Source: Verrucomicrobiota bacterium | GTDB taxonomy: Bacteria > Verrucomicrobiota > Verrucomicrobiia > Limisphaerales > Palsa-1400 | Direction of reading: 5' to 3' | NCBI GenBank assembly: GCA_049510745.1 | Contig: JBEKYR010000029.1 | Coordinates: 1 to 63,777, forward strand | DNA length: 63,777 bases | In this document: positions 1 to 63,777 of the stretch, piece after piece | How positions within the stretch are numbered: position 1 is the first letter of the stretch | Layout of the letters: every line of letters begins with the position of its first letter | The notes under the pieces: generated by a model | Databases searched by the model: none | Told to the model about the DNA's origin: nothing | What the model saw: the letters and a program-made list of their open reading frames with translations, nothing else | Program-made: the position numbers and the translations under genes

Positions 1-225
1 TTCGATGGTTTTGGACAGATCAATGGAGCGGCGCGCGACAAACGACTCCCACTCCTCGGCGCCAATGATGTCCCGCGCCCATTCCAGCGACAACGCGGCG
101 GCCAGCGGTTCCCCCACGGCGCGCAACTGGCCGCGCACCCGCAACACCGGCGCCAGGCCCGGTTCGAGATGGAGGTCGCTGGCGCCTTCGGTTTTGGCCA
201 GCGAAATGAGGGCGCGCAGGTTCAC
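1..225 (-). CDS. pilT: PilT/PilU-family type IV pilus ATPase, N-terminal part (runs off window edge)
   Basis: Own translation from GTG at 225: MNLRALISLAKTEGASDLHLEPGLAPVLRVRGQL...RSIDLSKTIE; ASDLHL..G..P..RV.G is the typical PilT N-terminus. Not in ORF track. Confidence 0.75.
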   Translation of the reverse strand, partial: MNLRALISLAKTEGASDLHLEPGLAPVLRVRGQLRAVGEPLAAALSLEWARDIIGAEEWESFVARRSIDLSKTIE

Positions 226-285
226 GGGTTCTGGGCGCGGCGCGAAAGGTTTGGCAAAGGCCAGAGTCCCGGCTGCCCGGAACGA

Positions 286-600
286 TTATTTGGCCGCCAC
301 TTCAATTTTGGTCAAAGTGATCGTCTTCTTGCCGTCCTTTTCCGTCACCGTGCCAGTGGCAACGACCTTGGAGGGCGCCTGGCAAATGTTTTTGTGAAAC
401 GCTTTGGCGACGTCGTTATCGGCGGCATAATAGATTGTGCCGTCGGCGGTGCGGATGGCGGTGCCGCACTGGGCGGTTTGGTGCAATTCACATTTGGTGC
501 AAATTCCATCGCCTTTGATCGTTTGTTCCCCCGCCATGACCGAAGTCGTCAACGCTGCCAAAAACGCCATCGCCGTGAGTACTGCCAGTATCTTTTTCAT
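286..600 (-). CDS. Small secreted Cys-containing protein (DUF6370-like)
   Basis: Signal peptide MKKILAVLTAMAFLAALTTSVMA, then GDGICTKCELHQTAQC...HKNIC; ATG at 600. Confidence 0.6.
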   Translation of the reverse strand: MKKILAVLTAMAFLAALTTSVMAGEQTIKGDGICTKCELHQTAQCGTAIRTADGTIYYAADNDVAKAFHKNICQAPSKVVATGTVTEKDGKKTITLTKIEVAAK

Positions 601-690
601 AGTTCTTTGAATGTTAACACTCTCTGTTTGGGTTTGTTTCGGTGACAATAGCAAGCGGGGGTGCTTTCCGCAATGAGAATTGACATCCCG

Positions 691-1743
691 TCACAAACGG
701 CCGGCCAATTCCTTGTGGCCCCATCGCAGGAGGCGGGCGGTAGTTTCCCAGCCAACACAGCCGTCGGTGATGGAAAGGCCGTAGCGCAATTCGGCGGGGT
801 TCTTCGGAAAGGGTTGGGAGCCTTCTTCCAAATAGCTCTCGACCATCAGCCCGATCAACGAGCGGGTGCCGGCGGCGCGTTGGGCGATGACGTTGCGCCA
901 GACATCCTCCTGGCGGGCGGGCTGCTTGCCGGAATTGGCGTGGCTGCAATCGACCATCAATACCGGTGGCAGGCCCTGGCCGGCGAGCTCGGCTTCCGCT
1001 TCGCGGATGCTGGCGGCGTCATAATTGGCCCGCAGCCGGCCGCCGCGCAAAACGACGTGCCCGATGCGGTTGCCGGTGGTCCGCACGATGCTGGTCACGC
1101 CGTCCTGGTCGATGCCGATAAAGCTGTGCGGATGGGTGGCCGCGCCCATCGCGTCGATGGCGATTTGCAGGCTGCCGTCGGTCCCGTTCTTGAAGCCGAC
1201 GGGCATGGAAAGGCCGCTGGCCATTTCGCGGTGGGTCTGGGACTCGGTGGTGCGCGCGCCGATGGCCGTCCAACTGATCAGGTCGGAAATATACTGCGGG
1301 GTGATCGGGTCCAGGAATTCCGTCCCGGCCGGCAGGCCCATCTCCGTGATGTCCAGCAACAGGCGGCGGGCGAGCTTGAGACCCGATTCGATGTCGTGCG
1401 AATTATCCAGGTGCGGGTCGTTGATCAGCCCCTTCCAGCCGATGGTGGTGCGGGGCTTCTCGAAATAGACGCGCATAACGATTTCCAGGCGGTCGCCCAA
1501 TTCCTGGCGCAACTGGCTCAGTCTGCCGGCGTATTCCAGCGCGCCTTTGACATCGTGAATGGAGCACGGGCCGACCACCACGAGCAACCGCGGGTCTTTG
1601 CGTTCCAGGATTTGCTCAATGCCCCGGCGTCCGCGCACGACGGTGGCATTGGCGGCCTCGCTCGTCGGCAGTTGCGCTTTCAGCGCGCTCGGCGGCGAAA
1701 GGCGGACGATCTCTTTTACATGTAAATCTTGTGTCGGTAACAT
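691..1743 (-). CDS. aroG: 3-deoxy-7-phosphoheptulonate (DAHP) synthase, class I alpha
   Basis: Motifs [65 protein letters not shown]. Confidence 0.95.
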
Positions 1744-1810
1744 CGAACCTCATGCGTTGCGGGAAACGCGGCCAACCAATGGGCGAATCCACCGGGAAGC
1801 GCCCAACCTG

Positions 1811-2341
1811 TCAAACCCTTTTAAACTGCCGGAAAACCAGCGCGGGCGCCAGACCAAGGCCGAGGAAAATCCCGCCGACCAACGATCCGAGCAGGATGGT
1901 TTGCAGGTTCCCAACCACTCCCAGCGCGCCGATGATTTCCGCGCTTCGGGGAAGGAAACGGCAGGCCATCCAGACAGCCCACACCACCAGAACAGCCCAC
2001 GCCAGGAGTTGAAACCGGGCGTCGCGGCCGGCCGGCAGCCAGCGCCATCGAGGAAGGGCCGTTTCAAATTCGGCTTGCATCTGTCGTTTGCGCTCGGCCC
2101 GCTGCCCCTCGGAAAGAGGGGCGGCTTCGGCGCGGAGGCGCTCGAGCAACCGTTGCTCGAAGGAGGCGGACAGCCGGGGCGCCTGGAGGCGGCGCGCCAG
2201 AAGGGCATCGAGGCCCCGCGCGTCCCGCGCGAAATCCCGGCAGCCGGCGCAGCCGGCAAGATGGACTTCCACCGCGGCGCGCTCGCCGGGCGGCAACTGG
2301 TCCAGATTCAAAATGCTTTCTTCAAACTGTGGGCAAACCAT
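1811..2341 (-). CDS. Zinc-finger (zf-HC2) transmembrane anti-sigma factor
   Basis: HLAGCAGC HxxxCxxC motif, C-terminal TM helices, directly downstream of ECF sigma. Confidence 0.85.
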   Translation of the reverse strand: MVCPQFEESILNLDQLPPGERAAVEVHLAGCAGCRDFARDARGLDALLARRLQAPRLSASFEQRLLERLRAEAAPLSEGQRAERKRQMQAEFETALPRWRWLPAGRDARFQLLAWAVLVVWAVWMACRFLPRSAEIIGALGVVGNLQTILLGSLVGGIFLGLGLAPALVFRQFKRV

Positions 2342-2344
2342 AAA

Positions 2345-2947
2345 TCAGCACAACATTAAATTCGTCCGTTTCTCCGCGCCTGTCAAGGCACGCGCGTCCG
2401 GGACGGGCGGACGCCGGCCGATCCTGAGCAGGTCCTTTCGGGCGCGGAACAAAAGTGTCTTGACGGTGCCGATCGGCAGGCCGAGGGCGTCCGCCACTTC
2501 CTGATACTGTTTTTGTTCGAGGTAGAACAAAACGATGACCTGGCGGTACTTTTCCGGCAGTTGCGCCAGCATGGCCTCGACGTCCATGTCCGCGCCGGGA
2601 GAGGGATCGGTGGATTGGAGGGAGGCGATGGCGTCGGAGGCTCCCTCCAGGGCGGGATCGTCCAGGGAAACCGCCGCGTGAGCGGCCCGTCTCTTTAATT
2701 CGGTGAAACAGGTGTTGCGCGCGATCACAAAAATCCAGGTCGAAAGCGAGGCGGCGCCGTCGTAACCGGGCAGCCCCTTCCAGACTTTGACGAAGACATC
2801 CTGCGCGGCGTCCTCGGCCTGGGTTTCGTTGCGCAAAATGCTCCACGCCAGCCGGAAGACCTTGTCCTTGCAGCGCTCCACCAGCAGGCTGAACGCCTCC
2901 TCATAGTGCCGCCCTCGCAGGCGCTCCCGAATGTCGTTCTCATGCAT
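2345..2947 (-). CDS. ECF sigma-70 family RNA polymerase sigma factor
   Basis: AEDAAQDVFVKVW, LSTWIFVIARN, region 4 YQEVADALGLPIGTVKTLLFRARK; ATG 2947 preferred over TTG 2995. Confidence 0.92.
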   Translation of the reverse strand: MHENDIRERLRGRHYEEAFSLLVERCKDKVFRLAWSILRNETQAEDAAQDVFVKVWKGLPGYDGAASLSTWIFVIARNTCFTELKRRAAHAAVSLDDPALEGASDAIASLQSTDPSPGADMDVEAMLAQLPEKYRQVIVLFYLEQKQYQEVADALGLPIGTVKTLLFRARKDLLRIGRRPPVPDARALTGAEKRTNLMLC

Positions 2948-2956
2948 CGGCGGATG

Positions 2957-2984
2957 CTCTCTCTCTCTCTCTCTCTCTCTCTCT
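2957..2984. repeat. Perfect dinucleotide tract (CT)14 / (AG)14
   Basis: ctctct... 28 nt, ending 10 nt upstream of the sigma ATG on the minus strand. Confidence 0.97.
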
Positions 2985-2997
2985 GCTGGAACCAATC

Positions 2998-3066
2998 TTT
3001 ATACTCGGCGATGGCGTCAGAGGTTTCAAAAACATTTTGAAACATTCCGGGAGTCGGCGCGGTCAC
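2998..3066. promoter_or_regulatory. Back-to-back ECF-type promoters sharing a 9-bp inverted repeat
   Basis: GTTTCAAAA(3023-3031)-aca-TTTTGAAAC(3035-3043); gives TGAAAC-N17-GGTC on + and TGAAAC-N17-AGTA on -, similar to SigW/SigE-type consensus. Confidence 0.55.
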
Positions 3067-3116
3067 AAGGATTGAGCCGGCAATAGTACGCCGGGAACAG
3101 AATAACAATAAAATCT

Positions 3117-3539
3117 ATGAATCCAGAAGTTGTGGGAACCATGATACCGATCGTCGCAATCGTGATGGGCATTGGCTGCGCGATTACGGGCATGTATTTC
3201 AGATTTCGCAAACGCAAGGAAATGTTCGCGCTCTATCATCAGGAGCGCATGGCCGCCATCGACAAGGGAATCGAATTGCCGCCCCTGCCGCCGGAATTCT
3301 TCGCCGACCACGGCAATCTGCCGTCCAGGCACGGCACCCTGCTGTCCGGGCTGATCATGACGTTTATCGGCCTGGGGCTTGGCATCGCGCTGCTCTTTAA
3401 GTGCGGACTGGATACCGCGCTGTTTGCGCTCATTCCGCTCGGCATCGGCCTGGCGCTATTGATCTTCTACTTTACAGTAGGCAAGAAGGAGGCGGAAGCC
3501 GCCGAAGCGGAACAACAGGCCCGCCGCGCCGCCAAATGA
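3117..3539 (+). CDS. DUF6249-like membrane protein
   Basis: TM helix, HQERMAAIDKG motif, two further TM helices; divergent from ECF sigma, a context typical for this family. Confidence 0.75.
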   Translation: MNPEVVGTMIPIVAIVMGIGCAITGMYFRFRKRKEMFALYHQERMAAIDKGIELPPLPPEFFADHGNLPSRHGTLLSGLIMTFIGLGLGIALLFKCGLDTALFALIPLGIGLALLIFYFTVGKKEAEAAEAEQQARRAAK

Positions 3540-3554
3540 GGGAGGGGCGCCGCC

Positions 3555-4292
3555 TCACGCATTCAGCCCCAGCACGTCCTGCATGTCGTAAAGCCCTGGC
3601 TTCTTGCCCGCCACCCATTGCGCGGCCCGCAGCGCGCCGAGGGCAAAGGTGTCCCGGCTCGAAGCTTTGTGCGTCAATTCCACCCGCTCCCCGGTCGCGG
3701 CGAAGAGCACCGTGTGGTCGCCCACAACGTCACCGCCCCGGATCGAGTGCATCCCGATTTCCGCCGCGGTCCGTTCCCCCGCCAATCCCTCGCGGCCATG
3801 ACGGAGGACTTTGTCCAATTGCTGCCCGCGCGCCGCCGCCAGGATTTCGGCCAGCGTCTTGGCCGTGCCGCTGGGCGCGTCCTTCTTGAGGCGATGGTGC
3901 GTCTCGATGATTTCCAAATCGTACTCCGGCCCAAGAATCTCCGCCGCCTTGCGCGTCAACCAGAATAATGCGTTCACCCCCGTCGAATAGTTGGAGCTCC
4001 AGACCATCGGGATTTGCGCGGCCAGCGCCGTCAACTCCCGCCGCTCCGCCTCGGTGTGGCCGGTCGTGCCGATGACGATGGCCTTGTTGCGCGCCGCGCA
4101 CAGCCGGGCAAACGGAACGGTGCTCTCATGGAACGTAAAATCAATCAGCACGTCCCCGCCCGCGATCACGCCGCCCAATTCCTCTCCCAGGTCGATCTGG
4201 CCGCTGACGGCGAGGCCGGGAAATTTCTCCGCGCAGCGCAACAGCGCCTGGCCCATCCGCCCTTTGGCCCCGGCAATAATGATTCTAGTCAT
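3555..4292 (-). CDS. dapB: 4-hydroxy-tetrahydrodipicolinate reductase
   Basis: GAKGRMG, VIGTTG, ETHHRLKKDAPSGTA, RGGDVVGDH, THKASSRDTFALGA. Confidence 0.97.
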   Translation of the reverse strand: MTRIIIAGAKGRMGQALLRCAEKFPGLAVSGQIDLGEELGGVIAGGDVLIDFTFHESTVPFARLCAARNKAIVIGTTGHTEAERRELTALAAQIPMVWSSNYSTGVNALFWLTRKAAEILGPEYDLEIIETHHRLKKDAPSGTAKTLAEILAAARGQQLDKVLRHGREGLAGERTAAEIGMHSIRGGDVVGDHTVLFAATGERVELTHKASSRDTFALGALRAAQWVAGKKPGLYDMQDVLGLNA

Positions 4293-5169
4293 GGCGCAGC
4301 ACGCCGCATTGCCGGAGAGTCGCCTTGAGGACCTCGCGGTTTTTGACCCCCATCGGCACGAGCGGCAGGCGGTACTCCTCCGCGATCACCCCCATCATCG
4401 CCAGGGCGGCTTTGACCGGGATCGGATTGGACTCGAGAAAGAGGTCCTTGAACAGCGGGTAATACCGCTCGTGAATCCTCCGGGCCGCGGCCGCGTCTCC
4501 GTCGCGGAAAGCCCTCACCATGCGCGCGACCTGCCTTGGAATTATATTTGACGCCACGCTGACCACCCCGTGCGCGCCCACCGCCATGAACGGCAGCGTC
4601 AGCGCGTCGTCGCCCGACAGAATGGCAAACCTGCGTCCCAGCGCCGCCCGCAACTGGCTGACCCGATCGGCGTTGCCGCCCGCTTCCTTGATGGCCACGA
4701 TCCGCGGCGTCGCTCCCGCCAGCCGCCGGACCGTCTCGACCCCGATCTCCACCCCGCAGCGCGACGGCACGCTGTAAAGGACCAGCGGCAGCTTGCTGGC
4801 GCGGCTGACCTCCAGGAAATGCTGGAACAGCCCCTCCTGCGTGGGCTTGTTGTAATACGGCGCCACTTGCAGCGAAGAATCGGCGCCCGCCTTCTCCGCT
4901 TCCTGTGTCAAATAGACGGCTTCGCTGGTCGAATTGCCGCCGGTTCCCGCCATGACGTGAACGCGGCCCGCCGCGTATTCCACCGCGTGCGCGATCACTT
5001 CGATGTGCTCCTTGTAATCCAGCGTGGGCGATTCGCCGGTTGTGCCGACGGGCACAATCCCGTCCACGCCGGCCCGGACCTGCGTCTGGATGAGCCGTTT
5101 GAAAGCCTGCGGGTCGAATTTTCCGTTGCGAAACGGAGTAACAATCGCCGTGTAAGTTCCACTCAACAT
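4285..5169 (-). CDS. dapA: 4-hydroxy-tetrahydrodipicolinate synthase
   Basis: GTTGESPTL, PYYNKPTQEGL, LYSVPSR, AIKEAGG, SGDD, ESNPIPVK; overlaps dapB start. Confidence 0.97.
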   Translation of the reverse strand: MLSGTYTAIVTPFRNGKFDPQAFKRLIQTQVRAGVDGIVPVGTTGESPTLDYKEHIEVIAHAVEYAAGRVHVMAGTGGNSTSEAVYLTQEAEKAGADSSLQVAPYYNKPTQEGLFQHFLEVSRASKLPLVLYSVPSRCGVEIGVETVRRLAGATPRIVAIKEAGGNADRVSQLRAALGRRFAILSGDDALTLPFMAVGAHGVVSVASNIIPRQVARMVRAFRDGDAAAARRIHERYYPLFKDLFLESNPIPVKAALAMMGVIAEEYRLPLVPMGVKNREVLKATLRQCGVLRHD

Positions 5170-5205
5170 GGGCCAAATGAAATCCGCCCTGGGGCGAAAG
5201 TTCAA

Positions 5206-5667
5206 TCAATATCGTTCGCCTGTCTCCGTTTGTTCGACTGATTCTTTTTGCCGTTTCAGATTTCTCAAAAGAAAAATCCAATAAATTGGCGCGAAAACGA
5301 GATACAGATTTAAGGAAACTAGCAAATAACCAGCGACAATAAGGGCGTTTTGACGCAGTTTGTCGTTTACGCCATTTCGTAAAACTTCGCCTTCGGAAAA
5401 AACATCGATGTACGGCATCAGATTGTTGTAAGGGCCAACGGCGCAACTGCAATGCTCGCAAAACCAAGAACCCGGAGTGACCAGGTCAAAACACCGATGA
5501 CAAACCTCCACCGCTTCAGGTTCATGCAGTGCTTTTTCGATTTCTTTGTTCCACGGGTCCGGCGACGTGGGAATTTGCCCGATCCGGACAAAAACGCGCC
5601 ACAGGAGGACGAACGCCAAAACGGCCAAACCAACTTCGCTGATAAGACGCTCCGGATCGCGAGTCAT
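5206..5667 (-). CDS. Hypothetical membrane protein with CxxC-CxxC zinc ribbon
   Basis: TM, CHRC...CEHC, PYNNLMPY, C-terminal TM; visibly lower GC than neighbours; start uncertain. Confidence 0.6.
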   Translation of the reverse strand: MTRDPERLISEVGLAVLAFVLLWRVFVRIGQIPTSPDPWNKEIEKALHEPEAVEVCHRCFDLVTPGSWFCEHCSCAVGPYNNLMPYIDVFSEGEVLRNGVNDKLRQNALIVAGYLLVSLNLYLVFAPIYWIFLLRNLKRQKESVEQTETGERY

Positions 5668-6092
5668 ACGCTGTTCAATGTTTGCTCTCCATATTCGTAA
5701 GCAGCAAAGTAAAACAGGCAGAACCGGAAAGCGAGCCATTCCCCGCTCGCCGGTTCTGCGGTCGGAGGTTCGTTGGACTTGGATTTGAGCGCAACACACC
5801 ACCAGCGCAACTCGGCTTGGCTCTAGGCAAACGTCGAAATCAGCGCCTGGTGCGCGGGAATCGCCTCTACGTGAAGCGCGGCCATTCCTTGAGAGCGTAG
5901 TGCCAGCCACTCCGACCCCGTAAGCGTCCAGTCAAGGTCGTTCCAGCCCCCGCTTTGCTCTCCCGGTCGAAGTCGTTCCACCGCGCTCACCTCAACCTTG
6001 ACTTCGGACGGTGCGTCCAGAGTGCGGGACGGTGCATGAGCTGCCACGCACGGTCGAGCATTATCAGCCAACGATCAAACTCACATGAGCGA

Positions 6093-6350
6093 TCATTCAC
6101 GCGGAATTCGCGAAAAGTGGCGTTTGGCAAAGGCGTGGCCAGAGCCGCTTTTCAGATATTTCTCAAATTCCTGCGCCAGTTCCAAAGTTTCAAAAGCAGC
6201 ATAAAACTTTACTTTCCAAGGTCTCAGCTTTGACGTGTGAGGACACTTGCCGGCGTTGTGTTCGGCGAGGCGGCGCTTAAGATCGTCCGTGTGGCCTCGA
6301 TAGAATTCACCAGGCGCGGCCACGCGTTCCAGAATGTAGGTGTAAAACAT
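6093..6350 (-). CDS. Small GIY-YIG nuclease family protein
   Basis: MFYTYIL...FYRGHTDDLKRRLAEHNAG..HTSKLRPW...FEKYLKSGSG. Confidence 0.9.
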   Translation of the reverse strand: MFYTYILERVAAPGEFYRGHTDDLKRRLAEHNAGKCPHTSKLRPWKVKFYAAFETLELAQEFEKYLKSGSGHAFAKRHFSRIPRE

Positions 6351-6359
6351 AAGATCAAA

Positions 6360-6484
6360 GAAGGATGGCCTGCCATCCGTAGCTCGGAACCCGGCGGTCG
6401 GGCCAGCCCTCCTTCGCCAAGGCGCTACGGAGGGCACCATCCTTCGCTCGGAACCGACGGTAGGCGGTTCCGAGCGAAGGATGG
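6360..6484. repeat. Palindromic repeat array between GIY-YIG gene and tmRNA 3' end
   Basis: Perfect 20-bp IR 6437-6456/6465-6484; hairpin gccctcc..ggagggc 6406-6435; imperfect direct copy ccatccgtagctcggaacc near 6374. Confidence 0.8.
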
Positions 6485-6832
6485 TGGAGGCGGCGGGAGT
6501 TGAACCCGCGTCCCTGCCAAATATTCCAGCCGCGACTACATGCTTAGTCAGGTGAGAGTCTCAACCGTTGCATAACGTCCTGACGCGAATCCAACGGCCC
6601 AGCCCGCATGGAATTTTTTCGGCCGGCACCGCGCGGACTCCGGCTCCGGCCTATCCTGCTGTGGCGTTCGTCCCCCGTAGCAGGCGTCCAGGGGCGAACG
6701 TCGCGGCACTTAGGCCGCGAGAGCTAATTCTTGGTTAGCACTTATTTTTGGTCCGATTTTTTACGAGGCCAACGAACCATCCTCGGCATGCCGCCTCTGG
6801 CGCATCTCGCAGGTCGAAACCAGTACGCCCCC
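6482..6832 (-). ncRNA. ssrA: tmRNA (SsrA)
   Basis: 5' GGGGGCGUACUGGUUUCGAC, 3' GGGUUCAACUCCCGCCGCCUCCACCA with Ala-type acceptor stem; tag ORF 6739-6710 encodes ANQELALAA*. Confidence 0.97.
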
Positions 6833-6999
6833 CCCAATCGGCGCGGACAATATCCGGCGGCCGGGCGCGTTAGTCAAGCTTTGCGAGCGCAACATCCCGG
6901 TCGCACTCCCTGGCGCCGGCGGAGAGAATCATCCGCTCGCAAAAACTGTTTTGCTTTTTTGCGGCGACGGTGTAGCAATGAGGGCCGCGCCAATCGAAG

Positions 7000-8001
7000 A
7001 TGAATACCGAAGAACAAATCGCCTCGTTCCGCGATGCTTACGAAGCCCTTTGCGCCGAGATCGGCAAGGTCATCGTCGGGCACCACGAGATTGTCGAGGG
7101 CACTTTGCTCGCCATTTTCGGCGGCGGGCATGTCCTGCTGGAGGGCGTGCCGGGATTGGGCAAGACGCTCCTGGTCCGCACTTTGAGCGAGGTGCTGGAC
7201 ATGAGCTTTAATCGCATCCAGTTCACGCCCGATCTCATGCCGGCCGACATCCTGGGCACCAATATCGTCATGGAAGTCGCGGGCGGACGGCGCGAGTTTC
7301 AATATCAGCGCGGGCCGATCTTCGCCCATCTCGTCCTGGCCGACGAAATCAACCGCGCCACGCCAAAAACCCAGTCGGCCATGCTTGAGGCGATGCAGGA
7401 AAAGAGCGTGACGGCGGGGGGCGAAATCCGCAAGCTGGACGAGCCTTTTTTCGTCCTCGCCACCCAGAACCCCATCGACCAGGAGGGGACTTATCCGCTG
7501 CCGGAGGCGCAGTTGGACCGCTTCTTTTTCAAATTGCTCGTCGGCTACCCGACGGGCGCGGAGTTGAACGAAGTGTTGACTCGCACGACCGAGGGGACGA
7601 AACCGGAGCTGGCCCGCGTGCTGGCCAAGGAGCAGGTGATCGAATTGCAACAATTGGTCCGCCAGGTCCCGGTCGCCGCGCACGTCAAGGATTACGCCGT
7701 CCGCCTGGTCCTGGCATCGCATCCCAAAACGGAGACGGCCGCGCCCATCGCCAATCAATACCTTCGTTTTGGCAGCAGTCCGCGCGGCGGGCAGACCCTT
7801 CTCCTGGCCGCCAAAGTCCGCGCCCTCACGCGGGGCCGTTTCAACGTCAGTTTTGAGGACATCCAAGCGGTGGCGGCGGCGGCTTTGCGGCATCGGCTCA
7901 TCTTGAATTTCGAGGCGGAAGCCGAGGGCGTCACGACCGATCACATCATCGCGCAGATTCTCAAGGACGTGCCCGTGGATGCCGCCGCCGTGGAAGCGTA
8001 G
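7000..8001 (+). CDS. moxR: MoxR-family AAA+ ATPase
   Basis: LLEGVPGLGKT, RIQFTPDLMPADILG, LADEINRATPKTQSAMLEAMQE, TQNPIDQEGTYPLPEAQLDRF. Confidence 0.95.
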   Translation: MNTEEQIASFRDAYEALCAEIGKVIVGHHEIVEGTLLAIFGGGHVLLEGVPGLGKTLLVRTLSEVLDMSFNRIQFTPDLMPADILGTNIVMEVAGGRREFQYQRGPIFAHLVLADEINRATPKTQSAMLEAMQEKSVTAGGEIRKLDEPFFVLATQNPIDQEGTYPLPEAQLDRFFFKLLVGYPTGAELNEVLTRTTEGTKPELARVLAKEQVIELQQLVRQVPVAAHVKDYAVRLVLASHPKTETAAPIANQYLRFGSSPRGGQTLLLAAKVRALTRGRFNVSFEDIQAVAAAALRHRLILNFEAEAEGVTTDHIIAQILKDVPVDAAAVEA

Positions 8002-8008
8002 GCGCGCG

Positions 8009-8935
8009 ATGGCCCTGCTCTCGATTGAACTTCTCCGCCGGCTGGAACAATTCCAATTGCTCGCCGCCCGCCGCTCCAAAAGCTCCGCCAAAGGCGAACG
8101 CCGCAGCAAGGCCCGCGGCCAGTCGGTCGAATTCGCCGACTTCCGCAATTACGTCGCCGGCGACGATTTCCGCTATCTGGATTGGAATCTTTACGGCCGC
8201 CTGGACAAGCTCTTTCTCAAACTTTACGAGGAGGAGCGCGAATTGCCGGTCCGCATATTTCTCGATGCCAGCGAGTCGATGACCTTCGGCGCGCCGGCCA
8301 AGTTTGATTTCGCGCGGCAGGTCGCGGCGGCCATCGGTTACGTCGCCCTCTGCGGGTTCGACCGCGTGACGGTTCACATTTTTCCGGAACTCGACCCCGC
8401 CACGCCGGGGCTGGACGCCGCCGCCGTGAGCGCGGAGTTGGCGGCGCGCGGCGCGCTCCGCGCGGTGCGCGGACGCAAATCGGCCCTTGAATTTTTTCAA
8501 AACCTCTCGCAACTGACGGCCCGCGGCGCCGCCGATTTGAACGAGGGCCTGCGCCGCGGCGCGCTGGCTTCCCGGCAAACGGGGGTGGCGATGGTCTTGA
8601 GCGATTTTTTGGACCCGGCGGGATACGAGGCCGGGTTGAACGCGCTGATCGGACGCGGTTTTCAGATCAACGCCATCCAAATCCTGGCGCCCGAAGAATT
8701 GAATCCGCCGACCTACGGCGACCTCCGCCTGGTCGATGCCGAGACGGGCGCGTTGCAGGAAGTGACGTTTGGCAAATTCCGGCTCAAGGCCTACCAGCAG
8801 ACGGTGCAAAATTTCTGCCAGCGGTTGCGCGAGTTCTGCCAGGCCCGGGGAGTGACTTTTTTCAGCGTCAGCTCCGAGACGTCGCTTGAACAACTTCTGT
8901 TGAAACAACTGCGGCAGTCGGAAGTTTGGGGTTGA
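8009..8935 (+). CDS. DUF58 domain protein
   Basis: GQSVEFADFRNYVAGDDFRYLDWNLYGR, LDASESM, LSDFLD; follows MoxR. Confidence 0.92.
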   Translation: MALLSIELLRRLEQFQLLAARRSKSSAKGERRSKARGQSVEFADFRNYVAGDDFRYLDWNLYGRLDKLFLKLYEEERELPVRIFLDASESMTFGAPAKFDFARQVAAAIGYVALCGFDRVTVHIFPELDPATPGLDAAAVSAELAARGALRAVRGRKSALEFFQNLSQLTARGAADLNEGLRRGALASRQTGVAMVLSDFLDPAGYEAGLNALIGRGFQINAIQILAPEELNPPTYGDLRLVDAETGALQEVTFGKFRLKAYQQTVQNFCQRLREFCQARGVTFFSVSSETSLEQLLLKQLRQSEVWG

Positions 8936-8966
8936 GGGCGGAATCCTGTCTGCCCCGCGGACGAAA

Positions 8967-9089
8967 CGCAAAGCAACGCGGATTTCCTTTCGTCCCCACG
9001 CGCAAGCGTCAACCCGACGATTTGTTCACTTGTGCGTCTTATGCCCTTTGCGTTTTTCCTCTCGGCGTCTTGGCGTTGATCTTACAGGT
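8967..9089. repeat. About 120-bp direct repeat, copy 1 (overlaps GxxExxY stop)
   Basis: cgcaaagcaacgcggatt..cgtccccacgcgcaagcgtcaacccgac..tttgttcactt..acaggt matches 9526-9651. Confidence 0.9.
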
Positions 9090-9462
9090 CGTTCACCACC
9101 CGGTGGATGCCGTCTTTGACATAGCGCTCGCCGAAGTTGATGACCAGGCCGAGTTTCAAGCCGGTCAGACGGAGGTAGGTAAGCATTTGCGCTTCGAAGA
9201 TCGGGTGGTACTCGGTGGTCGCCTTGTTGTCCACCAGGACCGAACCGCCCACCTTTAAATCCAGGCGCAAGGGGGACCTCAATTGGTGGCCTTTGTAGAG
9301 GATGGGCACATGAACCTGCCGTTGGACTTTCATGCCTCTTTGCTCCAGTTCGAAGACCATTGCTTCCTCATAAACGCATTCGAGAAGCCCAGGGCCGCCC
9401 AAGGTGCGATGCACTTCAATGGCGCAATCAACGATGATTTTGGAGAGTTCATTTTCTGTCAT
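9082..9462 (-). CDS. GxxExxY protein (PD-(D/E)XK-like)
   Basis: AIEVHRTLGGPGLLECVYEEA, RLDLKV, AQMLTYLRLTGLKLGLVINFG. Confidence 0.93.
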   Translation of the reverse strand: MTENELSKIIVDCAIEVHRTLGGPGLLECVYEEAMVFELEQRGMKVQRQVHVPILYKGHQLRSPLRLDLKVGGSVLVDNKATTEYHPIFEAQMLTYLRLTGLKLGLVINFGERYVKDGIHRVVNDL

Positions 9463-9525
9463 AGAGGGCGGCACCCTAACCGATGAGGAAACAAAGAACA
9501 ACGCAAAGGGCATAAGGCGCAAAGG

Positions 9526-9651
9526 CGCAAAGCAACGCGGATTACCTTGCGTCCCCACGCGCAAGCGTCAACCCGACAGTTTGTTCACTTATGCGTTTTA
9601 GGCCCTTTGCTTTTTTTCCCCTCGCCGCCCCTTCGCGTTTATCTCACAGGT
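9526..9651. repeat. About 120-bp direct repeat, copy 2, bracketed by a 33-bp inverted repeat (9500-9532 / 9654-9686)
   Basis: Direct match to 8967-9089; aacgcaaagggcataaggcgcaaaggcgcaaag vs ctttgcgtctttgcgtcttatgccctttgcgtt (2 mismatches). Confidence 0.88.
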
Positions 9652-9810
9652 TTCTTTGCGTCTTTGCGTCTTATGCCCTTTGCGTTTTTCCCACTTCAAT
9701 AATCGCCCCGCAGATTAGCGGAATCCCTGCTGGACAAGCCTGAAACCCGGATTTAGCATCGCAATCATTGAAAGCGATAAACAACAATTCTGTCGCTCCA
9801 GACGACTGTT

Positions 9811-10113
9811 ATGAAACAACTCAACCATTGCCTCCTGGCCCTTCTGGCAGCGTTGCTGGCAGGCTGTAGCGCCACTCACACCGCCGATCCAACCGCCGTT
9901 CCGGCGTGGAGCCAGATTCAGCCCGGAATGACCCGGCAACAGGTTTATGCCGCTTTGGGCAAGCCTCTTCGAGAGACTGAACAAGAGGCTGAATGGAAGA
10001 GTCCCGAAGCAAAAATGGGTTGGCCCTCCACCACCTATTGGCGGAAGTTGGAGGTGTATTTTGACGAGAAGGGCCAAGTCAGGGCGACCCGCGACTACGA
10101 ACAGCAGAAATGA
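9811..10113 (+). CDS. Small lipoprotein, SmpA/BamE-like fold
   Basis: Lipobox LLAGC; IQPGMTRQQVYAALGKP; LEVYFDEKGQV. Confidence 0.7.
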   Translation: MKQLNHCLLALLAALLAGCSATHTADPTAVPAWSQIQPGMTRQQVYAALGKPLRETEQEAEWKSPEAKMGWPSTTYWRKLEVYFDEKGQVRATRDYEQQK

Positions 10114-10167
10114 GCCATCCCTGGCCGAACAAGTCGCCGGATTATGATTGACACTACTGACACAACT

Positions 10168-11355
10168 ATGAAACGATACCTGAATCTATTTGGAGGAATT
10201 CCATTCATGGGATTCGCGCTTGGCCTGGCCCTGTTTCCATTCACTGCGTCAGTTCACGCCTGCACGATCTTCGTGCTGACCGATACCAACCGGGCGCTGT
10301 TCTGCAATAACGAGGATTGGTCCAATCCCAAGACACGAATCTGGTTCGTTCCCGCCGGCAACGGTCATCATGGCTGTGTTTATGTCGGCTTTGACGACGG
10401 TTGGGCCCAAGGCGGTTTTAACACGGAAGGCCTCGCCTGCGATTGGGTGGCGGGATACACGGAAAAATGGGAGCCGGATCTCAGTGTGCCGAACGCCTGG
10501 GGAAATTCGGGCCAGCGTGTGCTCGAAACCTGCTCCACCGTTCAGGATGCCATCGCCTTTTATCGCAGCCGCCGGGACCCCGGCTTTTACCGCGCAAAAA
10601 TTCTGCTGGCCGACAGGACCGGCGCCTCTGTCATTATCGGGGCAAAGGATGGCAAATTGCAGGTCGAGCAAGCCAGCCAATGCCGCGGGTTCGGTTATGG
10701 ACAACGAACGCTCGACAAAATGCTCGCCTCGCCCCAGGAACCCACCGCGGCCAATGGTTTCAGAATTTTGCGCGCCTGCGCGCAGAAAGGCCAATACGCC
10801 ACCAAATACTCCAATGTCTATGACTTGAAGTCCGGCGACATTTTCCTGCTTCCGTTTCCAGACCGCGACGACGAGGTGAAGTTCAACCTGGCGGTCGAAC
10901 TGAAGAAAGGGGGCCACTATTACGATATGCCTCAAATTCACGAACAACTCGCCCAAGCCCCCAGGCCGCTCCTCGCCAATATGAAGCGCCTTCTGCTGGA
11001 CGAGTTCAAACCGATCCCCGACAACGAACCCAAGGTCACCGCCCATGTGCAGGCCATGATCCAGGACGTGACCGATGGCAAATTGCGCGAGGATGACTTT
11101 GCCGCCGAGTTGTGGCAAAGGGAATTTCCGAACCAGAAAAATACCCAGGCGGCTGTAAGATCCTTTGGCGGCTTTGTCTCGATGTCACTGGTTGATCGCA
11201 GCGACGAGGGCGGCAACCGCTGCTACCGTTACCGGGTGGAGTTCAATAACGCCCTGCTGCTCCAGAAGTTCGTCTTTGACCAGCAGAACAAGCTTACAGC
11301 TTCCGACACGGAAGACTTGGAATCAAAATTCGACCCAAAGGCCGCAGTTAAATAA
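10168..11355 (+). CDS. Secreted N-terminal nucleophile (Cys) hydrolase, linear amide C-N hydrolase/C45-like
   Basis: Signal peptide ending VHA-CTIF, CNNED, QGGFNTEGL, TKYSNVYDLK; alternative ATG at 10144. Confidence 0.75.
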   Translation: MKRYLNLFGGIPFMGFALGLALFPFTASVHACTIFVLTDTNRALFCNNEDWSNPKTRIWFVPAGNGHHGCVYVGFDDGWAQGGFNTEGLACDWVAGYTEKWEPDLSVPNAWGNSGQRVLETCSTVQDAIAFYRSRRDPGFYRAKILLADRTGASVIIGAKDGKLQVEQASQCRGFGYGQRTLDKMLASPQEPTAANGFRILRACAQKGQYATKYSNVYDLKSGDIFLLPFPDRDDEVKFNLAVELKKGGHYYDMPQIHEQLAQAPRPLLANMKRLLLDEFKPIPDNEPKVTAHVQAMIQDVTDGKLREDDFAAELWQREFPNQKNTQAAVRSFGGFVSMSLVDRSDEGGNRCYRYRVEFNNALLLQKFVFDQQNKLTASDTEDLESKFDPKAAVK

Positions 11356-11530
11356 GTCGTGCGACAACTACTGCCGGCTTGTTCACCGCTGGTTGCCAGG
11401 CAAATCGCGGTGATTTCCAATGATCCATCAGCGCCACGACCAAAACCTCGATTATGAAAACAGCTTCGCCAGCCAGAAGTTTGGGGTTGAGATTTGGCGG
11501 CAATGGACTAGAACCAATCTCCATGCCATT

Positions 11531-14500
11531 ATGACCGACGGCGATTTTCTTCATGAAGAGCCACCCGCATACGGGAGTGCCGGCAAACCCGCCCCGCTCA
11601 CCGAATATCTGCGCAAACTCGAACGTGCCCTCAAACGCGGCGACGCGACCGAACACACCCATCGCCCCGCGCTCAAGGAACTGATCGAAGCCCTCGACGA
11701 AAACGTCATCGCCACCAACGAACCGAAGCGTTCCGACTGCGGTGCGCCGGATTACGTCGTTTCCCGCAGGCGCGACCAGCTTTCCCTCGGCTACATCGAA
11801 GCCAAGGACATCGGCGCGGACCTGAACGAGATTGAGCGGAGCCAACAGCTCAAGCGCTACCTTGCCTCTCTCCCAAATCTCCTGCTGACTGACTACCTGG
11901 AGTTCCGCTGGTTTGTGGACGGCAAGAAGCGGCAAACCTTCCGCCTCGCCCACCTCGCCCCCAGTGGCAAACTCGCGCCGGTTGCCGCGGATCAACTCGA
12001 ACGCGCCCGCCAGCTCTTGCTCGGTTTTCTTTCGCAAAAACCGGTGGACATTTCCTCCGCCGAGGAACTGGCCCGCCGTCTCGCCAGTCTCACTCACATT
12101 ATCCGCGACATCATCATCCGCGCATTTCTGGCCGGGCAGGCTTCGCAACAGTTGCGCGACTGGCGCGATGCCTTTGCCGCCACCCTTCTGCCCGAACTCG
12201 CGCCGCAAACCGACGCCGGGAAAGAAGCGGAAGCCGTGAGCGAGTTCGCCGATATGTTTGCGCAGACGCTCGCCTACGGTTTGTTCAGCGCCCGCGCCAC
12301 CAGCGGCACCAGCAAATTCACCCGCGAGAAAGCGCAGAAACTTATCCCGCGCACCAACCCCTTTCTCCGCACCTTCTTCGAGCAGATTACCGGCGCGGCG
12401 CTGGACGACGAACCGTTCGCCGGCTTCGTTGAAGATTTAATCCAGACGCTCGATCACGCGGACATGGGACGGGTTATGGAAGACTTTGGCAAACACGGCC
12501 CCCGCCGCGACCCCGTGGTTCATTTCTACGAGACTTTCCTGCAAGCCTACGATCCCAAGCTGCGCGAACTGCGCGGCGTTTATTATACGCCCGAGCCGGT
12601 GGTGAACTACATCGTCCAGAGCATTGACCGCCTCCTGAAAAAAAAGTTCATCATCAAGGCCGGACTCGCCGATCACCAGAAAATTACCGTCAAGCGCAAG
12701 GAAGGCGAAGGCGAGGTCACTGACGAAACGCATCGCGTGCTTATTCTTGACCCCGCCGCAGGCACGGCCACATTTCTCTACACCGTCCTCGATTTCATCC
12801 GTTCACAGTTCAAGACCAGGAAGAATGCCGGCCAGTGGGGCAGTTACGTTCACGAGCATTTGCTACCGCGGCTCTTTGGCTTTGAACTCCTGATGGCTCC
12901 CTATGCCGTGGCGCATTTCAAAATCGGCCTGGCGCTCGCGGCGATGGATGAGGAACCGCTCTTCCGCCAGCAATGGAGCTACGAACCGCAGGGCAGCGAG
13001 CGCGTGAACATTTTCCTCACCAACACGCTGGAGGACTTGGAACACACCGCCGAGCAGCTTGGCCCCCTGCGCGCCTTGAGCGACGAAGCCAATTCCGCCT
13101 ACGAGGTCAAGCAACACAAGCCCGTCCTCGTCATCCTCGGCAATCCGCCTTATTGCGGCCACAGCGCGAACACCGGCGAGTGGATTTCCAAACTCGTCCG
13201 CGATTACTACTTCTGTGACGGCCAGCCGCTCGGCGAGCGGAATCCCAAATGGTTGCAGGACGACTACGTGAAGTTTCTCCGCTGGGGGCAATGGCGCATT
13301 GAGCAGACTGGTCAGGGCGTGCTCGCCTTCATCACCAACCACGGGTACCTTGACAACCCAACCTTTCGCGGCATGAGGCAGAATCTCATGCAGACATTCG
13401 ACGAGATTTACGTCCTCGATTTGCACGGCAATTCGAAGAAGAAGGAAATCGTTCCCGGCACCGGCGAAGCGGATAAGAATGTTTTCGACATCCAGCAAGG
13501 CGTGGCTATTGGCATCTTTGTCAAACTGCCGCCGGACGCGCGGGCGAAAAAGAAAGAGAAGGCTCCCGCCACAGTTCGGCACTGCCATCTGTGGGGCGCC
13601 CAGCGCCAGACGAAATACGACTGGCTGGACCGCAACCAGATTGAAAGCACTGACTGGGCGATGCTTACGCCTGCCGCGCCACACTACCTGTTCATTCCGC
13701 AAGACACCAAGCGGCTCAAGGAATACGAACGGGGCTGGAGGGTCACGGAGATGATGCCCATTCACAGTTTGGGTATCGCGGCCGGACGCGATCATTTCAC
13801 GGTTGCTTTCAGCGGTGAAGAACTTCGCGATAAACTTCAGACATTCCTTGAACTTGACGGCGAAGAAGCAAGACGGCGGTTTGATTTAGGTCCAGATTCA
13901 AGGGATTGGCAGGTCGATCTCGCCCAAGCTGACCTTAAACACGGTAATTGGGATTCGCGCATTACGACAATTCTCTACCGCCCATTCGATCTCCGTGAGA
14001 CCTGTTACACCGGAATCTCCCGTGGATTTCATTGTATGCCGCGGCAAGACGTGATGCGCCACTTCTTGCAAGGGAATCTGAACCTGGGGCTTTCCACGAC
14101 ACGTTCCACGGAAATTCGCCAAGGCTGGACCCATGTATTCGCCACGCAAGAAATAACGCAGTTACACAGCGTCTCGCTCAAAGAGGTTAATTACCTGTTT
14201 CCCCTCTATCTCTATCCAAACGGCAAGCTGCCCGAGGAAGACTTGTTTGCGCAGGAGAATGGCCGTCGCCCCAACTTGAGCGTGGAATTCGTCAAACAGT
14301 TTTGTGAACGACTCAATTGCAGGTTTGTGCCCGATGGATTCGGCCGTCCGTCCCGGCGGGAGGTCGGCCCGGAGTGCATCTTCAATTACGCTTACGCCAT
14401 ATTCCACAGTCCAACTTATCGTGAACGATACGCAGATTTTCTCCGCGCTGACTTTCCACGAGTGCCGCTGACCAGCAATTGGGACCTCTTTGGAGAATTG

Positions 14501-14947
14501 GGGGGCCTTGGCCTGTGGTTGGTGGACTTACACGCACGCGGACAGGGGAAAAACACTCCAGTTGGATTCCCTGTCAAAGGCACGGACGAAGTTCGTGATG
14601 TTCGTTTCCAACCTGTCGCTTCCTTGGTAATTCCCGGTGTAAAACGCATGAAGAGTTCAACCCCATGTGGACAGGTTGAGACGCGGTCTTGGCCCGACAT
14701 TAAAGCGGGCCGCGTCTGGATCAATGACCGGCAGTATTTCGAGCCTGTGCCGGGAGCCGCTTGGAAATTCTCCATCGGCGGCTACCTGCCCGCGCAACGC
14801 TGGCTCAAAGACCGCATCGGCCGCACCCTCGCTTTCGAGGAACAGGCAGAATATCAGCGCATCATCTGGGCCTTGCTCGAAACGCGGCGACTGATGGCTG
14901 AGATCGATGCCAGCATCAAACACTACGGCGGCTGGCCCATGAGGTAA
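11531..14947 (+). CDS. Single-chain restriction-modification enzyme (N6-adenine MTase, type ISP-like C-terminal specificity domain, no helicase; type IIG-like)
   Basis: N-terminal PD..EAK nuclease (GAPDYVV..YIEAKD), GVYYTPEPVV, motif I LDPAAGTATF, motif IV GNPPY, LDLHGN, FSIGGYLPAQRWLKDR. Confidence 0.88.
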   Translation: MTDGDFLHEEPPAYGSAGKPAPLTEYLRKLERALKRGDATEHTHRPALKELIEALDENVIATNEPKRSDCGAPDYVVSRRRDQLSLGYIEAKDIGADLNEIERSQQLKRYLASLPNLLLTDYLEFRWFVDGKKRQTFRLAHLAPSGKLAPVAADQLERARQLLLGFLSQKPVDISSAEELARRLASLTHIIRDIIIRAFLAGQASQQLRDWRDAFAATLLPELAPQTDAGKEAEAVSEFADMFAQTLAYGLFSARATSGTSKFTREKAQKLIPRTNPFLRTFFEQITGAALDDEPFAGFVEDLIQTLDHADMGRVMEDFGKHGPRRDPVVHFYETFLQAYDPKLRELRGVYYTPEPVVNYIVQSIDRLLKKKFIIKAGLADHQKITVKRKEGEGEVTDETHRVLILDPAAGTATFLYTVLDFIRSQFKTRKNAGQWGSYVHEHLLPRLFGFELLMAPYAVAHFKIGLALAAMDEEPLFRQQWSYEPQGSERVNIFLTNTLEDLEHTAEQLGPLRALSDEANSAYEVKQHKPVLVILGNPPYCGHSANTGEWISKLVRDYYFCDGQPLGERNPKWLQDDYVKFLRWGQWRIEQTGQGVLAFITNHGYLDNPTFRGMRQNLMQTFDEIYVLDLHGNSKKKEIVPGTGEADKNVFDIQQGVAIGIFVKLPPDARAKKKEKAPATVRHCHLWGAQRQTKYDWLDRNQIESTDWAMLTPAAPHYLFIPQDTKRLKEYERGWRVTEMMPIHSLGIAAGRDHFTVAFSGEELRDKLQTFLELDGEEARRRFDLGPDSRDWQVDLAQADLKHGNWDSRITTILYRPFDLRETCYTGISRGFHCMPRQDVMRHFLQGNLNLGLSTTRSTEIRQGWTHVFATQEITQLHSVSLKEVNYLFPLYLYPNGKLPEEDLFAQENGRRPNLSVEFVKQFCERLNCRFVPDGFGRPSRREVGPECIFNYAYAIFHSPTYRERYADFLRADFPRVPLTSNWDLFGELGGLGLWLVDLHARGQGKNTPVGFPVKGTDEVRDVRFQPVASLVIPGVKRMKSSTPCGQVETRSWPDIKAGRVWINDRQYFEPVPGAAWKFSIGGYLPAQRWLKDRIGRTLAFEEQAEYQRIIWALLETRRLMAEIDASIKHYGGWPMR

Positions 14948-14954
14948 TCGCTTT

Positions 14955-15905
14955 ATGAATGGATGGCTGAAGATGGCGGCGGCGGTTTGTTTTTGCGGCG
15001 CGCTGGCGGGCTGCTTTTCGCGGCCGGTTGGACAGATGGAGCCGGGTTACAGGGCCTACACTCTGGCCGCCGAACAAATCTGGCAAATGAACCTGCCTGG
15101 CGGACAACGGTTCGACGCTTCCGGCCTCTTCCTGGAAAAATCCGGCGCTTTGCTGACGGAAAGCGATCAAAGCATCGGCGTCTATCGCATCCGTTTCACG
15201 CCGGGCAGCGATTCGGTGGATCTGGAGCGTATTCCCGATTGTTTCACGGCGGCGCAGTTGGCCCCTTTTGCGCGGGAAAAATCCGGACGCTACGATTGCG
15301 AGGGCGTCACCGAGGACGACCTGGGCCGGATTTACCTCTGCGAAGAGGCCGACCGCTGGATTTTGCGCTGGGACCCGCGCTCCAATTCCGTCGAGCGCCT
15401 TGACATTGATTGGACACCTGTCAAGAAGTATTTCTCCCGCGATCGCAACGCCGCCTGGGAGGGCATCGCCATCCACGATGGGACGTTGTATGTGGCCAAT
15501 GAACGAAAACGCGGGCGCCTCATCGCCGTCGATCTCCGAACACTCAAGGTGACGGATGATTTTGCGGTGCGCGCCAGCCGCAGCCTTTGGTGGGAGCCTC
15601 ATTATTCCGACCTGTGCTGGTTCGACGGCGCGCTCTATGCGTTGATGCGCGAGGACCACGTCATCCTGAAAATCAACCCAGCCACGCACCGCGTCCTGGC
15701 CGAATACAATTTCGCCAGAATGGAAAACGACCGCGAAGTGGCCTATCACAAAGTCGTTCCCCTCGTCGTCGGCGTCATGGAAGGGCTGGCCGTGGACAGG
15801 GATTATTTCTGGCTCTGCACCGATAACAACGGGTTGAGCCGCAAAAAATATCCCGGCGACACCCGCCCGACGCTTTTCAAGTGCCGCCGGCCCGATGCGT
15901 TTTAA
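14955..15905 (+). CDS. Lipoprotein, SdiA-regulated/phytase-like beta-propeller
   Basis: Lipobox LAGC; repeats DASGL, DCEGVT, WEGIA, YSDL, MEGLAVD, TDNNG. Confidence 0.65.
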   Translation: MNGWLKMAAAVCFCGALAGCFSRPVGQMEPGYRAYTLAAEQIWQMNLPGGQRFDASGLFLEKSGALLTESDQSIGVYRIRFTPGSDSVDLERIPDCFTAAQLAPFAREKSGRYDCEGVTEDDLGRIYLCEEADRWILRWDPRSNSVERLDIDWTPVKKYFSRDRNAAWEGIAIHDGTLYVANERKRGRLIAVDLRTLKVTDDFAVRASRSLWWEPHYSDLCWFDGALYALMREDHVILKINPATHRVLAEYNFARMENDREVAYHKVVPLVVGVMEGLAVDRDYFWLCTDNNGLSRKKYPGDTRPTLFKCRRPDAF

Positions 15906-15941
15906 GTTTCAGGTTTGGCGGCGGGACGCTACAGTAGAGCC

Positions 15942-17021
15942 GTGGCGATTCGTAATATTATATTTGACTGGTCGGGGACCCTGGTCGATGACTTGCCGGC
16001 CGTGCTGGCGGCGACCAATTTTGTCTTCGCACAGTGCGGCGTGGAGCCGATGAGCCTGGAAAAGTTCCGCGCCGAATTTTGCCTGCCGTTCAAGAGTTTT
16101 TACGACCGCTTCACGCCGGGCGTCCCAGTGGCCGAATTGGAACGGACCTTCCACGGCCATTTCCGCCACGTGCAGGACGCGGTGACGGAGGTGCCCCACG
16201 CCCGCGAGTTTCTGATCTTTTGCCGCAAGCATCGGTTGCGCACCTTTGTCTTGAGCACGGTGCATCCGGACTATTACGCGTTGCAGGCGGGCGCGACTGG
16301 TTTCGCCCAATACATTGACCGGCCCTATCTGGGCGTCTGGGACAAGCGGGCCAAGATCGTGGAATTGCTGGCCGAAAACCAGTTGTCCGCCGCCGAAACC
16401 CTGTTCATCGGCGACATGCAGCATGACATCGAGACGGCCAAATACGGCGGCGTCCATTCCTGCGCGGTCCTGACCGGCTACAACCGCCTGGAGCAGTTGC
16501 GCGCCAGCGAGCCGGACTTGATCGTCGAACATCTGGGCGAGCTGCGCGGCATCCTGGAGCGCGCCGGATTTGACCTGCGCCCACGGCCGGGCGGCGCGAC
16601 GGGGGACGGGCCGGCGCATCCGGTTTGCACGGTGGGCGCGCTGATTTTCAACGCCGACAACCGGGTGCTGATGGTTCGCACGCAAAAATGGTCCAACCTC
16701 TGGGGCATCCCGGGCGGCAAAATAAAATTCGGCGAGCCGTCGCTCGAGGCGCTGCGGCGCGAGATCAAAGAGGAAACCAGCCTCGACATCGGCGACATCA
16801 GGTTTGTCCTCGCGCAGGACTGCATTCACTCCAAGGAGTTCTATCGCGAGGCTCATTTTGTCCTGCTCAATTACACCTGCCGGGTGGAAGGCAATGCCGC
16901 CGTGAAATTGAATGAGGAAGCGCAGGAATTCCGCTGGATGCCCCCGGCGGAGGCGCTGGCCATGCCGTTGAACCAGCCGACACGGACGCTGCTGGAAAAG
17001 GTGTTGAAGACCGCCGCATGA
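15942..17021 (+). CDS. HAD-hydrolase / NUDIX hydrolase fusion
   Basis: HAD motif I FDWSGTLVD, motif IV FIGDMQHDI; Nudix box GKIKFGEPSLEALRREIKEETSL; GTG start; ATGA overlap with folB. Confidence 0.88.
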   Translation: MAIRNIIFDWSGTLVDDLPAVLAATNFVFAQCGVEPMSLEKFRAEFCLPFKSFYDRFTPGVPVAELERTFHGHFRHVQDAVTEVPHAREFLIFCRKHRLRTFVLSTVHPDYYALQAGATGFAQYIDRPYLGVWDKRAKIVELLAENQLSAAETLFIGDMQHDIETAKYGGVHSCAVLTGYNRLEQLRASEPDLIVEHLGELRGILERAGFDLRPRPGGATGDGPAHPVCTVGALIFNADNRVLMVRTQKWSNLWGIPGGKIKFGEPSLEALRREIKEETSLDIGDIRFVLAQDCIHSKEFYREAHFVLLNYTCRVEGNAAVKLNEEAQEFRWMPPAEALAMPLNQPTRTLLEKVLKTAA

Positions 17022-17404
17022 CGCACACCATGGACCAGATAGTCATCAAGGATTTGGAGGTTTTCTACCGCGTGGGTGTCTCGGAGCAAGAGCGCGCCCA
17101 GCCGCAACGGCTGCTGCTGACCGTCGAGATGGCGCACCCGTTCGCCGCCGCCGCCGGGCGCGATGACCTGGAACAAACCATCAATTATTACACCGTGGCG
17201 CAACGTCTGTTGCGTTTTGGCGAAGCACGCTCGTGGAAATTGATCGAAACCGTGGCCGTCGAGATCGCAGCCGTGGTTCTCCGCGAATTCGCGCCCAAAC
17301 GGGTCAGCGTGGAAGTGAAAAAATTTGTGTTGCCGGAAGCGGCGTGCGTTTCGGTGCGCGTCAGCCGCGCGCTCCCGCGGCGGCGCCGGGTGTCCAACAA
17401 GTGA
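17018..17404 (+). CDS. folB: Dihydroneopterin aldolase
   Basis: DQIVIKDLEV..VGV..ERAQPQRL, DDLEQTINY, KLIETVA, SVEVKK. Confidence 0.92.
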   Translation: MTHTMDQIVIKDLEVFYRVGVSEQERAQPQRLLLTVEMAHPFAAAAGRDDLEQTINYYTVAQRLLRFGEARSWKLIETVAVEIAAVVLREFAPKRVSVEVKKFVLPEAACVSVRVSRALPRRRRVSNK

Positions 17405-17480
17405 GACCGGCCCCGCCGCACGAGTGCCGTTGGATTTGCGCTTTACAGCAGGCGGGATTACTCTGCGGCACAAAGGTTTT

Positions 17481-17951
17481 ATGAAACGATTTCTTTTTGG
17501 ATTTTTGCTCGGGGCGCTGGCGGTGGGGGCCTTCTGGTATTTCCGCGGCCAGCCGCAAAAGCCGTCGTTGGAAGAGGCGCGTGACCGGATCGTCTCCGGC
17601 GCGGTCGAAGCGGAGAGCGTGGCGCGAATCCGGTTGCAGTCGCTGGGCCTGACGCCGGAGAGCATCAAGGAGGAATTGGCCCGCACCGGCAAAGTGATCC
17701 GGCAGAAGAGCCAGGTCGTCGGCCACGCCATTGCCGACGCCGCCGCCGACACCCGCATCACGACCGGCATCAAGGCGAAATACCTGGCCGACCCGGACCT
17801 GTCCGCGTTGAGCATCTCTGTCAATACGACCGCTGGCTGCGTGACGCTTTCCGGCACGGCCAGCACCCTGGAAAACATCAGCAAAGCCATGTCGCTGGCC
17901 TACGAGACCGACGGGGTGACGCAGGTGATCTCGACCTTGCAGGTGAAGTAA
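17481..17951 (+). CDS. BON domain protein (OsmY-like)
   Basis: N-terminal TM; DTRITTGIKAKY..ISVNTTAGCVTLSG..DGVTQV. Confidence 0.85.
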   Translation: MKRFLFGFLLGALAVGAFWYFRGQPQKPSLEEARDRIVSGAVEAESVARIRLQSLGLTPESIKEELARTGKVIRQKSQVVGHAIADAAADTRITTGIKAKYLADPDLSALSISVNTTAGCVTLSGTASTLENISKAMSLAYETDGVTQVISTLQVK

Positions 17952-17957
17952 GGCCCG

Positions 17958-19133
17958 TCAGCCCTGCCGGCCGCGGACGAATTGCTCCATGCGCTCCAAC
18001 CCCTTCTCAATGTTCTCCATGCTCGTGGCGTAGCTGATGCGGACGTAATCGTCGGCCCCAAAAGCCACGCCGGGAACGACGGCGACCTTCTGGCGTTCGA
18101 GCAATTGCGCGGAAAACTCCATCGACTTGAGGCCCGTCCCGGAAATGTTGGGGAAGAGGTAAAAGGCGCCTTTGGCGTTGACGCACGAGATGCCGGGAAT
18201 GCTGTTGAGTTTTTTCCAGGCGTAGGCGCGGCGCCGCGCGAATTCCGCCAGCCAGACCGCCAGATGGTCCTGCGGCCCGTTCAACGCCACCACCGCGCCT
18301 TTTTGCGCGAACGAGGTCGGATTGCTCGTGCTGTGGCTCTGGATGGCGTCGATGGCCCGGGCGATCGGCTCCGGCGCGGCCGTCAGGCCGATGCGCCAGC
18401 CGGTCATCGAGTAAGCCTTGGCCAGCCCATGCACGAGGACGGTGTGCTCGTAATGCTGCGGTGAAAAACCCGCCACGCTGACGTGCTCGGCGCCGTCATA
18501 AACGAGCTTTTCGTAAATCTCATCGCTCATGATGAGCACGCCCTTTTCCACGCAGATGTCGCCCAGCGCCCTGATCTCTTCGCGCGTGTAAAGCGAGCCG
18601 GTCGGATTGCTGGGCGAATTGAGGATGAACAGGCGCGTGCGCGGCGTGAGGGCGGCGCGCAATTGCGCGGGCGTGATTTTGAAATCGGTCTTGTCCGTCG
18701 TTTCGATGATGACCGGCTTGGCTTCCGCCAGGCGGGCCATTTCCGGGTAGCTCAACCAATACGGCGCCGGGATGACCACTTCGTCGCCGGGGTCGCACGT
18801 GGCCAGGATGACGTTGCAACAGGAATGTTTGCCGCCGCACGAAATGATGATTTGCGACGGTTTGTATGTCAGGCCGTTGTCGCGCTTGAATTTGTCCGCC
18901 GCCGCCTGGCGCAACTCCGGGATGCCGCTGCTGGGGGTGTATTTGGTGAAGCCATCGTTGAGCGCCTGGATGGCCGCCTGGGTGATATGTTTGGGCGTCG
19001 GAAAATCCGGCTCGCCCGCGCCGAATCCGACGACATCGATGCCTTCGGCCTTCATTTGTTTGGCCTTGGCGTCTATGGCCAGGGTGATCGAGGGCGTCAG
19101 CGCCGCTGCCCGGCGCGAAATATGGTATTTCAT
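17958..19133 (-). CDS. aspC: Aspartate aminotransferase (class I PLP)
   Basis: GAGEPDF, NSPSNPTG, SDEIYEKL, AKAYSMTGWRIG, GAFYLFP, RISYATS. Confidence 0.9.
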   Translation of the reverse strand: MKYHISRRAAALTPSITLAIDAKAKQMKAEGIDVVGFGAGEPDFPTPKHITQAAIQALNDGFTKYTPSSGIPELRQAAADKFKRDNGLTYKPSQIIISCGGKHSCCNVILATCDPGDEVVIPAPYWLSYPEMARLAEAKPVIIETTDKTDFKITPAQLRAALTPRTRLFILNSPSNPTGSLYTREEIRALGDICVEKGVLIMSDEIYEKLVYDGAEHVSVAGFSPQHYEHTVLVHGLAKAYSMTGWRIGLTAAPEPIARAIDAIQSHSTSNPTSFAQKGAVVALNGPQDHLAVWLAEFARRRAYAWKKLNSIPGISCVNAKGAFYLFPNISGTGLKSMEFSAQLLERQKVAVVPGVAFGADDYVRISYATSMENIEKGLERMEQFVRGRQG

Positions 19134-19232
19134 AGTCAAGATGGAAAGAAATAGCGGCGCGGGGGCGCAGAATTCAAGGAATAAAGCGCGGAATTTTCGC
19201 TGCGCGACGAAAAAAACGCGAAGCCTAAGCGG

Positions 19233-20135
19233 TCAATGAGCGGCGCCACTCCAGTCCACGGGGATGATCCGCATCGCGTTGCCCACGCGGGTGTAATCGG
19301 GCGTTTGCCCGGAGGCAACCGGGACGGCGTTATTTGCCGGAAAAGGATCGATCATCGGCACCGCCCAATGCCAGTACTCGACGTGCCCGTCGGCAAACGA
19401 GAAATCGGCCCCTTGATTATGACGATTGGAAGGCATATCCCACCATTCGCCTGGCGTGTAGTTGGGCATGCTGTAGCCGAATTGCGCGTCCACCAGTGTT
19501 CCCTCATTTTCGTCAACGAAGACAAAGAGCCCCGTTGGCGTGGGATTTGTGATCGAGGAGAGTCTCAGGAAGCAAGGCTGGTTCCAGTCCACCGGGTAGC
19601 TATTCGGATTGTCCGGGTTTGGCAACATGCCCAATCCATTGACGGACTGGCTCATGTTGTAGCTGCGAGTTCGCAACAAAGGAAGCAGGTTGCCAAACCC
19701 GTCATCCACTTGCGACACATCAGAGGGGCAGTGGTAAATCGCCGTGGATTTGTCATAGGGAAACAGGAGGCCTGCCTGGATAAACGCCGTGCTTGTATCA
19801 ACGCGCGCATGCCCTTCACACCATGAAAGTTGATTAAAATTCGCATTCCCGGTGGGAGATTCGGTCGTAATATCATCGTTTGGCGCCAGAACCCCGCCGT
19901 AATCATCGGCGTACATCTGCCAGCAAAGCTGCAACTGTTTGAGATTGCCCATGCAGTTGACCCTCTTGCTTTCCTCCTTCGCCTTCCACAGCGCTGGCAA
20001 AAGGAGCGCGGCGAGGATGGCAATGATGGCGATGACCACCAACAATTCGATCAGGGTAAAGGCGCGCGCCAGCCGGCGGAACGTGCCCGGCTGTCGCGGA
20101 TTGACTGGTCCCGCACTGTTAGGGTGGCGGCTCAT
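19233..20135 (-). CDS. Prepilin-type N-terminal cleavage/methylation protein with H-X9-DG motif
   Basis: [49 protein letters not shown]. Confidence 0.9.
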
Positions 20136-20256
20136 TGGACCATTTGAATGGCTACCATTAGCATACTCCCCCGGCAAAATCCAGTGAATTCCCCGGCGGA
20201 CCTTTTGTCGCATGGCTGGTTCACGAAGACCCAAACACTTCTTGCGGCTGGCGCCC

Positions 20257-20319
20257 CGGACGCGCGGCAGCGCGTCCCTACCACCCGAAATCTGGTAGGG
20301 ACGACCTGCCGGTCGTCCG
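20257..20319. repeat. GTAG-type REP pair
   Basis: cggacgcgcggcagcgcgtccctacca and inverted tggtagggacgacctgccggtcgtccg; same family as 62552-62626. Confidence 0.75.
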
Positions 20320-20368
20320 CGGGTTGCCCAAGGGTACGTGAGCCGGCGGATGGCGTGGCGCTGGAGTG

Positions 20369-21415
20369 TCAATCCGTCAGCAATTCGAGCAGGCTGACGC
20401 CGTTGGCGCCCAGTTCCCAGTGGCTGCCTTGGCGCGTGACCAAGCGGCGGCAGGGATTTTTGGTTTCTTCGGCTTCGTTGACCGACAGCAACCGATATTT
20501 CGCCGGGCCTTTCATCTCCGCGGCAGTGCGCGGGATCAACTCGAACGGCAGGCCGTTGAAGTCCAGCGCTATCTCGTAGCCGGCAATTCTCTCGTTGGGG
20601 CCGAAGGTGGCGGGTTTGATCAGCATCGGATAGCGGCGCAGCCAGGAGAAATCGGCCGCCCGTACCTGCACCCGGCAAAGTTCCGGCCGGTGCTGTATCC
20701 AATCCAACAGATTGAAACGCGCCCCCTGGTCGTGCTCGGCCAGCAGGATCAGGCGCGCGTCGATGCCGACGAGGTTCTCGCCGTTGAAATCGCCGTGGTC
20801 GTTGCGTTCGGATGGGAAATGCCGTTTGAACCAGGCGGCGAAATGGTCGCTGTAAAAAAGGTTCAGCTCGAAGTGAACGTGCGCCCGTTCCTTGGAAATG
20901 CGTTCAGCCGTGTTGCTGGTGCGGCCCATGGTGGCGATCCGTTCGCCGGCCCGCACGGATTGCCCGGTCTTCAGGCCGCTTTGCACTTCCGAAAGATGCG
21001 CGTAAAGAGAGTATATTTCCAGGCCGTCGATGCGGTGGCGCAGGACGATGTAACGGCCATAATTGGAGCGGGAAGGGCGGTTGTTGATGTAAACGACGAT
21101 GCCATCGGCGGTGGCCAGAATCGGATCGGACGGCTCGCCGTGGGGGCCGCGTTGGAGGCATTTGATGTCCAGGCCCTCGTGCATTTGCCGGCCGTCGGAG
21201 CGGACGCATCCGAACGTGCCGGAGAGCCAGGTCTTGCCGGGGGTCGGGACGAAATACCGCTCCTCGCCGCCCGGCTCGAAAATGGCGCGATTGGCGGTGG
21301 GCAATTGCAACGGCTGCGCGCCCGCCACGGCGGCGAGTGACAGCGCAAGACCGGGACGGAGAAGCGTCCGCCAAAAAGGCGGGACGCGGGGGATGGAATG
21401 AATCTTCAACTTCAA
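20369..21415 (-). CDS. M23 family metallopeptidase
   Basis: HEGLD (HxxxD), [19 protein letters not shown] (HxH). Confidence 0.9.
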
Positions 21416-21434
21416 ACTTTAAACCTTGGCGCAA

Positions 21435-22079
21435 CTAGAACTTGTCGCTCTTTTTGTTTGCGGCGATGACGTTTTTCAGGCCGCGCACAATCCGCGCGCC
21501 TTCCTCGTGAGAGGCGTCCGGCGCGAAACGAAAGATGCCGTTGGCGTTGCGGCCCCGGATCAAGACCGCCGCAAGCCAGGCCGATTGGCGCGGTTCGTTC
21601 GGAGCCGTTGGTTGAGCCTCAGGCGGTTGTTCCTCACCCATGTCGTCGTCGGACGAGTGCGGCTTTCGTTGCGCTTTGGGCGGTTTGTAGCCGGGCTTGG
21701 GGAATTGGGAAAAAACCACGATGTGGCGGCCTTTGTTGGCGGTGGTCGTCATGTCCAGGAGCAACGTGCCGTGCTCGTTAAAAAGCAATTGAATGGCGTA
21801 ACTGCCGTCGGGGCCGGGATCATCGATCAACATGGCCTTGGAGAGGTCGGCTTCGGTCAGGAACGGCTCGCGGTCGATAACCATGGGGAATTGCTGGCGG
21901 GTGACCAGGACCGTGCCGGTGCTGGTGGTGTCGGCCCGGTTCTCCTCCAAATAAAGGCGGATGGTGGACAGTTCCTTCTTGCCATGGATCCCGGCCGATT
22001 TGTCGCCGGCGCAGCCGGAGGCCAGAAAAACCCCGGCCAACGCCAAATAGATGTTGAACCAACGGAACCAACTCTTCAT
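21435..22079 (-). CDS. Lipoprotein with SecD/SecF P1 head-like domain
   Basis: Lipobox LASGC; AIQLLFNEHGTLLLDMTTTANKGRHIVVF..AAVLI..GIFRF..EEGARIVRGL resembles the SecD P1 head. Confidence 0.6.
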   Translation of the reverse strand: MKSWFRWFNIYLALAGVFLASGCAGDKSAGIHGKKELSTIRLYLEENRADTTSTGTVLVTRQQFPMVIDREPFLTEADLSKAMLIDDPGPDGSYAIQLLFNEHGTLLLDMTTTANKGRHIVVFSQFPKPGYKPPKAQRKPHSSDDDMGEEQPPEAQPTAPNEPRQSAWLAAVLIRGRNANGIFRFAPDASHEEGARIVRGLKNVIAANKKSDKF

Positions 22080-22124
22080 ATTGCGCGGATAAACAAACGC
22101 AATTCGCAAGCGATGTAAAGAATT

Positions 22125-22280
22125 ATGGGCAGACAAACCAATAAAGTTGAAAAGCGCCAGCGCCGCCTCGCCTACATCAAACGCAAAAAAGCCGCCGGCA
22201 GGAAAAAGCCCGCCCCGGCGCCAGCCCCGGCCCCCGCCCCCGCCCCCGCGCCTGCGCCCGCGCCTGCGCCCGCGGCGTGA
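22125..22280 (+). CDS. Small basic protein (51 aa) with (PA)11 tail
   Basis: Own translation MGRQTNKVEKRQRRLAYIKRKKAAGRKK(PA)11A*; below ORF-track cutoff; the PA repeat uses varied synonymous codons. Confidence 0.7.
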   Translation: MGRQTNKVEKRQRRLAYIKRKKAAGRKKPAPAPAPAPAPAPAPAPAPAPAA

Positions 22281-22384
22281 GAAAGGAATCGGGGAATGAG
22301 CGAAGCAAGGAATGGGCGCGGTTTTTGTGTCAATACTAATCTATCCCGGCCCGGCGTTTTTTCTCCGCGGGGGCGGGCGAAAAC

Positions 22385-22527
22385 TTATCCACCGGGGGCG
22401 GCAGCGGAGCGGCATGCCGGGGCGCGGACGGCTCGGGAAAACGCGCCAAAGGCGCGCCAGCATTGAGTTTTTTCGGGTTTTCGGGTTGTGAATAAAATGG
22501 AGCGGCGGTGAATAACCCTGTGGACAA
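22385..22527. promoter_or_regulatory. Cluster of four DnaA-box-like 9-mers
   Basis: TTATCCACC 22385-93, TGTGAATAA 22487-95 (exact TTATNCACA on -), GGTGAATAA 22507-15, TGTGGACAA 22519-27. Confidence 0.6.
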
Positions 22528-22553
22528 CATTTCGTAGGCAAGATACAAAACTC

Positions 22554-22562
22554 TGCTATTAT
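22554..22562 (+). promoter_or_regulatory. Extended -10 promoter for the candidate ncRNA
   Basis: TGcTATTAT (TGn-TATAAT with one mismatch), just upstream of the structured region. Confidence 0.5.
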
Positions 22563-22569
22563 CTGAACA

Positions 22570-23397
22570 GTTCATTGAAAGAGCTGGGATGCAGGCGGCG
22601 GACGCAAGAAAGTCGCCGGTGTTCCAAGGATAATCCCAGGTGACTGGGGAAAGGCTGGGTCAGGCTGGTTGGCTCAACCCCTCTAAGTCCGCTTCGCAAG
22701 AGGCGGAGACCGGAGGCAGGATTCACCAGTTCCTCTGGCGGCGCTCGCACGCTGTCAGTGACGCGAAGCAGGAACTGAGCGGCAAGGACGAAAAAGAAAC
22801 CGTTCTGAGCCGAGTCAAGTAGTTCAAGCCGGTTTCAGGCTTGAGCGAATCGCAGTTACCCAGAGGGTAAACGGTTGCTACTGTGCATCAGCACGGGTCG
22901 GGTGACTCTGGCGGTCTTGGCAACAAGGCCGGCCCAAAGAAAGACGCTGAAAGGCGGGACAAAGTGAGCACTCGGACCGGGAAGGAAACACAGCCTGGGC
23001 AGGGCTTGTAAAACCCTTCCAAGACGCCGGCGATGTCTAAAAACGCACCGCTGGCTTGTGATACAAGGCAACCTGAGAGATAAGAGGCCAGACCCGTGGC
23101 ACTGGGCCAACGCATCGCCAAAAGCGATGGCCGTCCCAGAGCAAACTGGTGAAGACGCGGATCGAAAGTCGCAAACGTGTCTTGACCTGGTTCGTAAGCC
23201 GGCGCTGCAAACGCCAGCTCAAGCGAGCTAAGAGGCCTCACTCAATAATTCAGTGACCGCAAGGCGCTGGACGGCCCTGCTATGAGGCCGAAAATTCCGC
23301 TTGCCGTGGAGAATGGCGTCGGGAAGCTGGCAGCCCCGCAAGGGTGCGCCTAATGTCAGCATGGGAAAGAGAGAGTGGCGAACTCCCAGCCCCCAAT
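22570..23397 (+). ncRNA. Candidate large structured non-coding RNA (about 820 nt), family unassigned
   Basis: No credible ORF; terminal helix 22583-89/23384-90; nested long-range helices; multiple GNRA-capped hairpins with G-U pairs on the + strand; promoter before, terminator after. Confidence 0.75.
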
Positions 23398-23399
23398 TT

Positions 23400-23442
23400 G
23401 CCTCCGTCTGGTCGCAAGACCGGGCGGGGGCTTTTTGTTTTT
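23400..23442 (+). terminator. Intrinsic terminator
   Basis: GCCTCCGTCTGGTC-GCAA-GACCGGGCGGGGGC followed by TTTTTGTTTTT. Confidence 0.85.
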
Positions 23443-23486
23443 CCAATCCGGCCTCTCCCGCTTCGAGCGCAAGAGCAACAGATGCG

Positions 23487-23984
23487 TTATTGCGCGTCCG
23501 CCGCGGCGCGGCAGCGCTCGGCCACCCAGGCGAGGTCTTTCAAAAACTGCTCCCGCTTCCGGTCCGGCCACTCCGCCAGCACTTCGGTTTGCAGGGCGAG
23601 GGCGATATGCCGGGCCGACTCGAATTGCTCCCGCCCCGCCGGCAAAAGGCGAAGCCGGTAGGCCCGCCGGTCCCGCTCGTGCCGCACCCGCGCCATCCAG
23701 CCCAGGCTCTCCATTCGTTCGACCAGCGCGGCAATCGTATTGGGATCGCTGGCAATCAGGTGGGCCAAATCACTCTGCGTCAATCCTTCGGGCTCGTGTT
23801 CCGCCAGGGTGCGCAAGGCGGTGAATTGGTCGGGAGTGATCCCGGTGTGCGCCAGGCGCCGCCGAAATGTCTGGTTGAGGCTGAACCAGGCATGGCGCAG
23901 CAAAATGGGCAGGCGGCGTCGGCCTGGGGCATCGATGGGCGGGGGGCGGGTGGCGGGTTTCGGGGGCGATGGGGGGCGGGCCAT
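23487..23984 (-). CDS. MarR family transcriptional regulator
   Basis: GITPDQFTAL, LTQSDLA, PNTIAALVERME, DRRAYRLRL..GR; divergent from the PQQ operon. Confidence 0.92.
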   Translation of the reverse strand: MARPPSPPKPATRPPPIDAPGRRRLPILLRHAWFSLNQTFRRRLAHTGITPDQFTALRTLAEHEPEGLTQSDLAHLIASDPNTIAALVERMESLGWMARVRHERDRRAYRLRLLPAGREQFESARHIALALQTEVLAEWPDRKREQFLKDLAWVAERCRAAADAQ

Positions 23985-23992
23985 GAGATCAA

Positions 23993-24014
23993 AATAGTAC
24001 GTGTAAGTATTATT
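23993..24014. promoter_or_regulatory. Putative MarR operator
   Basis: AATAGTAC-N6-GTATTATT imperfect palindrome in the AT-rich divergent intergenic region. Confidence 0.5.
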
Positions 24015-24145
24015 CCAGTTGCATTCCGGGCAAAGATGTAGAATAATTATCCTCATCTTGGAAGACAATTATCGCCCGTCCGGTTCGGGCGCCGGTTGCC
24101 GCCAGGTTCGTTGTCTGGAAATTTGGTCACTTGCGTTGATACGAT

Positions 24146-26473
24146 ATGAAATTGGGAACTGCCGCTGCCCTGTGCCTTCTCGGTTTTTGCCTTTCGGTCC
24201 CTCATCTGGCGGCCGCCCCGACGGGGTGGTTCAACTGGCGCGGCCCAAACCAGAACGGCACCTCGGCGGAAACAAACCTCCCGGCCACGCTCGACGCCGC
24301 CCATCCGTTGTGGACGGCGGATTTTCCCGGTCTTTCCACGGCGGTGGCCTGCAACGGGCGCGTTTATATCATGGGCTACCTGGGCCAGGGGCCGGATTTG
24401 TCGGAAGGGGTGGCTTGTTTCGAGGCCGAAACGGGCCGGAAGCTCTGGCAGAAGCTCTACCTCGATTTTCTTAGTGACACGATCTACCTGCGGTATTCGA
24501 CCTCCAGTCCGACAATTGACCCCGAGACGGGCCATGTTTATATCCAGGACACGCAAGGCATCCTGGCCGGTTTCACCGCCGACGGCCAGCCGCTTTGGGA
24601 ACATTCGCTGATGGAGGAGTACGGCCGCCTGACTTTCCCCAATGGCCGCACCGCCTCGCCGGTGGTCGATCGGGATTTGGTCATCACCCGGGGCATCACG
24701 GCCAATTGGGGCGCGCAAGGCCCCGCCGCCGACCGCTTTTACGCCTTCGACAAAAACACCGGCGAAGCCGTCTGGTCCTCGACTCCCGGCGGGCGGCCCA
24801 AGGACAATTCCTATTCGCACCCCGTCCTGGGCTGGCTGGATGGGAAGCGGGTTTTTTACGCGGCCACCGGCGACGGCTCGGTCGTGTGCGTCAACGCGCG
24901 CACCGGGCAGCCGATTTTTCAAATTCCAATTTTCAAGGCCGGCATCAACTCGTCGCTGCTGCTGCATAACAACGACGAAATCATCGCCATTTATGGCACC
25001 CCTTACGAACCGGGCCAGATGGTCGGCCTGAAAATCCCCCGCGTCACCCCCGCCAACGCCGCCGACCCGGTGATCGTGCCCCGCTCCGAGGTGGAACTCT
25101 GGGACAACGAAATACGCACCTCCGCCAGTTCGCCCATCCTCGTCGGCGACCGCGTTTATGTGACCAGCGAAATCGGCTACCTGGTCGCGGTGGACGCGCT
25201 CAACGGAAAACTGCTCTGGCGCTTGAAGCTGGGCATCGAGCAGCGCAATTCCTGCCCGCTTTACGCCGACGGCAAAATTTACGCGCCCATCCTCAACGAT
25301 CCCGGCGCCTCCGCCGCGGTGGGTGAAGAAAGCGCCGAAGGCGGCCACGGCGCGCTCTACGTCATCGCGCCGGGCGACAATGAGGGAAAAATCCTCTCGC
25401 ACACCATGCTGGACGGGCGCTGCTACGGAACTCCCACCGCCTACAACGGCCGCATCTACATGCAGACAACCAAAAAGCTCTATTGCTTCGGCCCCAGCGC
25501 GCCCGCTTCCGCCTCTTTTGAAACCGCCGACGCCGCGCCGGACGACAAATGGCCGGAGCCTGGCCCGGCCAAAAGTTTGCAGGCGGTTCCCTCCGAGTTG
25601 TTGCTGCAACCGGGCGGCACGAGGTCGTTTCACGTGCGCGCGCTCGACGCCAACGGTTTGACCGTGCGCGCCATTGATGACCCGAAGTCGATCCAATGGG
25701 CCTCCTTCATTCCGCCGACGGCGAAGGTCAAAGCGACGATGAAAGCCTCGTTCAACGCCGACGGCCAATTGGTGGCCGCACCGGACAAAACGCCTTCGGC
25801 CGGCGCCTTCGAGGCCAAAGTGGGCGACCTCAAAGGGTACATCCGCGGCCGCGTGCTGCCGGGGTTGCCGATCCTGGAGGATTTCGAGGGCGTCGCCCTG
25901 ACGGAAACGACCACCAATTCCACCGAGCCGCCCGCGAGATTCGCCTATCCGCCGCTGCCCTGGATCGGGGCGCGCTTCAAATTCGAGGTGCGGGAAAAGG
26001 ACGGGAACAAATGTCTTGTCAAGACGATTGACAACCCCCTCTTCCAGCGCGCCACCGTTTTCCTGGGCACGCCGGATTTGAAGAATTACACCATCGCGGC
26101 CGACGTGATGAGCGACGGCAACAAGCGCAAGATGTCCACGGTCGGCGTCATCAACCAGCGCTACCGGATTGTGCTCAAAGGCAACGAACAGGTCCTGGAA
26201 ACGACCTCCAACGAGGAATTGCTCCGCGCCCAGACGCCCTTCCACTGGGAGCCAAACGCCTGGTACGTCTTGAAGGCGCGGGTGGACGTGGCGCCGGACG
26301 GCTCCGGCGTGATCCGGGCCAAGGCTTGGAAGAAAACCGAGCCGGAGCCGGCGGCCTGGACGAGCGAATTGCCCGTGGCCCACGCCAACGCCAGCGGCTG
26401 TCCCGGTCTGTTCGGATTCTCCCCGCAGAATATGCGAGTTTATATTGACAACGTCGCCGTCACGGCGAACTGA
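24146..26473 (+). CDS. Secreted PQQ-like (BamB-like) beta-propeller protein with C-terminal beta-sandwich
   Basis: Signal peptide, WFNWRGPNQNG, repeated SSP/xxxG..LW motifs. Confidence 0.8.
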   Translation: MKLGTAAALCLLGFCLSVPHLAAAPTGWFNWRGPNQNGTSAETNLPATLDAAHPLWTADFPGLSTAVACNGRVYIMGYLGQGPDLSEGVACFEAETGRKLWQKLYLDFLSDTIYLRYSTSSPTIDPETGHVYIQDTQGILAGFTADGQPLWEHSLMEEYGRLTFPNGRTASPVVDRDLVITRGITANWGAQGPAADRFYAFDKNTGEAVWSSTPGGRPKDNSYSHPVLGWLDGKRVFYAATGDGSVVCVNARTGQPIFQIPIFKAGINSSLLLHNNDEIIAIYGTPYEPGQMVGLKIPRVTPANAADPVIVPRSEVELWDNEIRTSASSPILVGDRVYVTSEIGYLVAVDALNGKLLWRLKLGIEQRNSCPLYADGKIYAPILNDPGASAAVGEESAEGGHGALYVIAPGDNEGKILSHTMLDGRCYGTPTAYNGRIYMQTTKKLYCFGPSAPASASFETADAAPDDKWPEPGPAKSLQAVPSELLLQPGGTRSFHVRALDANGLTVRAIDDPKSIQWASFIPPTAKVKATMKASFNADGQLVAAPDKTPSAGAFEAKVGDLKGYIRGRVLPGLPILEDFEGVALTETTTNSTEPPARFAYPPLPWIGARFKFEVREKDGNKCLVKTIDNPLFQRATVFLGTPDLKNYTIAADVMSDGNKRKMSTVGVINQRYRIVLKGNEQVLETTSNEELLRAQTPFHWEPNAWYVLKARVDVAPDGSGVIRAKAWKKTEPEPAAWTSELPVAHANASGCPGLFGFSPQNMRVYIDNVAVTAN

Positions 26474-26493
26474 AGCCCTCCTCGATTACGACC

Positions 26494-28170
26494 ATGAAAA
26501 ATCTCTCCGCTTTCACCGCCGCGCTGCTCGCCGGCGGGTTGACCGCCCAGGCCGCCGACTGGCCCCGCTGGGGCGGACCGGACCCGGGACGCGACATGTA
26601 TTCGACCGAGACCGGCCTGCCCGACCACTTCACCGCCACGACCAATGGCCACGTCGAATTGAAGCCGGGCGGCGACGAAGTCGATTTGAGCAGCGTGCCC
26701 AACGCCAAGTGGGCCGCCAAAGTCGGCTCGCAAAGCTACGGCAACGTCGTCGTCGCCGGCGGCAAGGTCTTCATCGGCACCAACAATGAAAACCCGCGCG
26801 ATCCGCAGCACCAGGGCGACCGCAGCATCCTGATGTGTTTCGATGAAAAGACCGGCGCGTTCCTCTGGCAATTGGTCGTCCCCAAGCTCGCTTCGGGCAA
26901 GGTCAACGACTGGGAAAACCTCGGCTTGCTCTCCTCGCCCTGCGTGGAAGGCAACCGCGTTTACCTGGTGACCAGCCGCTGTGAAGTGATGTGCCTGGAC
27001 ACCGAGGGCATGGCCAACGGCAACCAAGGCCCCTTCCTGGACGAAGCCCAATATGTGGCCGGCCCCGGCAATCCCCCGGCGAAAATCGGCCCGCATGACG
27101 CCGACATCATCTGGAAGTACGACATGATGGATGAGTTGGGCGTCTTCCCGCACAACGCCTCCAATTGCTCGCTGCTCATCGTCGGCGACTTGGTTTACGC
27201 CTGCACCTCCAACGGCCAGGACTGGACGCACGTCAACATCCCCTCCCCCAATTCCCCCAGCCTCATCGCTGTCAATAAGATCACCGGAAAACTCGCGGGC
27301 GAGGACAACGCCGGCATCGGCCCGCGCATTTTTCACGGCCAATGGAGTTCCCCCTCCATGGGCGTGGTCAACGGGCGCGCCTTGATTTTCTTCGGCGGCG
27401 GCGACGGCGTCTGTTATGCCTTCGACGCTCAGCCCCAAAAAGGCACGGGTGCCCCCATCGTCCCGGTCGTGCCCGGCCCGCCCATCAACCGCGTGGAGGA
27501 CACTGATACCTATTACCTGAAAAAGGTCTGGTGGTTCGATTGCAATCCGCCGGAGCGCCGCGTCCACGACGAGGCCCACAAATATCCCGCGCCCGACGGC
27601 CCCAGCGAAATCAACGCCACCCCCGTTTTCTGGAACAACCGCGTCTATGTCGCCGTCGGCCAGGACCCCGAACACGGCGAAGGCGTCGGCATCCTCAATT
27701 GCATTGACCCCACCAAAACTGGCGACATTACCAAGACGGGCAAAATCTGGAGCTACGAGAAGATTCACCGCAGCCTCTCGACCGTGTCCATCACCCCCGA
27801 CGGCCTGATGTTTGTCGGCGACTTTTCCGGGTTTCTCCATTGCCTGGACGCCTACACGGGCAGGGAGTATTGGACGCATGATCTGAAAGCGCACATGTGG
27901 GGATCGACCCTGGTGGCGGACGGCAAGGTCTATTGCGGCGATGAAGACGGGGATTTCTTCGTTTTCGCCGCGAGCAAGGAAAAGAAAATCATCAGCCAGA
28001 CCAATCTGGGCGGGCCGATCTATTCGACGCCCGTGGCGGCCAACGGCGTGCTCTACGTCCATTCCAACACCCACCTTTTCGCCTTTTACGATTCGGAGCA
28101 CAAGCGGATGGCGGGCGACGTCAAACCCAAACTCGAGATCGACTTGAACAAACCGAACGGCGACAAATGA
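26494..28170 (+). CDS. Secreted PQQ-like beta-propeller protein
   Basis: AQA-ADWPRWGG, FDEKTGAFLWQL, STLVADGKVY, STPVAANGVLYV. Confidence 0.8.
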   Translation: MKNLSAFTAALLAGGLTAQAADWPRWGGPDPGRDMYSTETGLPDHFTATTNGHVELKPGGDEVDLSSVPNAKWAAKVGSQSYGNVVVAGGKVFIGTNNENPRDPQHQGDRSILMCFDEKTGAFLWQLVVPKLASGKVNDWENLGLLSSPCVEGNRVYLVTSRCEVMCLDTEGMANGNQGPFLDEAQYVAGPGNPPAKIGPHDADIIWKYDMMDELGVFPHNASNCSLLIVGDLVYACTSNGQDWTHVNIPSPNSPSLIAVNKITGKLAGEDNAGIGPRIFHGQWSSPSMGVVNGRALIFFGGGDGVCYAFDAQPQKGTGAPIVPVVPGPPINRVEDTDTYYLKKVWWFDCNPPERRVHDEAHKYPAPDGPSEINATPVFWNNRVYVAVGQDPEHGEGVGILNCIDPTKTGDITKTGKIWSYEKIHRSLSTVSITPDGLMFVGDFSGFLHCLDAYTGREYWTHDLKAHMWGSTLVADGKVYCGDEDGDFFVFAASKEKKIISQTNLGGPIYSTPVAANGVLYVHSNTHLFAFYDSEHKRMAGDVKPKLEIDLNKPNGDK

Positions 28171-28379
28171 TGAAAAAACTCCTGTTGTTTCTTTTGATCC
28201 TGGCGATTTATCTGGCGCACCAGGACAGTTGGAATTGGGCGAAATCGGACCCGCTGCTTTTCGGGTTTCTACCCGTCGGCCTGGCGTATCACGCGGCCTA
28301 TTCCATCTTGGCCGCGGCGATGATGGCGGTGTTGGTGGCACTCGCCTGGCCCAAGCACCTGGAGGAACAGGAAAAGTGA
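28167..28379 (+). CDS. DUF3311-like small membrane partner of solute symporter
   Basis: HQDSWNW..LLFGFLPVGLAYH; directly precedes and overlaps the SSS gene. Confidence 0.75.
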   Translation: MMKKLLLFLLILAIYLAHQDSWNWAKSDPLLFGFLPVGLAYHAAYSILAAAMMAVLVALAWPKHLEEQEK

Positions 28380-29944
28380 TACCCGTCATTGTCATCCTGG
28401 CCTACCTGGCGCTGATCGCGGTCATCGGCAGCGTCGCTTTCAAGAAAAACAAGGAAAACACCGAGGACTTTTTCCTGGCCAGCCGCTCCATCGGCCCGCT
28501 GGTTTTCTTCTTGTCAATTTTCGCCACCAACATGACCGCCTTCGCCATTCTCGGCAGTTCCGGGCAGGCCTACCGGCAGGGCATCGGCATTTACGGGTTG
28601 ATGGCGTCCTCGTCCTCCTTTGTCATTCCCCTGACGATTTTTTTCATCGGCACGCGGCTGTGGGCGCTCGGGAAAAAATTCGGACATCAAACCCAGGTTT
28701 CCTTTTTCCGCGACCGCTGGGAATGCAATCACATTGGCACCGCCATTTTCGCCCTCAGCGCGGCCATGCTGGTGCCTTACATGATTATCAGCATCATGGG
28801 CGGCGGCACCGTCCTGTCGGTCATCTCGACGGCGAAGGACACCCACCAACCGCTCATTGCCTACCCGCTCGGCTGCGCGATTGTCGCCATCGTGGTCACG
28901 TTGAACGTGTTCCTCGGCGGGATGCGCGGGACGGTTTGGGTGAACATTCTGCAAACCACGCTGTTCCTCTGCTTTGGCGCCATCGCGGTGGCGGTCATCA
29001 GCCATGCGCTTCCCCTCGGTTTCAGCGATTACATGCACAAACTGGCCGCGGACCCGAAGACCCGCTTTTTGGTTACGCGCGAAAAAATGCCGCCGCAAGT
29101 CTTCTGGAGTTACACGCTGATCCCGCTCTCCTCGATCATGTTTCCGCACATGGCGATCATGTGTTTTTCCGCCCGGCGCGTCTCCGCCTTCAAGCAGACG
29201 GTGATCGCCTATCCGCTGGCCATCCTGGCCATCTGGCTGCCGTGCGTCTTTCTCGGCGTGCTGGGCTTCGCCACTCTCGGAAAAATTCCCGACCCCGACG
29301 GCGTCCTGCTGCGGCTGCTGGACACTTACGCCCCCGCCTGGCTGGCGGGGATACTCGGCGCGGGCATCATCTCCGCCGTGATGGGTTCGGACGCCCACCA
29401 GGTTCTGGCCTTGAGCACGATGTTTACCCGGGACGTCTTCGCCCATTATGGCGGCCGCGAAAAATTCGGCGAAAGCCGCTCGGTCCACTTCGCGCGCGGA
29501 TTTATTGTTGTCGTGACGCTCGTCGCTTATTTTGTCGCGCTGGCGCTCAAGGAAAAGCAGGGCATTTTTGAAATCGCGGTGCGCTACGCCTTTTCCGGCT
29601 TCGCGGCCCTGGCGCCGGTCATGGTGGCCGCGCTGTTCTGGAAACGCAGCACCAAATGGGGCGCGCTGGCCGCCACCCTCTACGTCGCCGGATTCCTCCT
29701 CTGGACGGCCCTGATGCAAACCGGCCACAAACCCGGCGACATCCTCTGGCAGGCCGGGGACATCAAAGTTTTCTTTATCAACCCGCGCGGTGACGTGGCT
29801 TTTTGGAACGGTTTTATGACCGTGCTGCCCATGGTCCTCGGCTCGGCCTTGTGCGTCATTTTGTTTTCCGTCCTTACTCCGCCGCCGAGCGAGGCCACGA
29901 TTGCAAAGTATTTCAACACCACCGCCCCCCATGCCGCCCCCTGA
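28376..29944 (+). CDS. Sodium:solute symporter family transporter
   Basis: EDFFLASRSIG, FATNMTAFAILG, GGMRGTVWVNILQT, many TM helices; GTG start. Confidence 0.9.
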   Translation: MIPVIVILAYLALIAVIGSVAFKKNKENTEDFFLASRSIGPLVFFLSIFATNMTAFAILGSSGQAYRQGIGIYGLMASSSSFVIPLTIFFIGTRLWALGKKFGHQTQVSFFRDRWECNHIGTAIFALSAAMLVPYMIISIMGGGTVLSVISTAKDTHQPLIAYPLGCAIVAIVVTLNVFLGGMRGTVWVNILQTTLFLCFGAIAVAVISHALPLGFSDYMHKLAADPKTRFLVTREKMPPQVFWSYTLIPLSSIMFPHMAIMCFSARRVSAFKQTVIAYPLAILAIWLPCVFLGVLGFATLGKIPDPDGVLLRLLDTYAPAWLAGILGAGIISAVMGSDAHQVLALSTMFTRDVFAHYGGREKFGESRSVHFARGFIVVVTLVAYFVALALKEKQGIFEIAVRYAFSGFAALAPVMVAALFWKRSTKWGALAATLYVAGFLLWTALMQTGHKPGDILWQAGDIKVFFINPRGDVAFWNGFMTVLPMVLGSALCVILFSVLTPPPSEATIAKYFNTTAPHAAP

Positions 29945-31010
29945 CCAAAACGCCCTCGAGACCGCCCGGGACCAACTCGACGCCCACGTGCGTGAGATCG
30001 TGCGATGGCATTTTTCCCCGGAAACAGGCTCCCCCTTCTGGCTGGATTGGGCGAAAAAGGCCGGATGGAATCCCGCCACCGAAGTCAAATGCTTTGGCTG
30101 CCTGCAACGGTTCCCCCACTTCCAGGATGAATGGTTGCGGGACTTGCAGCCCGAAGTCTGGGTCCCCAAAAAATTCCAGGGCCGGCCCTTCAACATTTTT
30201 GAAACCGGCGGCACCACCGGCATGCCCAAGCAGCGCATCGGCTGGGACGATTACAAAACAGACTACGAGGAGTTCTCCGGCAAACTTTCCGACGCCCATT
30301 TTCCGCCCGGCGGCTCCTGGCTGATGGTCGGGCCGACCGGCCCGCGCCGTTTGCGCCTGGCGGTCGAGCACCTGGCCAATTTTCGCGGCAGTTCCTGCTA
30401 CTTCATCGACCTGGACCCGCGCTGGGTCAAACGCGTCCTCTCCGAGAAGAAGCCCAACGCCGCCCGCGCCTACTTGGACCACGTCGTCGAGCAAGCCGTC
30501 ACCATATTGAAGCATCGCAAGGTCAGCGCGCTCTTCACCACGCCGAAGTTGCTGGAGGCGCTGGGGGAAAAGATCAACCTTTGGGAAGCCGGCATTCGCG
30601 GCGTCTTTTGCGGCGGCACGACGATCGCCCCGCAATACGCGCGCTTCCTCGTCGAGGAAGTTTTGGAAAACCGCATCGGCTTTTATCCGGCTTACGGCAA
30701 CACGCTGATGGGTTTGGCGGCCAGCGTCCCCCTCCGGCCCGAGGACAATTTTTCGGTCACCTATTACGCGCCGCAGCCGCGCGCCGTCCTGCGCGTGGTC
30801 GATCCCGCCAGGACGGACCAGGTGGTCGGCTACGGCCAATGGGGCCGGGTCGAACTGACCACGCTGACCCGCGAGTTTTTCATGCCGCGCTTTTTGGAGC
30901 GGGACGAAGCCATCCGGCGCGAGCCGCGCGCTCCTTACGCCTGGGACGGCGTGGCCGAAGTGCGCCCCTTCGGCGCGATGGAAAAAGACATTATTGAAGG
31001 GGTTTATTGA
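29931..31010 (+). CDS. Truncated ANL-superfamily adenylating enzyme (EhpF/LuxE/PaaK-like)
   Basis: P-loop ETGGTTGMPK, YGNTLMG, GRVELTTL..RFLERD; about 360 aa without the ANL C-terminal domain. Confidence 0.65.
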   Translation: MPPPDQNALETARDQLDAHVREIVRWHFSPETGSPFWLDWAKKAGWNPATEVKCFGCLQRFPHFQDEWLRDLQPEVWVPKKFQGRPFNIFETGGTTGMPKQRIGWDDYKTDYEEFSGKLSDAHFPPGGSWLMVGPTGPRRLRLAVEHLANFRGSSCYFIDLDPRWVKRVLSEKKPNAARAYLDHVVEQAVTILKHRKVSALFTTPKLLEALGEKINLWEAGIRGVFCGGTTIAPQYARFLVEEVLENRIGFYPAYGNTLMGLAASVPLRPEDNFSVTYYAPQPRAVLRVVDPARTDQVVGYGQWGRVELTTLTREFFMPRFLERDEAIRREPRAPYAWDGVAEVRPFGAMEKDIIEGVY

Positions 31011-31017
31011 AGCTTGC

Positions 31018-32430
31018 ATGGCGCCTCACCTTCCAGCCTTGCGCCGCGGACGGGCCTACGAAAGCCTCGATAAGAGCAACGTGGTCGATTGCCGCAGCGG
31101 CCAAACCCTGGCCACTCTCAGCCAGGTCAACGCCGGCGTCATCCGCAAGGATTTGGCCCGCGCCGCCGAATCGCGCGCCGCCTTGAAAAAATTCACCGTC
31201 GCGCAGTTGCTCGACATCTGCGCGCGCGCCGGCGCCGAATTCCTCAATGGCTCTCTGCCCCTTGACGACCAGCAGCAATCGCCGCAGGCCTACATCGAAA
31301 CCCTTTCCGCCACCAGCGGCCTGCCGTGGGTCATGGTGCGCCGCAACATGGCCAAAATCCACGACGCCCTGACTCACATGGGGACAATTCTCAACGGCCT
31401 GACGCGCGGGCTTGACCTGAGCGTGCTGGACGCGGGGTTTGGCGGGCGCTTGAGCTTTTACCCGGCGGCCAGCAGCCTGGGGCTGGTCATGCCGAGCAAT
31501 TCGCCGGCGGTCAATTCCCTGTGGCTGCCAGCCATTCCATTGAAAATCCCCGTGATGATCAAACCCGGCCGCGACGAGCCGTGGACGCCCTACCGGCTCA
31601 TCCAGGCCTTCATTGCCGCCGGCTGTCCGGCGGAGGCCTTTGGATTTTATCCCACCGACCACGAGGGCGCGGGCGAAATTCTGCGCCACTGCGGACGCGC
31701 GCTTGTTTTTGGCGACAAAAACACCACCGCCGCTTACGCCAATAATCCGGCCATTCAAATCCACGGCCCGGGCTACAGCAAAATCCTCGTCGGCGACGAC
31801 CAAATCGAACGCTGGCCGGAGTTCATCGACCTGATGGTGTCCGCCATTTCCGACAACGGCGGACGCAGTTGCATCAACGCCTCGGCCATTGTCGTGCCGA
31901 AATACGCTGCCGAAATCGCGGACGCTTTGGCGCGGGAGCTTGGCCCCATCGCTCCCCTGGCCGCCTCGGATGAAAACGCCAGACTGGCGGGCTTCGCCAA
32001 TGTAAAAATGGCCGAATTCATCGACGGCGCAATCGAAGAAGGCCTGAAAACTCCGGGCGCCATCGAGGTCACGGCCAGGCACCGGAACGGCCCGCGCAAG
32101 GCGCGATTCGACGGCGGCACTTATCTGCGCCCCACCATCGTGCTGTGCGATTCCTTGGACCATCCGCTGGCCAACCGCGAGTTTCTCTTTCCTTACGCCA
32201 GCGTGGTGACCGTGGCGCAATCGGCCATGCTCGAACGCATCGGGCCGTCCCTGGCCGTGACGGCCATCACCCGCGACCGCGCCTTCATCGGGCAATTGGT
32301 GGAATCGCCCCTGATTGAGCGACTCAACATCGGCCCCCTCTCCACCATGACCGTGTCCTGGGACCAGCCGCACGAAGGGAATCTGTTTGAATTCCTTTAC
32401 AAACGCCGCTCCATTGAAATTGCGCAATGA
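31018..32430 (+). CDS. Aldehyde dehydrogenase-fold protein (acyl-reductase-like)
   Basis: PSNSP, IKPG, catalytic Cys NGGRSCINAS, REFLFP; ELGG replaced by HGPG. Confidence 0.8.
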   Translation: MAPHLPALRRGRAYESLDKSNVVDCRSGQTLATLSQVNAGVIRKDLARAAESRAALKKFTVAQLLDICARAGAEFLNGSLPLDDQQQSPQAYIETLSATSGLPWVMVRRNMAKIHDALTHMGTILNGLTRGLDLSVLDAGFGGRLSFYPAASSLGLVMPSNSPAVNSLWLPAIPLKIPVMIKPGRDEPWTPYRLIQAFIAAGCPAEAFGFYPTDHEGAGEILRHCGRALVFGDKNTTAAYANNPAIQIHGPGYSKILVGDDQIERWPEFIDLMVSAISDNGGRSCINASAIVVPKYAAEIADALARELGPIAPLAASDENARLAGFANVKMAEFIDGAIEEGLKTPGAIEVTARHRNGPRKARFDGGTYLRPTIVLCDSLDHPLANREFLFPYASVVTVAQSAMLERIGPSLAVTAITRDRAFIGQLVESPLIERLNIGPLSTMTVSWDQPHEGNLFEFLYKRRSIEIAQ

Positions 32431-32474
32431 ACACGCCGCCGCGGAACTTCGTCTGAACTTGTGCATGGAAACGA

Positions 32475-33641
32475 ATGCCTGACACGCCCGCCAACCCGTT
32501 TGACCATCAGCCCCGCACGCGCATCGTCTTTGGCCTCCAGGTCGTGGAACGCGCCGGCGAACTGGCCCGCGAAACAGGCATCAAAAAGGCCCTGGTCGTC
32601 ACCGACCCCGGCGTCGTCGCCGCCGGCCACCTGGACCGCTTGCGCCAGGCGTTGCGCCTGGCCAACGTCGAAACCATTTTGTTTGACAAAGTGCGCGAGA
32701 ACCCGACCACCGCCGACGTGGACGAGTGCTTGCGCGCGGCCCGCGACGCGCAGATCGACGGGATAATCGGGCTGGGCGGCGGCAGCAGCATGGACACCGC
32801 CAAAGGCTGCAATTTTCTCCTGACCAACGGCGGGCGCATGCAGGATTACTGGGGCGTGGGCCGCGCGACCCGCCCCATGCTCCCGCTCATCGCCATCCCG
32901 ACCACCGCCGGCACCGGCAGCGAGTGCCAGTCCTTCGCCCTCATCGCCGACGCCAAAACCCACCAGAAAATGGCCTGCGGCGACCCGAAAGCCGCCGCGC
33001 GCATCGCCCTCCTGGACCCGTTGCTGACACTGTCCCAACCCCCGCGCGTGGCCGCCTGCACCGGCCTGGACGCGCTGGCGCACGCGCTGGAGACAGCGGT
33101 GACCAGAAAACGCAACGCGCTGTCGCTGGCTTATTCCCGCGAATCGTGGCGGCTGTGCGAAACCTTCCTGCCGCGCGTGCTGCAAAAGGGAAGCGATCTG
33201 GACGCTCGGGCCGGGATGTTGCTGGGCGCGGCCCTGGCGGGTCTGGCCATCGAGAACAGCATGTTGGGCGCGGCCCACGCGGCGGCCAACCCGTTGACCG
33301 CCCACTTCCACATCGTGCATGGGCAGGCTGTCGGCCTGATGCTGCCGGCGGTCGTGCGCTTCAACGCCGCCGACGCCGAGACCGCCCGGCTCTACGAGGA
33401 ATTGGACGCCGGCACAGCCGCGGGACTGGGCGCGAAATTGGACCGGTTGCTCGATCTGGCGGGCCTGCCGCGCTCGCTGGCCGATTGCGAGGTGGCTCCC
33501 GCCGCCATTCCCCTGCTGGCCGCCGAAGCGGCCAAACAATGGACCGCCGCCTTCAATCCCCGGGCCGTCACGGAGCAGGATTTCGTCAAATTATACGAAG
33601 CCGCCTTCGCCCCGCGCCCCGCCGGTCCTTTCCCTCCCTGA
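32475..33641 (+). CDS. Iron-containing alcohol dehydrogenase
   Basis: GLGGGSSMDTAKG, IPTTAGTGSE, GLDALAHALE, GAAHAAANPL, HGQAV. Confidence 0.93.
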   Translation: MPDTPANPFDHQPRTRIVFGLQVVERAGELARETGIKKALVVTDPGVVAAGHLDRLRQALRLANVETILFDKVRENPTTADVDECLRAARDAQIDGIIGLGGGSSMDTAKGCNFLLTNGGRMQDYWGVGRATRPMLPLIAIPTTAGTGSECQSFALIADAKTHQKMACGDPKAAARIALLDPLLTLSQPPRVAACTGLDALAHALETAVTRKRNALSLAYSRESWRLCETFLPRVLQKGSDLDARAGMLLGAALAGLAIENSMLGAAHAAANPLTAHFHIVHGQAVGLMLPAVVRFNAADAETARLYEELDAGTAAGLGAKLDRLLDLAGLPRSLADCEVAPAAIPLLAAEAAKQWTAAFNPRAVTEQDFVKLYEAAFAPRPAGPFPP

Positions 33642-33657
33642 GTTCCAGGTTCTCCGG

Positions 33658-34032
33658 TTATTTGCCTTCCGCAATTTTCAACTGGTAATCGGACGACATT
33701 AAGCTGTCCGGACGCGGTTGCGATATGGCATTGATGAGGAAATCGAACTTGTAGTGGTAATGGATTGTGTCCTTGTCGGCGGGCACCGGAATAAACGCCT
33801 CCCACCGGTCCTTGACCACGCCCACGGGCCGCATGGGGTAGGTGTCATTGTCCACGACCACCAGCGGCTTGAAGGAATCCTCCCGGATCGCTTGCCGGTT
33901 GCTGCGCCACTGCGCCTCGACCCGGTAAAAGCCGGACGGATCGCGGGAGTAGCGCGACGGTGTCAAATTGGTGATGGAACTGCACCCGGCCAGAAGCACG
34001 GGCAACAAAAGAAGGGCAAAAATCTTTTTCAT
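33658..34032 (-). CDS. Hypothetical lipoprotein
   Basis: MKKIFALLLLPVLLAGC lipobox, beta-rich domain. Confidence 0.75.
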   Translation of the reverse strand: MKKIFALLLLPVLLAGCSSITNLTPSRYSRDPSGFYRVEAQWRSNRQAIREDSFKPLVVVDNDTYPMRPVGVVKDRWEAFIPVPADKDTIHYHYKFDFLINAISQPRPDSLMSSDYQLKIAEGK

Positions 34033-34253
34033 CTTCGGTATTTCCCGGGGCGGGCGCCTCAGCGCGACCCGTCCCGTGAACAGATGCTGGCCGGGTTCGG
34101 AGCGGATTTCAAGCGATTTTCCGTTTTTTGCCCGCAAGCGCGCGCCTCTCAGTTTTTGGCAGGGATCGGACAGGGTCGCAGAAGCTCCAAAAACCGACAT
34201 ATGCCCGTCGGCCCGCCCGGCTTCCACATTTTTCTCGACAGAGGGGAAATCTG

Positions 34254-34300
34254 AATTTAGACTCCCCGCATTGCGGCTTTCAATGCGGGGAGTCTAAATT
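34254..34300. repeat. Perfect 20-bp inverted repeat
   Basis: AATTTAGACTCCCCGCATTG-cggcttt-CAATGCGGGGAGTCTAAATT. Confidence 0.9.
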
Positions 34301-34548
34301 TTAAATTCGCCTGAATCCATGGCGATGCCCTCACGCTGTTCACCCAATGGTGCCTGTCGTCGCGCCCTGATTTCCGCCGGTGAGAGGCTGGCGGGAGGGA
34401 CCGATCCCGCCTGCGCGCTGCGGCGGCGTCCCGGCCTGGGGATTGTCCAAAAACCAAGATGCGCCCCCCGCAAGCCTGGCGCCCCGGCGAAAACGCTTTG
34501 AGATTGTTTCCTCCACGGGCTGGGCATTAGCGTCTTGCGGGTGCCGCG

Positions 34549-35967
34549 ATGAAATTTGATCGTTCTCGATACGCTTTGGCCGTGCCGCTGCTGGCGGCGG
34601 TTTGTGCCGTGGCCGCTCTGGTTTTCTGGTGGACGCGTCAGGGTCAAGACACCCTTTCCGAGCGGCTTCCCGGAGCCGATCAACCGCCCGGCGCCGACGG
34701 CGCGGCCGCGGTCAATCCCATTTTGGCCGGCAAGCTAATCCAAGGGAATGCCCAGCCGGGGAATCTCTCCGGCCTCTGGCCCCAGTTCCGCGGGCCGAAT
34801 CGCGACGGCATCAGCCCGGAAACCACGCCGCTGGCCCGTTCCTGGGACGCCGCCGGGCCGCGCCAGTTGTGGGCGGTGGATTGCGGGGAGGGTTATGCGG
34901 GCGCCGCCGTTCGCGACGGGCGCGTTTACCTCATGGATTACGACTATGACAAAAGGCAGAACGCGCTGCGCTGCCTCTCGCTGGCCGACGGCGGCGAGAT
35001 TTGGCGTTACGCCTACACGATGCCGGTCAAGCGCAACCACGGGATGACCCGCACCGTGCCCGCGGTCTCGGACAAATTCGTCGTGGCGATGGATCCCAAG
35101 TGCAATGTCCTTTGTCTGGACGCCGCCACGGGGGAATTGCGCTGGGGAATGAATCTGGTCAGGGAAGAGGGAGCGACCGTTCCGCCCTGGTACACCGGCC
35201 AATGCCCGTTCATCGACGGAAAAGCCGTCATTCTGGCTCCCGGCGGCCACGATGCCCTGCTCACCGCAGTGGAGCTTGAGACCGGAAAACCCCTCTGGCG
35301 CGCGCCTAATCCGCACGACTGGAAGATGACGCATTCTTCCGTGATGCCGATGGATTTTGGCGGGCAGCGGTTTTATGTCTATTGCGGCAGCGGCGGTGTG
35401 GCCGGCATTTCAGCCAGGGACGGAATCCTGCTCTGGGAAACCACCGCGTGGAAGATCAGCATTGCCACCGTGCCGTCGCCGCTCGTTCTCGACGGCGGGA
35501 AAATTTTCCTGGCCGGCGGCTACAACGCCGGGAGTCTCCTCCTCCAACTCCGGGACCAGGGCGGCAAGCTCGTGCCGGAAACGGTCTGGAAGCTGGCTCC
35601 CGAAGTTTTCGGCGCGGCACAACACACGCCCATTCTCCACGACGGCCGCCTGTTTGGCACGCGGCCCGATGGGCAATTCGTCTGCCTGGGTCTGGACGGC
35701 AAAGTTCTCTGGGCCAGCCCGGCGGGAGACCCCTTCGGCCTGGGTCCCTTCCTGTTTGCGGACGGCCTGTTCTTTGTGATGAACGATTCCGGCAAACTCA
35801 GCCTGGTGGACGACTCCCCGACGCGCTTCAAACTGCTGGCGCAGGCGCAAGTGCTCCAGGGCCGCGAGTCGTGGGGGCCGCTGGCGCTGGCCGGGGGACG
35901 TTTGCTGGCGCGCGACTTCACGCGCCTGGTCTGTCTGGACGTTGCGGCGGCCTCGCAACCGAAATAA
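34549..35967 (+). CDS. Membrane-anchored PQQ-like beta-propeller protein
   Basis: N-terminal TM, WPQFRGPNRDG, GEGYAG, SWGPLALAGGRLLARD. Confidence 0.82.
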   Translation: MKFDRSRYALAVPLLAAVCAVAALVFWWTRQGQDTLSERLPGADQPPGADGAAAVNPILAGKLIQGNAQPGNLSGLWPQFRGPNRDGISPETTPLARSWDAAGPRQLWAVDCGEGYAGAAVRDGRVYLMDYDYDKRQNALRCLSLADGGEIWRYAYTMPVKRNHGMTRTVPAVSDKFVVAMDPKCNVLCLDAATGELRWGMNLVREEGATVPPWYTGQCPFIDGKAVILAPGGHDALLTAVELETGKPLWRAPNPHDWKMTHSSVMPMDFGGQRFYVYCGSGGVAGISARDGILLWETTAWKISIATVPSPLVLDGGKIFLAGGYNAGSLLLQLRDQGGKLVPETVWKLAPEVFGAAQHTPILHDGRLFGTRPDGQFVCLGLDGKVLWASPAGDPFGLGPFLFADGLFFVMNDSGKLSLVDDSPTRFKLLAQAQVLQGRESWGPLALAGGRLLARDFTRLVCLDVAAASQPK

Positions 35968-36109
35968 TTCATTGGGCCTTGGCCAACTGCCATTCAGGAC
36001 TGACCCTTCGGCCCTCGTGATTTTTGGCTTGCGGTTGCCCTCGAAAGCTTCCAGTCTTTCGCCGACCATGAAACAAGAACTCGACCTGACAAAACAAGAG
36101 AAGGAATTT

Positions 36110-36781
36110 ATGCGCAAGATAAAACAGGCAACGCCGCAGTTCGGCGGGCTTTTCATTTCGGCCCTGGCTGGTTTGCTGCTGGCCGGCTGCCAATCCGCCA
36201 ACGAACCCGCTCCGGCTCCCCAACCGCAAACCCAATCGCCGGCCGCCGCCGCGCCGGCCGCCACCGTCGCCGTGCCCGCCGCGCCTGCCGCCACACCGGC
36301 GCCCGCGCCTGCCGACCCGACCAAGCCACAGCCCATCGTCCGCATCAAAGCCGGCGTTTCGGAACCGTTCAAGGATTCCGAAGGAAATGTCTGGCTCCCC
36401 GAGCAGGGATTTTTGGACGGGGATACGACGGATCGTCCCGACCTTAAGATCGAAAACACGAAAACCCCCTCCCTTTATCTGACAGAACGATACGGCATGA
36501 CCTCCTTCACTTACCCGGTTCTCAACGGCAAATACCTGGTCAAGCTTCATTTCGCCGAGACCTACGAAGGGATCACGGGGCCGGGCCAGCGGGTTTTTTC
36601 CGTCAACGTCCAGGGGCATGAGTTTAAGGACCTGGACATTTGGGTCAAAGCGGGCGGCCCGCTGCGCGCCTACGTCGAAAGCGTCCCGGTGGAAGTCACC
36701 GACGGCAAGGTGCAGATTACCTTCACGCCCAATGTGGAAAACCCCCAGATCAACGCCATTGAGATCATTCCCCAACCTTGA
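36110..36781 (+). CDS. Malectin-domain lipoprotein
   Basis: LLAGC lipobox, Pro/Ala linker, LYLTERYG, NGKYLVKLHFAETY, GQRVFSVNVQG, INAIEI; alternative start 36069. Confidence 0.85.
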   Translation: MRKIKQATPQFGGLFISALAGLLLAGCQSANEPAPAPQPQTQSPAAAAPAATVAVPAAPAATPAPAPADPTKPQPIVRIKAGVSEPFKDSEGNVWLPEQGFLDGDTTDRPDLKIENTKTPSLYLTERYGMTSFTYPVLNGKYLVKLHFAETYEGITGPGQRVFSVNVQGHEFKDLDIWVKAGGPLRAYVESVPVEVTDGKVQITFTPNVENPQINAIEIIPQP

Positions 36782-36866
36782 TCGTGAGGCCGCCTGTTTA
36801 GTTGGGCGCCAAAAGCGCCGATACCAGATGCAGAGATGTAATGCCCGTGAACCATGCGGGTAATGG

Positions 36867-38594
36867 ATGAAAGAAACAGGCACTAACTTGTCCGCGTTCC
36901 TGCAAAGCGACTCGTCGGAGCAATCTTCGCGGGAGTCGCAGGCGCTGCACTATTTGCTGCTGGATCAACTGCCGATCGGGGTTTTCCAAAAAGACAGGGA
37001 GGGCCGTTACATCTTCGTCAATTCATGGTTTTGCCGTCTCAGAAAGGCAACCCCGGGTCAATTCCTGGGCAAAACCCCCTCAGAAGTTGCCGCCCTCAAC
37101 TGGGCGCCCGAAGGCGCGGAGCATCCTGAGAGGTTGAGAGAAATCAAGCGGTCAGAGGAGGGATCCAGCCATCATGCGCTCATCATGCAGACCGGCCGGC
37201 CCATTGAAGCAGAAGAGTACTACGCGGATGTGGATGGCAAAGAGATGCATTTGCATGCGATTAAAGGGCCGTTAATCGGCCCTGATGGAACGATCGTTGG
37301 CTCGCAGGGCGTGTTATTGGATATCACGGAGCGCAAACGGACAGAGGCGCAGTTGGCCAGCGAGCGGGATTTGTTGCGGGCGCTGCTGAATTCCTCGATG
37401 GATGCCATTTATTTCAAGGACCGCGAATCGCGCTTCATTCGCAGCAGCGCCGTCATGGCTCGGAACTTCAACCTCCGCAGCCCGGACGAATTAATTGGCA
37501 AACGCGACTTTGACTTCTTCGGCAAGGAGCATGCCCAACAGGCCTTCGAGGACGAACAGGAAATCATCCGCACCGGCCGGCCAATGATTGGCAAGAGCGA
37601 GAAGGAAACCTACCCGGACGGACGTGTCACTTGGGCGCTGACCAGCAAAATGCCGCTCCATAACAGCCAGGGTGAAATCATCGGGACGCTCGGCATCTCC
37701 AAGGACATAACGGCCTTCAAGGAAGCGGAGGTCAAAGTGGAACAATTGCACCGGCAATTATTGCAGACTTCGCGGCAGGCCGGCATGGCCGAAATTGCCA
37801 CCAACGTCCTGCACAACGTCGGCAACGTCCTCAACAGCGTTAATGTCTCGGCCGCCCTCCTTTTGGAAACCACAAAGAAATCAAAAATCTCGTTCCTGGG
37901 CAAAGTCGTCGAGTTGCTGGACGAACACTCCGCCGATCTGGGCGCCTTCCTGGCCACTGACCCAAAAGGCAGGCAGTTGCCCGGCTATTTGGGCCGCCTT
38001 TTCGAGCAATTGGCCGGCGAGCAGCAGCGGACCATCGCGGAACTCGAATCGCTGCGACAGAACATTGAACACATCAAGGAAATCGTGGCGATGCAGCAGG
38101 CCTACGCCAGGGTTGCCGGTGTGACCGAAATCGTCAATGTGACCGATCTCGTCGAAGACGCCGTGCGGATGAACGCCGGAGCGCTGGTCCGGCATGATGT
38201 CGAGCTGGTTCGCGAATACGCTGAAGTGCCGGTCGTGACCATTGAAAAACACAAGGTGCTCCAGATTCTGGTGAACTTGATCCGCAATGCCAAGTATGCC
38301 TGTGACGATTCCGGGCGGGAAGGCAAGCAGGTCAGACTCAAGATCTCCAGGCATGATCCGTGGATCAGCATTGCGGTCGCTGATAACGGAGTCGGAATCC
38401 CCCCGGAAAACCTGACGCGCGTTTTCAACCACGGTTTTACGACACGCAAAGGCGGCCACGGCTTCGGCCTCCATAGCGGCGCGCTGGCGGCCAAGGAGTT
38501 GGGCGGCAGGCTGACCGCACAGAGCGAGGGCCTGGGCAAGGGGGCGACCTTCACGCTCGAGTTGCCCATGCAATCTCCCAAGAACGGCTCCTGA
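36867..38594 (+). CDS. Cytoplasmic PAS-PAS sensor histidine kinase
   Basis: Two PAS domains, H-box VLHNVGNVLN, N-box NLIRNAKYA, DNGVGI, GHGFGL. Confidence 0.92.
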   Translation: MKETGTNLSAFLQSDSSEQSSRESQALHYLLLDQLPIGVFQKDREGRYIFVNSWFCRLRKATPGQFLGKTPSEVAALNWAPEGAEHPERLREIKRSEEGSSHHALIMQTGRPIEAEEYYADVDGKEMHLHAIKGPLIGPDGTIVGSQGVLLDITERKRTEAQLASERDLLRALLNSSMDAIYFKDRESRFIRSSAVMARNFNLRSPDELIGKRDFDFFGKEHAQQAFEDEQEIIRTGRPMIGKSEKETYPDGRVTWALTSKMPLHNSQGEIIGTLGISKDITAFKEAEVKVEQLHRQLLQTSRQAGMAEIATNVLHNVGNVLNSVNVSAALLLETTKKSKISFLGKVVELLDEHSADLGAFLATDPKGRQLPGYLGRLFEQLAGEQQRTIAELESLRQNIEHIKEIVAMQQAYARVAGVTEIVNVTDLVEDAVRMNAGALVRHDVELVREYAEVPVVTIEKHKVLQILVNLIRNAKYACDDSGREGKQVRLKISRHDPWISIAVADNGVGIPPENLTRVFNHGFTTRKGGHGFGLHSGALAAKELGGRLTAQSEGLGKGATFTLELPMQSPKNGS

Positions 38595-38701
38595 TCGCTG
38601 CTCGTCCCTGGGTAAAACAGGCCAAGGAATGTCAAGGCTTGGACAAAAGATGATTAGCCTCTTTCCGCAAAACGGCGGAAGCTCATGGAAATGGCTGAGG
38701 C

Positions 38702-38953
38702 ATGAACAGACGTTCTCCGAAATCCAGCGCCGGCCGCCGCCAATTTCTGCGCGACGGGCTGCGCTATGCCCTTCTTGGCGGGCTGGCTGCGATTAGCGGG
38801 AAGCTCATCGCCCGCCCGGCCGCCCGGCCTGCCGGCCAGGTCTGCATCAGCGCCGGCATTTGCCGGGGTTGCGCGGCTTTTGACGACTGCGGACTGCCCC
38901 AGGCCTTGTCCGCCAAGGAAGTCCTCGGCCATTCTTCATCGAGGTCACCATGA
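38702..38953 (+). CDS. Small Tat-signal protein with 4-Cys motif
   Basis: RRQFLR plus hydrophobic stretch; CISAGICRGCAAFDDC; ATGA overlap with next gene. Confidence 0.7.
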   Translation: MNRRSPKSSAGRRQFLRDGLRYALLGGLAAISGKLIARPAARPAGQVCISAGICRGCAAFDDCGLPQALSAKEVLGHSSSRSP

Positions 38954-39966
38954 AACCAGAATTGGAACTTTTCGACCGGCGGGAGTTTTTCGGTGTCGTA
39001 ACGAAAACCGCCGCCATTATCGGCCTGGCCGGCGCCGCCGAGGGGAGGGCGCAAGGACAGGGAACGGCCAACCCGTTTGCCTATGACCTTTCCCGTTTCC
39101 AGAAGACCGATCCCAAACTCATCACCTACGAGGAAGTGACGCGCTGGCCGATTCCCCACAAGGAAGCCCGGCGGCTGGCCATCGGGCCGGACGGCCAACT
39201 CTATGTCTGCGCGGGCAACTATATCAACGGCATGAGCCGGGCGGGTCAGCGCGGGCTGGAATTGGCGCTGGCGGGGCCGGCCTGCTGTGTCGCCGTGGCC
39301 GGGGACGGAACCATTTTCGCCGGCCTGCGCGACCACATAGAGGTATTTGACTCCAAGGGCGGGCGCGTGGCCCGTTGGGAATCGCCGGACCCGAAGACCT
39401 GGTTTACCGGCCTGGCGGCGGGGGAGAAGGATGTCTTTGCGGCCGATGCCGTGAAACTGGTCGTGCTGCGCTACGACCGCGCGGGAAAAATCGTCGGCCG
39501 CATCGGTCACAAGGATGCGGACCGGAATGTGCCGGGACTGATCGTGCCCAGCCCGTTCCTCGACGTGATCATTCATCGGGACGGCTTGTTGCGTGTCAAC
39601 AATCCGGGCCGCCATCGGATTGAAGCCTACACCTTTGACGGGGACCTGGAGGGCGCCTGGGGCAAACCCGCCGCCGCCATCGAGGGATTCTGCGGCTGCT
39701 GCAATCCCATCGGCCTCACCGCCTTGGCCGACGGGCGGATCGTCACCTGCGAGAAGGGCCTTCCCCGCGTGAAGATTTACAGCGCCACGGGCGAATTTGA
39801 GTCGGTGGTGGCGGGAACGGAATCGTTCCCGGAAAACGCCCACGCCTGCACGGACCTCAACGATTGCATCCACGGCGGAATCGATGCCGCGGCGGATGCC
39901 GACGGGCGAATCTACGTCCTGGACATCGTCACCAGCGACGTGCGGGTGATGAAGCGGAAAGGGTGA
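38950..39966 (+). CDS. Tat-exported NHL-type beta-propeller with FCGCCNP motif
   Basis: DRREFFG signal; NNPGRHRIE, FCGCCNP, EKGLPRVKIY. Confidence 0.72.
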   Translation: MKPELELFDRREFFGVVTKTAAIIGLAGAAEGRAQGQGTANPFAYDLSRFQKTDPKLITYEEVTRWPIPHKEARRLAIGPDGQLYVCAGNYINGMSRAGQRGLELALAGPACCVAVAGDGTIFAGLRDHIEVFDSKGGRVARWESPDPKTWFTGLAAGEKDVFAADAVKLVVLRYDRAGKIVGRIGHKDADRNVPGLIVPSPFLDVIIHRDGLLRVNNPGRHRIEAYTFDGDLEGAWGKPAAAIEGFCGCCNPIGLTALADGRIVTCEKGLPRVKIYSATGEFESVVAGTESFPENAHACTDLNDCIHGGIDAAADADGRIYVLDIVTSDVRVMKRKG

Positions 39967-39971
39967 AACGC

Positions 39972-40544
39972 ATGGACGCCAAACCTCCAGCGGACAGACC
40001 GGTGACGCGGCGCCAGTTTCTCCGCAACGGGGCGCGGCTGATGACGATGACCGGCCTGGGGGTGGCGGCGGGCGCGCTGGCCACCCGGACCACCAGCGCG
40101 GCGTGGGTGTGGCAAATCGACCCGGCCAAATGCCGGCGCTGCGGCAACTGCGCCACCCAGTGCGTGCTGGAGCAGTCCGCCGTCAAATGCGTCCACGCCT
40201 ACGCGGTTTGCGGCTACTGCCAGCTTTGCACCGGGTTTTTCGCGCCGGAACCCAACGCGCTGACCACGGCGGCGGAGAACCAGCTTTGCCCGACGGCCGC
40301 CCTCAAGCGCACCTACGTCGAAGACCCCTATTATCAATATAGTATCGACGAAAACCTCTGCATCGGCTGCGCCAAATGTGTCGAGGGCTGCAACCGTTTC
40401 GGCAACGGCTCGCTCTTCCTGCAAATCCGCCACGACCGCTGCGTCAACTGCAACGAGTGCGCCATCGCCCGCTCCTGTCCCGGCGACGCCTTCCGGCGCG
40501 TGCCGGTGGACCATCCCTACCTGCTCAAAACCACCAGCCGCTAA
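39972..40544 (+). CDS. Tat-exported polyferredoxin
   Basis: TRRQFLR; CRRCGNC..C, CGYCQLC, CIGCAKCVEGC, CVNCNEC..CP. Confidence 0.85.
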   Translation: MDAKPPADRPVTRRQFLRNGARLMTMTGLGVAAGALATRTTSAAWVWQIDPAKCRRCGNCATQCVLEQSAVKCVHAYAVCGYCQLCTGFFAPEPNALTTAAENQLCPTAALKRTYVEDPYYQYSIDENLCIGCAKCVEGCNRFGNGSLFLQIRHDRCVNCNECAIARSCPGDAFRRVPVDHPYLLKTTSR

Positions 40545-40548
40545 GGAT

Positions 40549-41865
40549 ATGCTTCGCCGTCTGAAATGCATCGGTGCGCTGGGAGTGATGTTGCTTTTGG
40601 CGCTGCTGGTTTCCGCCGAGCAACGTTTTCCACCGCCGGATTTTGAAAGCGGCTATCGCCTGCCCTCCGCCTCCACTCCCGCCGCGCGCCATCTTTGGCT
40701 GCAATATGCGGATGCGGGCGTGTTCCTCGCCGCCCTGGCAATGGCGGTCTGGCTGATTTACAAAAAACGCTCGCGGCGCGGGCTTTTCTGGCTCTCGCTC
40801 TTTTCCCTGGCGTATTTTGGGTTTTACCGCCAAGGCTGCATCTGCCCCATCGGTTCGCCGCAAAATGTCGTCTATGCGCTGTTCCACCCGGACTACGCGG
40901 CGCCGGTGACGGTGCTGATTTTCTGCTTCGCTCCCATCGTGGTGGCATTGTTTGCGGGGCGGGCTTTTTGCGCGGGGGTGTGCCCGCAAGGAGCGCTCCA
41001 GGATTTCATGCTGATCAAGCCCCTCACCGTGCCGCTCTGGCTGGAACAGGCGCTGAGCGTCGTGCCTTATATTTTTCTGGGCGCGGGCCTGATCTACGCC
41101 GGCACCGGGACGGGATTTGTCATCTGCCGTTATGATCCGTTCGTTCCGTTCTTTCGGCTCTCGGGCGGACTCTTCATCCTGACTGCGGGAGCGGCCTTTC
41201 TGCTGGCCGGGATGTTTGTGGGCCGGCCCTATTGCCGGTTTCTTTGTCCTTACGGCGGGTTGCTGAGGCTGGCGTCGATGGCTTCCAAATGGCGCGTCCG
41301 TGTCACGCCCGATACTTGCACGCAATGCCGCCTTTGCGAACAATCCTGCCCGTTCGGCGCGATGCGGGAACCCGCGCCCGCCGGAACCGATCCAACAGGG
41401 TTAAGACCGGAGCGAAAACGCCTCGGCTGGCTGCTGGCGCTTCTGCCTGTGCTCGTGGTTGTCGGCGCGTGGGCAGGCTCCCAACTCAGCCCGGCGGCCG
41501 CGCAACTTCATCCGGCCGTGGCCCTGGCCGAACGCTACGCGCGCCAGCAAAGCCATCCGGTGCAGTACGGCCTGATGACCCCGGAGGCGCTTTCGCTTGA
41601 ACGCGCCGCCGAGAATCCGGCCGAAGTCCTGAAGGCGGCGGCGGATTTGCGGCGCCGCTTTGATCTGGCCTGCTGGTTGTTCGGCGGCTGGGTTGGGCTG
41701 GTCATCGGTGTCAAATTGGTGGCGCTATCGGCGCGTCCGAGCAGGACCGATTATGAGCCGGATCGCGGCGCGTGTTTCGGCTGTGCCCGGTGCTTCACCG
41801 CGTGCCCCAACGAACGGGTTCGCCTCGGCCTGATGCCGGCGGCCGAAGGCCCCGCGCCGTCATGA
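40549..41865 (+). CDS. NapH/MauN-like membrane 4Fe-4S protein (putative quinol oxidoreductase)
   Basis: GCICPIG, GRAFCAGVCPQG, RPYCRFLCPYG, CTQCRLCEQSCP, CFGCARCFTACP; multiple TMs. Confidence 0.85.
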   Translation: MLRRLKCIGALGVMLLLALLVSAEQRFPPPDFESGYRLPSASTPAARHLWLQYADAGVFLAALAMAVWLIYKKRSRRGLFWLSLFSLAYFGFYRQGCICPIGSPQNVVYALFHPDYAAPVTVLIFCFAPIVVALFAGRAFCAGVCPQGALQDFMLIKPLTVPLWLEQALSVVPYIFLGAGLIYAGTGTGFVICRYDPFVPFFRLSGGLFILTAGAAFLLAGMFVGRPYCRFLCPYGGLLRLASMASKWRVRVTPDTCTQCRLCEQSCPFGAMREPAPAGTDPTGLRPERKRLGWLLALLPVLVVVGAWAGSQLSPAAAQLHPAVALAERYARQQSHPVQYGLMTPEALSLERAAENPAEVLKAAADLRRRFDLACWLFGGWVGLVIGVKLVALSARPSRTDYEPDRGACFGCARCFTACPNERVRLGLMPAAEGPAPS

Positions 41866-43622
41866 ACACTTCTTCTCTTCATCGCGCGCTTTTGCTCACC
41901 GCATGGATTGCGGGCGTGTTTTGCGCGCTGGTTTGCGGAGTCATGGTCTATGGGCATTTCGCGGCTGCCACCAACGATCCGTGGAAATCTCCGCAACTGC
42001 TCGCGCTCAAGGACAAGCTGGCGGCCGAACCGAAAAACGAGGCGCTGCAAAAGGAGATTCGGCAACTGGACCTGAAATTCCGCCAGAAGTTCCGCCATCG
42101 CCTCGCGCTGGACAAAACGGGCGCCTGGCTGCTGCTGGGCGGGACGCTGGCGCTCGTTCTGGCGGCCACGAAAGCGGCGGCCATCAAGAAAACACTCCCA
42201 CTGCCGCAGCCTAAGACGGATGCCGCCGAGGAGTCCTTAAAACTGGCCGCGCGCGCGCGTTGGTCCCTGGCCGGTGTGGGTCTGGTGGTGGCGGGTTCGT
42301 TGCTGATAATTCGACTGGGGAACACTTCCGTTTTGCCGGCCAGCCAGGCCGGCTGGCAAAAGCTCCTCGGCAAAGCCGGCCCGGAGGAGGCGCCGGCCGA
42401 GGAGGCGCCCCCCTTGTCCGCATTCCAGACCAATTGGCCGCGTTTTCGCGGATGGGACGGCAGCGGGGTTTCCACAAACGGCAGCGCGGCGCTCTCCTGG
42501 GACGCAAAAAACGGGGCCGCGCTCCTGTGGCGTTCCGCCATCCCGGCGCCGGGGCACAATTCGCCGGTTGTTTGGGGGGATAGTGTTTTCATTTCCGGCG
42601 GCACGGCGGAGCGGCGCGAAGTTTTCTGTTACAACGCTTCCAGTGGCGCGCTTCTCTGGCGACGGGCCATTGAAAATGTGCCCGGCAGCCCGCCCAAAAT
42701 TTCAGAGGCGCCGGAGGACACCGGCTACGCGGCCCCGACAATGGCGGCGGACGGGCGGCGCGTTTATGCCATTTTCAGCAACGGCGACCTTGGCGCGCTC
42801 ACTTTCGACGGCTCCGTTACCTGGACCAAATACCTCGGCCCGGTGAAGAATCCCTACGGCTACGCCGCTTCGCTGGCCGTGTGGGGAAACAGCTTGCTCA
42901 TTCAACTGGATCAGGGCGAGACGGGCGCGGCAGGGTCGAAACTGATCTCGTTGCAGGGCGCCAGCGGGCGGGTCTTGTGGGAGCGCAGCCGCCCTGTTCC
43001 CGCGTCGTGGGCCACGCCAATCGTGATCGAAGCGGCGGGCAAAACGCAGATCATCACCCTGGCCAATCCCTGGGTAATCGCCTACGCGCTGGCCGACGGC
43101 AGCGAGATTTGGCGGGCGCAATTGCTGGAAAACGAAGTGGTGCCGTCGCCTGTGTTTTCCGGCGGACTTGTCCTTGTGCTCAGTCCGGGGGCCAGGCTGA
43201 TGGCGCTGCGGCCCGACGGCGCAGGCGATGTGACGAAGACGGGCGTTGCCTGGGCCAGCGAGGAGAATGTTCCCGATATCACCAGCCCGGTCAGCAACGG
43301 CGAACTCGTTTTCACCGTGACCAGCGCCGGAATGGCGACGTGTTTTGAGGCCACCGACGGAAAAAAAATCTGGGAAAAGAATCTGGACACAGAGGTGCAG
43401 GCGTCGCCGGGCATGGCGGGCGGCAGGCTGTTCGTCCTGGGTGAAACCGGCGCGCTGGTGACGCTGTCAGCCGGACGCGAGTTTCACGAGATAGGGCGAA
43501 GCCAACTGCCGGACAAATTCGTCGCCAGCCCGGCCTTTGCCAACGGGCATGTCTTCCTGCGCGGAGTGACGAACCTGTATTGCCTGGGGCCAGCCGGCGC
43601 GAAACTGGCGAAACAACCGTAA
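41862..43622 (+). CDS. Membrane-anchored PQQ-like beta-propeller protein
   Basis: Three N-terminal TMs, NWPRFRG, GHNSPVVWG, SWATP, ASPAFANG. Confidence 0.82.
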   Translation: MNTSSLHRALLLTAWIAGVFCALVCGVMVYGHFAAATNDPWKSPQLLALKDKLAAEPKNEALQKEIRQLDLKFRQKFRHRLALDKTGAWLLLGGTLALVLAATKAAAIKKTLPLPQPKTDAAEESLKLAARARWSLAGVGLVVAGSLLIIRLGNTSVLPASQAGWQKLLGKAGPEEAPAEEAPPLSAFQTNWPRFRGWDGSGVSTNGSAALSWDAKNGAALLWRSAIPAPGHNSPVVWGDSVFISGGTAERREVFCYNASSGALLWRRAIENVPGSPPKISEAPEDTGYAAPTMAADGRRVYAIFSNGDLGALTFDGSVTWTKYLGPVKNPYGYAASLAVWGNSLLIQLDQGETGAAGSKLISLQGASGRVLWERSRPVPASWATPIVIEAAGKTQIITLANPWVIAYALADGSEIWRAQLLENEVVPSPVFSGGLVLVLSPGARLMALRPDGAGDVTKTGVAWASEENVPDITSPVSNGELVFTVTSAGMATCFEATDGKKIWEKNLDTEVQASPGMAGGRLFVLGETGALVTLSAGREFHEIGRSQLPDKFVASPAFANGHVFLRGVTNLYCLGPAGAKLAKQP

Positions 43623-43625
43623 CGT

Positions 43626-46010
43626 ATGCCAAGTGTGGACCTCAAATTTGTCGAGGAAGCGGTGGAGCGGATCGGGCGCAAACCCACGGCGCTGATCCCG
43701 ATCCTGCAGGCGCTGCAGGAACATCATGGCTACCTGCCCAGGGAGGCGTTGGAGCGCCTCGGCGAGCTGACCGAGATTCGCCCCTCCGCCATCTCAGGTG
43801 TTTCGACCTTCTACGACATGTTCCGCCACAAGCCGGCGGGCAAACACATTATCCGGGTCTGCCGCGGCACGGCCTGTCATGTGGCGGGAGCGGACCGGGT
43901 GGAGGAGGCGTTGCGGCGGCATTTGCGCATTCCGCCGGGCGCCGACACGGACGCGGCGCAGGAGTTCACCATCGAACGGGTCGCCTGCCTGGGTTGTTGC
44001 ACGCTCGCGCCGGTGGTGAAGATGGGCGACTCGACGATGGGATTCGCGTTCGCGGAAAAATCTCCGGACCAGGTGCGCGAGTATCTCACCCGGCAGACAG
44101 AGGCGGCAGGCGTGGAGTCCACCGAAGAAATGGAGCCTGCGGCCGGCAATGGCTTCGCGCAAATCCACGTTGGCCTCGGTTCCTGCTGCATGGCCAAAGG
44201 CAGCGCCCAGTTATTTCACGCGTTGCGCGAGAGCGCCGGCCAATGCGGCGGCCAGGTGGCCATCAAGCGGGTGGGTTGCATGGGAATGTGCCATCGCACG
44301 CCGATGATTGAAGTGGCGCTGCCGGGCCAGGCGGCCGCGTATTATTCGAACCTGACGCCCGGCCAGGCCGATGCCCTCATGCAACGGCATTTTCGTCCGC
44401 GCGGTTTTCTGCGCCGCGCGGGCCGGCTCTGGACACGGCTGCTGGACGGCCTGCTGCTGGAGGAGGCCGCGCCGCAACAACAGGTGGAGCGTTTCTCCAT
44501 GAGCAAACGCGATCCCGGTGTCCGCGCCTTCCTCGAAAACCAGGTGCATATCGCGACCGAACATTTCGGCAAACTCGATCCGCTGGACCTGGACGAATAC
44601 CTCGCCCATGAAGGCTTCGCCGCGCTCCGGCGGTGCCTGGAAACGCCGGCGCCGAAAACCAACGGCGCCCTTTCTCCGGAACAACTCATCGCCACCCTCG
44701 AACAATCCGGCTTGCGCGGACGCGGCGGGGCGGGATTTCCCAGCGGACAAAAATGGCGCGCCGTCCGGCAGCAGCCGGGCGATGTCAAGTATGCGATCTG
44801 CAACGGCGACGAGGGCGACCCGGGCGCGTTCATGGATCGCATGATTCTGGAATCGTTTCCGTTCCGCGTCATCGAGGGACTGGCGCTGGCGGCGGTGGCC
44901 GTGGGCGCGCACGAGGGCATTTTTTATGTCCGCCACGAATATCCGCTGGCGGTCAGGCGGGTGCGGGCGGCGATTGCGGAAATGGAAAAGCGCGGCTGGC
45001 TGGGGGCGACCTTGCTGGGCGCCGGCTTTCCCTTGCGACTGAGCGTGGTCGAGGGGGCCGGGGCGTTTGTGTGCGGCGAAGAGACCGCGCTGATCGCCTC
45101 GGTGGAAGGCCGGCGCGGGATGCCGCGGCTGCGGCCGCCCTTCCCCGCCGAGTCGGGCCTGTGGGGCAAACCGACGCTGATCAACAACGTGGAAACGCTG
45201 GCGTTGGCGCCGTGGATCGTCCGGCATGGGGCGGCGCGGTTCGCGGCCCTCGGCACGGTCAAAAGCAAAGGCACCAAGGTGTTCGCCCTGGCCGGAAAAA
45301 TTCGCCGCGGCGGGTTGATCGAAGTCCCGATGGGGACGAGTCTGCGCGCCATCGTCGAAGAGATCGGTGGCGGCGCGGCGGAAGGCCGGCGGATCAAGGC
45401 GGTGCAGATTGGCGGGCCGTCCGGCGGCTGCGTGCCCGCCAGCCTGATGGACACGCCGGTCGATTACGAATCGCTGCGCGAGGCCGGCGCGATCATGGGT
45501 TCGGGCGGGATGGTGGTGCTGGACGACACGTCGTGCATGGTCGATATCGCGCGGTATTTTCTCCAGTTCACCCAGGACCAGTCGTGCGGCAAATGCACGT
45601 TCTGCCGGGTCGGGACCAAGAGGATGCTGGATATTCTGGACAAGCTGTGCGCGGGCAAGGCGCAACGCGGGCACCTGGAGGAACTCGAAGTGCTGGCGCG
45701 CCAGGTCAGCGCCGGCAGCCTGTGCGGCCTGGGGAAAACGGCCCCCAATCCGGTGCTCTCGACCTTGCGCTACTTCCGCGGTGAATACGAGGCGCACCTG
45801 CAAGGCCGCTGCCCGGCGGGCCGGTGCGCCGCTCTTGTCAAGTATCGCGTCACCGCCGCCTGCACCGGCTGCACCCTGTGCGCCCAGCATTGCCCGGTCC
45901 ACGCCATCCCGATGGCGCCCTACGCGAAACACGAGATCGACCTGGAGGTTTGCACCCGGTGCGACACCTGCCGCAAGGTCTGCCCGGAAAACGCCATCGA
46001 GGCCGCATGA
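43626..46010 (+). CDS. NuoE-NuoF (HydC-HydB/BfuC-BfuB-like) fusion, FMN/NADH-binding Fe-S protein
   Basis: CRGTAC/CLGCC 2Fe-2S; second 2Fe-2S SCC..CMGMC; SGLRGRGGAGFP, NGDEGDPGAFMDR, GAGAFVCGEETAL, GGPSG, SCGKCTFC, two C-terminal 4Fe-4S motifs. Confidence 0.9.
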   Translation: MPSVDLKFVEEAVERIGRKPTALIPILQALQEHHGYLPREALERLGELTEIRPSAISGVSTFYDMFRHKPAGKHIIRVCRGTACHVAGADRVEEALRRHLRIPPGADTDAAQEFTIERVACLGCCTLAPVVKMGDSTMGFAFAEKSPDQVREYLTRQTEAAGVESTEEMEPAAGNGFAQIHVGLGSCCMAKGSAQLFHALRESAGQCGGQVAIKRVGCMGMCHRTPMIEVALPGQAAAYYSNLTPGQADALMQRHFRPRGFLRRAGRLWTRLLDGLLLEEAAPQQQVERFSMSKRDPGVRAFLENQVHIATEHFGKLDPLDLDEYLAHEGFAALRRCLETPAPKTNGALSPEQLIATLEQSGLRGRGGAGFPSGQKWRAVRQQPGDVKYAICNGDEGDPGAFMDRMILESFPFRVIEGLALAAVAVGAHEGIFYVRHEYPLAVRRVRAAIAEMEKRGWLGATLLGAGFPLRLSVVEGAGAFVCGEETALIASVEGRRGMPRLRPPFPAESGLWGKPTLINNVETLALAPWIVRHGAARFAALGTVKSKGTKVFALAGKIRRGGLIEVPMGTSLRAIVEEIGGGAAEGRRIKAVQIGGPSGGCVPASLMDTPVDYESLREAGAIMGSGGMVVLDDTSCMVDIARYFLQFTQDQSCGKCTFCRVGTKRMLDILDKLCAGKAQRGHLEELEVLARQVSAGSLCGLGKTAPNPVLSTLRYFRGEYEAHLQGRCPAGRCAALVKYRVTAACTGCTLCAQHCPVHAIPMAPYAKHEIDLEVCTRCDTCRKVCPENAIEAA

Positions 46011-47602
46011 GCGCGTTTACCATTAGTATTGATGGAAGGCAGGCGGAGGTTTTCCCGGGCCAGACGGTTTTGCAGGCCGCGCGGCAGATCGGCCTGGACA
46101 TTCCCACCCTTTGCCATCTGGAAAAGTGCGGGCCTCTGACCTCCTGCCAGGTTTGCCTGGTCAAGGTGGTGGCCAACGGCCAGAGCCGTTTGGTTCCGTC
46201 GTGCGCCACCCAGGCCGTGCCCGGCATGGTCATCGAAAGCGAAACCGAGGAAGTCCACGAGGCGCGGCGCACGGCGCTCGAATTGCTTTTCAGCGACCAC
46301 GTGGGTGATTGTCTTTCGCCGTGCCAGCGCCTCTGCCCGCTGCAACTGAACATTCCCGCGATGCTGCGGCAGATCGGGGCGGGCCGCCTGGACGAGGCGA
46401 TTACCACCATGCGCCAGGCGCTGCCGTTGGCGGGAGTGCTGGGCCGCCTTTGCCATCATCCTTGCGAACAAGGCTGCCGCCGCGGCGTTTTCGATGAACC
46501 GGCGGCGATCCGCGAGATGGAGCGGTTCTTGACAGAGCACGAACTCAAGCAGGAATCCCGGCAGGCCAGGGCGTGGCTGTCCGAACCCGCCGCCGTCGGC
46601 AAGCAGTCCGTGGTAATCGTTGGGGCCGGGCCGGCCGGGCTGGCGGCGGCGCATGACCTGGCGCGGCGCCGCCACGCCGTCACGGTCATTGACCGCCGCG
46701 CCAAGCCGGGCGGGAGGCTGCGCGACGTGCCGGAAGGCGAGTTGCCCGCCGCCGTGCTCGAGGCGGAAGTCGCGTTGCTGGCGGGGATGGGAATTGATTT
46801 CAAAACCGGCATCGAGTTGGGGACTCAAGTGACTTTGGACGGTTTGCAGCGCGGGTTCGACGCCATCCTGCTCGCCGTCGGCGAATTGGCCGAAGGCGAC
46901 GGCGGGAGACTTGGGGCGCCGCCGGCCGCCGCCGTGCTCAAGGCCGACCCGGCCACCTGCCGCGTCAGTCCGCCCAACGTTTTTGCCGCCGGCGCCTGCG
47001 TCAAGCCTGTCAAGCAAGTTGTCCGGGCCATGGCCGAGGGCCGGGCGGCGGCCGAGTGCGTGGACCGCTATTTGCGCGGCGAGCCGCCGCGTCGGCCCGG
47101 GAAACCGTTCTCCAGCGTCATGGGCCGATTGGAGCCGGGCGAACTGCGGGAATTCCTGCGCAACGCGAGCCAGGAGCACAGCGTGGCGCCGTGCGCCCGT
47201 TGCGCCGGGATCGACCGCGGCGAGGCGGTCCGGGAGGCGTCGCGCTGCCTGCATTGCGACTGCCGGTCGTCGGGCAATTGCGTGCTGCAGCACTACGCCC
47301 AAGTCTATGGCGCCGACGCCAACCGATTCCGGTCGGAGCGCCGGCCCTTCGAGCAGCAACTCCAGCCCGGCGGCGTCATTTTCGAGCCGGGCAAGTGCAT
47401 TTTGTGCGGGATTTGCGTGAAGCTGACGGAAATGGCGGCCGAACCGCTGGGCCTGACATTTATCGGGCGCGGCTTCGACGTGCGGTTGGCGGCGCCGTTC
47501 GACCGCCCGATCGAGGAGGGCTTGCGGGCGGTGGCGGAAGAATGCGTGCGGCACTGCCCGACGGGCGCGCTGGCGTTTGCCGATAAGGTTGCCGGCGCCT
47601 GA
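46007..47602 (+). CDS. NuoG/HydA-like 2Fe-2S + GltD/NfnB-like FAD domain + 4Fe-4S protein (StnC/BfuA-like)
   Basis: IPTLC..SCQVC..SC; DCLSPCQRLCP..LCHHPCEQGCRR; VGAGPAGL; RCLHCDC; KCILCGICV..CPTGAL; ATGA overlap. Confidence 0.82.
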   Translation: MSAFTISIDGRQAEVFPGQTVLQAARQIGLDIPTLCHLEKCGPLTSCQVCLVKVVANGQSRLVPSCATQAVPGMVIESETEEVHEARRTALELLFSDHVGDCLSPCQRLCPLQLNIPAMLRQIGAGRLDEAITTMRQALPLAGVLGRLCHHPCEQGCRRGVFDEPAAIREMERFLTEHELKQESRQARAWLSEPAAVGKQSVVIVGAGPAGLAAAHDLARRRHAVTVIDRRAKPGGRLRDVPEGELPAAVLEAEVALLAGMGIDFKTGIELGTQVTLDGLQRGFDAILLAVGELAEGDGGRLGAPPAAAVLKADPATCRVSPPNVFAAGACVKPVKQVVRAMAEGRAAAECVDRYLRGEPPRRPGKPFSSVMGRLEPGELREFLRNASQEHSVAPCARCAGIDRGEAVREASRCLHCDCRSSGNCVLQHYAQVYGADANRFRSERRPFEQQLQPGGVIFEPGKCILCGICVKLTEMAAEPLGLTFIGRGFDVRLAAPFDRPIEEGLRAVAEECVRHCPTGALAFADKVAGA

Positions 47603-47772
47603 CTGGGCTTCGCAAGGAAAGGAAGAAGGATGAAGGATGAAGTCCGCACGGGAGACCTGATGGCGGGCATCCGCGGGGCTTGACCTGCCTTGACTGGGAT
47701 CTCTGGAACGCCATTGAAAACTGGTTTATTTCCTGAGTTGCCGCCGCGGCGATTCTTCTGTAAACAGTTCCC

Positions 47773-50766
47773 ATGCCGAAGGTCGCCAGCTTTGAGTCAT
47801 TCGAGATGGAACTGTCCCGTCTGGTCGGCATCTTCGAACGCAGTCTGGCCGAGCTTAAAAGTTCCGGCTACGTGGAAGCGCAACTGCGCGACGATTTCCT
47901 CAATCCCTTCTTCCGCTCGCTCGGCTGGGATTTGGAGAATAGCGCGGGGCTGGTTCAAACCAAGCGGGAAGTCGAGATCGAGAGCCGCACCGAAATTGGC
48001 GGGCGGCAAAAGCGCGCCGATTATCTTTTTCGCACCGATGGTCATGATCGGTTTGTTTGCGAGGCCAAGAAACCTGCCGAGGAGCTTCACTCACGCTACG
48101 CCTTCCAGGCCAAACGCTATGCTTGGAATAAGAATCTGCCACTCGCCGTCCTGACCGATTTTGAGGAATTCAAAATCTACATCGTCGGCGGCAAGCCGCA
48201 CATGGATGAGCCGCTCGTCGGCCTTTGGAAAAGCTGGCACTTCCGGGAACTCCCGCTCGTTGCGCGGGAAATTTGGGACTTGCTCGCCCGCGACAAGATC
48301 GCCGCTGGCAGCATCGAACAGTTGCTTGAATCCCTGCCCAAAACCCCGCCGGGCAAAGGCAAGGCGCGCCAGCAATGGCTCATCAAGCCCGACCGTTCCC
48401 GCTCGCTCGACGTGGACTTTCTCAACTTTCTCGATGAAGCTCGCCGCGACCTCGCCTCCGACCTTATCCGCCACAACGACCGGGAGGACTTGCTTGAAGG
48501 CAGCCAGCTCAACGAAGCCGTCCAGCATATCCTCGACCGCATTCTTTTTCTCCGCATCTGCGAAGACCGCGACATTGATACTGGAGTCCTCCTTGTTTCC
48601 ATTGTCGAAACGTGGCGGCGGAACGGTGGGAAGCAAGAAGGGGTGCGTGCGCATCAAAAACCTCTTGAACTCCGCGAAGAGCCGCCCGCCGACTACGGTT
48701 ACAGCGGCATTCGCGCGCCCAAAGGATCCCTCTGGCGCGGCATCGTCCGGCACTTCCGCGCGCTTGACCGCCGCCCGCCATCGCACGTTCCCTATTTCAA
48801 CGGCAATCTTTTCAAGCCGCATTTCAGTGAGGAATTGATTGTCAGCGATGAATGGCTCGCCGGGTTTGTCGCGGATTTGAGCGACGATGAATCGCCTTAC
48901 CTCTTCAGCTACATTCCGGTCGAAATCCTCGGCACGATTTACGAGCGGTTTCTCGGCAAGATCGTCCGCCCGCAAGGACGCGGTGTGACCATCGAGGAGA
49001 AGCCGGAAGTCCGCAAAGCCGGCGGGGTTTATTACACCCCGCGCTACATCGTCGAATATATCGTGGCGCAGACGGTTGAGAAACTTCTGCATGACGCCAA
49101 GCCGGAAGCCACATTAAAACTCCACTTCCTGGATCCCGCCTGCGGTTCGGGCAGCTTTCTCCTGCGCGTGTTCGAGGTCGTATGTGAACACTGGGAGCAA
49201 TGGCTCATCGACCGGCCCGATGAACGCAAAAGGAAATGGTGCTGGGTGGATGAAAAGACCGGCAACGTTCACCTGACCATGGCGCTCAAGCGGCGGATTC
49301 TCACCAGCAACGTCTTTGGCGTGGACCTTGACCCCAGCGCGGTGGAAGTGACGCAACTCTCGCTCTACCTCAAAATGCTGGAGAATGAGAACCGCAATAC
49401 CCTCCAGCGCCAGCGCGAGCTCCTGCCCGAAGACGACGACCCGCTCCTGCCGCCGCTGGAAAACAACATCAAACGCGGCAACTCCCTGATCGCCTCCGAC
49501 TTCTCGGTGATCCCCGAAGACCTCGTGCGCGTTCACGCCTTCGATTGGAACGTCGGTTTCAAGGACATCATGAAAGCCGGCGGCTTCGATGCAGTCGTGG
49601 GCAATCCGCCTTACGGACGTCTGCTCGACGAATCAGGGGAAGAATATGCAGCAAATCATTTTTCAGGCTGTCGAGGGATTCCTGATGTTTATGTGGCTTT
49701 CATTGAAAGGGCGATTGGGATCATAAAAGTAAAAGGACGAATGTCCTTCATAGTTCCATCGGCTTGGCTCGGAGGCCCTGCTTACCGTTTTTTGCGCGAG
49801 CGTTTGCTTGAGTTTCAAGTTGAAGAAGTCATCGCGTTGCCGTTCGACGTTTTCGCGGACGCCTACATTGACACCGCAACGCTTGTTCTCAGCAAACAAT
49901 CAACCGATTCCAATGCGGTTGTCCGATGCTTTGCATACGCTAAGAAAGCAAAGCTGGAATCCATTAAATTAGCTAAAAGCCAATACAGCATCATTCCTCT
50001 CTCAGTCTGGAAAAACTCACCTGATCGGAAGTTTGTTTTGTCAGTAGGGGTTGCGAACTTGGTTGCACGTTTGTTAAAAGCATCAAAGACCCGCATTTCG
50101 GATTTTGTTGAGATGAAGCGCGGAGTGTTGTTTGACCAAAGCCTTTTGAAACCGAACAAAGCGAATAGAAATTCGCACCCCTATTTTGAAGGTGACGTTT
50201 ACCGCTACGACTTAAACTACGTTGCCCCAAGTTGGGTCGAATATGGCCCGAAGATGCGCGAATGGCCCAAGGAGTTTCGATGGTTTGAAGGAAAGCGTTT
50301 GTTGATGAGGCGTCTGGTGAATCGCCAACAACGTCTGATGACCGCTTCTGCCGAAGACACCTTCATTACGAACAAAAACCTTTATTCTCTTCTTGTCCGC
50401 AAGGACTCGGATTTGGAGGACGCTGGTATTGGTTTTATGCTTGGGGTTTTGAATAGCCGGCTGCTTTCACGCCTGTACCTGAGTCAAGTGCAGCAAGCAA
50501 CCAAGGATGATTTTCCCCAAGTAACCATTGCAGATGTGCTTGCGTTGCCTTGCCCGCGTCCTACGAGCAGCCAGCTTGTGAAGATTTCAGAACTCGCCAA
50601 AAAATATTCGGCGCTGATGCCCAAGCTGCGACAGGCGCGAAGCGAGTCGGAGCGGCAGACATTACAGAACGCCGTCACCGCCGCTGACCAGCAAATCGAC
50701 GCGCTGGTCTATGACCTTTACGGCCTGACCGAAAAAGAAATCAAACTGGTGGAAGACAACACATGA
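47773..50766 (+). CDS. Type IIG (Eco57I-like) restriction-modification enzyme
   Basis: HsdR_N-like nuclease RADY..CEAKK, GVYYTPRYIV, LDPACGSGSFL, VVGNPPY, TaqI-like C-terminal LGVLNSRL. Confidence 0.9.
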   Translation: MPKVASFESFEMELSRLVGIFERSLAELKSSGYVEAQLRDDFLNPFFRSLGWDLENSAGLVQTKREVEIESRTEIGGRQKRADYLFRTDGHDRFVCEAKKPAEELHSRYAFQAKRYAWNKNLPLAVLTDFEEFKIYIVGGKPHMDEPLVGLWKSWHFRELPLVAREIWDLLARDKIAAGSIEQLLESLPKTPPGKGKARQQWLIKPDRSRSLDVDFLNFLDEARRDLASDLIRHNDREDLLEGSQLNEAVQHILDRILFLRICEDRDIDTGVLLVSIVETWRRNGGKQEGVRAHQKPLELREEPPADYGYSGIRAPKGSLWRGIVRHFRALDRRPPSHVPYFNGNLFKPHFSEELIVSDEWLAGFVADLSDDESPYLFSYIPVEILGTIYERFLGKIVRPQGRGVTIEEKPEVRKAGGVYYTPRYIVEYIVAQTVEKLLHDAKPEATLKLHFLDPACGSGSFLLRVFEVVCEHWEQWLIDRPDERKRKWCWVDEKTGNVHLTMALKRRILTSNVFGVDLDPSAVEVTQLSLYLKMLENENRNTLQRQRELLPEDDDPLLPPLENNIKRGNSLIASDFSVIPEDLVRVHAFDWNVGFKDIMKAGGFDAVVGNPPYGRLLDESGEEYAANHFSGCRGIPDVYVAFIERAIGIIKVKGRMSFIVPSAWLGGPAYRFLRERLLEFQVEEVIALPFDVFADAYIDTATLVLSKQSTDSNAVVRCFAYAKKAKLESIKLAKSQYSIIPLSVWKNSPDRKFVLSVGVANLVARLLKASKTRISDFVEMKRGVLFDQSLLKPNKANRNSHPYFEGDVYRYDLNYVAPSWVEYGPKMREWPKEFRWFEGKRLLMRRLVNRQQRLMTASAEDTFITNKNLYSLLVRKDSDLEDAGIGFMLGVLNSRLLSRLYLSQVQQATKDDFPQVTIADVLALPCPRPTSSQLVKISELAKKYSALMPKLRQARSESERQTLQNAVTAADQQIDALVYDLYGLTEKEIKLVEDNT

Positions 50767-51395
50767 AAGCCAATCATCCTGTGGCGGCGGTCTATGACCA
50801 CCGAGGCCGGCGCTCACAGAGCGCTGCTACAACCAAGGCAGGGAGGGCGCGCGGCGACGCTGCCGCCATTCTCGCCGAGTTCCGACCCGGCCTGGAACGG
50901 GACACGCAACTCATGCCGTGGCTTATCGCCGAAACCGTTTGCGACGAGGTTTCGCAATTTCTCGGTCTCGACCTCCCCGCCCGCTACGCGGTTTGGCTGG
51001 AGGCGAAGGCGGAGCTTTGTTACTCGGGTCGCCGGCATTTCCACAAACTCATGCGCGGGCGCGGCAACGCCCCGCGCGATTGGCTTTACGTTTTCATGCG
51101 CCACTGGCTGGCGAGTATCCTGCACCTGGAGCGGCCGGATTTGTGCCGGTGCCTGCCCATGAGTTTCGTTTACGGCCAGCGCCTTCCGCACGGCACCCAT
51201 CCGCCCATCAACCGGGTTGGCTGCCGGCCGGATTTTCTCCCAGCGCCCCGCGGTTGGGAACCGTCGCGGGTGACGCGGCATCACCGCTGGGCATGGCTGG
51301 CGCGAATCGGAACGGCGGACCTTGCAGAACGCCGTCACCGCCGCCAACCAGCAAATCGACACGCTAAAAGCCGGGGTTTTCTTCTTTGGGTTTGA
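50763..51395 (+). CDS. Hypothetical protein (ends uncertain)
   Basis: Central part RDWLYVFMRHWLAS looks protein-like; N-terminus overlaps a REP pair and C-terminus overlaps an RM duplicate. Confidence 0.4.
   Translation: MKANHPVAAVYDHRGRRSQSAATTKAGRARGDAAAILAEFRPGLERDTQLMPWLIAETVCDEVSQFLGLDLPARYAVWLEAKAELCYSGRRHFHKLMRGRGNAPRDWLYVFMRHWLASILHLERPDLCRCLPMSFVYGQRLPHGTHPPINRVGCRPDFLPAPRGWEPSRVTRHHRWAWLARIGTADLAERRHRRQPANRHAKSRGFLLWV
50780..50831. repeat. REP-like palindromic pair
   Basis: tgtggcggcggtctatgaccaccg / ccggcgctcacagagcgctgctaca. Confidence 0.6.
51301..51366 (+). repeat. Diverged duplicate of type IIG RM gene 3' segment (50641-50706)
   Basis: Translates RESERRTLQNAVTAANQQIDTL vs SESERQTLQNAVTAADQQIDAL, offset 660 nt. 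Confidence 0.85.
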
Positions 51396-52752
51396 GGCTG
51401 ATGAGGTAGGCGACCAGGTTGTCCACCTCGGCATCCTTGATGGTGCCCGCCCAGGCCGGCATGTAGAGGGGCGGCGGCGGGCGTTTGGGGTCGAGGGCCG
51501 GGATTTCGTGCTGGCCCTTGAGGATGCGCGCTTTCAATTCGGCGACGGTGTAGCCGTCGGCGACGCGGAGCAGGCCGGGCACTTGCTCGGCAGTCTTGGA
51601 GTTGGGGTTGGGAACACCGCCTGTGGCGCCGGGACCGTGACAGCCGGCGCACCCGTATTTGCGGAAAACCTCTTTGCCGCGCTCGGCGGGGCTCATCAGG
51701 GAGGGAAGGCTCAGGGCGACGGCCTGTTCCCGCATGTGAATGAGAAAATCGGTCAGGGCGCGGGCCTCGGCTTCGGTGAAGCCAAACTTTGGCATGACGG
51801 AGCCAGGGGTGACGCTTTGCGGATCGCGGAAATGTTGAATCATCCACTCGGGAGCGCGGCGGAGGCCGACGTCGTCCAGGGGCGGTCCAACTTTGCCGCC
51901 GTTGCCGTTGACGGAGTGGCAGCCGATGCAGCCTCTGGATTGGAACAAGCGCAGCCCTTCGCGGGTGTTGGGAAGGACTTTCATCGAGGAGTAGTAGCCG
52001 GAGGCCGCTTCGCCCGTCTGGCTGAGCATGAAGAGCACGATGGCTTCGAGATTGGTCTCCGAGAATTTTTGCGGCGGCATGACGGAGCCGGGGGTGGCGC
52101 TGGCGGGGGCGATGAAATGTTTCTTGAGCCATTCCGGGGAACGGCGCGCGCCCACCTTGTCGAGTTCCGGCCCGATGATGCCGCCGCTGCCGCCGAGTTT
52201 GTGGCAGCCGCGGCAGCCGCTGTTCTCGAAGACCTGCTCGCCCAGGGCCAATTCCGGGGCGGCGGGATTGTCGGCCGGTTCGTGGCATTGGCCGCAGGAG
52301 GCCTGGATGTATTGCATGGGGAGCATCGGCTCGTCCCAGTAGGGCACGTTGCCGTGCGCCTCGACGGTGGTGGTGGCGCGGCCCTGGCCGCGATGGCAGA
52401 TGGTGCAGCCGAAACGCTCGAAGGGGTGTTGCTCGTGCAGGGGATGGTAGCTCAGAGGCTGGGGGTAGCCGCCGTAGCTGGGGTCTTCCACGGTCAGATG
52501 GCAGGTGGTGCAGCGGTCCACGCGGTGGAGGTCGGGCAGGACGGTCTGGCGGATTTCCACAGGAATGCGTTGGGCCAGCAGGCGCTGCTGGGGCGTGGCG
52601 GCGCGGTGGATTTCCTCCTGGATATATTTGCGCTGGTAATCCTTCCACTCGCGGTATTCGTCGCGGTAATAGCCGACGATGACCAAGACGCCGACCAGCA
52701 GGCCGAGGGCGGTGAACCAGCCGTAGAACTTGCGCACAGAAAGCTCCGTCAC
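51364..52752 (-). CDS. Membrane-anchored hexaheme cytochrome c
   Basis: Six CxxCH: CTTCH, CTICH, CGQCH, CRGCH, CIGCH, CAGCH; N-terminal TM. Confidence 0.9.
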   Translation of the reverse strand: MTELSVRKFYGWFTALGLLVGVLVIVGYYRDEYREWKDYQRKYIQEEIHRAATPQQRLLAQRIPVEIRQTVLPDLHRVDRCTTCHLTVEDPSYGGYPQPLSYHPLHEQHPFERFGCTICHRGQGRATTTVEAHGNVPYWDEPMLPMQYIQASCGQCHEPADNPAAPELALGEQVFENSGCRGCHKLGGSGGIIGPELDKVGARRSPEWLKKHFIAPASATPGSVMPPQKFSETNLEAIVLFMLSQTGEAASGYYSSMKVLPNTREGLRLFQSRGCIGCHSVNGNGGKVGPPLDDVGLRRAPEWMIQHFRDPQSVTPGSVMPKFGFTEAEARALTDFLIHMREQAVALSLPSLMSPAERGKEVFRKYGCAGCHGPGATGGVPNPNSKTAEQVPGLLRVADGYTVAELKARILKGQHEIPALDPKRPPPPLYMPAWAGTIKDAEVDNLVAYLISLKPKEENPGF

Positions 52753-52753
52753 C

Positions 52754-54040
52754 TCATTGCCCCTCCGTCACGGCGGGTGGATTTTTCCACGGTTCCACCC
52801 ATGACCAGTTGGGACCGCGGAAGAAGCTGCCGATAACCGTCAGGACCACGGCAATGGCAAGGCAAACGGAGAAGATGGTATTGGCGACGACGCGTTCGCG
52901 GGCAAACCAACGGCCCACGCCCTGGCGTTTGCGGTCGATGTAGGGCAGGAGGGCTAGGGCGGTGACGAGCAAGCCCGGCACGACCACGCCGCCCCAAAAA
53001 GCCGAGTAGCTGACCAATTCCTGGAGGCCGAGAAAATACCAGGGGGCCTTGGCGGGGTTGGGCGGATGGACGGCGTTGGCGATTTCTTCCAGCGGCGCGT
53101 TCCAGAATATGGCCAGGAACAACACCACCGCCGTGACCAGCAGGAACAGGAGCAGCTCGCGGAAAACCAGGTGCGGCCAGGAGAACACCTCGTCTTCGGG
53201 GTCCCGGCCGACTTGCGGCGTTGTGCCGCGGGCCAATTCCATGAGGCCGTAGCTTTTATTGGTGGGCAACTGGCCCAGCTCAACGTTCTGCACGATTTCT
53301 GCCGGTTCATCGGGGCGGGAGAGACCGCCGTCTTTGCGCACGCGGAAAAGGTGGACCGAGATCATGAGCACGGCCAGCGCCGGCAGAACGATCACATGCA
53401 GCGCGTAAAACCGGGTCAGCGCATCCTGCCCGACGATGTGGCCGCCGAGCATGAGGTATTTGAGCTTTTCGCCGACGACGGGCGCATAGCCGGCGATGCT
53501 CGTGCCGACGGTGATGGCCCAGAAGGCCAGTTGGTCCCACGGCAGGAGATAGCCGGTGAAACTCAAGCCGAGAGTGACGAGAAACAGGCCAACGCCGAGA
53601 ACCCAGTTGAACTCGCGCGGGCTTTTGTAAGCGCCGGTGTAAAACACGCGGCATAAATGCAGCATGACGAACAAGACCATCAAGTGCGCCGCCCAGCGGT
53701 GCATGTTGCGGATGACCAGTCCGGCCGAGACGACGAACTGCAGATCCTTCATGATGTCATAGGCCTTGTCCGTGCTGGGGACGTAATAGAACATGAGGAG
53801 CACGCCGGTGGCGCAGAGGATGAGGAACAAATAAAGGGAGATCAGTCCCAGGCCGAGAGAGTAGGAGGCGCGCAGGGCATGGCGATGGACCTTGGCCGGT
53901 TGGACGTGGAGGAGGAAACTGGAAACCATCGCCTGCGACCGCTCGAGATTGCTGGCCGGCAGACCGACGCGAAAGACGGAGCGACCGACCCTCGTGCGGG
54001 TGAACCAAAGCCAGAGGCGTTTGGGCAAAGGGCCGTTCAT
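52754..54040 (-). CDS. Cytochrome b (b6 + subunit IV fused) of a Rieske/cyt b complex
   Basis: [55 protein letters not shown]. Confidence 0.93.
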
Positions 54041-54507
54041 ATCACCAGGTATTTGTCCTCCGCCACGCGCTGGCCTTTGTCCACCAGCAGCCGGTTGTCC
54101 TTGCTCAAAGTGACGGAGAACCACTCCAACGGGCGCGGAGCGGGGCCGCCTTTGACCAGGCCCTGGTCGTCAAACACGCTGCCATGACAGGGGCAATGAT
54201 AGCCTTTGCCGACACGGTTGACCGTGCAGCCAAGGTGGGTGCAGATGGCGGACAGGCAGCGGAACGTGTTGCCATTGCGCACGACAAAAACGCGCTCCGC
54301 ATCCAGGAACGTCACCGAACCGTCCAGGTAATCGTCCGGTTTGCCGGCCTTGAATCGCTGGTCCGGCTCGAAGAGGACGTTCGGCACCAGAAACCGCACG
54401 GTGCCCGCGGCGGAGGCCGTCACGGCGAAGACGGCCGCCAGCCAACCGAGGGTGAGTTGGAAAAAACCGCGTCGTGAAGTTTCGTTGCCGGGAGTAGAAG
54501 GGATCAT
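54037..54507 (-). CDS. Rieske 2Fe-2S protein
   Basis: Tat [27 protein letters not shown]. Confidence 0.95.
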
Positions 54508-54508
54508 A

Positions 54509-56431
54509 TCAAGCGGGGATGAGTTCGAGCCGTTCCATGGTGATGGCGCCGGTGGGGCAGCGAACGGCGCACAGGCCGCAGCGGATGCAACGGGTCTCGT
54601 CTTTGATGATCGCGCCCTGCTCGCCGCGCTCCGGCACGCGCCCGTAACGGGCCAGGAAGGCGCTCTGCAACTTGGCGTCGCCCCGCAGGCTGGCGGCATC
54701 GACCAGGCGCAGGCAGTATTCGGGACAGACATCGGCACACCCCCCGCAGAGGATGCATTCATCGCCGTTAAACACCGGGCCGACATGGCACTTGAGACAG
54801 CGGTCGGCCTGCCGGCGGGCGTCTGGCTCGGGGTAATCTTTCTCCACTTCGGCAATGCCGATGCGCCGGTCCAGCGGCAGGGTCGGAGGCGGACGGCGGA
54901 TGAACTTCTCGTAATCAGGCTTCATGCCGTACTGGAGAGTATTGTAGATCGTCACGCGCGCCTGGCGCGGCTCGGCCGGAACGGAGCCTGTGAGGAATTT
55001 CGCGATGGAAGCGGCGGCTTTTTTGCCCTCGGCGACTGCGGTGATGATGATGCGCGGCCCGAAGGCCACGTCGCCGCCCGCGAACACATCGGGCCGCGAA
55101 GTGGCCATCGTTGCCGGATCGGTTTGCAATGTTCCGCGAGGGGTGATCTTCAAATTGTCTTCCGGGCGAATCCAGGAAAGGTCCGCCGACTGGCCGATGG
55201 CCAGGACGACCGTGTCGCAATCCACCGTCTCTTCGCTGCCTTCGATGAATTGGGGGTTGAAGCGGCGGTTTTCGTCGAAGACGCGGCTGGCTCTGATCAG
55301 TTCGATGCCGGTTACTTTGTCATCGCGGCCGAGAATGCGTTTGGGGCCAAAACGGGTGTGGAGCCGGATGCCTTCCTTTTCCGCCTCTTCAATTTCCTCG
55401 TGGGCGCTGGGGATTTCGTCCAGGCTCTCCAGGCAGTACATGTGGACTTCGGGCACGCCTTTGCGGATGGCTTCGCGGGCGACATCCAACGCCAGACGCA
55501 CTTCGTCCGGGGCTTCCGGTTGGCGGGCGGTCAACTGCTCCAGAGCCGAGGCGGCTTGGTGCAGGGCCTCGCGCAATTCCGCCTCGCCCATCCCGGCAAA
55601 TTTCTCCGCCTGGCGGACGACCGAGCGGGCCACGTCGAAAGCGACGTTGCCGCCGCCGATGACGACGACCTTACGGCCGAGCGAGACGCGGAAACCGAGG
55701 TTGACATTGAGCAGAAACTCAATGGCCCGCAGCACTCCGTCCAATTGCACGCCTTCAATGCTCAATTCGCGGCTTTTGTGCGCGCCGATGCCCAGAAAGA
55801 CCGCTTCGTAGCCCTGCTTCTTAAGGTCGGAAAAGGCGAAGTCCTTGCCGAGGCGGGTGTTGAGGCGGACCTCGACGCCCAGCGCCTCGATGGCGGCGAT
55901 TTCCGCCCGGATGATCTCGCGTGGAAGCCGGTATTCAGGCACGCCGAGCACCAACATGCCGCCGGCCAGGTTTTGCGCCTCGAAGACGGTCGGGGAAAAC
56001 CCCATCAAGGCTAGTTCGTGCGCGCACGACAGGCCGGCCGGACCGGCGCCGATGATGGCAACCTTGCGTCCGCCGCCGATGCGTTCGCGGCGCGGATCGC
56101 GCAGTTGGGGATAGACGCGGCCGGGATCGAAGTTGTCGGATTCGACGCCGAACTTTTCGCAGACGAACCGTTTCAAGGCGCGGATGGAAACGGGGGCGTC
56201 CAGCGCCCCGCGGCGGCATTTGGCCTCGCAGGGGGCGGCGCAAACGCGGCCGCAGATGGAGGCGAAAGGGTTGGGCGTCCGGGCCAGGATGTAAGCGTCC
56301 TCGTAACGACCCTCGGCGATGGCCTGGACGTAGCCGCCGGAGTCGGTGCGCACCGGACAACCCTCGCGGCACAAGACCTGCCGCGTGAAATAATTCACGT
56401 CCGGCACTTCGACTGGATAGGTCGGGGGCAT
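54509..56431 (-). CDS. GltD/NfnB/DsrL-like FAD Fe-S NAD(P)H oxidoreductase with C-terminal ferredoxin
   Basis: CREGCP..ICGRVCAAPCEAKCRR, IGAGPAGL, IGGGNVAFD, FAGGD, CILCGGCADVCP, CIRCGLCAVRCP. Confidence 0.9.
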   Translation of the reverse strand: MPPTYPVEVPDVNYFTRQVLCREGCPVRTDSGGYVQAIAEGRYEDAYILARTPNPFASICGRVCAAPCEAKCRRGALDAPVSIRALKRFVCEKFGVESDNFDPGRVYPQLRDPRRERIGGGRKVAIIGAGPAGLSCAHELALMGFSPTVFEAQNLAGGMLVLGVPEYRLPREIIRAEIAAIEALGVEVRLNTRLGKDFAFSDLKKQGYEAVFLGIGAHKSRELSIEGVQLDGVLRAIEFLLNVNLGFRVSLGRKVVVIGGGNVAFDVARSVVRQAEKFAGMGEAELREALHQAASALEQLTARQPEAPDEVRLALDVAREAIRKGVPEVHMYCLESLDEIPSAHEEIEEAEKEGIRLHTRFGPKRILGRDDKVTGIELIRASRVFDENRRFNPQFIEGSEETVDCDTVVLAIGQSADLSWIRPEDNLKITPRGTLQTDPATMATSRPDVFAGGDVAFGPRIIITAVAEGKKAAASIAKFLTGSVPAEPRQARVTIYNTLQYGMKPDYEKFIRRPPPTLPLDRRIGIAEVEKDYPEPDARRQADRCLKCHVGPVFNGDECILCGGCADVCPEYCLRLVDAASLRGDAKLQSAFLARYGRVPERGEQGAIIKDETRCIRCGLCAVRCPTGAITMERLELIPA

Positions 56432-56449
56432 GGCCGTGCGGTCGGCGAA

Positions 56450-56944
56450 TTATTTCGCGTCGTACTTGTCGTGGAGTTCCTTGATCTTGGTCTCGGCGGC
56501 CGCTTTTTCCGCGGGGGTGGCCTTGGCGAGTTTGTCGTCCACCATCGTCTTCTTGCGGAGGCTGGCGTCATAGACCAGGAACTCATAGATTTTCTTGCCG
56601 TCGGCCGCGCTGATGTTGGAACCGGGCTTATACATCATGCGCTTGATGTAACGGGACCATTCGTCGGGGAGGGCGTAGTCGGAGTTGATCGGGCGGCTCA
56701 ACTTGTGGCATTGGGAGCATTTATGGCTGAAGAGTTCGTAGTTGTCCTGGATGACTTGGGGGTATTTGGACACATCGACGGTCGCCGGCCCTTTCTCGAA
56801 CCGTTCGACGCGCGCCTTGGTTTCAGCATCCATTTCCTGCGCGGTGGCGCGGCCCAGGCCCGCTCCGGTCACGCCGAGCACAGCCGCGCCAACGAGGACG
56901 GCGGCAAGTCTGATCGTCATTTTCATAAGTGTCATTTCTTTCAT
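56450..56944 (-). CDS. Periplasmic monoheme cytochrome c
   Basis: Signal peptide, CSQCH, WSRYIKRMMYKPGS; start uncertain. Confidence 0.8.
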   Translation of the reverse strand: MKEMTLMKMTIRLAAVLVGAAVLGVTGAGLGRATAQEMDAETKARVERFEKGPATVDVSKYPQVIQDNYELFSHKCSQCHKLSRPINSDYALPDEWSRYIKRMMYKPGSNISAADGKKIYEFLVYDASLRKKTMVDDKLAKATPAEKAAAETKIKELHDKYDAK

Positions 56945-58303
56945 TTAGAACCCGTAGGAGAGCTGGAGGACAAACGAATTGGGAGCCAGGGCGGTGGGGC
57001 CGTGGCTCTGCAACCATTCGTAGTCACCCTCAAAGAGCAGCGTGTTGGAAAAGTAATAGACGCAGCCCGCCGTGTAGCGATCTGTTTTTGTGGGTCCCGC
57101 TCCGCCGCCGAAAAGGCCGTCGTCATTTACACGATCATAGCGGCCGACCAACTCGACATTGTTAATGTAGGGCAGCTCCAGATTCAGGCCGGCCAGTTTG
57201 TAGCTCGCTTGAATCCACCATCCATCCGGACGAACCGGTCCGACATCATCGGTTCCCACCCAGGTTTGAATGTCCTCGCCCTTCACTTCGATGTTCGGGC
57301 CTAAGTGCAGGGCCGCATCCACCACGGCAGCCGACCACTGGCGGTTGCCCGAGTCGCTCCAGGCGCCCGTCTGGCCTGAAAGACCCAGTTCGAAATCATA
57401 GTGAGGTTTCGCTGGGCAAGGGAGAAACAGAGCCAGGCGGCCGCCGCCGCTGGGCTTGGCGTGCCAATTGGGGGTATTGCCGACATTGCCGGCCAGGTCC
57501 AACGCGCCGGCGGCGGCAATCGAGTTGGTGGCGCCGGAGGACGGTCCGTTGACCCCGTAAACGGCATAGGTGACCGACATCCCGGACTCTCCGACCGGGA
57601 CGGCCCCGCGCAACTGCGCGCCCACGCCGCTGCCCGGCAAAAGCGTATCACGCACCAACGGGTTATCCGGAATTTTGTTGAGCCATCCAGCGCCCCGTTC
57701 GCTGTAGGTGCCCAGCGGCAATAACATGTCCCCGGCCACAAGCGTCATGTAGTCGTTCAGAAGATAATCCAACTGTCCGAAGCTCATGCTTACCGAGGTC
57801 GAACTGCCCGGAGCGCGGTTGCCGTTCACGTCCGTGTTATTGCCCAGCATGACGTCGAAACCCGCCTCGAACAGCACGTCGTCGCTGGCGCGAAAGAGGA
57901 AAATCGGGGCGAAATCAGCCAGGGCGAAGGTGGCGTGCTGGCCAGCGGTTTTTCCATATTGAGCCTCGGCATCGCCCACCATCGAGAAGTTGTGCAGCGG
58001 CCCCTGGGAGGCGCTGACAACCGGATAGGTCGATTGCACCTTGGCCACGCTCTCGGCGGTCTGTTGCGCGTTGGTGGCGGCGGTTTTGGTTTCTCCCAAC
58101 TGCTTTTGCAGTTGCTGGATGAGTTGCTGGTCCTGCGCGTGGGTCTGTTCGAGACTCTGGACTTTGTCGCCCAATTGTTCGACTACTTTCTTCAAGGCGT
58201 TGAAGTCGTCGGCGCTTACTTGCGCCGATGCCGCCTGGGGCAAAGCGGCCCCCGTCACGCAGGCGGCGGCCAAAGCTCCAAAAATCAGGGAAGGAATTTT
58301 CAT
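56945..58303 (-). CDS. Outer-membrane beta-barrel porin with N-terminal coiled coil
   Basis: Signal peptide, coiled coil, alternating beta strands, C-terminal VLQLSYGF. Confidence 0.8.
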   Translation of the reverse strand: MKIPSLIFGALAAACVTGAALPQAASAQVSADDFNALKKVVEQLGDKVQSLEQTHAQDQQLIQQLQKQLGETKTAATNAQQTAESVAKVQSTYPVVSASQGPLHNFSMVGDAEAQYGKTAGQHATFALADFAPIFLFRASDDVLFEAGFDVMLGNNTDVNGNRAPGSSTSVSMSFGQLDYLLNDYMTLVAGDMLLPLGTYSERGAGWLNKIPDNPLVRDTLLPGSGVGAQLRGAVPVGESGMSVTYAVYGVNGPSSGATNSIAAAGALDLAGNVGNTPNWHAKPSGGGRLALFLPCPAKPHYDFELGLSGQTGAWSDSGNRQWSAAVVDAALHLGPNIEVKGEDIQTWVGTDDVGPVRPDGWWIQASYKLAGLNLELPYINNVELVGRYDRVNDDGLFGGGAGPTKTDRYTAGCVYYFSNTLLFEGDYEWLQSHGPTALAPNSFVLQLSYGF

Positions 58304-58322
58304 AGGTGGGATTCTCGGTGTT

Positions 58323-58682
58323 TCAGTTTCCGCTGTCTTCCTGGAGATATTTGAGAATCTCCCTGGCCTGCGCCGCGGGAAGATTGGCCCGCACTCGCAT
58401 GTGCGTCACGATCGTCTTCCACTGGGCCGGCGTAAACTCGGTCGGATACCGTTCCGCGTGGCACCGATTACAGTTGATTTGATACAACTGGGCGCCGGTC
58501 AGCTTCTTTTTCTCCGCCTTTTTGGCCGGCTTGGCGTCTCCGCCTTGAGCGGCTGGAGCATTAGAGTCACCCGCGGCAACCAAAGCGATGGACGCCGCGA
58601 AAACGAGCGAGGCCAGCAGTGGGAGGAGAATCCCCGGCCGCCGTCCTGGCTTGGCTGAACTGAGTTGATTCATCATTTTCAT
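58323..58682 (-). CDS. Small monoheme cytochrome c
   Basis: Signal peptide, GAQLYQINCNRCH, WKTIVTHMRVRANL. Confidence 0.82.
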   Translation of the reverse strand: MKMMNQLSSAKPGRRPGILLPLLASLVFAASIALVAAGDSNAPAAQGGDAKPAKKAEKKKLTGAQLYQINCNRCHAERYPTEFTPAQWKTIVTHMRVRANLPAAQAREILKYLQEDSGN

Positions 58683-58807
58683 CGGGTCAAATCTGTAACA
58701 GGAAGGCGGGCGAGCGGCTACTTGCCCCTTGGCATTTACTGCTTGCCGATTGCGCAGGCGGGGAAGAATCGAAACCGAACAAGCCCTCAGAAGCGCCTGG
58801 GGCGGAG

Positions 58808-59698
58808 TCAGATCGGCACGGTGGATTGCAGCGTGGCCCGATACTCTGTCGGCGGCATGCCAACGCATCGTTTGAACACGCTGTTGAACCGCGGGATGGA
58901 GCCGAACCCGGCGGCAAAGACAACCTCCGAGATGCGCACCGACGGATCCACCAACAGCGTCTTGGCCTTTTCCACACGGACGCGGGCGACATACTCAGTC
59001 AGGGTCATGCCGGTGGCTTTCTTGAACATCTTGCAAAAATGGAAGCGGCTGACATTGACGTGTTGCGCCACCAGCGGCAGCGTGATCCTCTCCTCGGAGT
59101 GGGACAGAACAAATTGCTTGGCGCTGGAGACCGGCTTAGGCTCATTGGCGGAGGCGGAAATCGCGTGGCGGCTGGCGTAGTCGGCCAGATACTGGGCAAA
59201 GACGTTGAGCAAATGCACCATGGCCTGAAAGCGGTCGGGCGGAACGACCGGCGTGTCGAAATAGGCCTTGCGCGCCTTCTTTTCCCAATCCGGGTTCGGC
59301 TCGACCTTGAGCATCTGGACCACCATCTGGAAATCGCGCTCGGTGGGTGGGCGGCGAAAAATTTGTCCGCTCATCAACGTCGCCACATGCCGGCCATTGA
59401 CGACCACCGGCACGGCGATATCCGTCAGGCCGGCAAAGCAGGAGACTTGCTGCGGAACGAGTCTCTTGCCGGCGCCTCTTTGGGCGCGTCTTTCGGATTC
59501 CAAACAGGCATCGCAACCGGCCGGAGCACGGGTGACGAGGGAGCAGAAGGCGTTTTCGAATTCGCCAAAGCTCAGGCGCTGGCCGGACTCGGCCGGCGGG
59601 ACGACTTTGAGCGACATCCCCGTCACTTTGCGGAACGCCGTCTCGTAATACTGGATTACGGGCAAGCGGACCAAGTCATCGAACGCAATTTGATTCAT
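58808..59698 (-). CDS. PocR-sensor AraC family regulator
   Basis: NAFC..C..CFAGLTDIAVPV..GQ PocR domain; FCKMFKKATG, GFGSIPRFNSVFK..P.EYR. Confidence 0.9.
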   Translation of the reverse strand: MNQIAFDDLVRLPVIQYYETAFRKVTGMSLKVVPPAESGQRLSFGEFENAFCSLVTRAPAGCDACLESERRAQRGAGKRLVPQQVSCFAGLTDIAVPVVVNGRHVATLMSGQIFRRPPTERDFQMVVQMLKVEPNPDWEKKARKAYFDTPVVPPDRFQAMVHLLNVFAQYLADYASRHAISASANEPKPVSSAKQFVLSHSEERITLPLVAQHVNVSRFHFCKMFKKATGMTLTEYVARVRVEKAKTLLVDPSVRISEVVFAAGFGSIPRFNSVFKRCVGMPPTEYRATLQSTVPI

Positions 59699-59880
59699 AC
59701 CGGTCAGAAATCATTTGCACCGCGCCCGTCATGAACAACGGGCTGCAACCGCGGTGCGCGCCGCCCAAATCAGGCGCCCTTTTCCGATTGGGGAAATCAT
59801 ACTCCATTTTCTCGATTCGGGCAATCAAAACCACCGCCCCAGGCTCTCCCCAAATCCTAAGAACCGTTGCAGTTCATCCC

Positions 59881-59930
59881 GGGAGCGCACGCGCCCCCGC
59901 GTGCAGCGGTCGGCGCCCCCGCCGACCGCT
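59881..59930. repeat. REP-like double hairpin
   Basis: gcacgcg-cccc-cgcgtgc then agcggtcggcg..cgccgaccgct. Confidence 0.55.
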
Positions 59931-60007
59931 TCTTCGCTCTCCTATCCAATTTGAATAGGTCATCGCTCGGCGGTAAGGCCGCGGTAGGCGAGGATTTGGC
60001 CTCTCTT

Positions 60008-61441
60008 CTAATCCACCAGCGCGCGTTCGATTTCTTCCAGGGTTTTGCCCTTGGTTTCAGGCAGCTTGTAGCGGATGAAAACGAAGCCGAAGACGCAGAT
60101 GACCGCGTAGAGCCAGAAGGTCCCCGCCGCCCCCAGCTTGGCGTTCAATCGCGGAAACGTGTATGTCAACAAGAAACAGGCGATCCACAGCGAACTGACC
60201 GCCACCGACATGGCCGCCCCCCGAATGCGATTGGGGAAAATCTCCGAAATCACCACCCACGTCACCGGCGCCAGCGACATCGAGTAGCAGGCGATCGCCG
60301 CCAGCACCAGCGCCAGCACGGGCAACCCGGTCACCCCGCCGCGGTAGCAGAATCCCAGCGCCAGATAAATAAAGGCCAGCCCCGCGCTGCCCAGCAGCAT
60401 CAAGGGCCGCCGTCCGCCGCGATCCACCACGCCCAGCGCCACAAACGTGAACACCAGGTTGACCGAGCCGGTCCAGGCGATGTTTTGCAGGACGCTGGAA
60501 ATATCGTATCCGGCCGCGCGAAAAATTTCTTCCGCGTAATTGAAAATCACGTTGATGCCGCACCATTGCTGAAAAACCGCCAGCACCACTCCCAAACCGA
60601 GCACCCGCCGCATCTTCGGTTCCAGAAGGTCCTGGAAGCGCACCCGCTGGATTTCTTCGCCGGCCAGCGTCGATTGGGTTTCTCTCCATGCCGCCTCGGC
60701 GTAACTCTCCCCGCCAATCGACTTGAAGATGCGCCGGGCGCTTTCGCCTCTGCCGTTTTTGATCAGCCAGCGCGGACTTTCCGGCACCAGCAGCATCCCC
60801 AGGAAAAAAAGCAGCGACGGCGCGGCAGTCAAGCCGAACATCCAGCGCCAGCCTGCCTGGCCGAACCAGGAATGCCGGATGAACTCGTCCTTCGCCGCAG
60901 CCAGGGCGTGCGGCCCCAAGGCGTGTTCCATCTGCGCGCCGAGGTCCCGCACCAGCCACCAATTAATCATCTGCGCCAGCAAAATGCCGATCACAATGGT
61001 CAGTTGGTTGATCGAGACCAGCCTGCCCCGCATCGAGGCGGGGGCGATTTCGGCGATGTACATGGGCGAGAGGTTCGAGGCCAGCCCGATGGCCACGCCG
61101 CCGAGAATGCGCCAGGCAATGAAAATGGAAAACGTGGGCGCGAGGCCGTTGCCCACCGAAGTGACGGCGAACAACAACGCGGACAGGATGAGCAGCCGTT
61201 TGCGGCCAAAGCGGTCGCTCAACGCCCCGGCCGTCAGCGCGCCAAACAAGCAGCCGATCAGCGCGCAACTGTTGGCCCAACCGACCAGGGCCGGGTCTTG
61301 CAGGTTGAAGTAGCGCTCGAAGAACAGCTTGGCGCCGCCGATCACCACCCAATCCCATCCGAAGAGCAGCCCGCCCAGCGCGGCCACAATCGAAACCAGC
61401 CAAATGTAGCGAAGATTGAACTTCGCCTGGATTTCGTTCAC
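60008..61441 (-). CDS. Sugar porter family MFS transporter (XylE/AraE-like)
   Basis: LGGLLFGWD, DRFGRK, PMYIAEIAP..RGRLVS, PESPRWL, QQWCGIN, PETKGKTLEEI; GTG start. Confidence 0.93.
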   Translation of the reverse strand: MNEIQAKFNLRYIWLVSIVAALGGLLFGWDWVVIGGAKLFFERYFNLQDPALVGWANSCALIGCLFGALTAGALSDRFGRKRLLILSALLFAVTSVGNGLAPTFSIFIAWRILGGVAIGLASNLSPMYIAEIAPASMRGRLVSINQLTIVIGILLAQMINWWLVRDLGAQMEHALGPHALAAAKDEFIRHSWFGQAGWRWMFGLTAAPSLLFFLGMLLVPESPRWLIKNGRGESARRIFKSIGGESYAEAAWRETQSTLAGEEIQRVRFQDLLEPKMRRVLGLGVVLAVFQQWCGINVIFNYAEEIFRAAGYDISSVLQNIAWTGSVNLVFTFVALGVVDRGGRRPLMLLGSAGLAFIYLALGFCYRGGVTGLPVLALVLAAIACYSMSLAPVTWVVISEIFPNRIRGAAMSVAVSSLWIACFLLTYTFPRLNAKLGAAGTFWLYAVICVFGFVFIRYKLPETKGKTLEEIERALVD

Positions 61442-61445
61442 AGGA

Positions 61446-62465
61446 TCAGACGCCGGCCTGCGCCAAAAGTTCCTCGGCGATTTGCACGGCGTTGAGCGCG
61501 GCCCCTTTGAGCAATTGGTCGCCCGCCACCCAGAAACAAAGCCCGTTGTCGAACGCGCAGTCCTTCCGCAACCGGCCCACCTGGCAGTTGTACTTCTCGC
61601 TCGCGTAGAGCGGCAGCGGATATTCCTTCTTTTCCGGGTTGTCCACCACATCCAGGCCGGGCGCCTGCTTGAGGACGGCGCGCGCGGCTTCGACGGTGAC
61701 CGGCTTCTCAAATTCCGCGCTGACGGCGATGGAGTGCGCCCGATAAACCGGCACCCGCACGCAGGTCACGCTGGCGCGGAAGGCCGGATGGTGCATGATT
61801 TTGCGGCCTTCGTTCTCCATCTTGGCTTCTTCCTTGGTGTAACCGTTGGGCAGAAAAACATCCACTTGCGGCAGGACGTTGAAGGCGATTTGGTGCGGAT
61901 AAACCTCCTTTGTCACCGGCTGGCCCGCCACGATCTGGCCGACTTGACGTTTCAATTCCTCGATCGCCTTGGCCCCCGTCCCGGAAACGGCCTGGTAGCT
62001 GGAGGCGAATATCCTCGTCACTCCAAAGGCGCGGTGCAGCGGATAGAGCGCCATCAGGGTGATGGCCGTGGTGCAATTCGGGTTGGCGATGATGCCCTTG
62101 TGCTTGCGGATGTCCTCGGCGTTGATCTCGGGCACGACCAACGGCACCGCGTCGTCCATGCGGAAGGCGCTGGAATTGTCGATCACCACGCAGCCGGCCT
62201 GGACGGCCAGGGGCGCAAATTCCTTGGAGATGCTCCCGCCGGCGCTGAACAGGGCGAGGTCGATTCCTTTGAAAGAGTCGCGGGTCAATTCCCGCACGGC
62301 CACGGCCCGGCCGCGGAACGTCATGGTCTTGCCAACCGACCTGGCCGAGGCGAGCAAGGTCAGTTGGCCCGTGGGAAACTTGCGTTTCTCCAGCGTCTTG
62401 AGCATTTCAACACCGACGGCGCCCGTGGCGCCGACAATCGCAACATGTGGTTTCGCATTCATCAA
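61446..62465 (-). CDS. asd: Aspartate-semialdehyde dehydrogenase
   Basis: GATGAVG, DNSSAFRM, IIANPNCTT, YQAVSGTG, CVRVPV, LLKGAALNAVQIAE. Confidence 0.97.
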   Translation of the reverse strand: MMNAKPHVAIVGATGAVGVEMLKTLEKRKFPTGQLTLLASARSVGKTMTFRGRAVAVRELTRDSFKGIDLALFSAGGSISKEFAPLAVQAGCVVIDNSSAFRMDDAVPLVVPEINAEDIRKHKGIIANPNCTTAITLMALYPLHRAFGVTRIFASSYQAVSGTGAKAIEELKRQVGQIVAGQPVTKEVYPHQIAFNVLPQVDVFLPNGYTKEEAKMENEGRKIMHHPAFRASVTCVRVPVYRAHSIAVSAEFEKPVTVEAARAVLKQAPGLDVVDNPEKKEYPLPLYASEKYNCQVGRLRKDCAFDNGLCFWVAGDQLLKGAALNAVQIAEELLAQAGV

Positions 62466-62522
62466 GGGATAAAGAATATATGCACGCAGCCCGGCCTGTC
62501 AAACGGAGGTGGGAGCACGTCG

Positions 62523-62643
62523 TAATGCCTCGGTGACGGCGGGGCTGGGAATGGTAGGGTCGCCTCGCCGAGGCGACCACCCGGCAAGAACCAGCCTCGG
62601 ACGGCTCGGCGAGCCGTCCCTACCATCCGTCACTGACGCATTA
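62523..62643. repeat. Composite REP element with 17-bp terminal inverted repeats
   Basis: taatgcctcggtgacgg / ccgtcactgacgcatta enclosing ggtagggtcgcctcgccgaggcgacc and ggacggctcggcgagccgtccctacc. Confidence 0.75.
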
Positions 62644-62723
62644 GAGCGCGTCCGGCTTTCGGTCGTGAGCGCTGATTTTTCATAGGTTCGGCAGAGTGAC
62701 GGTGAATCTGGACACATGTTTTT

Positions 62724-63632
62724 TTAGTCGAATTCAGTCGAATTGGGTCGAATTGGGTCGGATTGGGTCTTTGCGAGGAGGGCATCGTGCTGGGCGACTG
62801 CCTGACGGGCTTTTTGGATGTCATTCTGGTGCTCGGCGACGGTGAAGGATTCCCAGATTTTCTCGTTTTGGTATTTGACGTCCAGGTCGGCGGCGATGCG
62901 CGCGGCGGCGTCGAGGTCTCCGGCCTTTTCGGCTTTTTCGATGGCGTTGAGGGAGTGGAAGGCGGCCGCTTCCTTCATTTGTTCGATGTGCGCCAGCTTG
63001 GTCTGGTGTTCGCGCCATTTTGAGCCGGGTCCGACGTAGCGTTTCCTGACGTTGTCCCAGTCGGCCCGGTAACGGTGGAGTCCGAAGATTTGGTCGATGG
63101 CATCTTTCTTCTCCTTTTCCGAGAGGGGCTTTTTCTGTTCAGCCTGGTCGGCCGGCGGTGTGAGCTTTGCCTGGCGCTCGGTCAGAAGCGTTGAGTAGTA
63201 TTGGTAGCGACGCATGGCGGAGAAGGAGATTCTGAGTTCGCGCCAAAGTTTGGCGGTTTTGTCCGGGTCGGCCGAATCGGGCAGGGTTTTGAGGGAGGCG
63301 AGCATGTGGGCGGCGAAGAAGACGGCCATTTGGTCGATGACGCCGCCTTGCTGGGAGCGGAGGATTTCCGGAGTGATGCCGGTGATGGCGCCGAGTTGCC
63401 TGCCGATGGCTTGCTCGCGTTTCCAGTCCTCGTAGCCGCCGTTTTTCCATTCGGTGAGGTTTCCGGCCTTGATCGGGCTGGAATGGAACTCCTTCTTGAG
63501 GATGGCGTTAACTTCGGGCAGTTTATTGAGCCATTTCACGAGGTCCTTTGCCTGTTGGCCGTCGTTGAGGCGTTGGTTGAGGCGTTCGCGGATTTCCTGG
63601 GGCAAGCGGGCGATTTTACCGATGCGGGTCAT
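62724..63632 (-). CDS. Hypothetical protein, DUF3486/Mu gp27-like N-terminus
   Basis: MTRIGKIARLPQEIRERLNQRL..LVKWLN..NLTEWKNGGY; C-terminus encoded by a 10-bp tandem repeat. Confidence 0.6.
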   Translation of the reverse strand: MTRIGKIARLPQEIRERLNQRLNDGQQAKDLVKWLNKLPEVNAILKKEFHSSPIKAGNLTEWKNGGYEDWKREQAIGRQLGAITGITPEILRSQQGGVIDQMAVFFAAHMLASLKTLPDSADPDKTAKLWRELRISFSAMRRYQYYSTLLTERQAKLTPPADQAEQKKPLSEKEKKDAIDQIFGLHRYRADWDNVRKRYVGPGSKWREHQTKLAHIEQMKEAAAFHSLNAIEKAEKAGDLDAAARIAADLDVKYQNEKIWESFTVAEHQNDIQKARQAVAQHDALLAKTQSDPIRPNSTEFD

Positions 63633-63777
63633 AAATCAAAGGGATGAAGGAAGAAGGCATCGATTTCGCAAGGTGGTCGGGATTTCTGGTTGGAGCAGAC
63701 ATCCGATTTTTTGGCCGGGCGGCAGCGCTGCGTCTGGCGTTCCGGCCTCCTTGGGTTTAGGACAAAGCATCGCTTTA

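Follow-up and report, generated by a model that had tools for sequence, protein, structure and literature searches.

In the folate pathway, three phosphates must come off between FolE2 and FolB. According to PMC1971073, the pyrophosphate is removed by the Nudix hydrolase FolQ and the last phosphate by a phosphatase believed to be non-specific, and the FolQ pyrophosphatase gene is missing in most genomes. A figure legend in a 2026 review labels a phosphatase of the pterin pathway, possibly that of the last step, as 'unidentified' (PMC13259868). The described systems closest to the locus analyzed here are FolQ of Lactococcus lactis and NudB of E. coli. The locus shares with them the Nudix fold and Nudix box, the location among folate genes and the predicted reaction, but its Nudix domain is not a sequence ortholog of theirs and is fused to a HAD domain. 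A FolQ-FolB fusion of Parachlamydia sp. UWE25, reported in 2007 (PMC1971073), resembles 14 Nudix-FolB proteins found in this work; the relevant part of that paper mentions no HAD domain.

A HAD enzyme filling a long-unassigned phosphatase step of a vitamin pathway would have a parallel in riboflavin synthesis. There, the dephosphorylation step was only recently assigned to nonspecific HAD enzymes, namely E. coli YigB and enzymes of B. subtilis and Arabidopsis (PMC12051542). In contrast to these, the HAD domain described below occurs time and again in fusion with, or beside, the enzyme that follows it in its pathway, which suggests dedication. In the literature searched, with most subscription journals outside the search, we found no description of a HAD-Nudix or HAD-FolB fusion, nor of a dedicated dihydroneopterin monophosphate phosphatase.

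A HAD-Nudix gene upstream of folB

The window, that is, the whole stretch of DNA analyzed, comprises 63,777 nucleotides from a Verrucomicrobiota bacterium. On its forward strand, positions 15942–17021 hold a gene with a GTG start encoding a protein of 359 residues, as supported by the ORF call, the AlphaFold2 model and relatives. The initial annotation described this protein as a fusion of HAD and Nudix with an intact Nudix box, and both domains are indeed present. Pfam detects HAD_2 at residues 6–176 (E = 3e-16) and NUDIX at residues 230–352 (E = 3.5e-23; 82.5 bits against a cut-off of 21.1). The HAD domain proper spans residues 3–205 (15948–16556) and, judging from Pfam, NCBIfam and fold matches, belongs to the Gph/PpaX-like C1 type, its helical cap covering roughly residues 18–80. 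It is followed by a flexible linker (about residues 209–225; 16566–16616) and the Nudix domain (residues 226–355; 16617–17006). The AlphaFold2 model (mean pLDDT 93.8, pTM 0.84) consists of a C1-cap HAD, a linker disordered at residues 217–222, where pLDDT falls below 50, and a Nudix domain. The best fold match of the HAD domain is the uncharacterized HAD protein SP0104 (2ah5; Z 26.2, rmsd 1.9, 205 residues aligned, 20% identity), and the Nudix domain matches 4dyw (Z 18.3, rmsd 1.9, 125 residues aligned). Pfam, the alignment and the model all agree with a C1-cap HAD in having the Rossmannoid core, the helical cap behind motif I and motifs II–IV. The HAD-Nudix gene is genuine.

The downstream gene, at 17030–17404 on the same strand, is folB, encoding dihydroneopterin aldolase. 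Its product matches Pfam FolB with E = 5e-25 and marginally passes the TIGR00525 folB model (73.6 bits against a cut-off of 72.15), while it fails the FolX model (46.2 against 152); it is the only FolB match in the source genome. An ATGA overlap between the two genes had been claimed. The tetranucleotide does exist at 17018–17021 and offers an alternative ATG at 17018 that overlaps the stop of the upstream gene, but the true start is probably the ATG at 17030, the one used by relatives. Since a −4 start is possible in just 8 of 101 folB-adjacent loci and relatives start at the position of 17030, folB probably begins 8 nt past the stop of the fusion gene without overlapping it. The same 8 of 101 loci rule out ATGA translational coupling as a trait of the family. 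A scan for promoters and terminators around the gene gave signals no more than in shuffled sequences. Directly upstream on the forward strand is a phytase-like (PF13449) protein of 316 residues with a lipoprotein-like N-terminus (14955–15905), preceded by a Type ISP restriction-modification-like protein of 1175 residues with N6_Mtase and Type_ISP_C domains (11420–14947, forward strand). Downstream of folB, Pfam identifies a BON-domain protein (17481–17951, forward strand) and a class I/II aminotransferase (17958–19139, reverse strand).

Conservation of the folB linkage, suggested earlier as a check on a functional tie between the two genes, turned out to be strong. The fusion gene has a match with E ≤ 1e-86 in 38 of 40 relative genomes, and folB lies directly downstream in 26 of 29 relatives (27 of the 30 best loci if the locus itself is counted). 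Among the best 80 of at least 569 confirmed GTDB loci, folB lies within 400 nt in 72, farther away in three and is missing from five. Of 539 confirmed metagenome loci, 80 were considered, many of them still Verrucomicrobiota-like by motif; FolB is fused or adjacent in 65, elsewhere in the locus in four and absent in five, the remaining six ending at a contig edge. All these counts refer to related loci and are not independent trials; the named relatives are Verrucomicrobiota, many of them Limisphaerales or subdivision 3. The pairing of HAD-Nudix with folB is not a chance one and recurs through the order and the class. Exceptions include three loci of family f24 (Methylacidiphilaceae) and genome G010, where both genes are present and the HAD is unlinked from folB. 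In Methylacidiphilales-type loci (L034, L035, L049 and L037), a gene in the vicinity of the HAD looks, on visual inspection, like a homocysteine methyltransferase/MetF fusion.

Other pterin genes accompany the fusion gene in divergent loci. In one divergent clade, the order is folB-folE-PTPS-fusion in L223 (2497–5001) and folE-PTPS-fusion in L180 (1–1674), and the fusion gene of L182 (3401–5691) is convergent to folE and folB; the PTPS genes are identified by likeness. Moreover, SDR proteins resembling pteridine reductases and carrying TGxxxRxG are encoded beside the gene in L149, L156, L183 and L195 and, according to BLAST, in three more loci; TGX3RXG is given as the pteridine-reductase motif in PMC1971073.

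Fusions, domain losses and distribution

We surveyed 150 representatives of the Nudix domain for fusions, using our own HMMs on all of them and Pfam on 55 picked by length. This revealed the 14 Nudix-FolB proteins and seven HAD-Nudix-FolB proteins; one fusion protein is named from Planctomycetes. HAD-FolB proteins without Nudix account for 10 of 20 hand-picked loci of the phylum, where they belong to genus g31 (Akkermansia); one of these bears the name 'HAD hydrolase-like protein [Akkermansia muciniphila]'. Five metagenome loci have such a fusion as well. Thus, the HAD-FolB, Nudix-FolB and triple fusions tie each of the two domains separately to FolB. Among the top 120 hits of a search for longer HAD fusions, 119 were HAD-Nudix and one was different.

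The domain combinations were mapped onto a quick LG+G4 tree, for which the 235 HAD domains were dereplicated to 115 and one outgroup was added. Fusion to FolB requires 10 changes (at least six forced by starred branches) and absence of Nudix 11 (at least five forced, with two contig-edge rows excluded), although such counts cannot separate gain from loss. Clean deletions of Nudix with folB still adjacent are seen in GTDB loci L062, L102 and L110, and the HAD usually remains with folB after repeated Nudix loss. In L064 (5789–5794) and G014 (contig C9, 187368–188421), what looks like a frameshift interrupts the Nudix part, representing either sequencing error or real decay; L064, where the split looks like a single frameshift, was scored as HAD-Nudix in the tree. 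Decay also affects the other domain. Nine of the 150 Nudix representatives (P0150, P0152, P0159, P0166, P0172, P0188, P0200, P0232 and P0241) carry a shrunken HAD remnant without catalytic Asp residues (hhalign 97%, E = 1e-10). These are scattered over the Nudix tree, a weak one based on a short alignment, with nine changes, at least four of them forced, so that HAD decay apparently arose several times.

In a sample of 301 genomes of class Verrucomicrobiia, the HAD is present in 204 and FolB in 278, about 80 FolB-positive genomes being without the HAD. FolB is not detected in 23 genomes. Among the 20 of these that were listed, 16 also have no HAD, six of them in families otherwise carrying both, and four (G352, G345, G456 and G468) keep the HAD. 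No folB was found beside the HAD gene in the three of these four that were inspected, and FolB may be missing owing to incomplete assembly.

The source genome itself encodes FolE2, FolK and a Pterin_bind match of FolP size in addition to the one FolB. Besides FolE2, it has a partial FolE at the border of a contig (the two matches lie at C21:2-142 and C37:8011-8760), so both types of GTP cyclohydrolase I may be present. The one PTPS encoded there carries CxxxHGH, the motif of the QueD type, and scores above the QueD cut-off; therefore, no PTPS-III bypass of FolB was found in this genome.

For Akkermansia, the curated reconstruction given in supplement files 1 and 9 to PMC6593275 lists five genomes as folate prototrophs, with FolE2 present, the FolQ, FolQ2 and FolQ3 columns empty and FolB filled in four of five. 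The Nudix domain studied here was found in none of 20 g31 (Akkermansia) genomes. Chlamydia is known to bypass GTP cyclohydrolase I through RibA/TrpF (PMC4161248), and we considered whether a similar lack of this enzyme could explain the absence of Nudix. This possibility was rejected, since all five Nudix-less genomes tested encode FolE2; FolE was found in none of the five. They contain two to eight other Nudix matches each.

Active sites of the two domains

The Nudix box (G259–L281; 16716–16784) reads G259...E265...R273-E274-I-K-E277-E278-T-S-L. Together with the fold, it conforms to the superfamily pattern GX5EX7REUXEEXGU at all charged positions, differing in the penultimate Gly, which is Ser here. 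All 120 close homologs retain G259, E265, R273, E274, E277 and E278. By sequence, the nearest solved Nudix structure is NudI (YfaO), a nucleoside triphosphatase of E. coli and Salmonella (E = 5e-9), ahead of NudB (2o1c, E = 8e-5). The domain scores 33.1 bits against the 103 required by the NudB equivalog model NF006961, and hence is not a sequence ortholog of NudB; it does not reach the NudI cut-off either (38.6 bits against 95). We know of no role of NudI in pterin metabolism. With NudI rather than NudB as the closest characterized relative, it is context alone that points to the substrate. This context, clustering and fusion with genes belonging to the pterin branch, is that of the NudB/FolQ functional class, and it makes dihydroneopterin triphosphate the probable substrate of the Nudix domain.

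Conservation of the HAD active site was assessed in an alignment of 235 HAD domains representing all four architectures. As the initial annotation noted, motif I is not DxDGT: it reads D9-W-S-G-T13 (15966–15980), with D9 present in 232 of 235 sequences. Position 11 (D+2), the place of the general acid, is Ser in 224, Ala in seven, Cys in two and a gap in two, and thus Asp in 0 of 233 sequences covering it. Motif II is S105-T106 (16254–16259; Ser or Thr at 105 in 234 of 235) and motif III is K135 (16344–16346; 235 of 235). Motif IV, G157-D158-M-Q-H161-D162 (16410–16427), combines D158 (235 of 235) and D162 (234 of 235) with a family-specific His at 161 (230 of 235). D17 is kept in 231 domains. 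D9, K135, D158 and D162 are near-invariant in every architecture, stand-alone HAD and HAD-FolB included, indicating that both the nucleophile and the metal ligands are under selection in each.

In HAD phosphatases, the D+2 Asp serves as the general acid/base (PMC8069645). The canonical phosphomonoesterase signature, DxD with its second Asp in this role, is therefore absent from all 233 sequences. Hydrolysis of alkyl phosphate monoesters normally requires a general acid, and HADs without the D+2 Asp, such as P-type ATPases and phosphonatases, typically act on good leaving groups. A possible precedent for a HAD phosphatase without the D+2 Asp is E. coli YihX. H161 occupies what we take to be the place of the phosphate-contacting Asn in GDxxND motifs; hence, the role of the absent general acid may fall to this His or to D17.

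The nearest HAD families are phosphoglycolate phosphatases, and 'phosphoglycolate phosphatase' is the default name given to this HAD in databases. PpaX and a Bacteroides HAD pyrophosphatase are also among its sequence and fold neighbors. It resembles the C1-cap HADs of the Gph/PpaX/SP0104 type in fold and in motifs II–IV, but differs in having DWSGT instead of DxDGT and His in motif IV, with identity of about 20%. Neither equivalog model is passed, the best Gph score being 52.6 bits against 225 and the PpaX score 32.3 against 218.

Possible roles in dihydroneopterin dephosphorylation

We propose that the fusion protein acts as a dihydroneopterin dephosphorylase that works in two steps and supplies FolB, a reading to which we assign a probability of roughly one half. 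FolE2 (or FolE) would supply dihydroneopterin triphosphate, which the Nudix domain would convert into the monophosphate and pyrophosphate in a reaction of the FolQ/NudB type. The Mg-dependent HAD domain would then hydrolyze the monophosphate through a phospho-intermediate at Asp9, and FolB would cleave the dephosphorylated product. That dihydroneopterin monophosphate is the HAD substrate seems reasonably likely, if less so than the assignment for Nudix. As the initial annotation did, we infer that one protein performs both steps. Most likely, it works like FolQ plus the pathway phosphatase, yet it belongs to neither the NudB nor the Gph equivalog. In its favor are the conserved folB linkage, the fusions of either domain to FolB, retention of folB after Nudix deletion, the pterin genes of divergent loci, the remaining pterin-branch genes in the source genome and the empty FolQ columns of the Akkermansia prototrophs. 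Several observations argue against the proposal: the missing general-acid Asp, HAD decay, FolB-containing genomes without the HAD, four genomes with the HAD in which FolB was not detected, HADs unlinked from folB and a Nudix domain non-orthologous to NudB. The first two, together with repeated loss of Nudix, show that neither half is universally needed, and the HAD may have other substrates. General enzymes able to cover either step would explain the domain losses.

A bolder version of the proposal is that the DWSGT HAD is the first dedicated dihydroneopterin monophosphate phosphatase, using His161 or Asp17 as a non-canonical acid/base, and that in Akkermansia and other Nudix-less lineages the HAD-FolB fusion by itself takes off all three phosphates before passing the product on to the aldolase. 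We regard this version as speculative and rather doubtful.

Of the alternatives, the one that survives best, though unlikely, also places both domains in the pterin branch, with the HAD cleaving phosphoanhydrides. It would trim the tri- and diphosphate, possibly removing all three phosphates, or hydrolyze the pyrophosphate released by Nudix, and so overlap with the Nudix domain. Such chemistry would suit the preference of D+2-less HADs for good leaving groups and the presence of PpaX and the Bacteroides pyrophosphatase among the neighbors. Functional overlap would also account for the loss of either domain. In addition, Akkermansia lacks this Nudix, and NudB is feedback-inhibited by pyrophosphate (PMC4790348). 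However, if the two sites were redundant, it would be surprising for both to remain invariant within one chain in most genomes, and nothing would keep a pure pyrophosphatase by FolB once Nudix is gone. In the five Nudix-less genomes, moreover, the first step could be done by the other Nudix matches.

A reversed order of reactions is improbable. Here, this clade of FolB would cleave the monophosphate directly and the HAD would clear the released glycolaldehyde 2-phosphate. A role in by-product removal would tie the HAD to FolB with or without Nudix and agrees with phosphoglycolate phosphatases being the closest families; PTPS-III enzymes are known to cleave phosphorylated neopterins by an aldol reaction, according to an annotation in PMC5041015. 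On the other hand, this FolB scores above the cut-off for an ordinary folB equivalog and below that for FolX, the likeness to Gph is generic and far under the cut-offs, and Gph enzymes retain DxD in the alignments.

We also give little credence to a model in which only Nudix is catalytic, acting as FolQ, the HAD serves to bind phosphate or pterin or has a structural function, and the last step is left to general phosphatases, as happens in other bacteria. The absent general acid, the nine decayed HAD cores that stay fused to Nudix and the 14 Nudix-FolB fusions without HAD would all be expected, but the near-invariance of D9, K135, D158 and D162 in all four architectures fits catalysis better than a scaffold. 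Finally, a house-cleaning pair of a NudI/MutT-like nucleotide pyrophosphatase and a nucleotidase, residing by folB through an inherited operon and having no action on pterins, would agree with NudI being the closest characterized Nudix, with a single ancestral cluster that all Verrucomicrobiota loci may share, with fusions of this Nudix family to an unrelated deaminase, GrpE and a methylase, and with retention of the gene in a few genomes without detected folB, but it is improbable because inertia can hardly produce the repeated FolB fusions and the rearranged neighborhoods containing folE, PTPS, pteridine-reductase-like genes and a fusion to pterin carbinolamine dehydratase (P0197).

As a putative two-step dephosphorylase, the HAD-Nudix gene is a strong candidate for both folate-pathway steps and is directly testable. 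The family offers one concrete and readily purified protein for them in about two thirds of the sampled Verrucomicrobiia-class genomes, and would occupy a cell left empty in the curated folate pathway of Akkermansia, a gut commensal. If active, the HAD would exemplify monoester hydrolysis without the textbook general acid, and many 'phosphoglycolate phosphatase' annotations would be corrected.

The same Nudix subfamily also occurs in other fusions, with a Cof-type HAD (a second phosphatase class), pterin-4a-carbinolamine dehydratase, a CMP/dCMP-type deaminase and an SDR (P0214, P0197, P0176, P0283, P0295 and P0352). In the ESM Atlas, the clusters with stand-alone look-alikes of this Nudix come for the most part from Cyanobacteriota, Chloroflexota and Deinococcota, and Planctomycetota supply most of the 62 members in a FolB+Nudix cluster; these proteins are FolQ candidates for the phyla concerned.

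What the first reader, a model, noticed from the sequence alone, without database searches (positions are those of the whole stretch)
22570..23442. Candidate giant ornate ncRNA (about 820 nt) with its own promoter and terminator
Seen: a 1.2-kb gap with no credible CDS. The 5' and 3' ends pair (GCUGGGA 22583-89 / UCCCAGC 23384-90, plus AUUG/CAAU). Two adjacent domain-closing helices follow: CAGGCUG 22661-67 / CAGCCUG 22991-97 and GCAGGGC 22999-23005 / GCCCUGC 23274-80. Nested helices: 22669-76/22806-13, 22727-34/22770-77, 22812-17/22903-08 and 23234-40/23283-89. GNRA-capped hairpins lie at 22635-48 (GUGA) and at 22688-707, 22912-31, 23257-64 and 23335-44 (GCAA). A 10-nt cross-domain complement (22722-31/23144-53) could be a pseudoknot or switch. 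G-U pairs and GNRA loops both point to the + strand, which has an extended -10 before and a U-tailed terminator after. Known: this size class includes GOLLD (about 800 nt), OLE and ROOL RNAs; I find no RNase P, group I or group II intron signature. Inference: a stand-alone large structural RNA, either a distant GOLLD-like RNA outside a prophage or a new class.
Basis: partly seen in the sequence, partly recalled or inferred. Interest (0 to 1): 0.92.

Follow-up and report, generated by a model that had tools for sequence, protein, structure and literature searches.

The report
Known MISL RNA gene, rRNA-style leader
The flagged gene-free stretch is a real gene for a large folded non-coding RNA, but it belongs to the already catalogued MISL family of Verrucomicrobiota, whose job is unknown; its start carries a ribosomal-RNA-type signal and DnaA-type binding sites sit in front of its promoter.

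Summary
Window 22628-23386 (+) is a full-length match (model 1-751 of 751) to Rfam RF03079, MISL RNA: 589.7 bits against a cut-off of 274.6. So the RNA call is right and the claim of a new or GOLLD-like class is wrong. This scan has already reported MISL on other DNA, in at least 16 genomes.

The transcription unit is wider than the Rfam model. It has an extended -10 promoter (22535-22562), an inferred start near 22570, a 58-nt 5' extension and a covarying terminator (23400-23442).

The 5'/3' closing helix fails, because its 5' arm belongs to a local covarying hairpin (22585-22626). All five GNRA hairpins are real.

Three leads from earlier agents held up when tested here:
- The first 12 nt resemble the boxA of relatives' 16S leaders.
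- DnaA-box-like 9-mers run at 15-17 per kb upstream, against about 0.3 per kb elsewhere.
- Contigs from three peat and one freshwater metatranscriptome cover the RNA.

The gene is single-copy, lacks conserved neighbours and is restricted to some lineages. The function of the mature RNA is still unknown.

The parts
22385..22393 (+). DnaA-box-like 9-mer TTATCCACC (one mismatch to TTATNCACA), about -185 from the RNA start
   Evidence: A + strand box lies between -171 and -187 in 24 of the 27 sequences examined, and the block AAAACTTATCCACC is conserved.
22487..22527 (-). Three DnaA-box-like 9-mers on the minus strand: 22487-95 (perfect TTATTCACA), 22507-15 (TTATTCACC) and 22519-27 (TTGTCCACA). 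The last one abuts the -35 element.
   Evidence: boxes at -83, -63 and -51 occur in 16, 21 and 19 of 27 sequences. Density is 16.8 per kb upstream, against 0.37 per kb in the rest of the loci and 0.26 per kb in the own genome. An independent set gave 14.6 against 0.25 per kb. The same box pairs lie upstream of dnaA in 5 of 5 relatives.
22535..22562 (+). Sigma-70-type promoter: -35 TAGGCA, 16-nt spacer, TG-extended -10 TATTAT
   Evidence: 1 site found, against 0.2 expected. In alignment A1 the T, G, T, A and T of TGnTAnnnT stay fixed while the neighbouring bases vary. TANNNT is present in 58 of 67 further loci and TGNTANNNT in 29 of 67.
22570..22581 (+). boxA-like word GUUCAUUGAAAG at the inferred 5' end of the transcript
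   Evidence: The word is nearly invariant in A1. It is present within 2 mismatches in 67 of 68 further loci and exact in 51. The 16S leaders of 5 of 5 relatives carry G[CA]TCATTGAAAA at -129 to -136. The transcription start itself is inferred from the -10 spacing and was not measured.
22585..22626 (+). 5' hairpin outside the Rfam model (outer stem 22585-91/22620-26)
   Evidence: First 5 pairs: 88.3% paired, with 4 of 5 changing on both sides, on 29 sequences (helix 1). All 7 pairs: 77.8% canonical against 41-54% slid, with 7 of 7 showing compensatory types, on 95 sequences. The inner part is poorly aligned and unresolved.
22628..23386 (+). MISL RNA core (Rfam RF03079, model 1-751)
   Evidence: 589.7 bits against a gathering score of 274.6, E 1.6e-178. 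In this sequence 159 of 170 mapped pairs are canonical. Covariation is shown.
23400..23442 (+). Intrinsic terminator: 14-bp stem, GCAA loop, U tract
   Evidence: On 95 sequences the stem is 94.4% canonical, with 11 of 14 pairs compensatory, and at least 6 T in the next 10 nt in 93 of 95.

Best explanation
This is the single-copy chromosomal gene for MISL RNA (Rfam RF03079), a large, highly structured, trans-acting non-coding RNA of certain Verrucomicrobiota.

Shown here:
- Family membership.
- A conserved sigma-70 extended -10 promoter.
- A covarying intrinsic terminator.
- A 58-nt conserved 5' extension that the Rfam model lacks: a boxA-like word followed by a covarying hairpin.
- A conserved array of DnaA-box-like sites from -43 to -190.

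Inferred, with my odds:
- The primary transcript runs from about 22570 to about 23442, some 870 nt (0.8).
- The 5' word recruits NusB/NusE, as boxA does on rRNA. This would make transcription of this long untranslated RNA resistant to Rho, or would hold the 5' end at the polymerase to help co-transcriptional folding (0.55).
- DnaA binds the upstream boxes and ties MISL synthesis to the replication or growth state, acting more likely as an activator because the boxes stop short of the -35 element (0.45).
- The mature RNA is an abundant housekeeping-type scaffold held compact by its many GNRA loops. It would work with proteins or as a self-assembling RNA, rather than as a base-pairing regulator (0.5). 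Its biochemical job is unknown.
For: Identity:
- Full-length Rfam match, with 159 of 170 consensus pairs canonical in this sequence.
- On 29 sequences, the Rfam structure plus the 5' hairpin and terminator is 90.6% paired. 103 pairs change on both sides, against 47.5 +/- 3.9 in shuffles (0 of 500 as high), and slid controls are 35-45% paired.
- On 95 sequences, the Rfam pairs are 90.0% canonical, against 36-45% for slid controls.

Stand-alone gene:
- One copy in the own genome and one full copy per positive relative.
- Flanking genes differ among the 28 loci.
- The downstream MarR gene is convergent.

Promoter and terminator.

boxA:
-.
- In G005 the word occurs 8 times. The 6 occurrences other than MISL and the 16S leader all lie inside stop-free frames of 126-537 codons.
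- Passages of PMC4807359 say that BoxA binds NusB/E, that BoxA rescues long non-coding inserts from Rho, and that the complex may chiefly aid rRNA maturation by looping.

DnaA boxes.

RNA libraries:
- 20 metatranscriptome runs from 14 studies hold 38-48% of the sampled words.
- Contigs of 4 runs at 90% likeness or more lie on bins 22582-23427. One 498-nt contig is identical to the window.
Against: - No direct mapping of the 5' or 3' ends exists. Contigs cannot give ends, strand or expression level.
- The own genome has no assembled 16S, so the boxA comparison rests on relatives.
- The own genome also has no detectable dnaA (94% complete), so DnaA is documented only in relatives (5 of 5, 5 of 5).
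- The boxA-like 12-mer is not unique to rRNA and MISL: 27 hits in 5 genomes, against 7 for the reversed control.
- Positions of the boxes are less fixed in the wider set. Occupancy is 51, 21, 8 and 29 of 67 at -51, -63, -83 and -185.
- MISL was not found in 12 of 41 genomes of the order. Five same-family genomes were also negative by BLAST, one of them 93% complete in 10 contigs. Either the RNA is dispensable or it is often lost in assembly.
- Nothing here bears on the function of the mature RNA.
Confidence: 0.9

Rival explanations
1. This is a new class of giant ornate RNA, or a distant GOLLD-like RNA.
For: Its size, its many GNRA loops and its stand-alone transcription unit resemble GOLLD, ROOL and OLE in kind.
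Against: The stretch is a full-length member of an existing Rfam family, well above its cut-off. No GOLLD, ROOL or OLE match appears at E up to 1 in 22300-23700. There is no prophage or tRNA context.
Confidence: 0.02
2. The stretch is a cis-acting leader or riboswitch, a protein-coding gene, or a mobile intron, rather than a free RNA.
For: ORFs of 60-117 aa can be drawn in it.
Against: It has its own promoter and terminator. The downstream gene is convergent and the neighbours differ between genomes. The longest ORF is not conserved: it is stop-free in 12 of 95 homologues. The gene is single-copy, and no intron family matches.
Confidence: 0.02
3. The RNA is MISL, but the conserved 5' word and the upstream 9-mers are not what they look like. 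The 5' word could be part of the RNA's own functional core or a processing site. The upstream blocks could bind another regulator or act as an UP-like element.
For: The word differs from the rRNA-leader version at 2 of 12 positions, and similar 12-mers occur in coding DNA. Three of the four window boxes carry a mismatch to TTATNCACA, a consensus I recalled. MISL is not linked to dnaA or oriC: the distances are 44 kb, 156 kb and 2.0 Mb.
Against: The word sits at the very start of the transcript in 67 of 68 further loci. Box density is about 50-fold over background in two separately gathered sets. The same tandem boxes lie before dnaA in 5 of 5 relatives.
Confidence: 0.3

Closest known systems
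MISL RNA (Rfam RF03079, typed 'Gene; sRNA')
   Same: The match is full-length at 589.7 bits, the consensus helices are kept and covary, and the homologues carry Verrucomicrobiota titles.
   Different: Nothing separates it from the family. The Rfam model simply stops short of the real unit: it lacks the 58-nt 5' extension (boxA-like word and hairpin), the 13-nt 3' linker and the terminator.

From recall, not checked: the family stems from the Weinberg et al. 2017 survey. That paper's main text does not name MISL, and its supplement could not be read.
GOLLD, ROOL and OLE RNAs (large ornate bacterial RNAs)
   Same: They belong to the same size class, have many stems and tetraloops, and their biochemical function is unknown.
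   Different: There is no sequence or structure match. MISL has no prophage or tRNA neighbourhood, whereas the text of PMC5737381 describes GOLLD and ROOL as often lying near tRNAs and in prophages. MISL is a single-copy chromosomal gene with a conserved promoter.
rRNA operon leader boxA / Nus antitermination complex
   Same: A 12-nt word at the RNA's 5' end shares the core UCAUUGAAA with the boxA-like word in relatives' 16S leaders. The RNA is long, untranslated and structured, as rRNA is.
   Different: MISL is not part of an rRNA operon. In MISL the hairpin follows the word, whereas in the 16S leaders it precedes it. Binding of NusB/E was not tested.
DnaA-regulated promoters and DnaA-box clusters outside oriC (established for dnaA autoregulation; recalled)
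   Same: There are clustered 9-mers close to TTATNCACA just upstream of the -35 element, and the same kind of tandem boxes lie before dnaA in relatives.
   Different: The target here is a non-coding RNA gene, it is not near dnaA, and binding is untested.

Membership tests
MISL RNA (RF03079) | Covariance-model score at or above Rfam's gathering score, over the full model | tested here: met
   589.7 bits against 274.6, model 1-751 of 751, not truncated.
MISL RNA (RF03079) | Consensus helices formed in this sequence and supported by covariation in homologues | tested here: met
   159 of 170 pairs are canonical. On 29 sequences 90.6% of cells are paired, and 103 pairs change on both sides against 47.5 in shuffles, 0 of 500 as high. 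On 95 sequences 90.0% are paired.
MISL RNA (RF03079) | Occurrence in Verrucomicrobiota | tested here: met
   76 of 80 loci fetched by a MISL 3' pattern hold the RNA. Most titles read Verrucomicrobiota, Limisphaerales, Pedosphaera or subdivision 3.
GOLLD / ROOL / OLE | Match to the family's covariance model | tested here: not met
   No match at E up to 1 in 22300-23700. Only MISL and a sub-threshold ybhL-leader hit on the other strand were found.
Bacterial RNase P RNA | Match to RF00010, being the genome's RNase P RNA | tested here: not met
   The genome has a separate RNase P RNA at C18:76634-77040, 214.3 bits. There is no RNase P match in this region.
boxA (Nus-factor loading site) | Sequence like the lineage's own rRNA-leader boxA, placed early in an untranslated transcript | tested here: met
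   GUUCAUUGAAAG compares with G[CA]UCAUUGAAAA in the 16S leaders of 5 of 5 relatives. The word sits at the inferred +1 to +12 and is present in 67 of 68 further loci.
boxA (Nus-factor loading site) | Binding of NusB/NusE and an antitermination effect | not testable with these tools
   Needs biochemistry or genetics.
DnaA box array | Clustered matches to TTATNCACA (consensus recalled) above background, and use of the same motif at dnaA | tested here: met
   16.8 against 0.37 per kb and 14.6 against 0.25 per kb. Conserved tandem boxes lie upstream of dnaA in 5 of 5 relatives.
DnaA box array | DnaA binding and regulation | not testable with these tools
   dnaA was not even found in this 94%-complete assembly. 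It is present in 5 of 5 relatives and 5 of 5.

The most novel reading that the evidence does not exclude
MISL is a growth- or replication-coupled housekeeping RNA that Limisphaerales-type Verrucomicrobiota make the way they make rRNA. A DnaA-controlled strong promoter would fire, a boxA at +1 would load the Nus complex, and that complex would shield transcription from Rho and chaperone the folding of an 870-nt RNA. The product would then act as the core of a still unknown ribonucleoprotein, RNA-only assembly or ribozyme. DnaA control and Nus loading have, as far as my searches show, not been described in print for any large orphan RNA. The searches were made, and only one listed paper names MISL.
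Probability: 0.3. Interest if true: 0.65.

Novelty: already known. Interest (0 to 1): 0.3.

Why it matters
As a discovery it does not matter much. The RNA is in Rfam, and this scan has met it in at least 16 other genomes.

What is worth keeping is practical. MISL is one of the largest orphan bacterial RNAs, and contigs like it occur by the thousand in peat metatranscriptomes. Its true transcription unit is now delimited, and it carries two handles that make its biology testable: a boxA-like 5' word and a DnaA-box array.

The Rfam model could be extended by about 58 nt at the 5' end.

Tried and rejected
- oriC linkage: rejected. The dnaA-MISL distance is 44 kb in G005, 156 kb in G100 and 2.0 Mb in G191. 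In the other genomes the two lie on different contigs.
- Conserved synteny: none beyond close kin. An M23 peptidase lies upstream in the window and in 2 of the 28 loci, PALP in 2, an integrase in 2, GH2 in 2, and the rest are all different.
- rRNA leader in the own genome: not possible, because no 16S is assembled.
- dnaA in the own genome: not found.
- Exclusivity of the boxA word: not exclusive. The extra G005 sites sit in long open frames and hit no Rfam family.
- Uncovered flanks in the RNA contigs: bins 22300-22581 and 23428-23700 had no contig in 4 runs. Contigs cannot show transcript ends, so this counts only as a weak hint.
- The summed word depths pool many organisms and are not an expression measure.
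- Literature: 'MISL RNA' occurs in 3 papers, of which 1 is listed (Ribonanza, passages read; it used a MISL window for chemical mapping). 'MISL'+'GOLLD' gave 0 papers. 'RF03079' and 'MISL motif' gave 0. The three-term search returned nothing relevant.
- The main text of PMC5737381 has no 'MISL', and its supplement zip was unreadable. The origin of the family is therefore stated from recall only, and that supplement may hold the authors' own notes on MISL.
- PMC3177189 gave no passage for the boxA consensus terms I tried.
- The absence of MISL in 12 of 41 order-level genomes cannot be told apart from assembly loss.

Full report
**What is there**

A cmscan of the whole window against Rfam 15 gives two matches above the curated cut-offs. 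One is tmRNA at 6482-6832 (-). The other is MISL RNA (RF03079) at 22628-23386 (+), with 589.7 bits against a gathering score of 274.6, E 1.6e-178, model positions 1-751 of 751, not truncated.

A permissive search of 22300-23700 (E up to 1) adds only a sub-threshold ybhL-leader hit on the other strand (22.3 bits against 50). It finds nothing for GOLLD, OLE, ROOL, RNase P or introns. The genome has an ordinary RNase P RNA on another contig.

Earlier agents of this scan reached the same identification on other DNA in at least 16 genomes.

I mapped the Rfam consensus structure onto the window. Of 177 model pairs, 170 have both partners present, and 159 of those are canonical.

Of the long-range or nested helices, only 22727-34/22770-77 is an Rfam helix.

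I gathered homologues in two rounds:
- 28 loci from 40 relatives of the same order, 76-95.5% identical to the window over the core, plus one divergent locus. These were aligned with 130-nt flanks as A1.
- 68 further full-length loci, from a phylum sample and from a pattern scan of named genomes. Together with the first set these make a 95-sequence MAFFT alignment.

On A1, the Rfam structure plus the 5' hairpin and the terminator gives the following:
- 90.6% of cells are paired, against 84.6% in shuffles.
- 103 pairs change on both sides, against 47.5 +/- 3.9 in shuffles, with 0 of 500 shuffles as high.
- Controls with the partner slid by 1-3 columns are 35-45% paired.

On the 95 sequences, the 170 Rfam pairs are 90.0% canonical, against 36-45% for slid controls.

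Five pairs change on both sides, against 2.8 in shuffles, with 39 of 500 as high.

On 95 sequences the terminal helix 22583-89/23384-90 is 48.9% canonical, inside the slid-control range of 27-54%. The reason is visible in the alignment. The 5' arm varies while the 3' arm (CUCCCAG) is almost invariant. The 5' arm covaries instead with a local partner at 22620-26: UGGGA/UUCCA here, and UGAGA/UCUCA, GGCC/GGCC or AAGG/CCUU elsewhere.

The proposed 10-nt pseudoknot has uncompensated mismatches at its centre. Helix 22812-17/22903-08 stays weakly possible. On A1 its first 5 pairs are 93.8% paired, with 2 changing on both sides. Over all 6 pairs on 95 sequences it is 79.5% canonical, with single-sided breaks.

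**The transcription unit is wider than the Rfam model**

Conservation runs well upstream of 22628.

- **Promoter.** The only promoter-like site in 22300-23700 is TAGGCA, 16 nt, TATTAT with TG before it, at 22535-22562. Across homologues the T, G, T, A and T of TGnTAnnnT stay fixed while the bases between them vary. TANNNT is found in 58 of 67 further loci and TGNTANNNT in 29 of 67. This puts the start near 22570, which is an inference.
- **5' extension.** The first 12 nt, GUUCAUUGAAAG, are nearly invariant. They are followed by the covarying hairpin 22585-22626: 88.3% paired, with 4 of the first 5 pairs changing on both sides. All 7 outer pairs show compensatory types on 95 sequences.
- **Terminator.** After the model end comes a 13-nt conserved linker and then a terminator. 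It has a 14-bp stem with a GCAA loop (23400-23431) and a U tract. The stem is 94.4% canonical, with 11 of 14 pairs compensatory, and at least 6 T follow in the next 10 nt in 93 of 95 sequences.

The RNA folds at -381.4 kcal/mol, z = -7.5 against shuffles. No ORF is conserved: the 117-aa minus-strand ORF is free of in-frame stops in 12 of 95 homologues.

**rRNA-style leader (a lead from earlier notes, tested here)**

The own assembly has no 16S gene, so I used relatives. In 5 of 5 relatives with an assembled 16S, the leader carries G[CA]TCATTGAAAA at 129-136 nt before the 16S start, just after a hairpin. The MISL 5' word shares the core TCATTGAAA with it.

Further counts on the word:
- The exact 12-mer occurs 3 times in the own genome, once at MISL.
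- The degenerate word occurs 27 times in five genomes, against 7 for the reversed control, so it is not exclusive.
- In the closed genome G005, the six occurrences other than MISL and the 16S leader all lie inside stop-free frames of 126-537 codons and hit no Rfam family.
- Among 68 further MISL loci, 67 have the word within two mismatches, and 51 have it exactly.

Passages of PMC4807359 state that BoxA binds NusB/NusE, that non-coding RNAs are likely targets of Rho, and that a boxA rescues a reporter carrying a long non-coding insert. They also state that at rRNA the complex may mainly promote correct maturation, through a loop between BoxA-bound NusB/E and the polymerase. Either role would suit an 870-nt untranslated, intricately folded RNA. 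Binding itself is untested.

**DnaA-type boxes (also a lead from earlier notes, tested here)**

I counted 9-mers within one mismatch of TTATNCACA, a consensus I recalled.

| Set | Upstream 200 nt | Comparison |
|---|---|---|
| Window plus 26 loci | 90 boxes in 5,364 nt, 16.8 per kb | 0.37 per kb in the rest of the same loci; 0.26 per kb genome-wide |
| 67 separately gathered loci | 193 boxes in 13,249 nt, 14.6 per kb | 0.25 per kb in the rest of the same loci |

In the first set the boxes sit at conserved places:
- between -171 and -187 on the + strand, in 24 of 27 sequences;
- about -83 on the - strand, in 16 of 27;
- about -63 on the - strand, in 21 of 27;
- about -51 on the - strand, in 19 of 27.

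The conserved blocks of the upstream alignment coincide with these boxes. In the wider set the positions are less fixed. In the window the boxes are at 22385-93, 22487-95, 22507-15 and 22519-27. This is one of the two densest clusters in the assembly.

The same tandem boxes lie upstream of dnaA in 5 of 5 relatives, which fits the known self-regulation of dnaA (recalled). dnaA itself was not found in this 94%-complete assembly, but it is present in all 10 relatives searched.

MISL is not an origin-linked gene. The dnaA-MISL distances are 44 kb, 156 kb and 2.0 Mb in three genomes where both lie on one sequence.

**Distribution and context**

- There is one copy in the own genome.
- In the order-level sample, 29 of 41 genomes including the own have a match, 28 of them over the cut-off. 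There is one full copy each, and G005 has an extra 76-nt fragment.
- Five same-family genomes without a match were also negative by BLAST. One of them is 93% complete in 10 contigs. This could mean real loss or assembly loss.
- In an even sample of the phylum at 90% completeness or more, 8 of 150 other genomes have it. They are concentrated in a few families: 6 of 8 in one, and 0 of 15, 0 of 15, 0 of 24 and 0 of 14 in others.
Of the 80 loci fetched, 76 hold MISL. Their titles are mostly Verrucomicrobiota, Limisphaerales, Pedosphaera or 'subdivision 3'. The other 4 are chance matches.
- The neighbours in the window are an M23 peptidase, an unassigned ORF, a convergent MarR gene and PQQ-type propellers. 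Neighbours in the 28 related loci are diverse.

**RNA libraries**

Twenty metatranscriptome runs from 14 studies (peat, soil, wetland, freshwater) hold 38-48% of the sampled words.

I laid the contigs of four runs from four studies on 22300-23700 at 90% likeness or more. They lie on bins 22582-23427. The peat runs gave 1,403, 10,983 and 2,589 pieces. The small freshwater run gave one 498-nt contig identical to the window. These are contigs pooled over many related organisms. They show that MISL-like RNA is present in RNA libraries, but not its ends, strand or level.

**Verdict**

This is a full-length, ordinary member of a known family, so I file it as 'already known'.

The additions are:
- the delimited transcription unit;
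- a 58-nt 5' extension missing from the Rfam model;
- independent confirmation, on this lineage, of the boxA-like leader and the DnaA-box array noted by earlier agents.

The function of the mature RNA remains unknown. My committed guess is an abundant scaffold made rRNA-style, which is an inference and not a result.

Noticed in passing
window 6482-6832 (-): tmRNA gene, full-length Rfam match of 182.8 bits.
   Followed up: no
window 11420-14947 (+): A 1175-aa ORF with a Type ISP C-terminal specificity domain and an N6 methylase domain. It looks like a Type ISP restriction-modification enzyme.
   Followed up: no
window 22813-22816 / 22904-22907: A possible extra junction helix (AGUC/GACU) that is not in the Rfam consensus. 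It is weaker on 95 sequences and absent in the distant families.
   Followed up: partly
window 22388-22408 (-): A terminator-like hairpin on the minus strand overlaps the conserved -185 DnaA-box-like site. Its meaning is unclear.
   Followed up: no
window 22200-22280: A very GC-rich stretch of short repeats (GCGCCTGCGCCC and CCCCGC units) inside a 51-aa Pro/Ala-rich ORF, just upstream of the MISL control region.
   Followed up: no
L064, L066, L097, L099, L073, L078, L100: Contigs that carry clear MISL genes sit in records titled Bifidobacteriaceae, Bifidobacterium sp., Dongiaceae, Saccharimonadales and Akkermansia muciniphila. These are probably mis-binned or mislabelled Verrucomicrobiota contigs.
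   Followed up: no
G005:C1:3154355-3154430 (L030): A 76-nt fragment matching only MISL model positions 674-750 (40.4 bits) lies 205 kb from that genome's full MISL gene.
   Followed up: no
own genome G000 (85 contigs, 94% complete): Neither a 16S rRNA gene nor a DnaA domain was found in the assembly. Both are probably assembly gaps.
   Followed up: partly
G017, G009, G007, G021, G013: Five same-family genomes have no MISL by Infernal or BLAST, although congeners have it. G017 is 93% complete in 10 contigs and has both 16S and dnaA.
   Followed up: partly

Follow-up and report, generated by a model that had tools for sequence, protein, structure and literature searches.

Bfu enzymes are grouped according to the third substrate. 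NfnABC/Stn have a third branch of mid potential that follows the path B1-A1-A2-A3-A6-A7-FAD-NADP. Electron delivery to the periplasm is represented by NapH and NapG, through which menaquinol supplies a periplasmic enzyme with electrons, and a pair of CX3CP motifs is typical of NapH/NosR/RdhC, as given in the available text of PMC5928378. In the available text of PMC9304861, Bfu clades 1-17 are left unassigned. The locus described here lies in the window, a 63,777-nucleotide stretch of Verrucomicrobiota DNA, and carries genes related to both systems. Comparison of sequences across genomes confirmed it as a real, widely conserved gene set.

A sequence-only reading had described seven coupled genes at 38702..47602 with three ATGA overlaps and remaining gaps of 3-5 nt. 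The gene calls agreed with this description, as all ORFs were on the + strand over that span, the overlaps were present at A/B, D/E and F/G, and the gaps were 5 nt (B/C), 4 nt (C/D) and 3 nt (E/F). Table 1 summarizes the corresponding features. The Tat signals assigned to A, B and C were recovered as RRQFLR, RREFFG and RRQFLR, respectively, with RR-x-F conserved in 72-74 of 74 A homologues and 118-119 of 120 C homologues. The proposed absence of a known catalytic subunit also held, since none of the genes matched an H-cluster, NiFe or molybdopterin family in Pfam or NCBIfam. An alternative GTG start of C is possible at 39963. The promoter/terminator scan within the operon gave nothing interpretable, and the Rfam search returned zero elements inside it. 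Two genes between P0 and A were rejected as members and regarded as local insertions: a malectin lipoprotein, found in few close relatives only, and a PAS kinase, with an orthologue in 0/20 loci compared.

Table 1. Features of the redox locus, with positions in the window
Gene	Description	Position	Strand	Length (aa)	Family matches
P0	Membrane-anchored propeller	34549..35967	+	472	
A	Twin-arginine 4-Cys peptide	38702..38953	+	83	No Pfam match
B	Twin-arginine NHL propeller	38950..39966	+	338	NHL (Pfam/NCBIfam)
C	Twin-arginine polyferredoxin	39972..40544	+	190	Fer4 repeats (Pfam/NCBIfam)
D	Membrane Fe-S protein	40549..41865	+	438	Fer4_5 twice + Fer4
E	Membrane helices + propeller	41862..43622	+	586	PQQ_2
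F	NuoE-BfuB fusion	43626..46010	+	794	2Fe-2S_thioredx + Complex1_51K + SLBB + NADH_4Fe-4S + two Fer4
G	Truncated NfnA/StnC-type BfuA	46007..47602	+	531	Fer2_4 + Fer4_20 + Rossmann + Fer4

Sequence comparison showed that F joins NuoE (BfuC) and a BfuB of the HydB/NfnB type in one protein, with 9n5u_B, 9bov_B and 8oh5_B as the closest solved relatives (E 1e-200 or lower). Motif alignment located the FMN/NAD site, C1, B1, the other Bfu cluster motifs and the C-terminal two [4Fe-4S]. Accordingly, F contains the features that define BfuB (FMN, SLBB, an N3-type cluster and C-terminal 2x[4Fe-4S]) together with the [2Fe-2S] of BfuC. The marks of a bifurcating beta-subunit, which were defined on hydrogenases, are A/E232, M234, F367 and GGPSG (PMC7311640), and the F of the window carries these hydrogenase-defined marks as GDEGDPGAFMDR, PPFP and GGPSG. 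When the cluster motifs were aligned across 72 homologues, N[GA]DEGDPGAFMD and GGPSG were each found in 72/72 and PPFP, which holds the F367-type Phe, in 66/72; the other 6/72 had Tyr at this position, a mark of non-bifurcating enzymes (PMC7311640). The bifurcating-type module proposed earlier was thus substantiated, with F-G as a Bfu-type core and bifurcation motifs in the F of 72/72 homologues.

In the case of G, the earlier name "GltD-like" was right about the relationship but said too little, because G is a truncated NfnA/StnC transhydrogenase subunit, closest to the solved 9bov_A, 8oh5_C and 9n5u_A. The label "glutamate synthase small chain" was rejected. Compared with StnC, the alignment shows a gap at about 290-460, and G ends at about 672 of 1172. 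The 146-residue NADP domain is missing, leaving 43 instead of 189 residues between the two FAD-domain strands, as are the C-terminal extension and one C-terminal [4Fe-4S] motif, the latter in 72/72 G. The minimum set of BfuA, a [2Fe-2S] and a [4Fe-4S] domain, is present as Fer2_4 and Fer4, and G aligns to 8oh5_C. The NADP(H) domain of Nfn-Bfu/Stn is absent from G, and its GGGNTAMD motif was restricted to 9 long G. Moreover, the window has Ala330 in place of the Asp with which the GD motif contacts FAD (Asp466 in the NfnA of T. sibiricus, PMC12018979); this Asp was found in 9/9 long G, 1/56 short G and 3/17 metagenomic short G. Since the NADP domain is deleted and the FAD-binding Asp is usually lost, the third-substrate site of Bfu has been vacated. 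This deletion strengthens the point about the missing catalytic subunit, as the NADP site, the one catalytic site normal for the family of G, is gone as well.

The erosion of G proceeds in steps, with 9 long forms, 56 short forms and 7 forms reduced to Fe-S domains fused to F among the 72. Strand spacing was 42-44 residues in 51 of the 56 short G, with the other five shorter still, and 189 in the long G. The 41 short G tested formed a single clade (0.998) separate from the long G, and long-G loci were nested within short-G loci in the F tree; consequently, the NADP-less state is old and maintained. Intact G is confined to one subclade (9/72) and is apparently a replacement. Most short G retain the GxGPxG motif and the A6/A7 cluster ligands, and the retained GxGPxG raises the possibility of a flavin with a different small-molecule partner. 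The same retention can be read in favor of F-G being a self-contained cytoplasmic enzyme with an altered flavin site and a new soluble substrate, in which case the other genes would form an envelope thiol-redox or assembly system, with adjacent Cys of B as the redox site and propellers as BamB-like scaffolds. The fold of P0 and E resembles BamB, and pairings of NHL with thiol-redox domains exist in SOQ1 (7djk) and NHLRC2 (6gc1), both among the fold matches of B. However, the flavin domain is wholly gone in L141, L146, L238, L244 and the seven F-G fusions, with the operon otherwise intact, so that flavin chemistry of G is not essential. In addition, tight coupling and co-inheritance favor one system, and this division into two was considered improbable.

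D is predicted to be a membrane Fe-S protein without haem, of the same type as NapH, NosR and RdhC. It contains two CX3CP motifs (C141/C145 and C229/C233) and two [4Fe-4S] motifs (C257-C267 and C409-C419), the combination that characterizes the NapGH membrane subunit, and these Cys are conserved in 104-110 of 110 homologues. The two-cluster ferredoxin is interrupted by an extra helix pair, and D has a signal peptide. Hydropathy and K/R topology would place the CX3CP and ferredoxin parts inside and the invariant C97, C99 and C193 outside. The earlier description "NapH-like" therefore stands for the shared motif architecture but not as family membership, because D scored far below the cut-offs of the NapH models (45.4 bits, E 7e-12, for a cut-off of 213 and 44.7 bits for one of 234). 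By sequence, no solved relatives of D were found beyond generic ferredoxins. C has 16 invariant Cys in 120/120 homologues, consistent with four [4Fe-4S] and a NapG-like role; its homologues numbered 5534 at E<=1e-20 among 5775 candidates. The automatic name "RnfB" for C was rejected, as C scored 20.8 vs 203 bits against the RnfB/RsxB cut-off and the genome gave no RnfD match. A carries a Cx5Cx2Cx5C motif, with C48 in 71/74 and C54, C57 and C63 in 74/74 homologues. A similar 4-Cys segment is fused ahead of C in L137, L142, L145 and L150, and A is probably an additional Fe-S or metal module of C.

The propeller at 34549..35967, P0, had been suggested as a partner, and its distribution supported this: P0 was found in 24/25 genomes with C and in 0/36 without it. 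In 10 of the 24, P0 was on another contig than C, still co-occurring, and in other lineages it is located immediately before B or fused to B. P0 is thus the eighth member of the system, and it is the best candidate for a catalytic or ligand-binding subunit. It has an N-terminal anchor and an eight-bladed PQQ_2-type propeller, with D130, C142, H164, R168, W214, Q218, C219, H262, Y325 and Q358 invariant (54/54). B is a six-bladed NHL propeller with invariant G249-C250-C251 and E268-K269-x3-R273; GCC and E268 were found in 113/113 homologues and GCC[ND]P in 57/57 metagenomic B, and half-size forms of 208-270 aa retain just the GCC/EK-R region. E has three membrane helices, a PQQ_2-type propeller and a conserved R67/D70/R74 loop, lacks conserved Cys or His, and shares 24% identity with P0 over 417 columns; it is probably a membrane anchor or scaffold. 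The view of the propellers as catalytic or binding parts thus seems to hold for P0 and B, whose conserved His and Cys are expected of a working site, but not for E, which looks structural.

The fold search proposed earlier was run on B and P0 but yielded generic NHL and BamB-type matches only, with no enzyme prominent. For the B model (pLDDT 94.7), the nearest folds were TRIM/Brat NHL (Z about 31, 14-17% identity). For the P0 model (pLDDT 92), they were tetrathionate hydrolase 6l8a and BamB (17-20% identity), and quinoprotein dehydrogenases were also matched. Against TIGR03075, the PQQ-dependent dehydrogenases, P0 and E scored 22.6 and 30.3 bits, below the cut-off of 480 bits. The nearest folds of P0 would suit an inward flow, in which P0 and B would oxidize a substrate of low potential in the periplasm, either an aldehyde, an aldose or a reduced sulfur compound. 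The Bfu core would then divide these electrons between NAD and ferredoxin, in the manner of the cytoplasmic Wor-Bfu and Fdh-Bfu. According to the available text of PMC9304861, type 2 and 3 Bfu enzymes receive electrons from extra subunits via BfuA. A paralogous B-B-C-D set at L159, on the same strand right after a trimeric FeFe-hydrogenase, points the same way. However, P0, B and E have no visible Mo/W, NiFe, flavin or haem site for electrons near -400 mV. Inward electron movement is also against the membrane potential, and gene sets without F would be left with quinone as the sole sink. An inward flow was consequently judged rather unlikely.

The claim of a conserved unit was borne out by the neighborhood analysis, as gene order was kept across Verrucomicrobiota and metagenomic lineages. 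Among the 80 genome loci, the order was conserved, where enough DNA was available, for B in 66/66, D in 70/70, E in 58/58, F in 51/54 and G in 49/51; among the 80 metagenomic loci, the values were 36/42, 45/50, 30/35, 18/22 and 17/21, respectively. Almost every related locus of sufficient length keeps this order, which indicates that the grouping is not due to chance. The composition of the unit is not fixed but modular. Five genomes that hold B-(A)-C-D-E, namely G036, G043, G086, G236 and G347 (91-97% complete), gave no match for the F fusion; thus, the membrane half can run without the Bfu core. F-G is distant from C-D in G257, G317 and G438, F has no G behind it in G143, and the search for B was negative in four f68-family genomes. 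Paralogous B-C-D sets without P0, E, F and G also occur (L156-L158).

This modularity bears on a reading in which the quinone pool alone would connect two halves, with D-C supplying P0/B as a quinol dehydrogenase similar to NapGH. The NADH/ferredoxin module F-G would then be separable, and its usual co-transcription would reflect a role in recharging the pool or a soluble carrier. The menaquinol precedent of NapH/NapG (PMC5928378, available text), the five genomes with a membrane half only, the three or four with unlinked F-G and the paralogous sets all speak for it. On the other hand, F-G itself lacks both a quinone-binding and a membrane subunit, the Bfu core is complete in 72/72 F despite the loss of the NADP end, F follows E in most loci of both samples (51/54 and 18/22), and the extra helix pair and outer Cys of D are not described for NapH. 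A connection through the quinone pool alone was held to be unlikely.

Another reading considered was that a known catalytic subunit whose gene lies elsewhere (hydrogenase, formate dehydrogenase or Rnf) docks on F-G. Contig C33 of the same genome encodes one large subunit of the formate dehydrogenase type and two of the NiFe type, but these genes are surrounded by their own partner subunits. FeFe hydrogenase and RnfD were not found in the 94% complete genome, such families did not recur among the neighbors of loci L041-L160, and none was evident from ORF starts, read by eye, beside unlinked F-G. Docking was thus deemed highly improbable.

The preferred model is held tentatively, at a little less than an even chance: electrons of NADH and ferredoxin would pass via G, D and C to P0/B for periplasmic reduction. 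It starts from observed features, namely the genes, their order and motifs, the deletion and the co-inheritance of P0. With its eight genes, the whole would be an oxidoreductase that spans the membrane without haem and has a Bfu core as its base. F, with FMN, NAD(H) and a ferredoxin site, and G would be located in the cytoplasm. As the NADP end of the third branch is deleted, the branch most likely terminates on D as its protein partner, at the cytoplasmic ferredoxin/CX3CP face. D would then pass electrons through the membrane to its three outer Cys, and C, together with A, would relay them to P0 and B, which would perform the periplasmic chemistry while E tethers the propellers to the membrane. 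Outward flow appears likelier, with NADH and reduced ferredoxin combined into electrons of about -400 mV that could drive a periplasmic reduction beyond the reach of quinol. Cofactors, topology, contacts, direction and substrate are all predictions of this model.

The neighboring genes may indicate what is reduced. GT4, an FtsX-type ABC transporter, further propellers and an orphan SHC-like terpenoid cluster recur beside the operon. The terpenoid cluster frequently adjoins and co-occurs with it (44/50 genomes), and the GT4-ABC exporter set is also often adjacent. The adjoining cyclase keeps DxDDTA and is accompanied by a DUF116-polyprenyl synthase, a radical SAM enzyme and a ferredoxin. These neighbors suggest that a prenyl- or glyco-compound of the envelope is made or recycled. 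An obligate tie to terpenoid synthesis was ruled out, because in the family of the window C was found in 13/30 genomes, the DUF116-synthase in 1/30 and both in none; terpenoid genes were not found in the genome of the window. The case for the acid-reducing module at 24146-33641 as part of the same unit was likewise weakened, as its adenylating enzyme was found in 49/61 relatives compared with 25 for C, and in only 2/50 C-positive genomes of the phylum sample.

A further-reaching reading, which we regard as unlikely, takes the operon as the redox arm of an envelope pathway, with a periplasm-facing Bfu class feeding P0/B as they reduce a prenylated or glycosylated redox-active compound. The SHC-like cyclase, DUF116-prenyl synthase, radical SAM enzyme, CxxC-bearing GT4 and FtsX-type ABC transporter would make and export the compound, the haem-free Fe-S wire would deliver low-potential electrons, and P0/B would bind the compound in place of PQQ. 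If true, this would explain what the unassigned SHC-like clade and a large share of the PVC "PQQ-like" propellers do, and electron confurcation would power chemistry outside the cytoplasm.

The significance of the locus is that the third-substrate site of a transhydrogenase has been deleted and the deletion kept across many lineages, with a NapGH-like pair and propellers still coupled. This lasting deletion and coupling predict a new Bfu class moving electrons out (or in) without haem. The naturally occurring forms of G, which grade from intact to Fe-S only, offer controls for entry into the mid-potential branch. Moreover, the link to the SHC-like cluster provides a handle on the cyclase product and on the role of many propellers of PVC and Bacteroidota anaerobes.

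The literature search found no description of this gene set, with most subscription papers outside its coverage. The main text of PMC9304861 contains none of "periplasm", "propeller" and "Verrucomicrob", and its available text names no NapH-type Bfu class. The SHC-like clade, of unassigned function, is reported from PVC, FCB, Spirochaetota and Acidobacteriota, similar to the range of C, and the available texts of PMC7306690 and PMC12324236 do not mention the redox operon. The operon-side cyclases are candidate members of this clade. Compared with the Rnf complex, C lacks RnfB-level similarity, and RnfD was not found in the genome. With BamB, tetrathionate hydrolase, PQQ dehydrogenases and NHL propellers, the fold alone is shared (<=20% identity); the His/Cys/Gln set of P0 and the GCC-EK-R set of B are specific to this system, and all family scores are below cut-off. 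The likeness to NapGH and NosR/RdhC consists of a twin-arginine polyferredoxin and a membrane protein with two CX3CP and C-terminal [4Fe-4S] motifs. Unlike NapH, D has the signal peptide, the helix pair splitting the ferredoxin and three invariant outer Cys. Unlike in NapGH, a Bfu module follows and a nitrate or N2O reductase partner is missing: no NapA/NosZ-type terminal reductase was among the recurring neighbors, and of the two molybdopterin matches in the genome, one is the formate dehydrogenase-type gene on C33 and the other is NuoG, within the complex I region. Mbh-Bfu and Nuo-Bfu likewise hold a Bfu core within a larger membrane operon, but their membrane arms are hydrogenase or complex I (Schut et al. 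2022, PMC9304861, available text). NfnABC/StnABC (9n5u, 9bov, 8oh5) remain the closest solved relatives of F and G and share the BfuBC core and, with the G family, the inserted GltD-like FAD domain and the A6/A7 clusters in BfuA. In contrast to these enzymes, the present system fuses BfuC to BfuB, has deleted the NADP domain (146 aa), has mostly lost the FAD Asp, and encodes membrane and periplasmic proteins in the same operon.

The seven ORFs on the plus strand (A to G) were confirmed as coupled, with three ATGA overlaps and remaining gaps of 5, 4, and 3 nt, and domain scans of A to G found no hydrogenase or molybdopterin domain in any of them, as the sequence-only reading had stated. The closest solved relatives of the last two genes together were the NfnABC/Stn transhydrogenases 9n5u, 9bov, and 8oh5. 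F is a NuoE domain fused to full BfuB. Among 72 full-length F sequences, including that of the window and leaving out one frameshifted row, the NADH-site motif and GGPSG were found in 72/72 and the Phe mark in 66/72; all of them are given as characteristic of bifurcating beta subunits (excerpt of PMC7311640).

The alignment of G, the BfuA subunit, with StnC fell into two blocks with no NADP domain between them, and stopped where StnC runs on for 500 residues. The 72 G-type rows, taken after fragments and frameshifted rows had been left out along with unrelated flavoproteins and one hydrogenase, comprised nine long G that carry a GGGNTAMD motif and have 189 residues between two FAD-domain strands, 56 short G (42–44 residues between these strands in 51), and seven rows with Fe-S domains only, fused to F. 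No NADP motif was found in any metagenomic G. The Asp of the GD motif, which corresponds to the FAD-binding Asp466 of T. sibiricus NfnA (excerpt of PMC12018979), was carried onto G through the StnC alignment and was present in 9/9 long G, 1/56 short G, and 3/17 metagenomic short G. All G (72/72) had one incomplete C-terminal cluster motif. A quick tree of 52 G rows, with two distant GltD proteins as the root, grouped the 41 short G in a single clade (0.998) beside the nine long G. In the F tree, the long-G loci, of which seven were included, fell together in a clade (100) inside the short-G loci. The simplest reading would be one old deletion of the NADP domain and a later intact-gene replacement in one subclade; because the G-tree root is distant, the trees suggest rather than fix this order.

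In the periplasmic and membrane part, the polyferredoxin C showed 16 invariant cysteines (120/120). For the membrane protein D, hydropathy and charge predicted that its two CX3CP and two ferredoxin motifs lie inside, and C97, C99, and C193 outside. The CX3CP module is common to NapH, NosR, and RdhC, and NapH with NapG passes quinol electrons to a periplasmic reductase (excerpt of PMC5928378); coupling of the operon halves through quinone is an unlikely but serious alternative. The four cysteines of peptide A were near invariant, and an A-like segment was fused to C in four loci. B was modelled as a six-bladed NHL propeller (pLDDT 94.7) with invariant G-C-C and E-K-x3-R (GCC and E in 113/113; metagenomic B, 57/57), and half-size B retained solely this part. 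These shrunken B (L144, L146, L148, L151–L155; approximately 210–270 aa, about half a propeller) had an N-terminal hydrophobic anchor and kept GCC[ND]P and EKG. The paralogous B of L156–L159 carried two CC motifs on neighbouring blades. The conserved residues of propeller E were all structural.

The earlier suggestion that propeller P0 belongs to the system holds because His164, Cys219, His262, Gln218, Tyr325, and others were invariant (54/54), because P0 immediately preceded B in many lineages and was fused to it in two loci, and because, among 61 relatives, it occurred in 24/25 genomes with C and 0/36 without. P0 and C lay on different contigs in 10 relatives.

The operon is real and old. 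C homologues numbered 5534 among 5775 candidates; the closest loci were from Verrucomicrobiota, Limisphaerales and Pedosphaera included, and the named homologues included Kiritimatiellales, Planctomycetota, and Chitinispirillia. As a lead only, look-alike Atlas clusters were commonest in Planctomycetota, Bacteroidota, Verrucomicrobiota, and Acidobacteriota. C was matched in 50/401 genomes of the phylum. When the tally was restricted to loci having enough DNA, the 80 genome loci gave B 66/66, D 70/70, E 58/58, F 51/54, G 49/51, and P0 within 7 kb 19/51; 40 phylum-sample loci gave B 31/38, D 38/39, E 29/37, F 23/36, P0 24/35, and separate G 14/36, with seven more G fused to F; and 80 metagenomic loci gave B 36/42, D 45/50, E 30/35, F 18/22, G 17/21, and P0 19/25. 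Conservation as a unit was upheld for gene order but not throughout for content. Of ten genomes picked for F not adjoining E, four (G143, G257, G317, G438) had the F fusion at another place and one (G049) had part of it, whereas in the remaining five it was not found; no B was found in four f68 genomes having C, D, and an E-like gene; and paralogous B-C-D sets also stood alone. These cases count against a fixed unit. That F-G and the other genes are independent systems is regarded as improbable.

Clustering of neighbour ORFs over L041–L160 showed no recurring catalytic redox family, which supports the view that no known catalytic subunit lies beside the operon. A known subunit supplied from outside the operon is very improbable: the window's genome (94% complete) had no match to FeFe hydrogenase or RnfD, while the formate dehydrogenase-type and NiFe genes that it carries, on contig C33, stand among their own partner genes.

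In NfnABC, the mid-potential path runs FAD-A7-A6-A3-A2-A1-B1 (excerpt of PMC12018979). Because NADP binding is gone, the flavin domain is dispensable, and D is the sole operon product besides F and G with predicted cytoplasmic clusters, the open end of this path in G would most plausibly dock on D. Bfu confurcation yields electrons near -400 mV (excerpt of PMC9304861). Electrons may then run outward to P0/B, where they would serve a low-potential reduction in the periplasm that is linked to an envelope compound. This outward flow, with its contacts, cofactors, direction, and substrate all inferred, is favoured tentatively, at somewhat less than an even chance; inward electron flow is rather unlikely.

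Two gene sets recurred beside the operon in loci of at least 15 kb. The first, consisting of small propeller P3, a GT4 with invariant YCxxCxRD, an ABC ATPase, and a large FtsX-type permease, was found in 11/18 metagenomic, 11/34 phylum, and 1/44 genome loci near the window's lineage; the window's genome has orthologue-level matches dispersed over other contigs. GT4 occurred in 43/401 phylum genomes, 40 of which had C or the acid-reducing module, and was near universal in the window's order (53/61). The adenylating enzyme of the acid-reducing module was present in 49/61 relatives and 9/401 phylum genomes, all nine carrying GT4, and L180 joined the module to P3-GT4-ABC in one locus.

The second set, namely, ferredoxin, radical SAM, DUF116-polyprenyl synthase, prenyltransferase toroid, and SHC-like cyclase with DxDDTA, was found in 16/34 phylum, 2/18 metagenomic, and 0/44 near-lineage loci. 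Excerpts of PMC7306690 and PMC12324236 list the SHC-like cyclases found in PVC and FCB bacteria as having unknown function. The synthase occurred in 53/401 genomes and in 44/50 C-positive genomes, with the caveat that the profile was made from nine genes adjoining C. The synthase and C occurred together in f52 (5/65), f59 (5/24), f57, f58, f53, and f60, although kin are not independent and f59 is one genus. Near the window this link fails: its family had C in 13/30, the synthase in 1/30, and both in 0; the rest of its order had C in 11/30, the synthase in 17/30, and both in six; and none of the set was found in the window's genome.

Other features of the window and related loci are listed below. 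The cluster at 51364–59698 is a predicted NAD(P)H-flavoprotein-linked Rieske/cytochrome b complex, whose regulator, porin, and Rieske protein were identified from sequence only; its GltD-type flavoprotein is intact with an extra Fer4.

Coordinates of features in the window and in related contigs and loci
Feature	Location	Positions	Strand	Remarks
P0 propeller	window	34549-35967		
Acid-reducing module	window	24146-33641	+	two propellers, short peptide, sodium:solute symporter, adenylating enzyme, aldehyde-dehydrogenase-fold protein, iron alcohol dehydrogenase
Malectin-domain protein and PAS histidine kinase	window	35942-38594	+	between P0 and A; placement limited to close relatives
Rieske/cytochrome b-type cluster (predicted)	window	51364-59698	-	AraC-type regulator, c-type cytochromes, porin-like protein, GltD-type flavoprotein, Rieske, cytochrome b, multihaem cytochrome c
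MISL RNA (RF03079)	window	up to 23386	+	335.8 bits; searched stretch began at 23000, cutting the element
Two large restriction-modification-type methyltransferase genes	window	47773-50766, 11420-14947	+	named from motifs; in lower-GC stretches
P3 orthologue	C26, window's genome	39996-44387		followed, as identified by sequence, by HemN-like radical SAM protein and flavin-dependent halogenase-like or reductase-like protein
Paralogous B-B-C-D genes	L159	9354-18843	-	directly downstream of trimeric FeFe-hydrogenase
23S rRNA-intervening-sequence-type gene	L104	9065-9568		between F and G; also L084, L092, L101, L111, L115; mostly long-G loci

Compared with known systems, the operon module is not a member of Nfn/Stn because G lacks the NADP site, and its middle would work like NapGH, yet scores below NapGH family level. 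The terminal propellers match no enzyme family. The membrane-bound Bfu classes are Mbh-Bfu and Nuo-Bfu, and Bfu clades 1–17 stand without assignment, in the excerpted text of PMC9304861. No description of this gene set was found in the literature searched. The F-G module belongs to Bfu by sequence, and the operon is a Bfu-type system new to that literature.

Follow-up and report, generated by a model that had tools for sequence, protein, structure and literature searches.

The locus examined here raises the question of what an outer-membrane porin and two single-heme cytochromes do beside the genes for a Rieske/cytochrome b complex. It lies in a 63,777-nucleotide stretch of DNA (the window) from a Verrucomicrobiota bacterium (GCA_049510745.1 JBEKYR010000029.1:1-63777). 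An earlier note, made from this sequence alone, described a tightly packed minus-strand run of genes and read it as a complete conduit from the outer membrane to cytoplasmic NAD(P). All eight genes of that description are present, on the minus strand and in the order given (Table 1). The claim of tight packing holds as well, with gaps of 19, 0, 18, 1, -4, and 1 nucleotides (nt) from cytochrome A through the hexaheme cytochrome; the gap between the AraC-family regulator and cytochrome A is 125 nt. The seven-gene order recurs in other Verrucomicrobiota genomes and is thus not a product of chance, and one Thermoanaerobaculia genome has the porin and cytochrome A swapped. Scans for sigma-70 promoters and terminators gave signal at chance level.

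Table 1. Features of the locus, with positions counted from the first nucleotide of the window
Feature	Position	Strand	Remarks
Hexaheme c, membrane-anchored; three-heme N-terminal part and three class I monoheme domains	51364..52752	-	6 CXXCH, one N-terminal membrane anchor
Cytochrome b, 428 aa; single chain joining the b6-type part to subunit IV	52754..54040	-	Heme ligands H114, H128, H215, H230
Rieske protein, twin-arginine-like N-terminus	54037..54507	-	Ser kept, Tyr replaced by Phe (see text)
GltD/NfnB-type FAD protein, cytoplasmic, cysteines for four Fe-S clusters	54509..56431	-	Best NCBIfam PRK12771
Cytochrome B, periplasmic monoheme c, one CXXCH	56450..56944	-	Distant cytochrome A homologue, hhalign 84%
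Outer-membrane porin; signal peptide, coiled-coil stalk (about residues 31-91), 16-strand OprP/OprO-like barrel, acidic lumen	56945..58303	-	Alignment-based fold
Cytochrome A, exported monoheme c, 119 residues, TorC-C-terminal/SorB-like, invariant Met95, basic	58323..58682	-	One CXXCH
Conserved direct repeat, period 21 nt	58718..58755	-	36 nt before cytochrome A start; aligned upstream regions
PocR-sensor AraC-family regulator, 296 aa	58808..59698	-	PF10114 E 5e-27, plus HTH_18

The closest relatives of the cytochrome b are 84 to 86% identical and labeled Verrucomicrobiota, which agrees with the host that had been supposed. No RuBisCO large subunit was found in the host genome (94% complete), in line with the presumed heterotrophy, and the host is likely heterotrophic. 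The same genome contains two PF02621 matches for menaquinone synthesis, two complex I-like 49 kDa subunits, aa3, cbb3, and ACIII, and an MtrAB-like multiheme cluster for export.

Judged by their sequences, the flavoprotein, Rieske protein, cytochrome b, and hexaheme cytochrome form a core that is a member of the known APWY clade of Rieske/cytochrome b complexes. The quinol-site motif APWY of the cytochrome b (residues 332-335) is found in 84 of 85 aligned rows, and the best NCBIfam models for this protein are ExtP/ExtQ, below the cut-off. The clade was described as patchily distributed over unrelated phyla and as biochemically uncharacterized at that date (PMC4122944); the passages of that work used here name neither a flavoprotein nor a porin as a partner, and Verrucomicrobiota and Chlamydiota are not among the groups they list for it. 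They do list CxGG (mostly WCMGG) for the clade, whereas the branch described here lacks the Cys. At position 63, which aligns to b6 Cys35, the 85 aligned sequences have Gly (76, including Gly63 here), Tyr (7), or Ala (2), and the cysteine that attaches heme cN is missing from all 85. H45 is found in every row and R233/R235/K236 in 83 to 84; one row is a distant paralogue. Arg235 aligns with the b6 Arg207 position, and the bc1-type quinone-binding His is absent. Of the 85 sequences, 82 keep Glu295, the likely ligand of cN, so a noncovalent heme could still occupy the cN pocket, near which His/Asn290 is also kept. Three hydrophobic segments follow the b6 part in a hydropathy profile and make up the subunit IV part.

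The flavoprotein scored 444 bits against PRK12771 (cut-off, 516), and no signal peptide or membrane segment was found in it. Its iron-sulfur cysteines number 16 and fall into four sets. A CXXCH-like string (C545, C548) was rejected as a heme site, as the protein is cytoplasmic and the string would belong to an iron-sulfur motif. Glu335, kept in 72 of 72 sequences, makes NAD the more likely cofactor. The NAD(P) end of the proposed conduit is thereby retained for NAD, while NADP becomes less likely.

The likeness to anammox complexes that the earlier note had drawn is borne out by the Rieske protein, whose best PDB matches are Kuenenia 9rk4 (E value, 8.5e-23) and 9rk3 (3.8e-20), with the next at 1.3e-13. 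In the accessible parts of the study of Kuenenia stuttgartiensis (PMC12954380), Kuste4569-4574 and Kustd1480-1485 likewise cluster a Rieske protein, a b6-type cytochrome b, a multiheme c, and an FAD/four-Fe-S oxidoreductase. The Rieske protein also has the high-potential residues of Kustd1480, with Ser kept and Phe for Tyr; that protein was measured at +335 mV (PMC12954380). H45 may correspond to the extra N-terminal His43/His62 of the Kuenenia complexes, for which an interfacial heme b is predicted (PMC12954380). By two features, nevertheless, the locus is not of the anammox type: the heme cN cysteine is absent, and subunit IV appears to have three helices rather than five. Moreover, unlike the Kuenenia complexes as described in that source, the b6 and subunit IV parts are fused, the HAO-like octaheme is absent, the host is likely a heterotroph, and an outer-membrane module is present. 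The new part of the locus is this module, the core being already known as the APWY clade.

A Pfam search with the porin returned nothing over the cut-off. A model built from an alignment of 117 sequences was a 16-strand barrel (pLDDT 79), whereas folding from the single sequence reached a pLDDT of only 38. The best folds for the model were OprP/OprO by Foldseek and OprP (PDB code 2o4v; Z 26.9, root mean square deviation 3.0, 300 residues aligned) in a separate structure comparison; the sequence profile gave only weak OprO matches (E 0.011). Lumen-side positions, assigned by strand parity, carry 16 Asp/Glu versus 7 Lys/Arg. The porin family comprises 558 clusters at 50% identity (E up to 1e-30) and is represented in 39 of the 301 genomes from the host's order; a metagenome scan with a divergent porin as the query returned 6 loci. 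Among the best 150 representatives, 16 have their stalk preceded by a fused second heme domain, of class I, and in none of the 150 is cytochrome A fused to the barrel. Such a fusion was also absent from the best 120 of 748 longer cytochrome A relatives, which is weak evidence.

Cytochrome A has no solved relative that could be found by sequence, and its best NCBIfam models, the C-terminal part of TorC and SorB, are both below the cut-off. The heme is likely His/Met ligated given the invariant methionine, and the core has a pI of 9.7. No more than 900 nt separates cytochrome A from the porin in 61 of the 62 loci scoring at least 150 bits, and the same is true of 1 of 7 weaker loci. When the porin and cytochrome A were modeled together, one of the checks proposed by the earlier note, the complex scored 0.89 versus 0.01 for the best of three controls. 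Of 157 solved complexes, 116 reach the acceptance mark applied to this model, as do 2 of 215 mismatched pairs. Runs share at least 94% of their contacts, the partner pLDDT is at least 84, and 25 of the 28 strand-borne contact residues of the modeled porin point into the lumen. Cytochrome A is thus predicted to plug the barrel at its periplasmic mouth. Interface residues at first appeared more conserved than all other residues (17/45 versus 54/308), but this support was discarded because the difference was gone when only the lumen was considered (7/25 in the predicted interface versus 20/72 elsewhere, p 0.21); conservation therefore provides no independent support for the plug. One recessed heme behind a 16-strand barrel would suit small dissolved species, and not minerals or bulk humics. 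The extracellular electron exchange first envisaged would accordingly narrow to such species.

In the model, the porin and cytochrome A together reproduce from two genes the layout of Cyc2, which is itself predicted to be a 16-strand OprO/OprP-like barrel with one c heme as a periplasmic plug (10.1101/228056, PMC13741234, in the parts available). Keffer et al. (10.1101/228056) likewise predicted the Cyc2 heme at the periplasmic mouth, and in both systems the substrate would need to pass into the pore. Unlike Cyc2 as described in those parts, the pair has two genes, a TorC-C-like heme domain with a conserved Met, and a coiled-coil stalk. A loosened pattern for the Cyc2 motif AXPXFAR[Q/K][T/Y] before CXXCH (10.1101/228056) matched none of the host genome's open reading frames. 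The idea of a split descendant of Cyc2 was rejected: hhalign gave 0.2, 1.0, and 0.8% for the barrel against three Cyc2-type families, and cytochrome A matched only at the level of CXXCH.

Other systems resemble the locus in part. As presented in the sections drawn on here, the Geobacter extHIJKLMNOPQS operon combines an OprP-like porin with a Rieske protein, cytochrome b, subunit IV, and c-type cytochromes (PMC5877670, PMC13510729); unlike that operon, the locus lacks a rhodanese and the MccSep polysulfide reductase, and the ext gene list is without a flavoprotein. The porin was rejected as an ExtI orthologue, since NF040900 (porin_ExtI) gave no match at this gene and a weak one elsewhere in the genome. 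MtrAB/MtoAB, PCC3, and PCC4 are described in passages of PMC5566968 as multiheme wires (4-13 or more hemes) in barrels of 24-42 strands where stated; here, the barrel has 16 strands and each flanking cytochrome has one CXXCH. The EET1-4 systems of peat also combine porins and cytochromes, with multiheme wires (10.64898/2026.05.27.727921, in part), and the words "Rieske," "Cyc2," and "monoheme" do not occur in the main text of that preprint. These multiheme conduits are found in bacteria of humic or peat settings, including Verrucomicrobiota. Across the titles, opening lines of abstracts, and passages covered by our literature search, neither the porin-monoheme pair nor its link to a Rieske complex with a flavoprotein was described; the flavoprotein clade may already have been noted outside anammox bacteria.

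Cytochrome B occurs together with the C-terminal domain of the hexaheme cytochrome in 32 loci, occurs alone in 3, and is absent in 6, and Cyc2-type versions of the locus retain it. It is likely a shuttle between the last hexaheme domain and the outer-membrane heme. The regulator gene was found in 16 of the mapped related loci. The direct repeat scored 58.3 with its matrix, against 13.3 for the second-best site genome-wide, and it is also present in loci left out of matrix training (L042, L044, L048, L124, L131, and L132). It is likely the operator of the AraC-family regulator, which would bind there.

The porin, small cytochromes, and flavoprotein proved to be conserved with the bc genes in a synteny survey, as the earlier note had supposed. 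Among 90 loci of this cytochrome b clade, 17 have the porin and cytochrome A, 12 a Cyc2-type gene, and 42 a cbb3 oxidase; the 19 with no module are mostly cut by contig ends, and no locus has two modules. The flavoprotein is present in 78 of the 90, most misses being at contig ends. This gene content shows that the porin pair, Cyc2-type genes, and cbb3 oxidase exchange in the same role on the core. Because cbb3 is an unambiguous electron sink, the core can send high-potential electrons off the membrane; cores with cbb3 occur in lineages labeled Acidobacteriota, such as Holophaga and Paludibaculum. In a cytochrome b tree, Opitutales Cyc2 versions nest within the porin-bearing clade (SH-aLRT 99), although the tree was a quick one with long-branch outgroups, no reliable root, and no anammox sequence. 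No porin family member was found in the three Cyc2-type genomes searched (G324, G326, and G327), and among 251 genomes sampled from the phylum to which G324 belongs, 7 had weak porin matches and 1 of these had cytochrome A, so the pair is apparently rare there. The module is not dedicated to the Rieske/cytochrome b complex, since 13 of 25 close porin loci are without bc genes and have only a diheme cytochrome with a class I domain after the pair.

We tentatively favor, at somewhat below even chances, a reading in which menaquinol is split, with one electron going to NAD+ and the other out to a dissolved oxidant. The first electron would pass inward through the operon's own flavoprotein, probably by way of bL, bH, an additional heme b that His45 would bind at the dimer interface, four Fe-S clusters, and FAD. 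The other would leave through the hexaheme cytochrome, cytochrome B, and the plugged porin to a high-potential oxidant such as soluble Fe(III). Both ends of the conduit in the earlier note are thus present, but they would not be joined by a straight wire; the porin and flavoprotein would be two arms of one quinol-splitting site. Cytoplasmic-side quinone reduction would be absent. Such reduction, or leakage at heme cN, was named the largest problem for NAD(P) reduction in the consulted part of PMC12954380, and loss of the cN cysteine from all 85 sequences together with Arg235 would remove this obstacle. NADH would return its electrons to the quinone pool through complex I, so that the large difference in potential between menaquinone and a strong oxidant would be put to use. 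The energetics are tight: textbook potentials give the split +120 mV at a +300 mV acceptor and +200 mV at +380 mV, and as the cost of moving one charge against the membrane potential still has to be met, the oxidant would have to be near +350-400 mV. In favor of export we count the Rieske residues of the Kustd1480 type, the host's menaquinone, its two complex I-like subunits, and the 42 cbb3-linked loci. We also count genome G034, where the core adjoins an MtrC/MtrF-like 12-heme gene, and genome G022, where a regulator-cytochrome A-porin-cytochrome B block stands on an ordinary PEWY, CxGG cytochrome b. In G022, the Rieske protein is without the Ser and the flavoprotein is absent, and the simplest reading of the locus is a Q cycle that runs forward and has its exit outside.

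The main rival, which we consider unlikely yet serious, reverses the current: the plugged porin would oxidize a dissolved donor, such as Fe(II), as Cyc2 does, and electrons would pass through cytochrome B to terminal oxidases and/or the hexaheme cytochrome, the complex running backwards so that menaquinone receives one electron from outside and the other from NADH. The operon slot is shared with Cyc2-type genes, and the only activity demonstrated for Cyc2 is Fe(II) oxidation (10.1101/228056); the lumen is acidic, and the host has aa3, cbb3, and ACIII. Genes for aa3 are linked to the module in L125, L043, and L045, in the last two less than 10 kb downstream. In G192, a c552-like diheme and an aa3 oxidase operon come after the module, and the bc core is absent. 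These aa3 links and the loci with only the pair and a diheme all fit inward flow to an oxidase. APWY is also taken in PMC4122944 as a mark of reverse-running complexes, on the basis of the Geobacter p-cresol cluster, with none characterized according to the same source, and the host already has its MtrAB-like cluster for export. However, the 42 cbb3-linked loci require forward flow through the same core. By charge count, a backward run would probably cost NADH and membrane potential while bypassing complex I, a net loss if an oxidase is available, and the lack of a detectable RuBisCO leaves little evident need for uphill flow.

It is improbable, in our estimate, that the flavoprotein is an NADH dehydrogenase feeding a quinone-reducing site on the cytoplasmic side, with the operon forming a full chain from NADH to an outside acceptor. 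The likely NAD specificity would suit catabolic oxidation, Glu295 and His/Asn290 are kept near the old cN pocket, and an operon that supplied its own input, coupling site, and exit would be self-sufficient; but the heme cN cysteine and the bc1-type quinone-binding His (Arg235 here) are both absent, and the host's complex I-like enzymes would conserve more of the energy of NADH. The same argument was used to reject this direction in the anammox complexes (PMC12954380, in the part consulted). Least probable is that the porin-cytochrome pair is a copper or iron uptake or detoxification unit that shares a regulator with respiratory genes and exchanges no respiratory current, a proposal in keeping with distant pairs whose neighbors are genes for copper resistance or metals (CopB and a multicopper oxidase in L177, MerR in L175, and cupredoxin in L174), with the frequency of lone pairs (13/25), with a fold that is that of a solute porin, and with the discussion of Geobacter ExtI, from a Rieske/cytochrome b operon, as a channel in the passages used of PMC5877670, but one opposed by the nearly perfect tracking of cytochrome B with the last hexaheme domain, by the unrelated heme-barrel proteins that repeatedly fill the same slot, and by the predicted plug, which would hinder bulk transport.

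Menaquinol splitting thus remains our preferred reading. On a broader view, the porin and cytochrome A may constitute an undescribed, widespread two-gene family of outer-membrane metal oxidoreductases, which would have reached the Cyc2 design independently and would go undetected in searches for Cyc2 and multiheme proteins. Here it would serve a heme-cN-free complex as its high-potential exit, and this complex would make NADH directly from menaquinol, so that peat and soil heterotrophs would drive uphill NAD reduction with dissolved iron; taken as a whole, this proposal is possible but doubtful. The proposal that quinol drives NAD(P) reduction in anammox bacteria goes back to 2013 and still awaits proof. 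The loss of the cN attachment cysteine and the occurrence of the core with cbb3 in Acidobacteriota would provide a cleaner test of it. The likely partners of the pair in electron exchange would be metal ions dissolved outside the cell. Because Cyc2 and multiheme conduits are what surveys of extracellular electron transfer count, a small porin with a 119-residue cytochrome would escape them. If the pair is redox active with iron, the part played by soil and peat heterotrophs in iron cycling would be undercounted.

All eight reading frames that the earlier note had described on the minus strand, from a PocR-AraC regulator to a hexaheme cytochrome, were found where it had placed them. The gaps from cytochrome A through the porin, cytochrome B, flavoprotein, Rieske protein and cytochrome b to the hexaheme are 19, 0, 18, 1, −4 and 1 nt, a spacing that appears typical of a single operon, and codon use in the operon resembles that of the genome. 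The regulator lies 125 nt upstream of cytochrome A, and a direct repeat in this gap is a candidate operator. A matrix built from 16 aligned sites gave the repeat in the window a score of 58.3, compared with 13.3 for the next-best site in the 5.6-Mb genome. The matrix also recovered the repeat in loci outside the training set, including two operons of the Cyc2 (fused cytochrome-porin) type, L044 and L048, where the regulator sits immediately ahead of cytochrome B. Two other related loci (L043 and L045) lacked both regulator and repeat, and a third (L131) had the repeat with no regulator within the stretch fetched.

Coordinates of the operon and of features discussed here (positions in the window unless a genome and contig are named)
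Feature	Position	Strand	Remarks
Operon, regulator to hexaheme	51364-59698	−	
Candidate operator	58718-58755		Direct repeat, period 21, in regulator-cytochrome A gap
Cytochrome b Cys130	about 53650		Two residues past heme ligand His128; conserved in 64/85 sequences; Ser in Chlamydiota
NuoE/F-like and GltD-like Fe-S flavoprotein genes	43626-47602	+	Separate operon, 4 kb from hexaheme
Restriction-modification gene	47773-50766	+	Eco57I/TaqI_C domains; converges on operon end; GC lower, codon fit weaker
Stretch at operon end	50763-51395	+	No Pfam match; codon score negative
Large multiheme cluster	G000:C2:128000-164900		
aa3-linked porin locus (L125)	G192:C11:82500-96000		

The core of the operon (flavoprotein, Rieske protein, cytochrome b and hexaheme) is an already known kind of complex. 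Two anammox proteins are the best solved relatives of the Rieske protein, which carries the same Ser/Phe pair as Kustd1480, the Kuenenia Rieske with a measured potential of +335 mV (PMC12954380). Cytochrome b is a b6-type chain with a three-helix subunit IV fused on, and its quinol-site motif, APWY, names a known, uncharacterised clade (PMC4122944). The alignment comprised 85 sequences, that of the window and 84 of 370 to 530 aa; one of them, from L099, is a distantly related PEWY paralogue. All 85 keep the heme ligands, four in number, and an additional histidine, H45, and all have Gly, Tyr or Ala at the position of the heme cN cysteine. Glu295, conserved in 82 of the 85, is presumably the positional counterpart of the cN ligand, judging by the expected alignment to subunit IV. 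The flavoprotein has cysteines sufficient for four Fe-S clusters. All 72 of its full-length relatives carry Glu335 at the position of the Arg-Arg pair of NfnA, which is a mark of NADP binding; because Glu335 replaces that pair, we infer that the flavoprotein prefers NAD.

The porin was modeled as a 16-strand barrel preceded by a coiled-coil stalk. Its closest fold is OprP, and by a strand-parity estimate its lumen positions are acidic rather than arginine-rich. No homology was detectable to Cyc2-type barrels or to ExtI, the porin of the Geobacter ext operon. Of 62 loci scoring at least 150 bits (two of them duplicates), 61 have cytochrome A next to the porin, and the one exception lies where a contig ends; among 7 weaker matches, 1 has it. 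Prediction of the porin-cytochrome A complex scored 0.89, compared to 0.01 for the best control. Of 157 solved complexes, 116 reached this mark, as did 2 of 215 mismatched pairs; these frequencies apply only approximately to the present alignments with a co-modeled heme. Contact agreement between runs was at least 94%, and partner pLDDT was at least 84. Because the predicted contacts lie at periplasmic turns, an in-folded loop and strand positions facing the lumen (25 of 28), cytochrome A is predicted to sit in the periplasmic mouth of the porin, the place predicted for the heme domain of Cyc2 (10.1101/228056). A sequence search found no solved complex of this kind, and residue conservation at the interface added no support to the model.

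Among 301 genomes of the order, 13 encode a cytochrome b of the window's type. The porin module adjoins it on the same contig in 8, contig ends separate module and core in 2 (G041 and G112), G034 instead has a multiheme neighborhood with an MtrC/MtrF-like gene, and 2 were not assessable. At the G034 locus (L038, G034:C32), Rieske and cytochrome b are separated by two inserted genes, one cysteine-desulfurase-like and the other a methyltransferase, with a 12-heme MtrC/MtrF-like gene and an alginate-export-type barrel downstream. A wider set of 90 loci (10 from relatives and the best 80 of at least 590 genome-collection matches, thus biased to close relatives) contained the porin and cytochrome A in 17, a Cyc2-type gene in 12, cbb3 oxidase genes in 42 (Acidobacteriota and Chlamydiota) and none of these in 19, mostly explained by contig ends; no locus of this set held two of the three. 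The broken porin frame of L032 required manual assignment of that locus, and L040 and L052 also contain broken frames; L041 and L042 were excluded as members of other clades. The 13 Cyc2-type proteins form three families, with the strict published motif in 4 and a close variant in the other 9, and three Cyc2-type genomes searched lacked a porin of the window's family. In a quick cytochrome b tree, whose root is unreliable, the cbb3 forms make a single branch of 47 rows with an SH-aLRT of 91, and the Cyc2 forms of Opitutales lie nested among the porin forms (SH-aLRT 99). Chlamydiota loci, including L078, L086, L090, L094 and L098, encode a seven-heme subunit of 1,090 to 1,410 aa upstream of the cbb3 genes.

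The porin-cytochrome A pair is mobile. The 25 close porin loci comprise 8 with the complete bc operon, 2 whose contig ends once the flavoprotein is reached, 1 that stops after cytochrome B, 1 that leads into an aa3 operon and 13 in which a diheme is all that follows. The regulator-cytochrome A-porin-cytochrome B block also occurs on an ordinary PEWY/CxGG complex without the flavoprotein (L042, G022:C240); there the Rieske lacks the Ser, and a membrane monoheme resembles the last domain of the hexaheme. In L125, cytochrome A, porin, cytochrome B and a diheme (a c552-like domain joined to a hexaheme-type last domain) precede an aa3 oxidase operon, and the bc core is absent. Cytochrome B itself tracks the last domain of the hexaheme: 32 loci have both and 89 have neither, whereas 3 have only cytochrome B, each lying at a contig end, and 6 have only the domain, with 4 of these truncated. 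In a more distant porin branch, a class I cytochrome precedes the porin. The two are fused at 3 of 16 loci and in 16 of the best 150 representatives, and cytochrome A in this branch often has, by eye, a lipoprotein-like signal. Distant porins with cytochrome A-type neighbors also have genes such as a cupredoxin (L174), a MerR regulator (L175) or CopB and a multicopper oxidase (L177) next to them, which suggests possible metal-handling roles outside Verrucomicrobiota.

A Rieske/cytochrome b site splits quinol electrons. The low-potential electron, here with no evident quinone to return to, would pass from bH via a His45 heme and four clusters to FAD and NAD+; the same kind of path was modeled for anammox complexes (PMC12954380). 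The high-potential electron would require a strong sink, for which nitrite has been proposed in anammox; it would be O2 in the cbb3 forms and, in the porin form, something reached via the narrow barrel. Textbook potentials, together with the cost of moving one charge against the membrane potential, would put this sink near +350 to 400 mV, a range that may be within reach of Mn(III/IV) or of soluble Fe(III) in acid organic soils. Outward export via the porin pair is the reading that we tentatively favor. Uptake, with electrons flowing inward, is a weaker possibility, supported by the known chemistry of Cyc2, by links to aa3 genes (also within 10 kb downstream in L043 and L045) and by the reverse flow proposed for APWY complexes (PMC4122944). 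An NADH-fed Q cycle and a porin pair that is a metal channel, merely co-regulated with the core, both seem improbable.

What is new is a two-gene, non-Cyc2 heme porin in the slot of Cyc2, a predicted model of its assembly with controls, the loss of the cN cysteine throughout the clade and the candidate operator. Elsewhere in the genome, a large cluster encodes cytochromes with 11, 9, 9, 7, 6, 4 and 4 hemes and NrfD/DsrO modules; a 708-aa barrel-like gene adjoins the 7-heme cytochrome, and the cluster adjoins a complex I-like operon and the one further close PocR-AraC paralogue that the genome has. In G034 and G033, genes resembling these lie on either side of the bc core. The operon's cytochrome b is the sole PF00033 cytochrome b of the genome, which also encodes PntB; a RuBisCO large subunit was looked for in the genome and not found. 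Since motifs and local profiles identify ACIII, aa3 and cbb3 oxidases and an MtrAB-like multiheme cluster, alongside futalosine-type menaquinone genes and two complex I-like subunits, the operon is an accessory branch.
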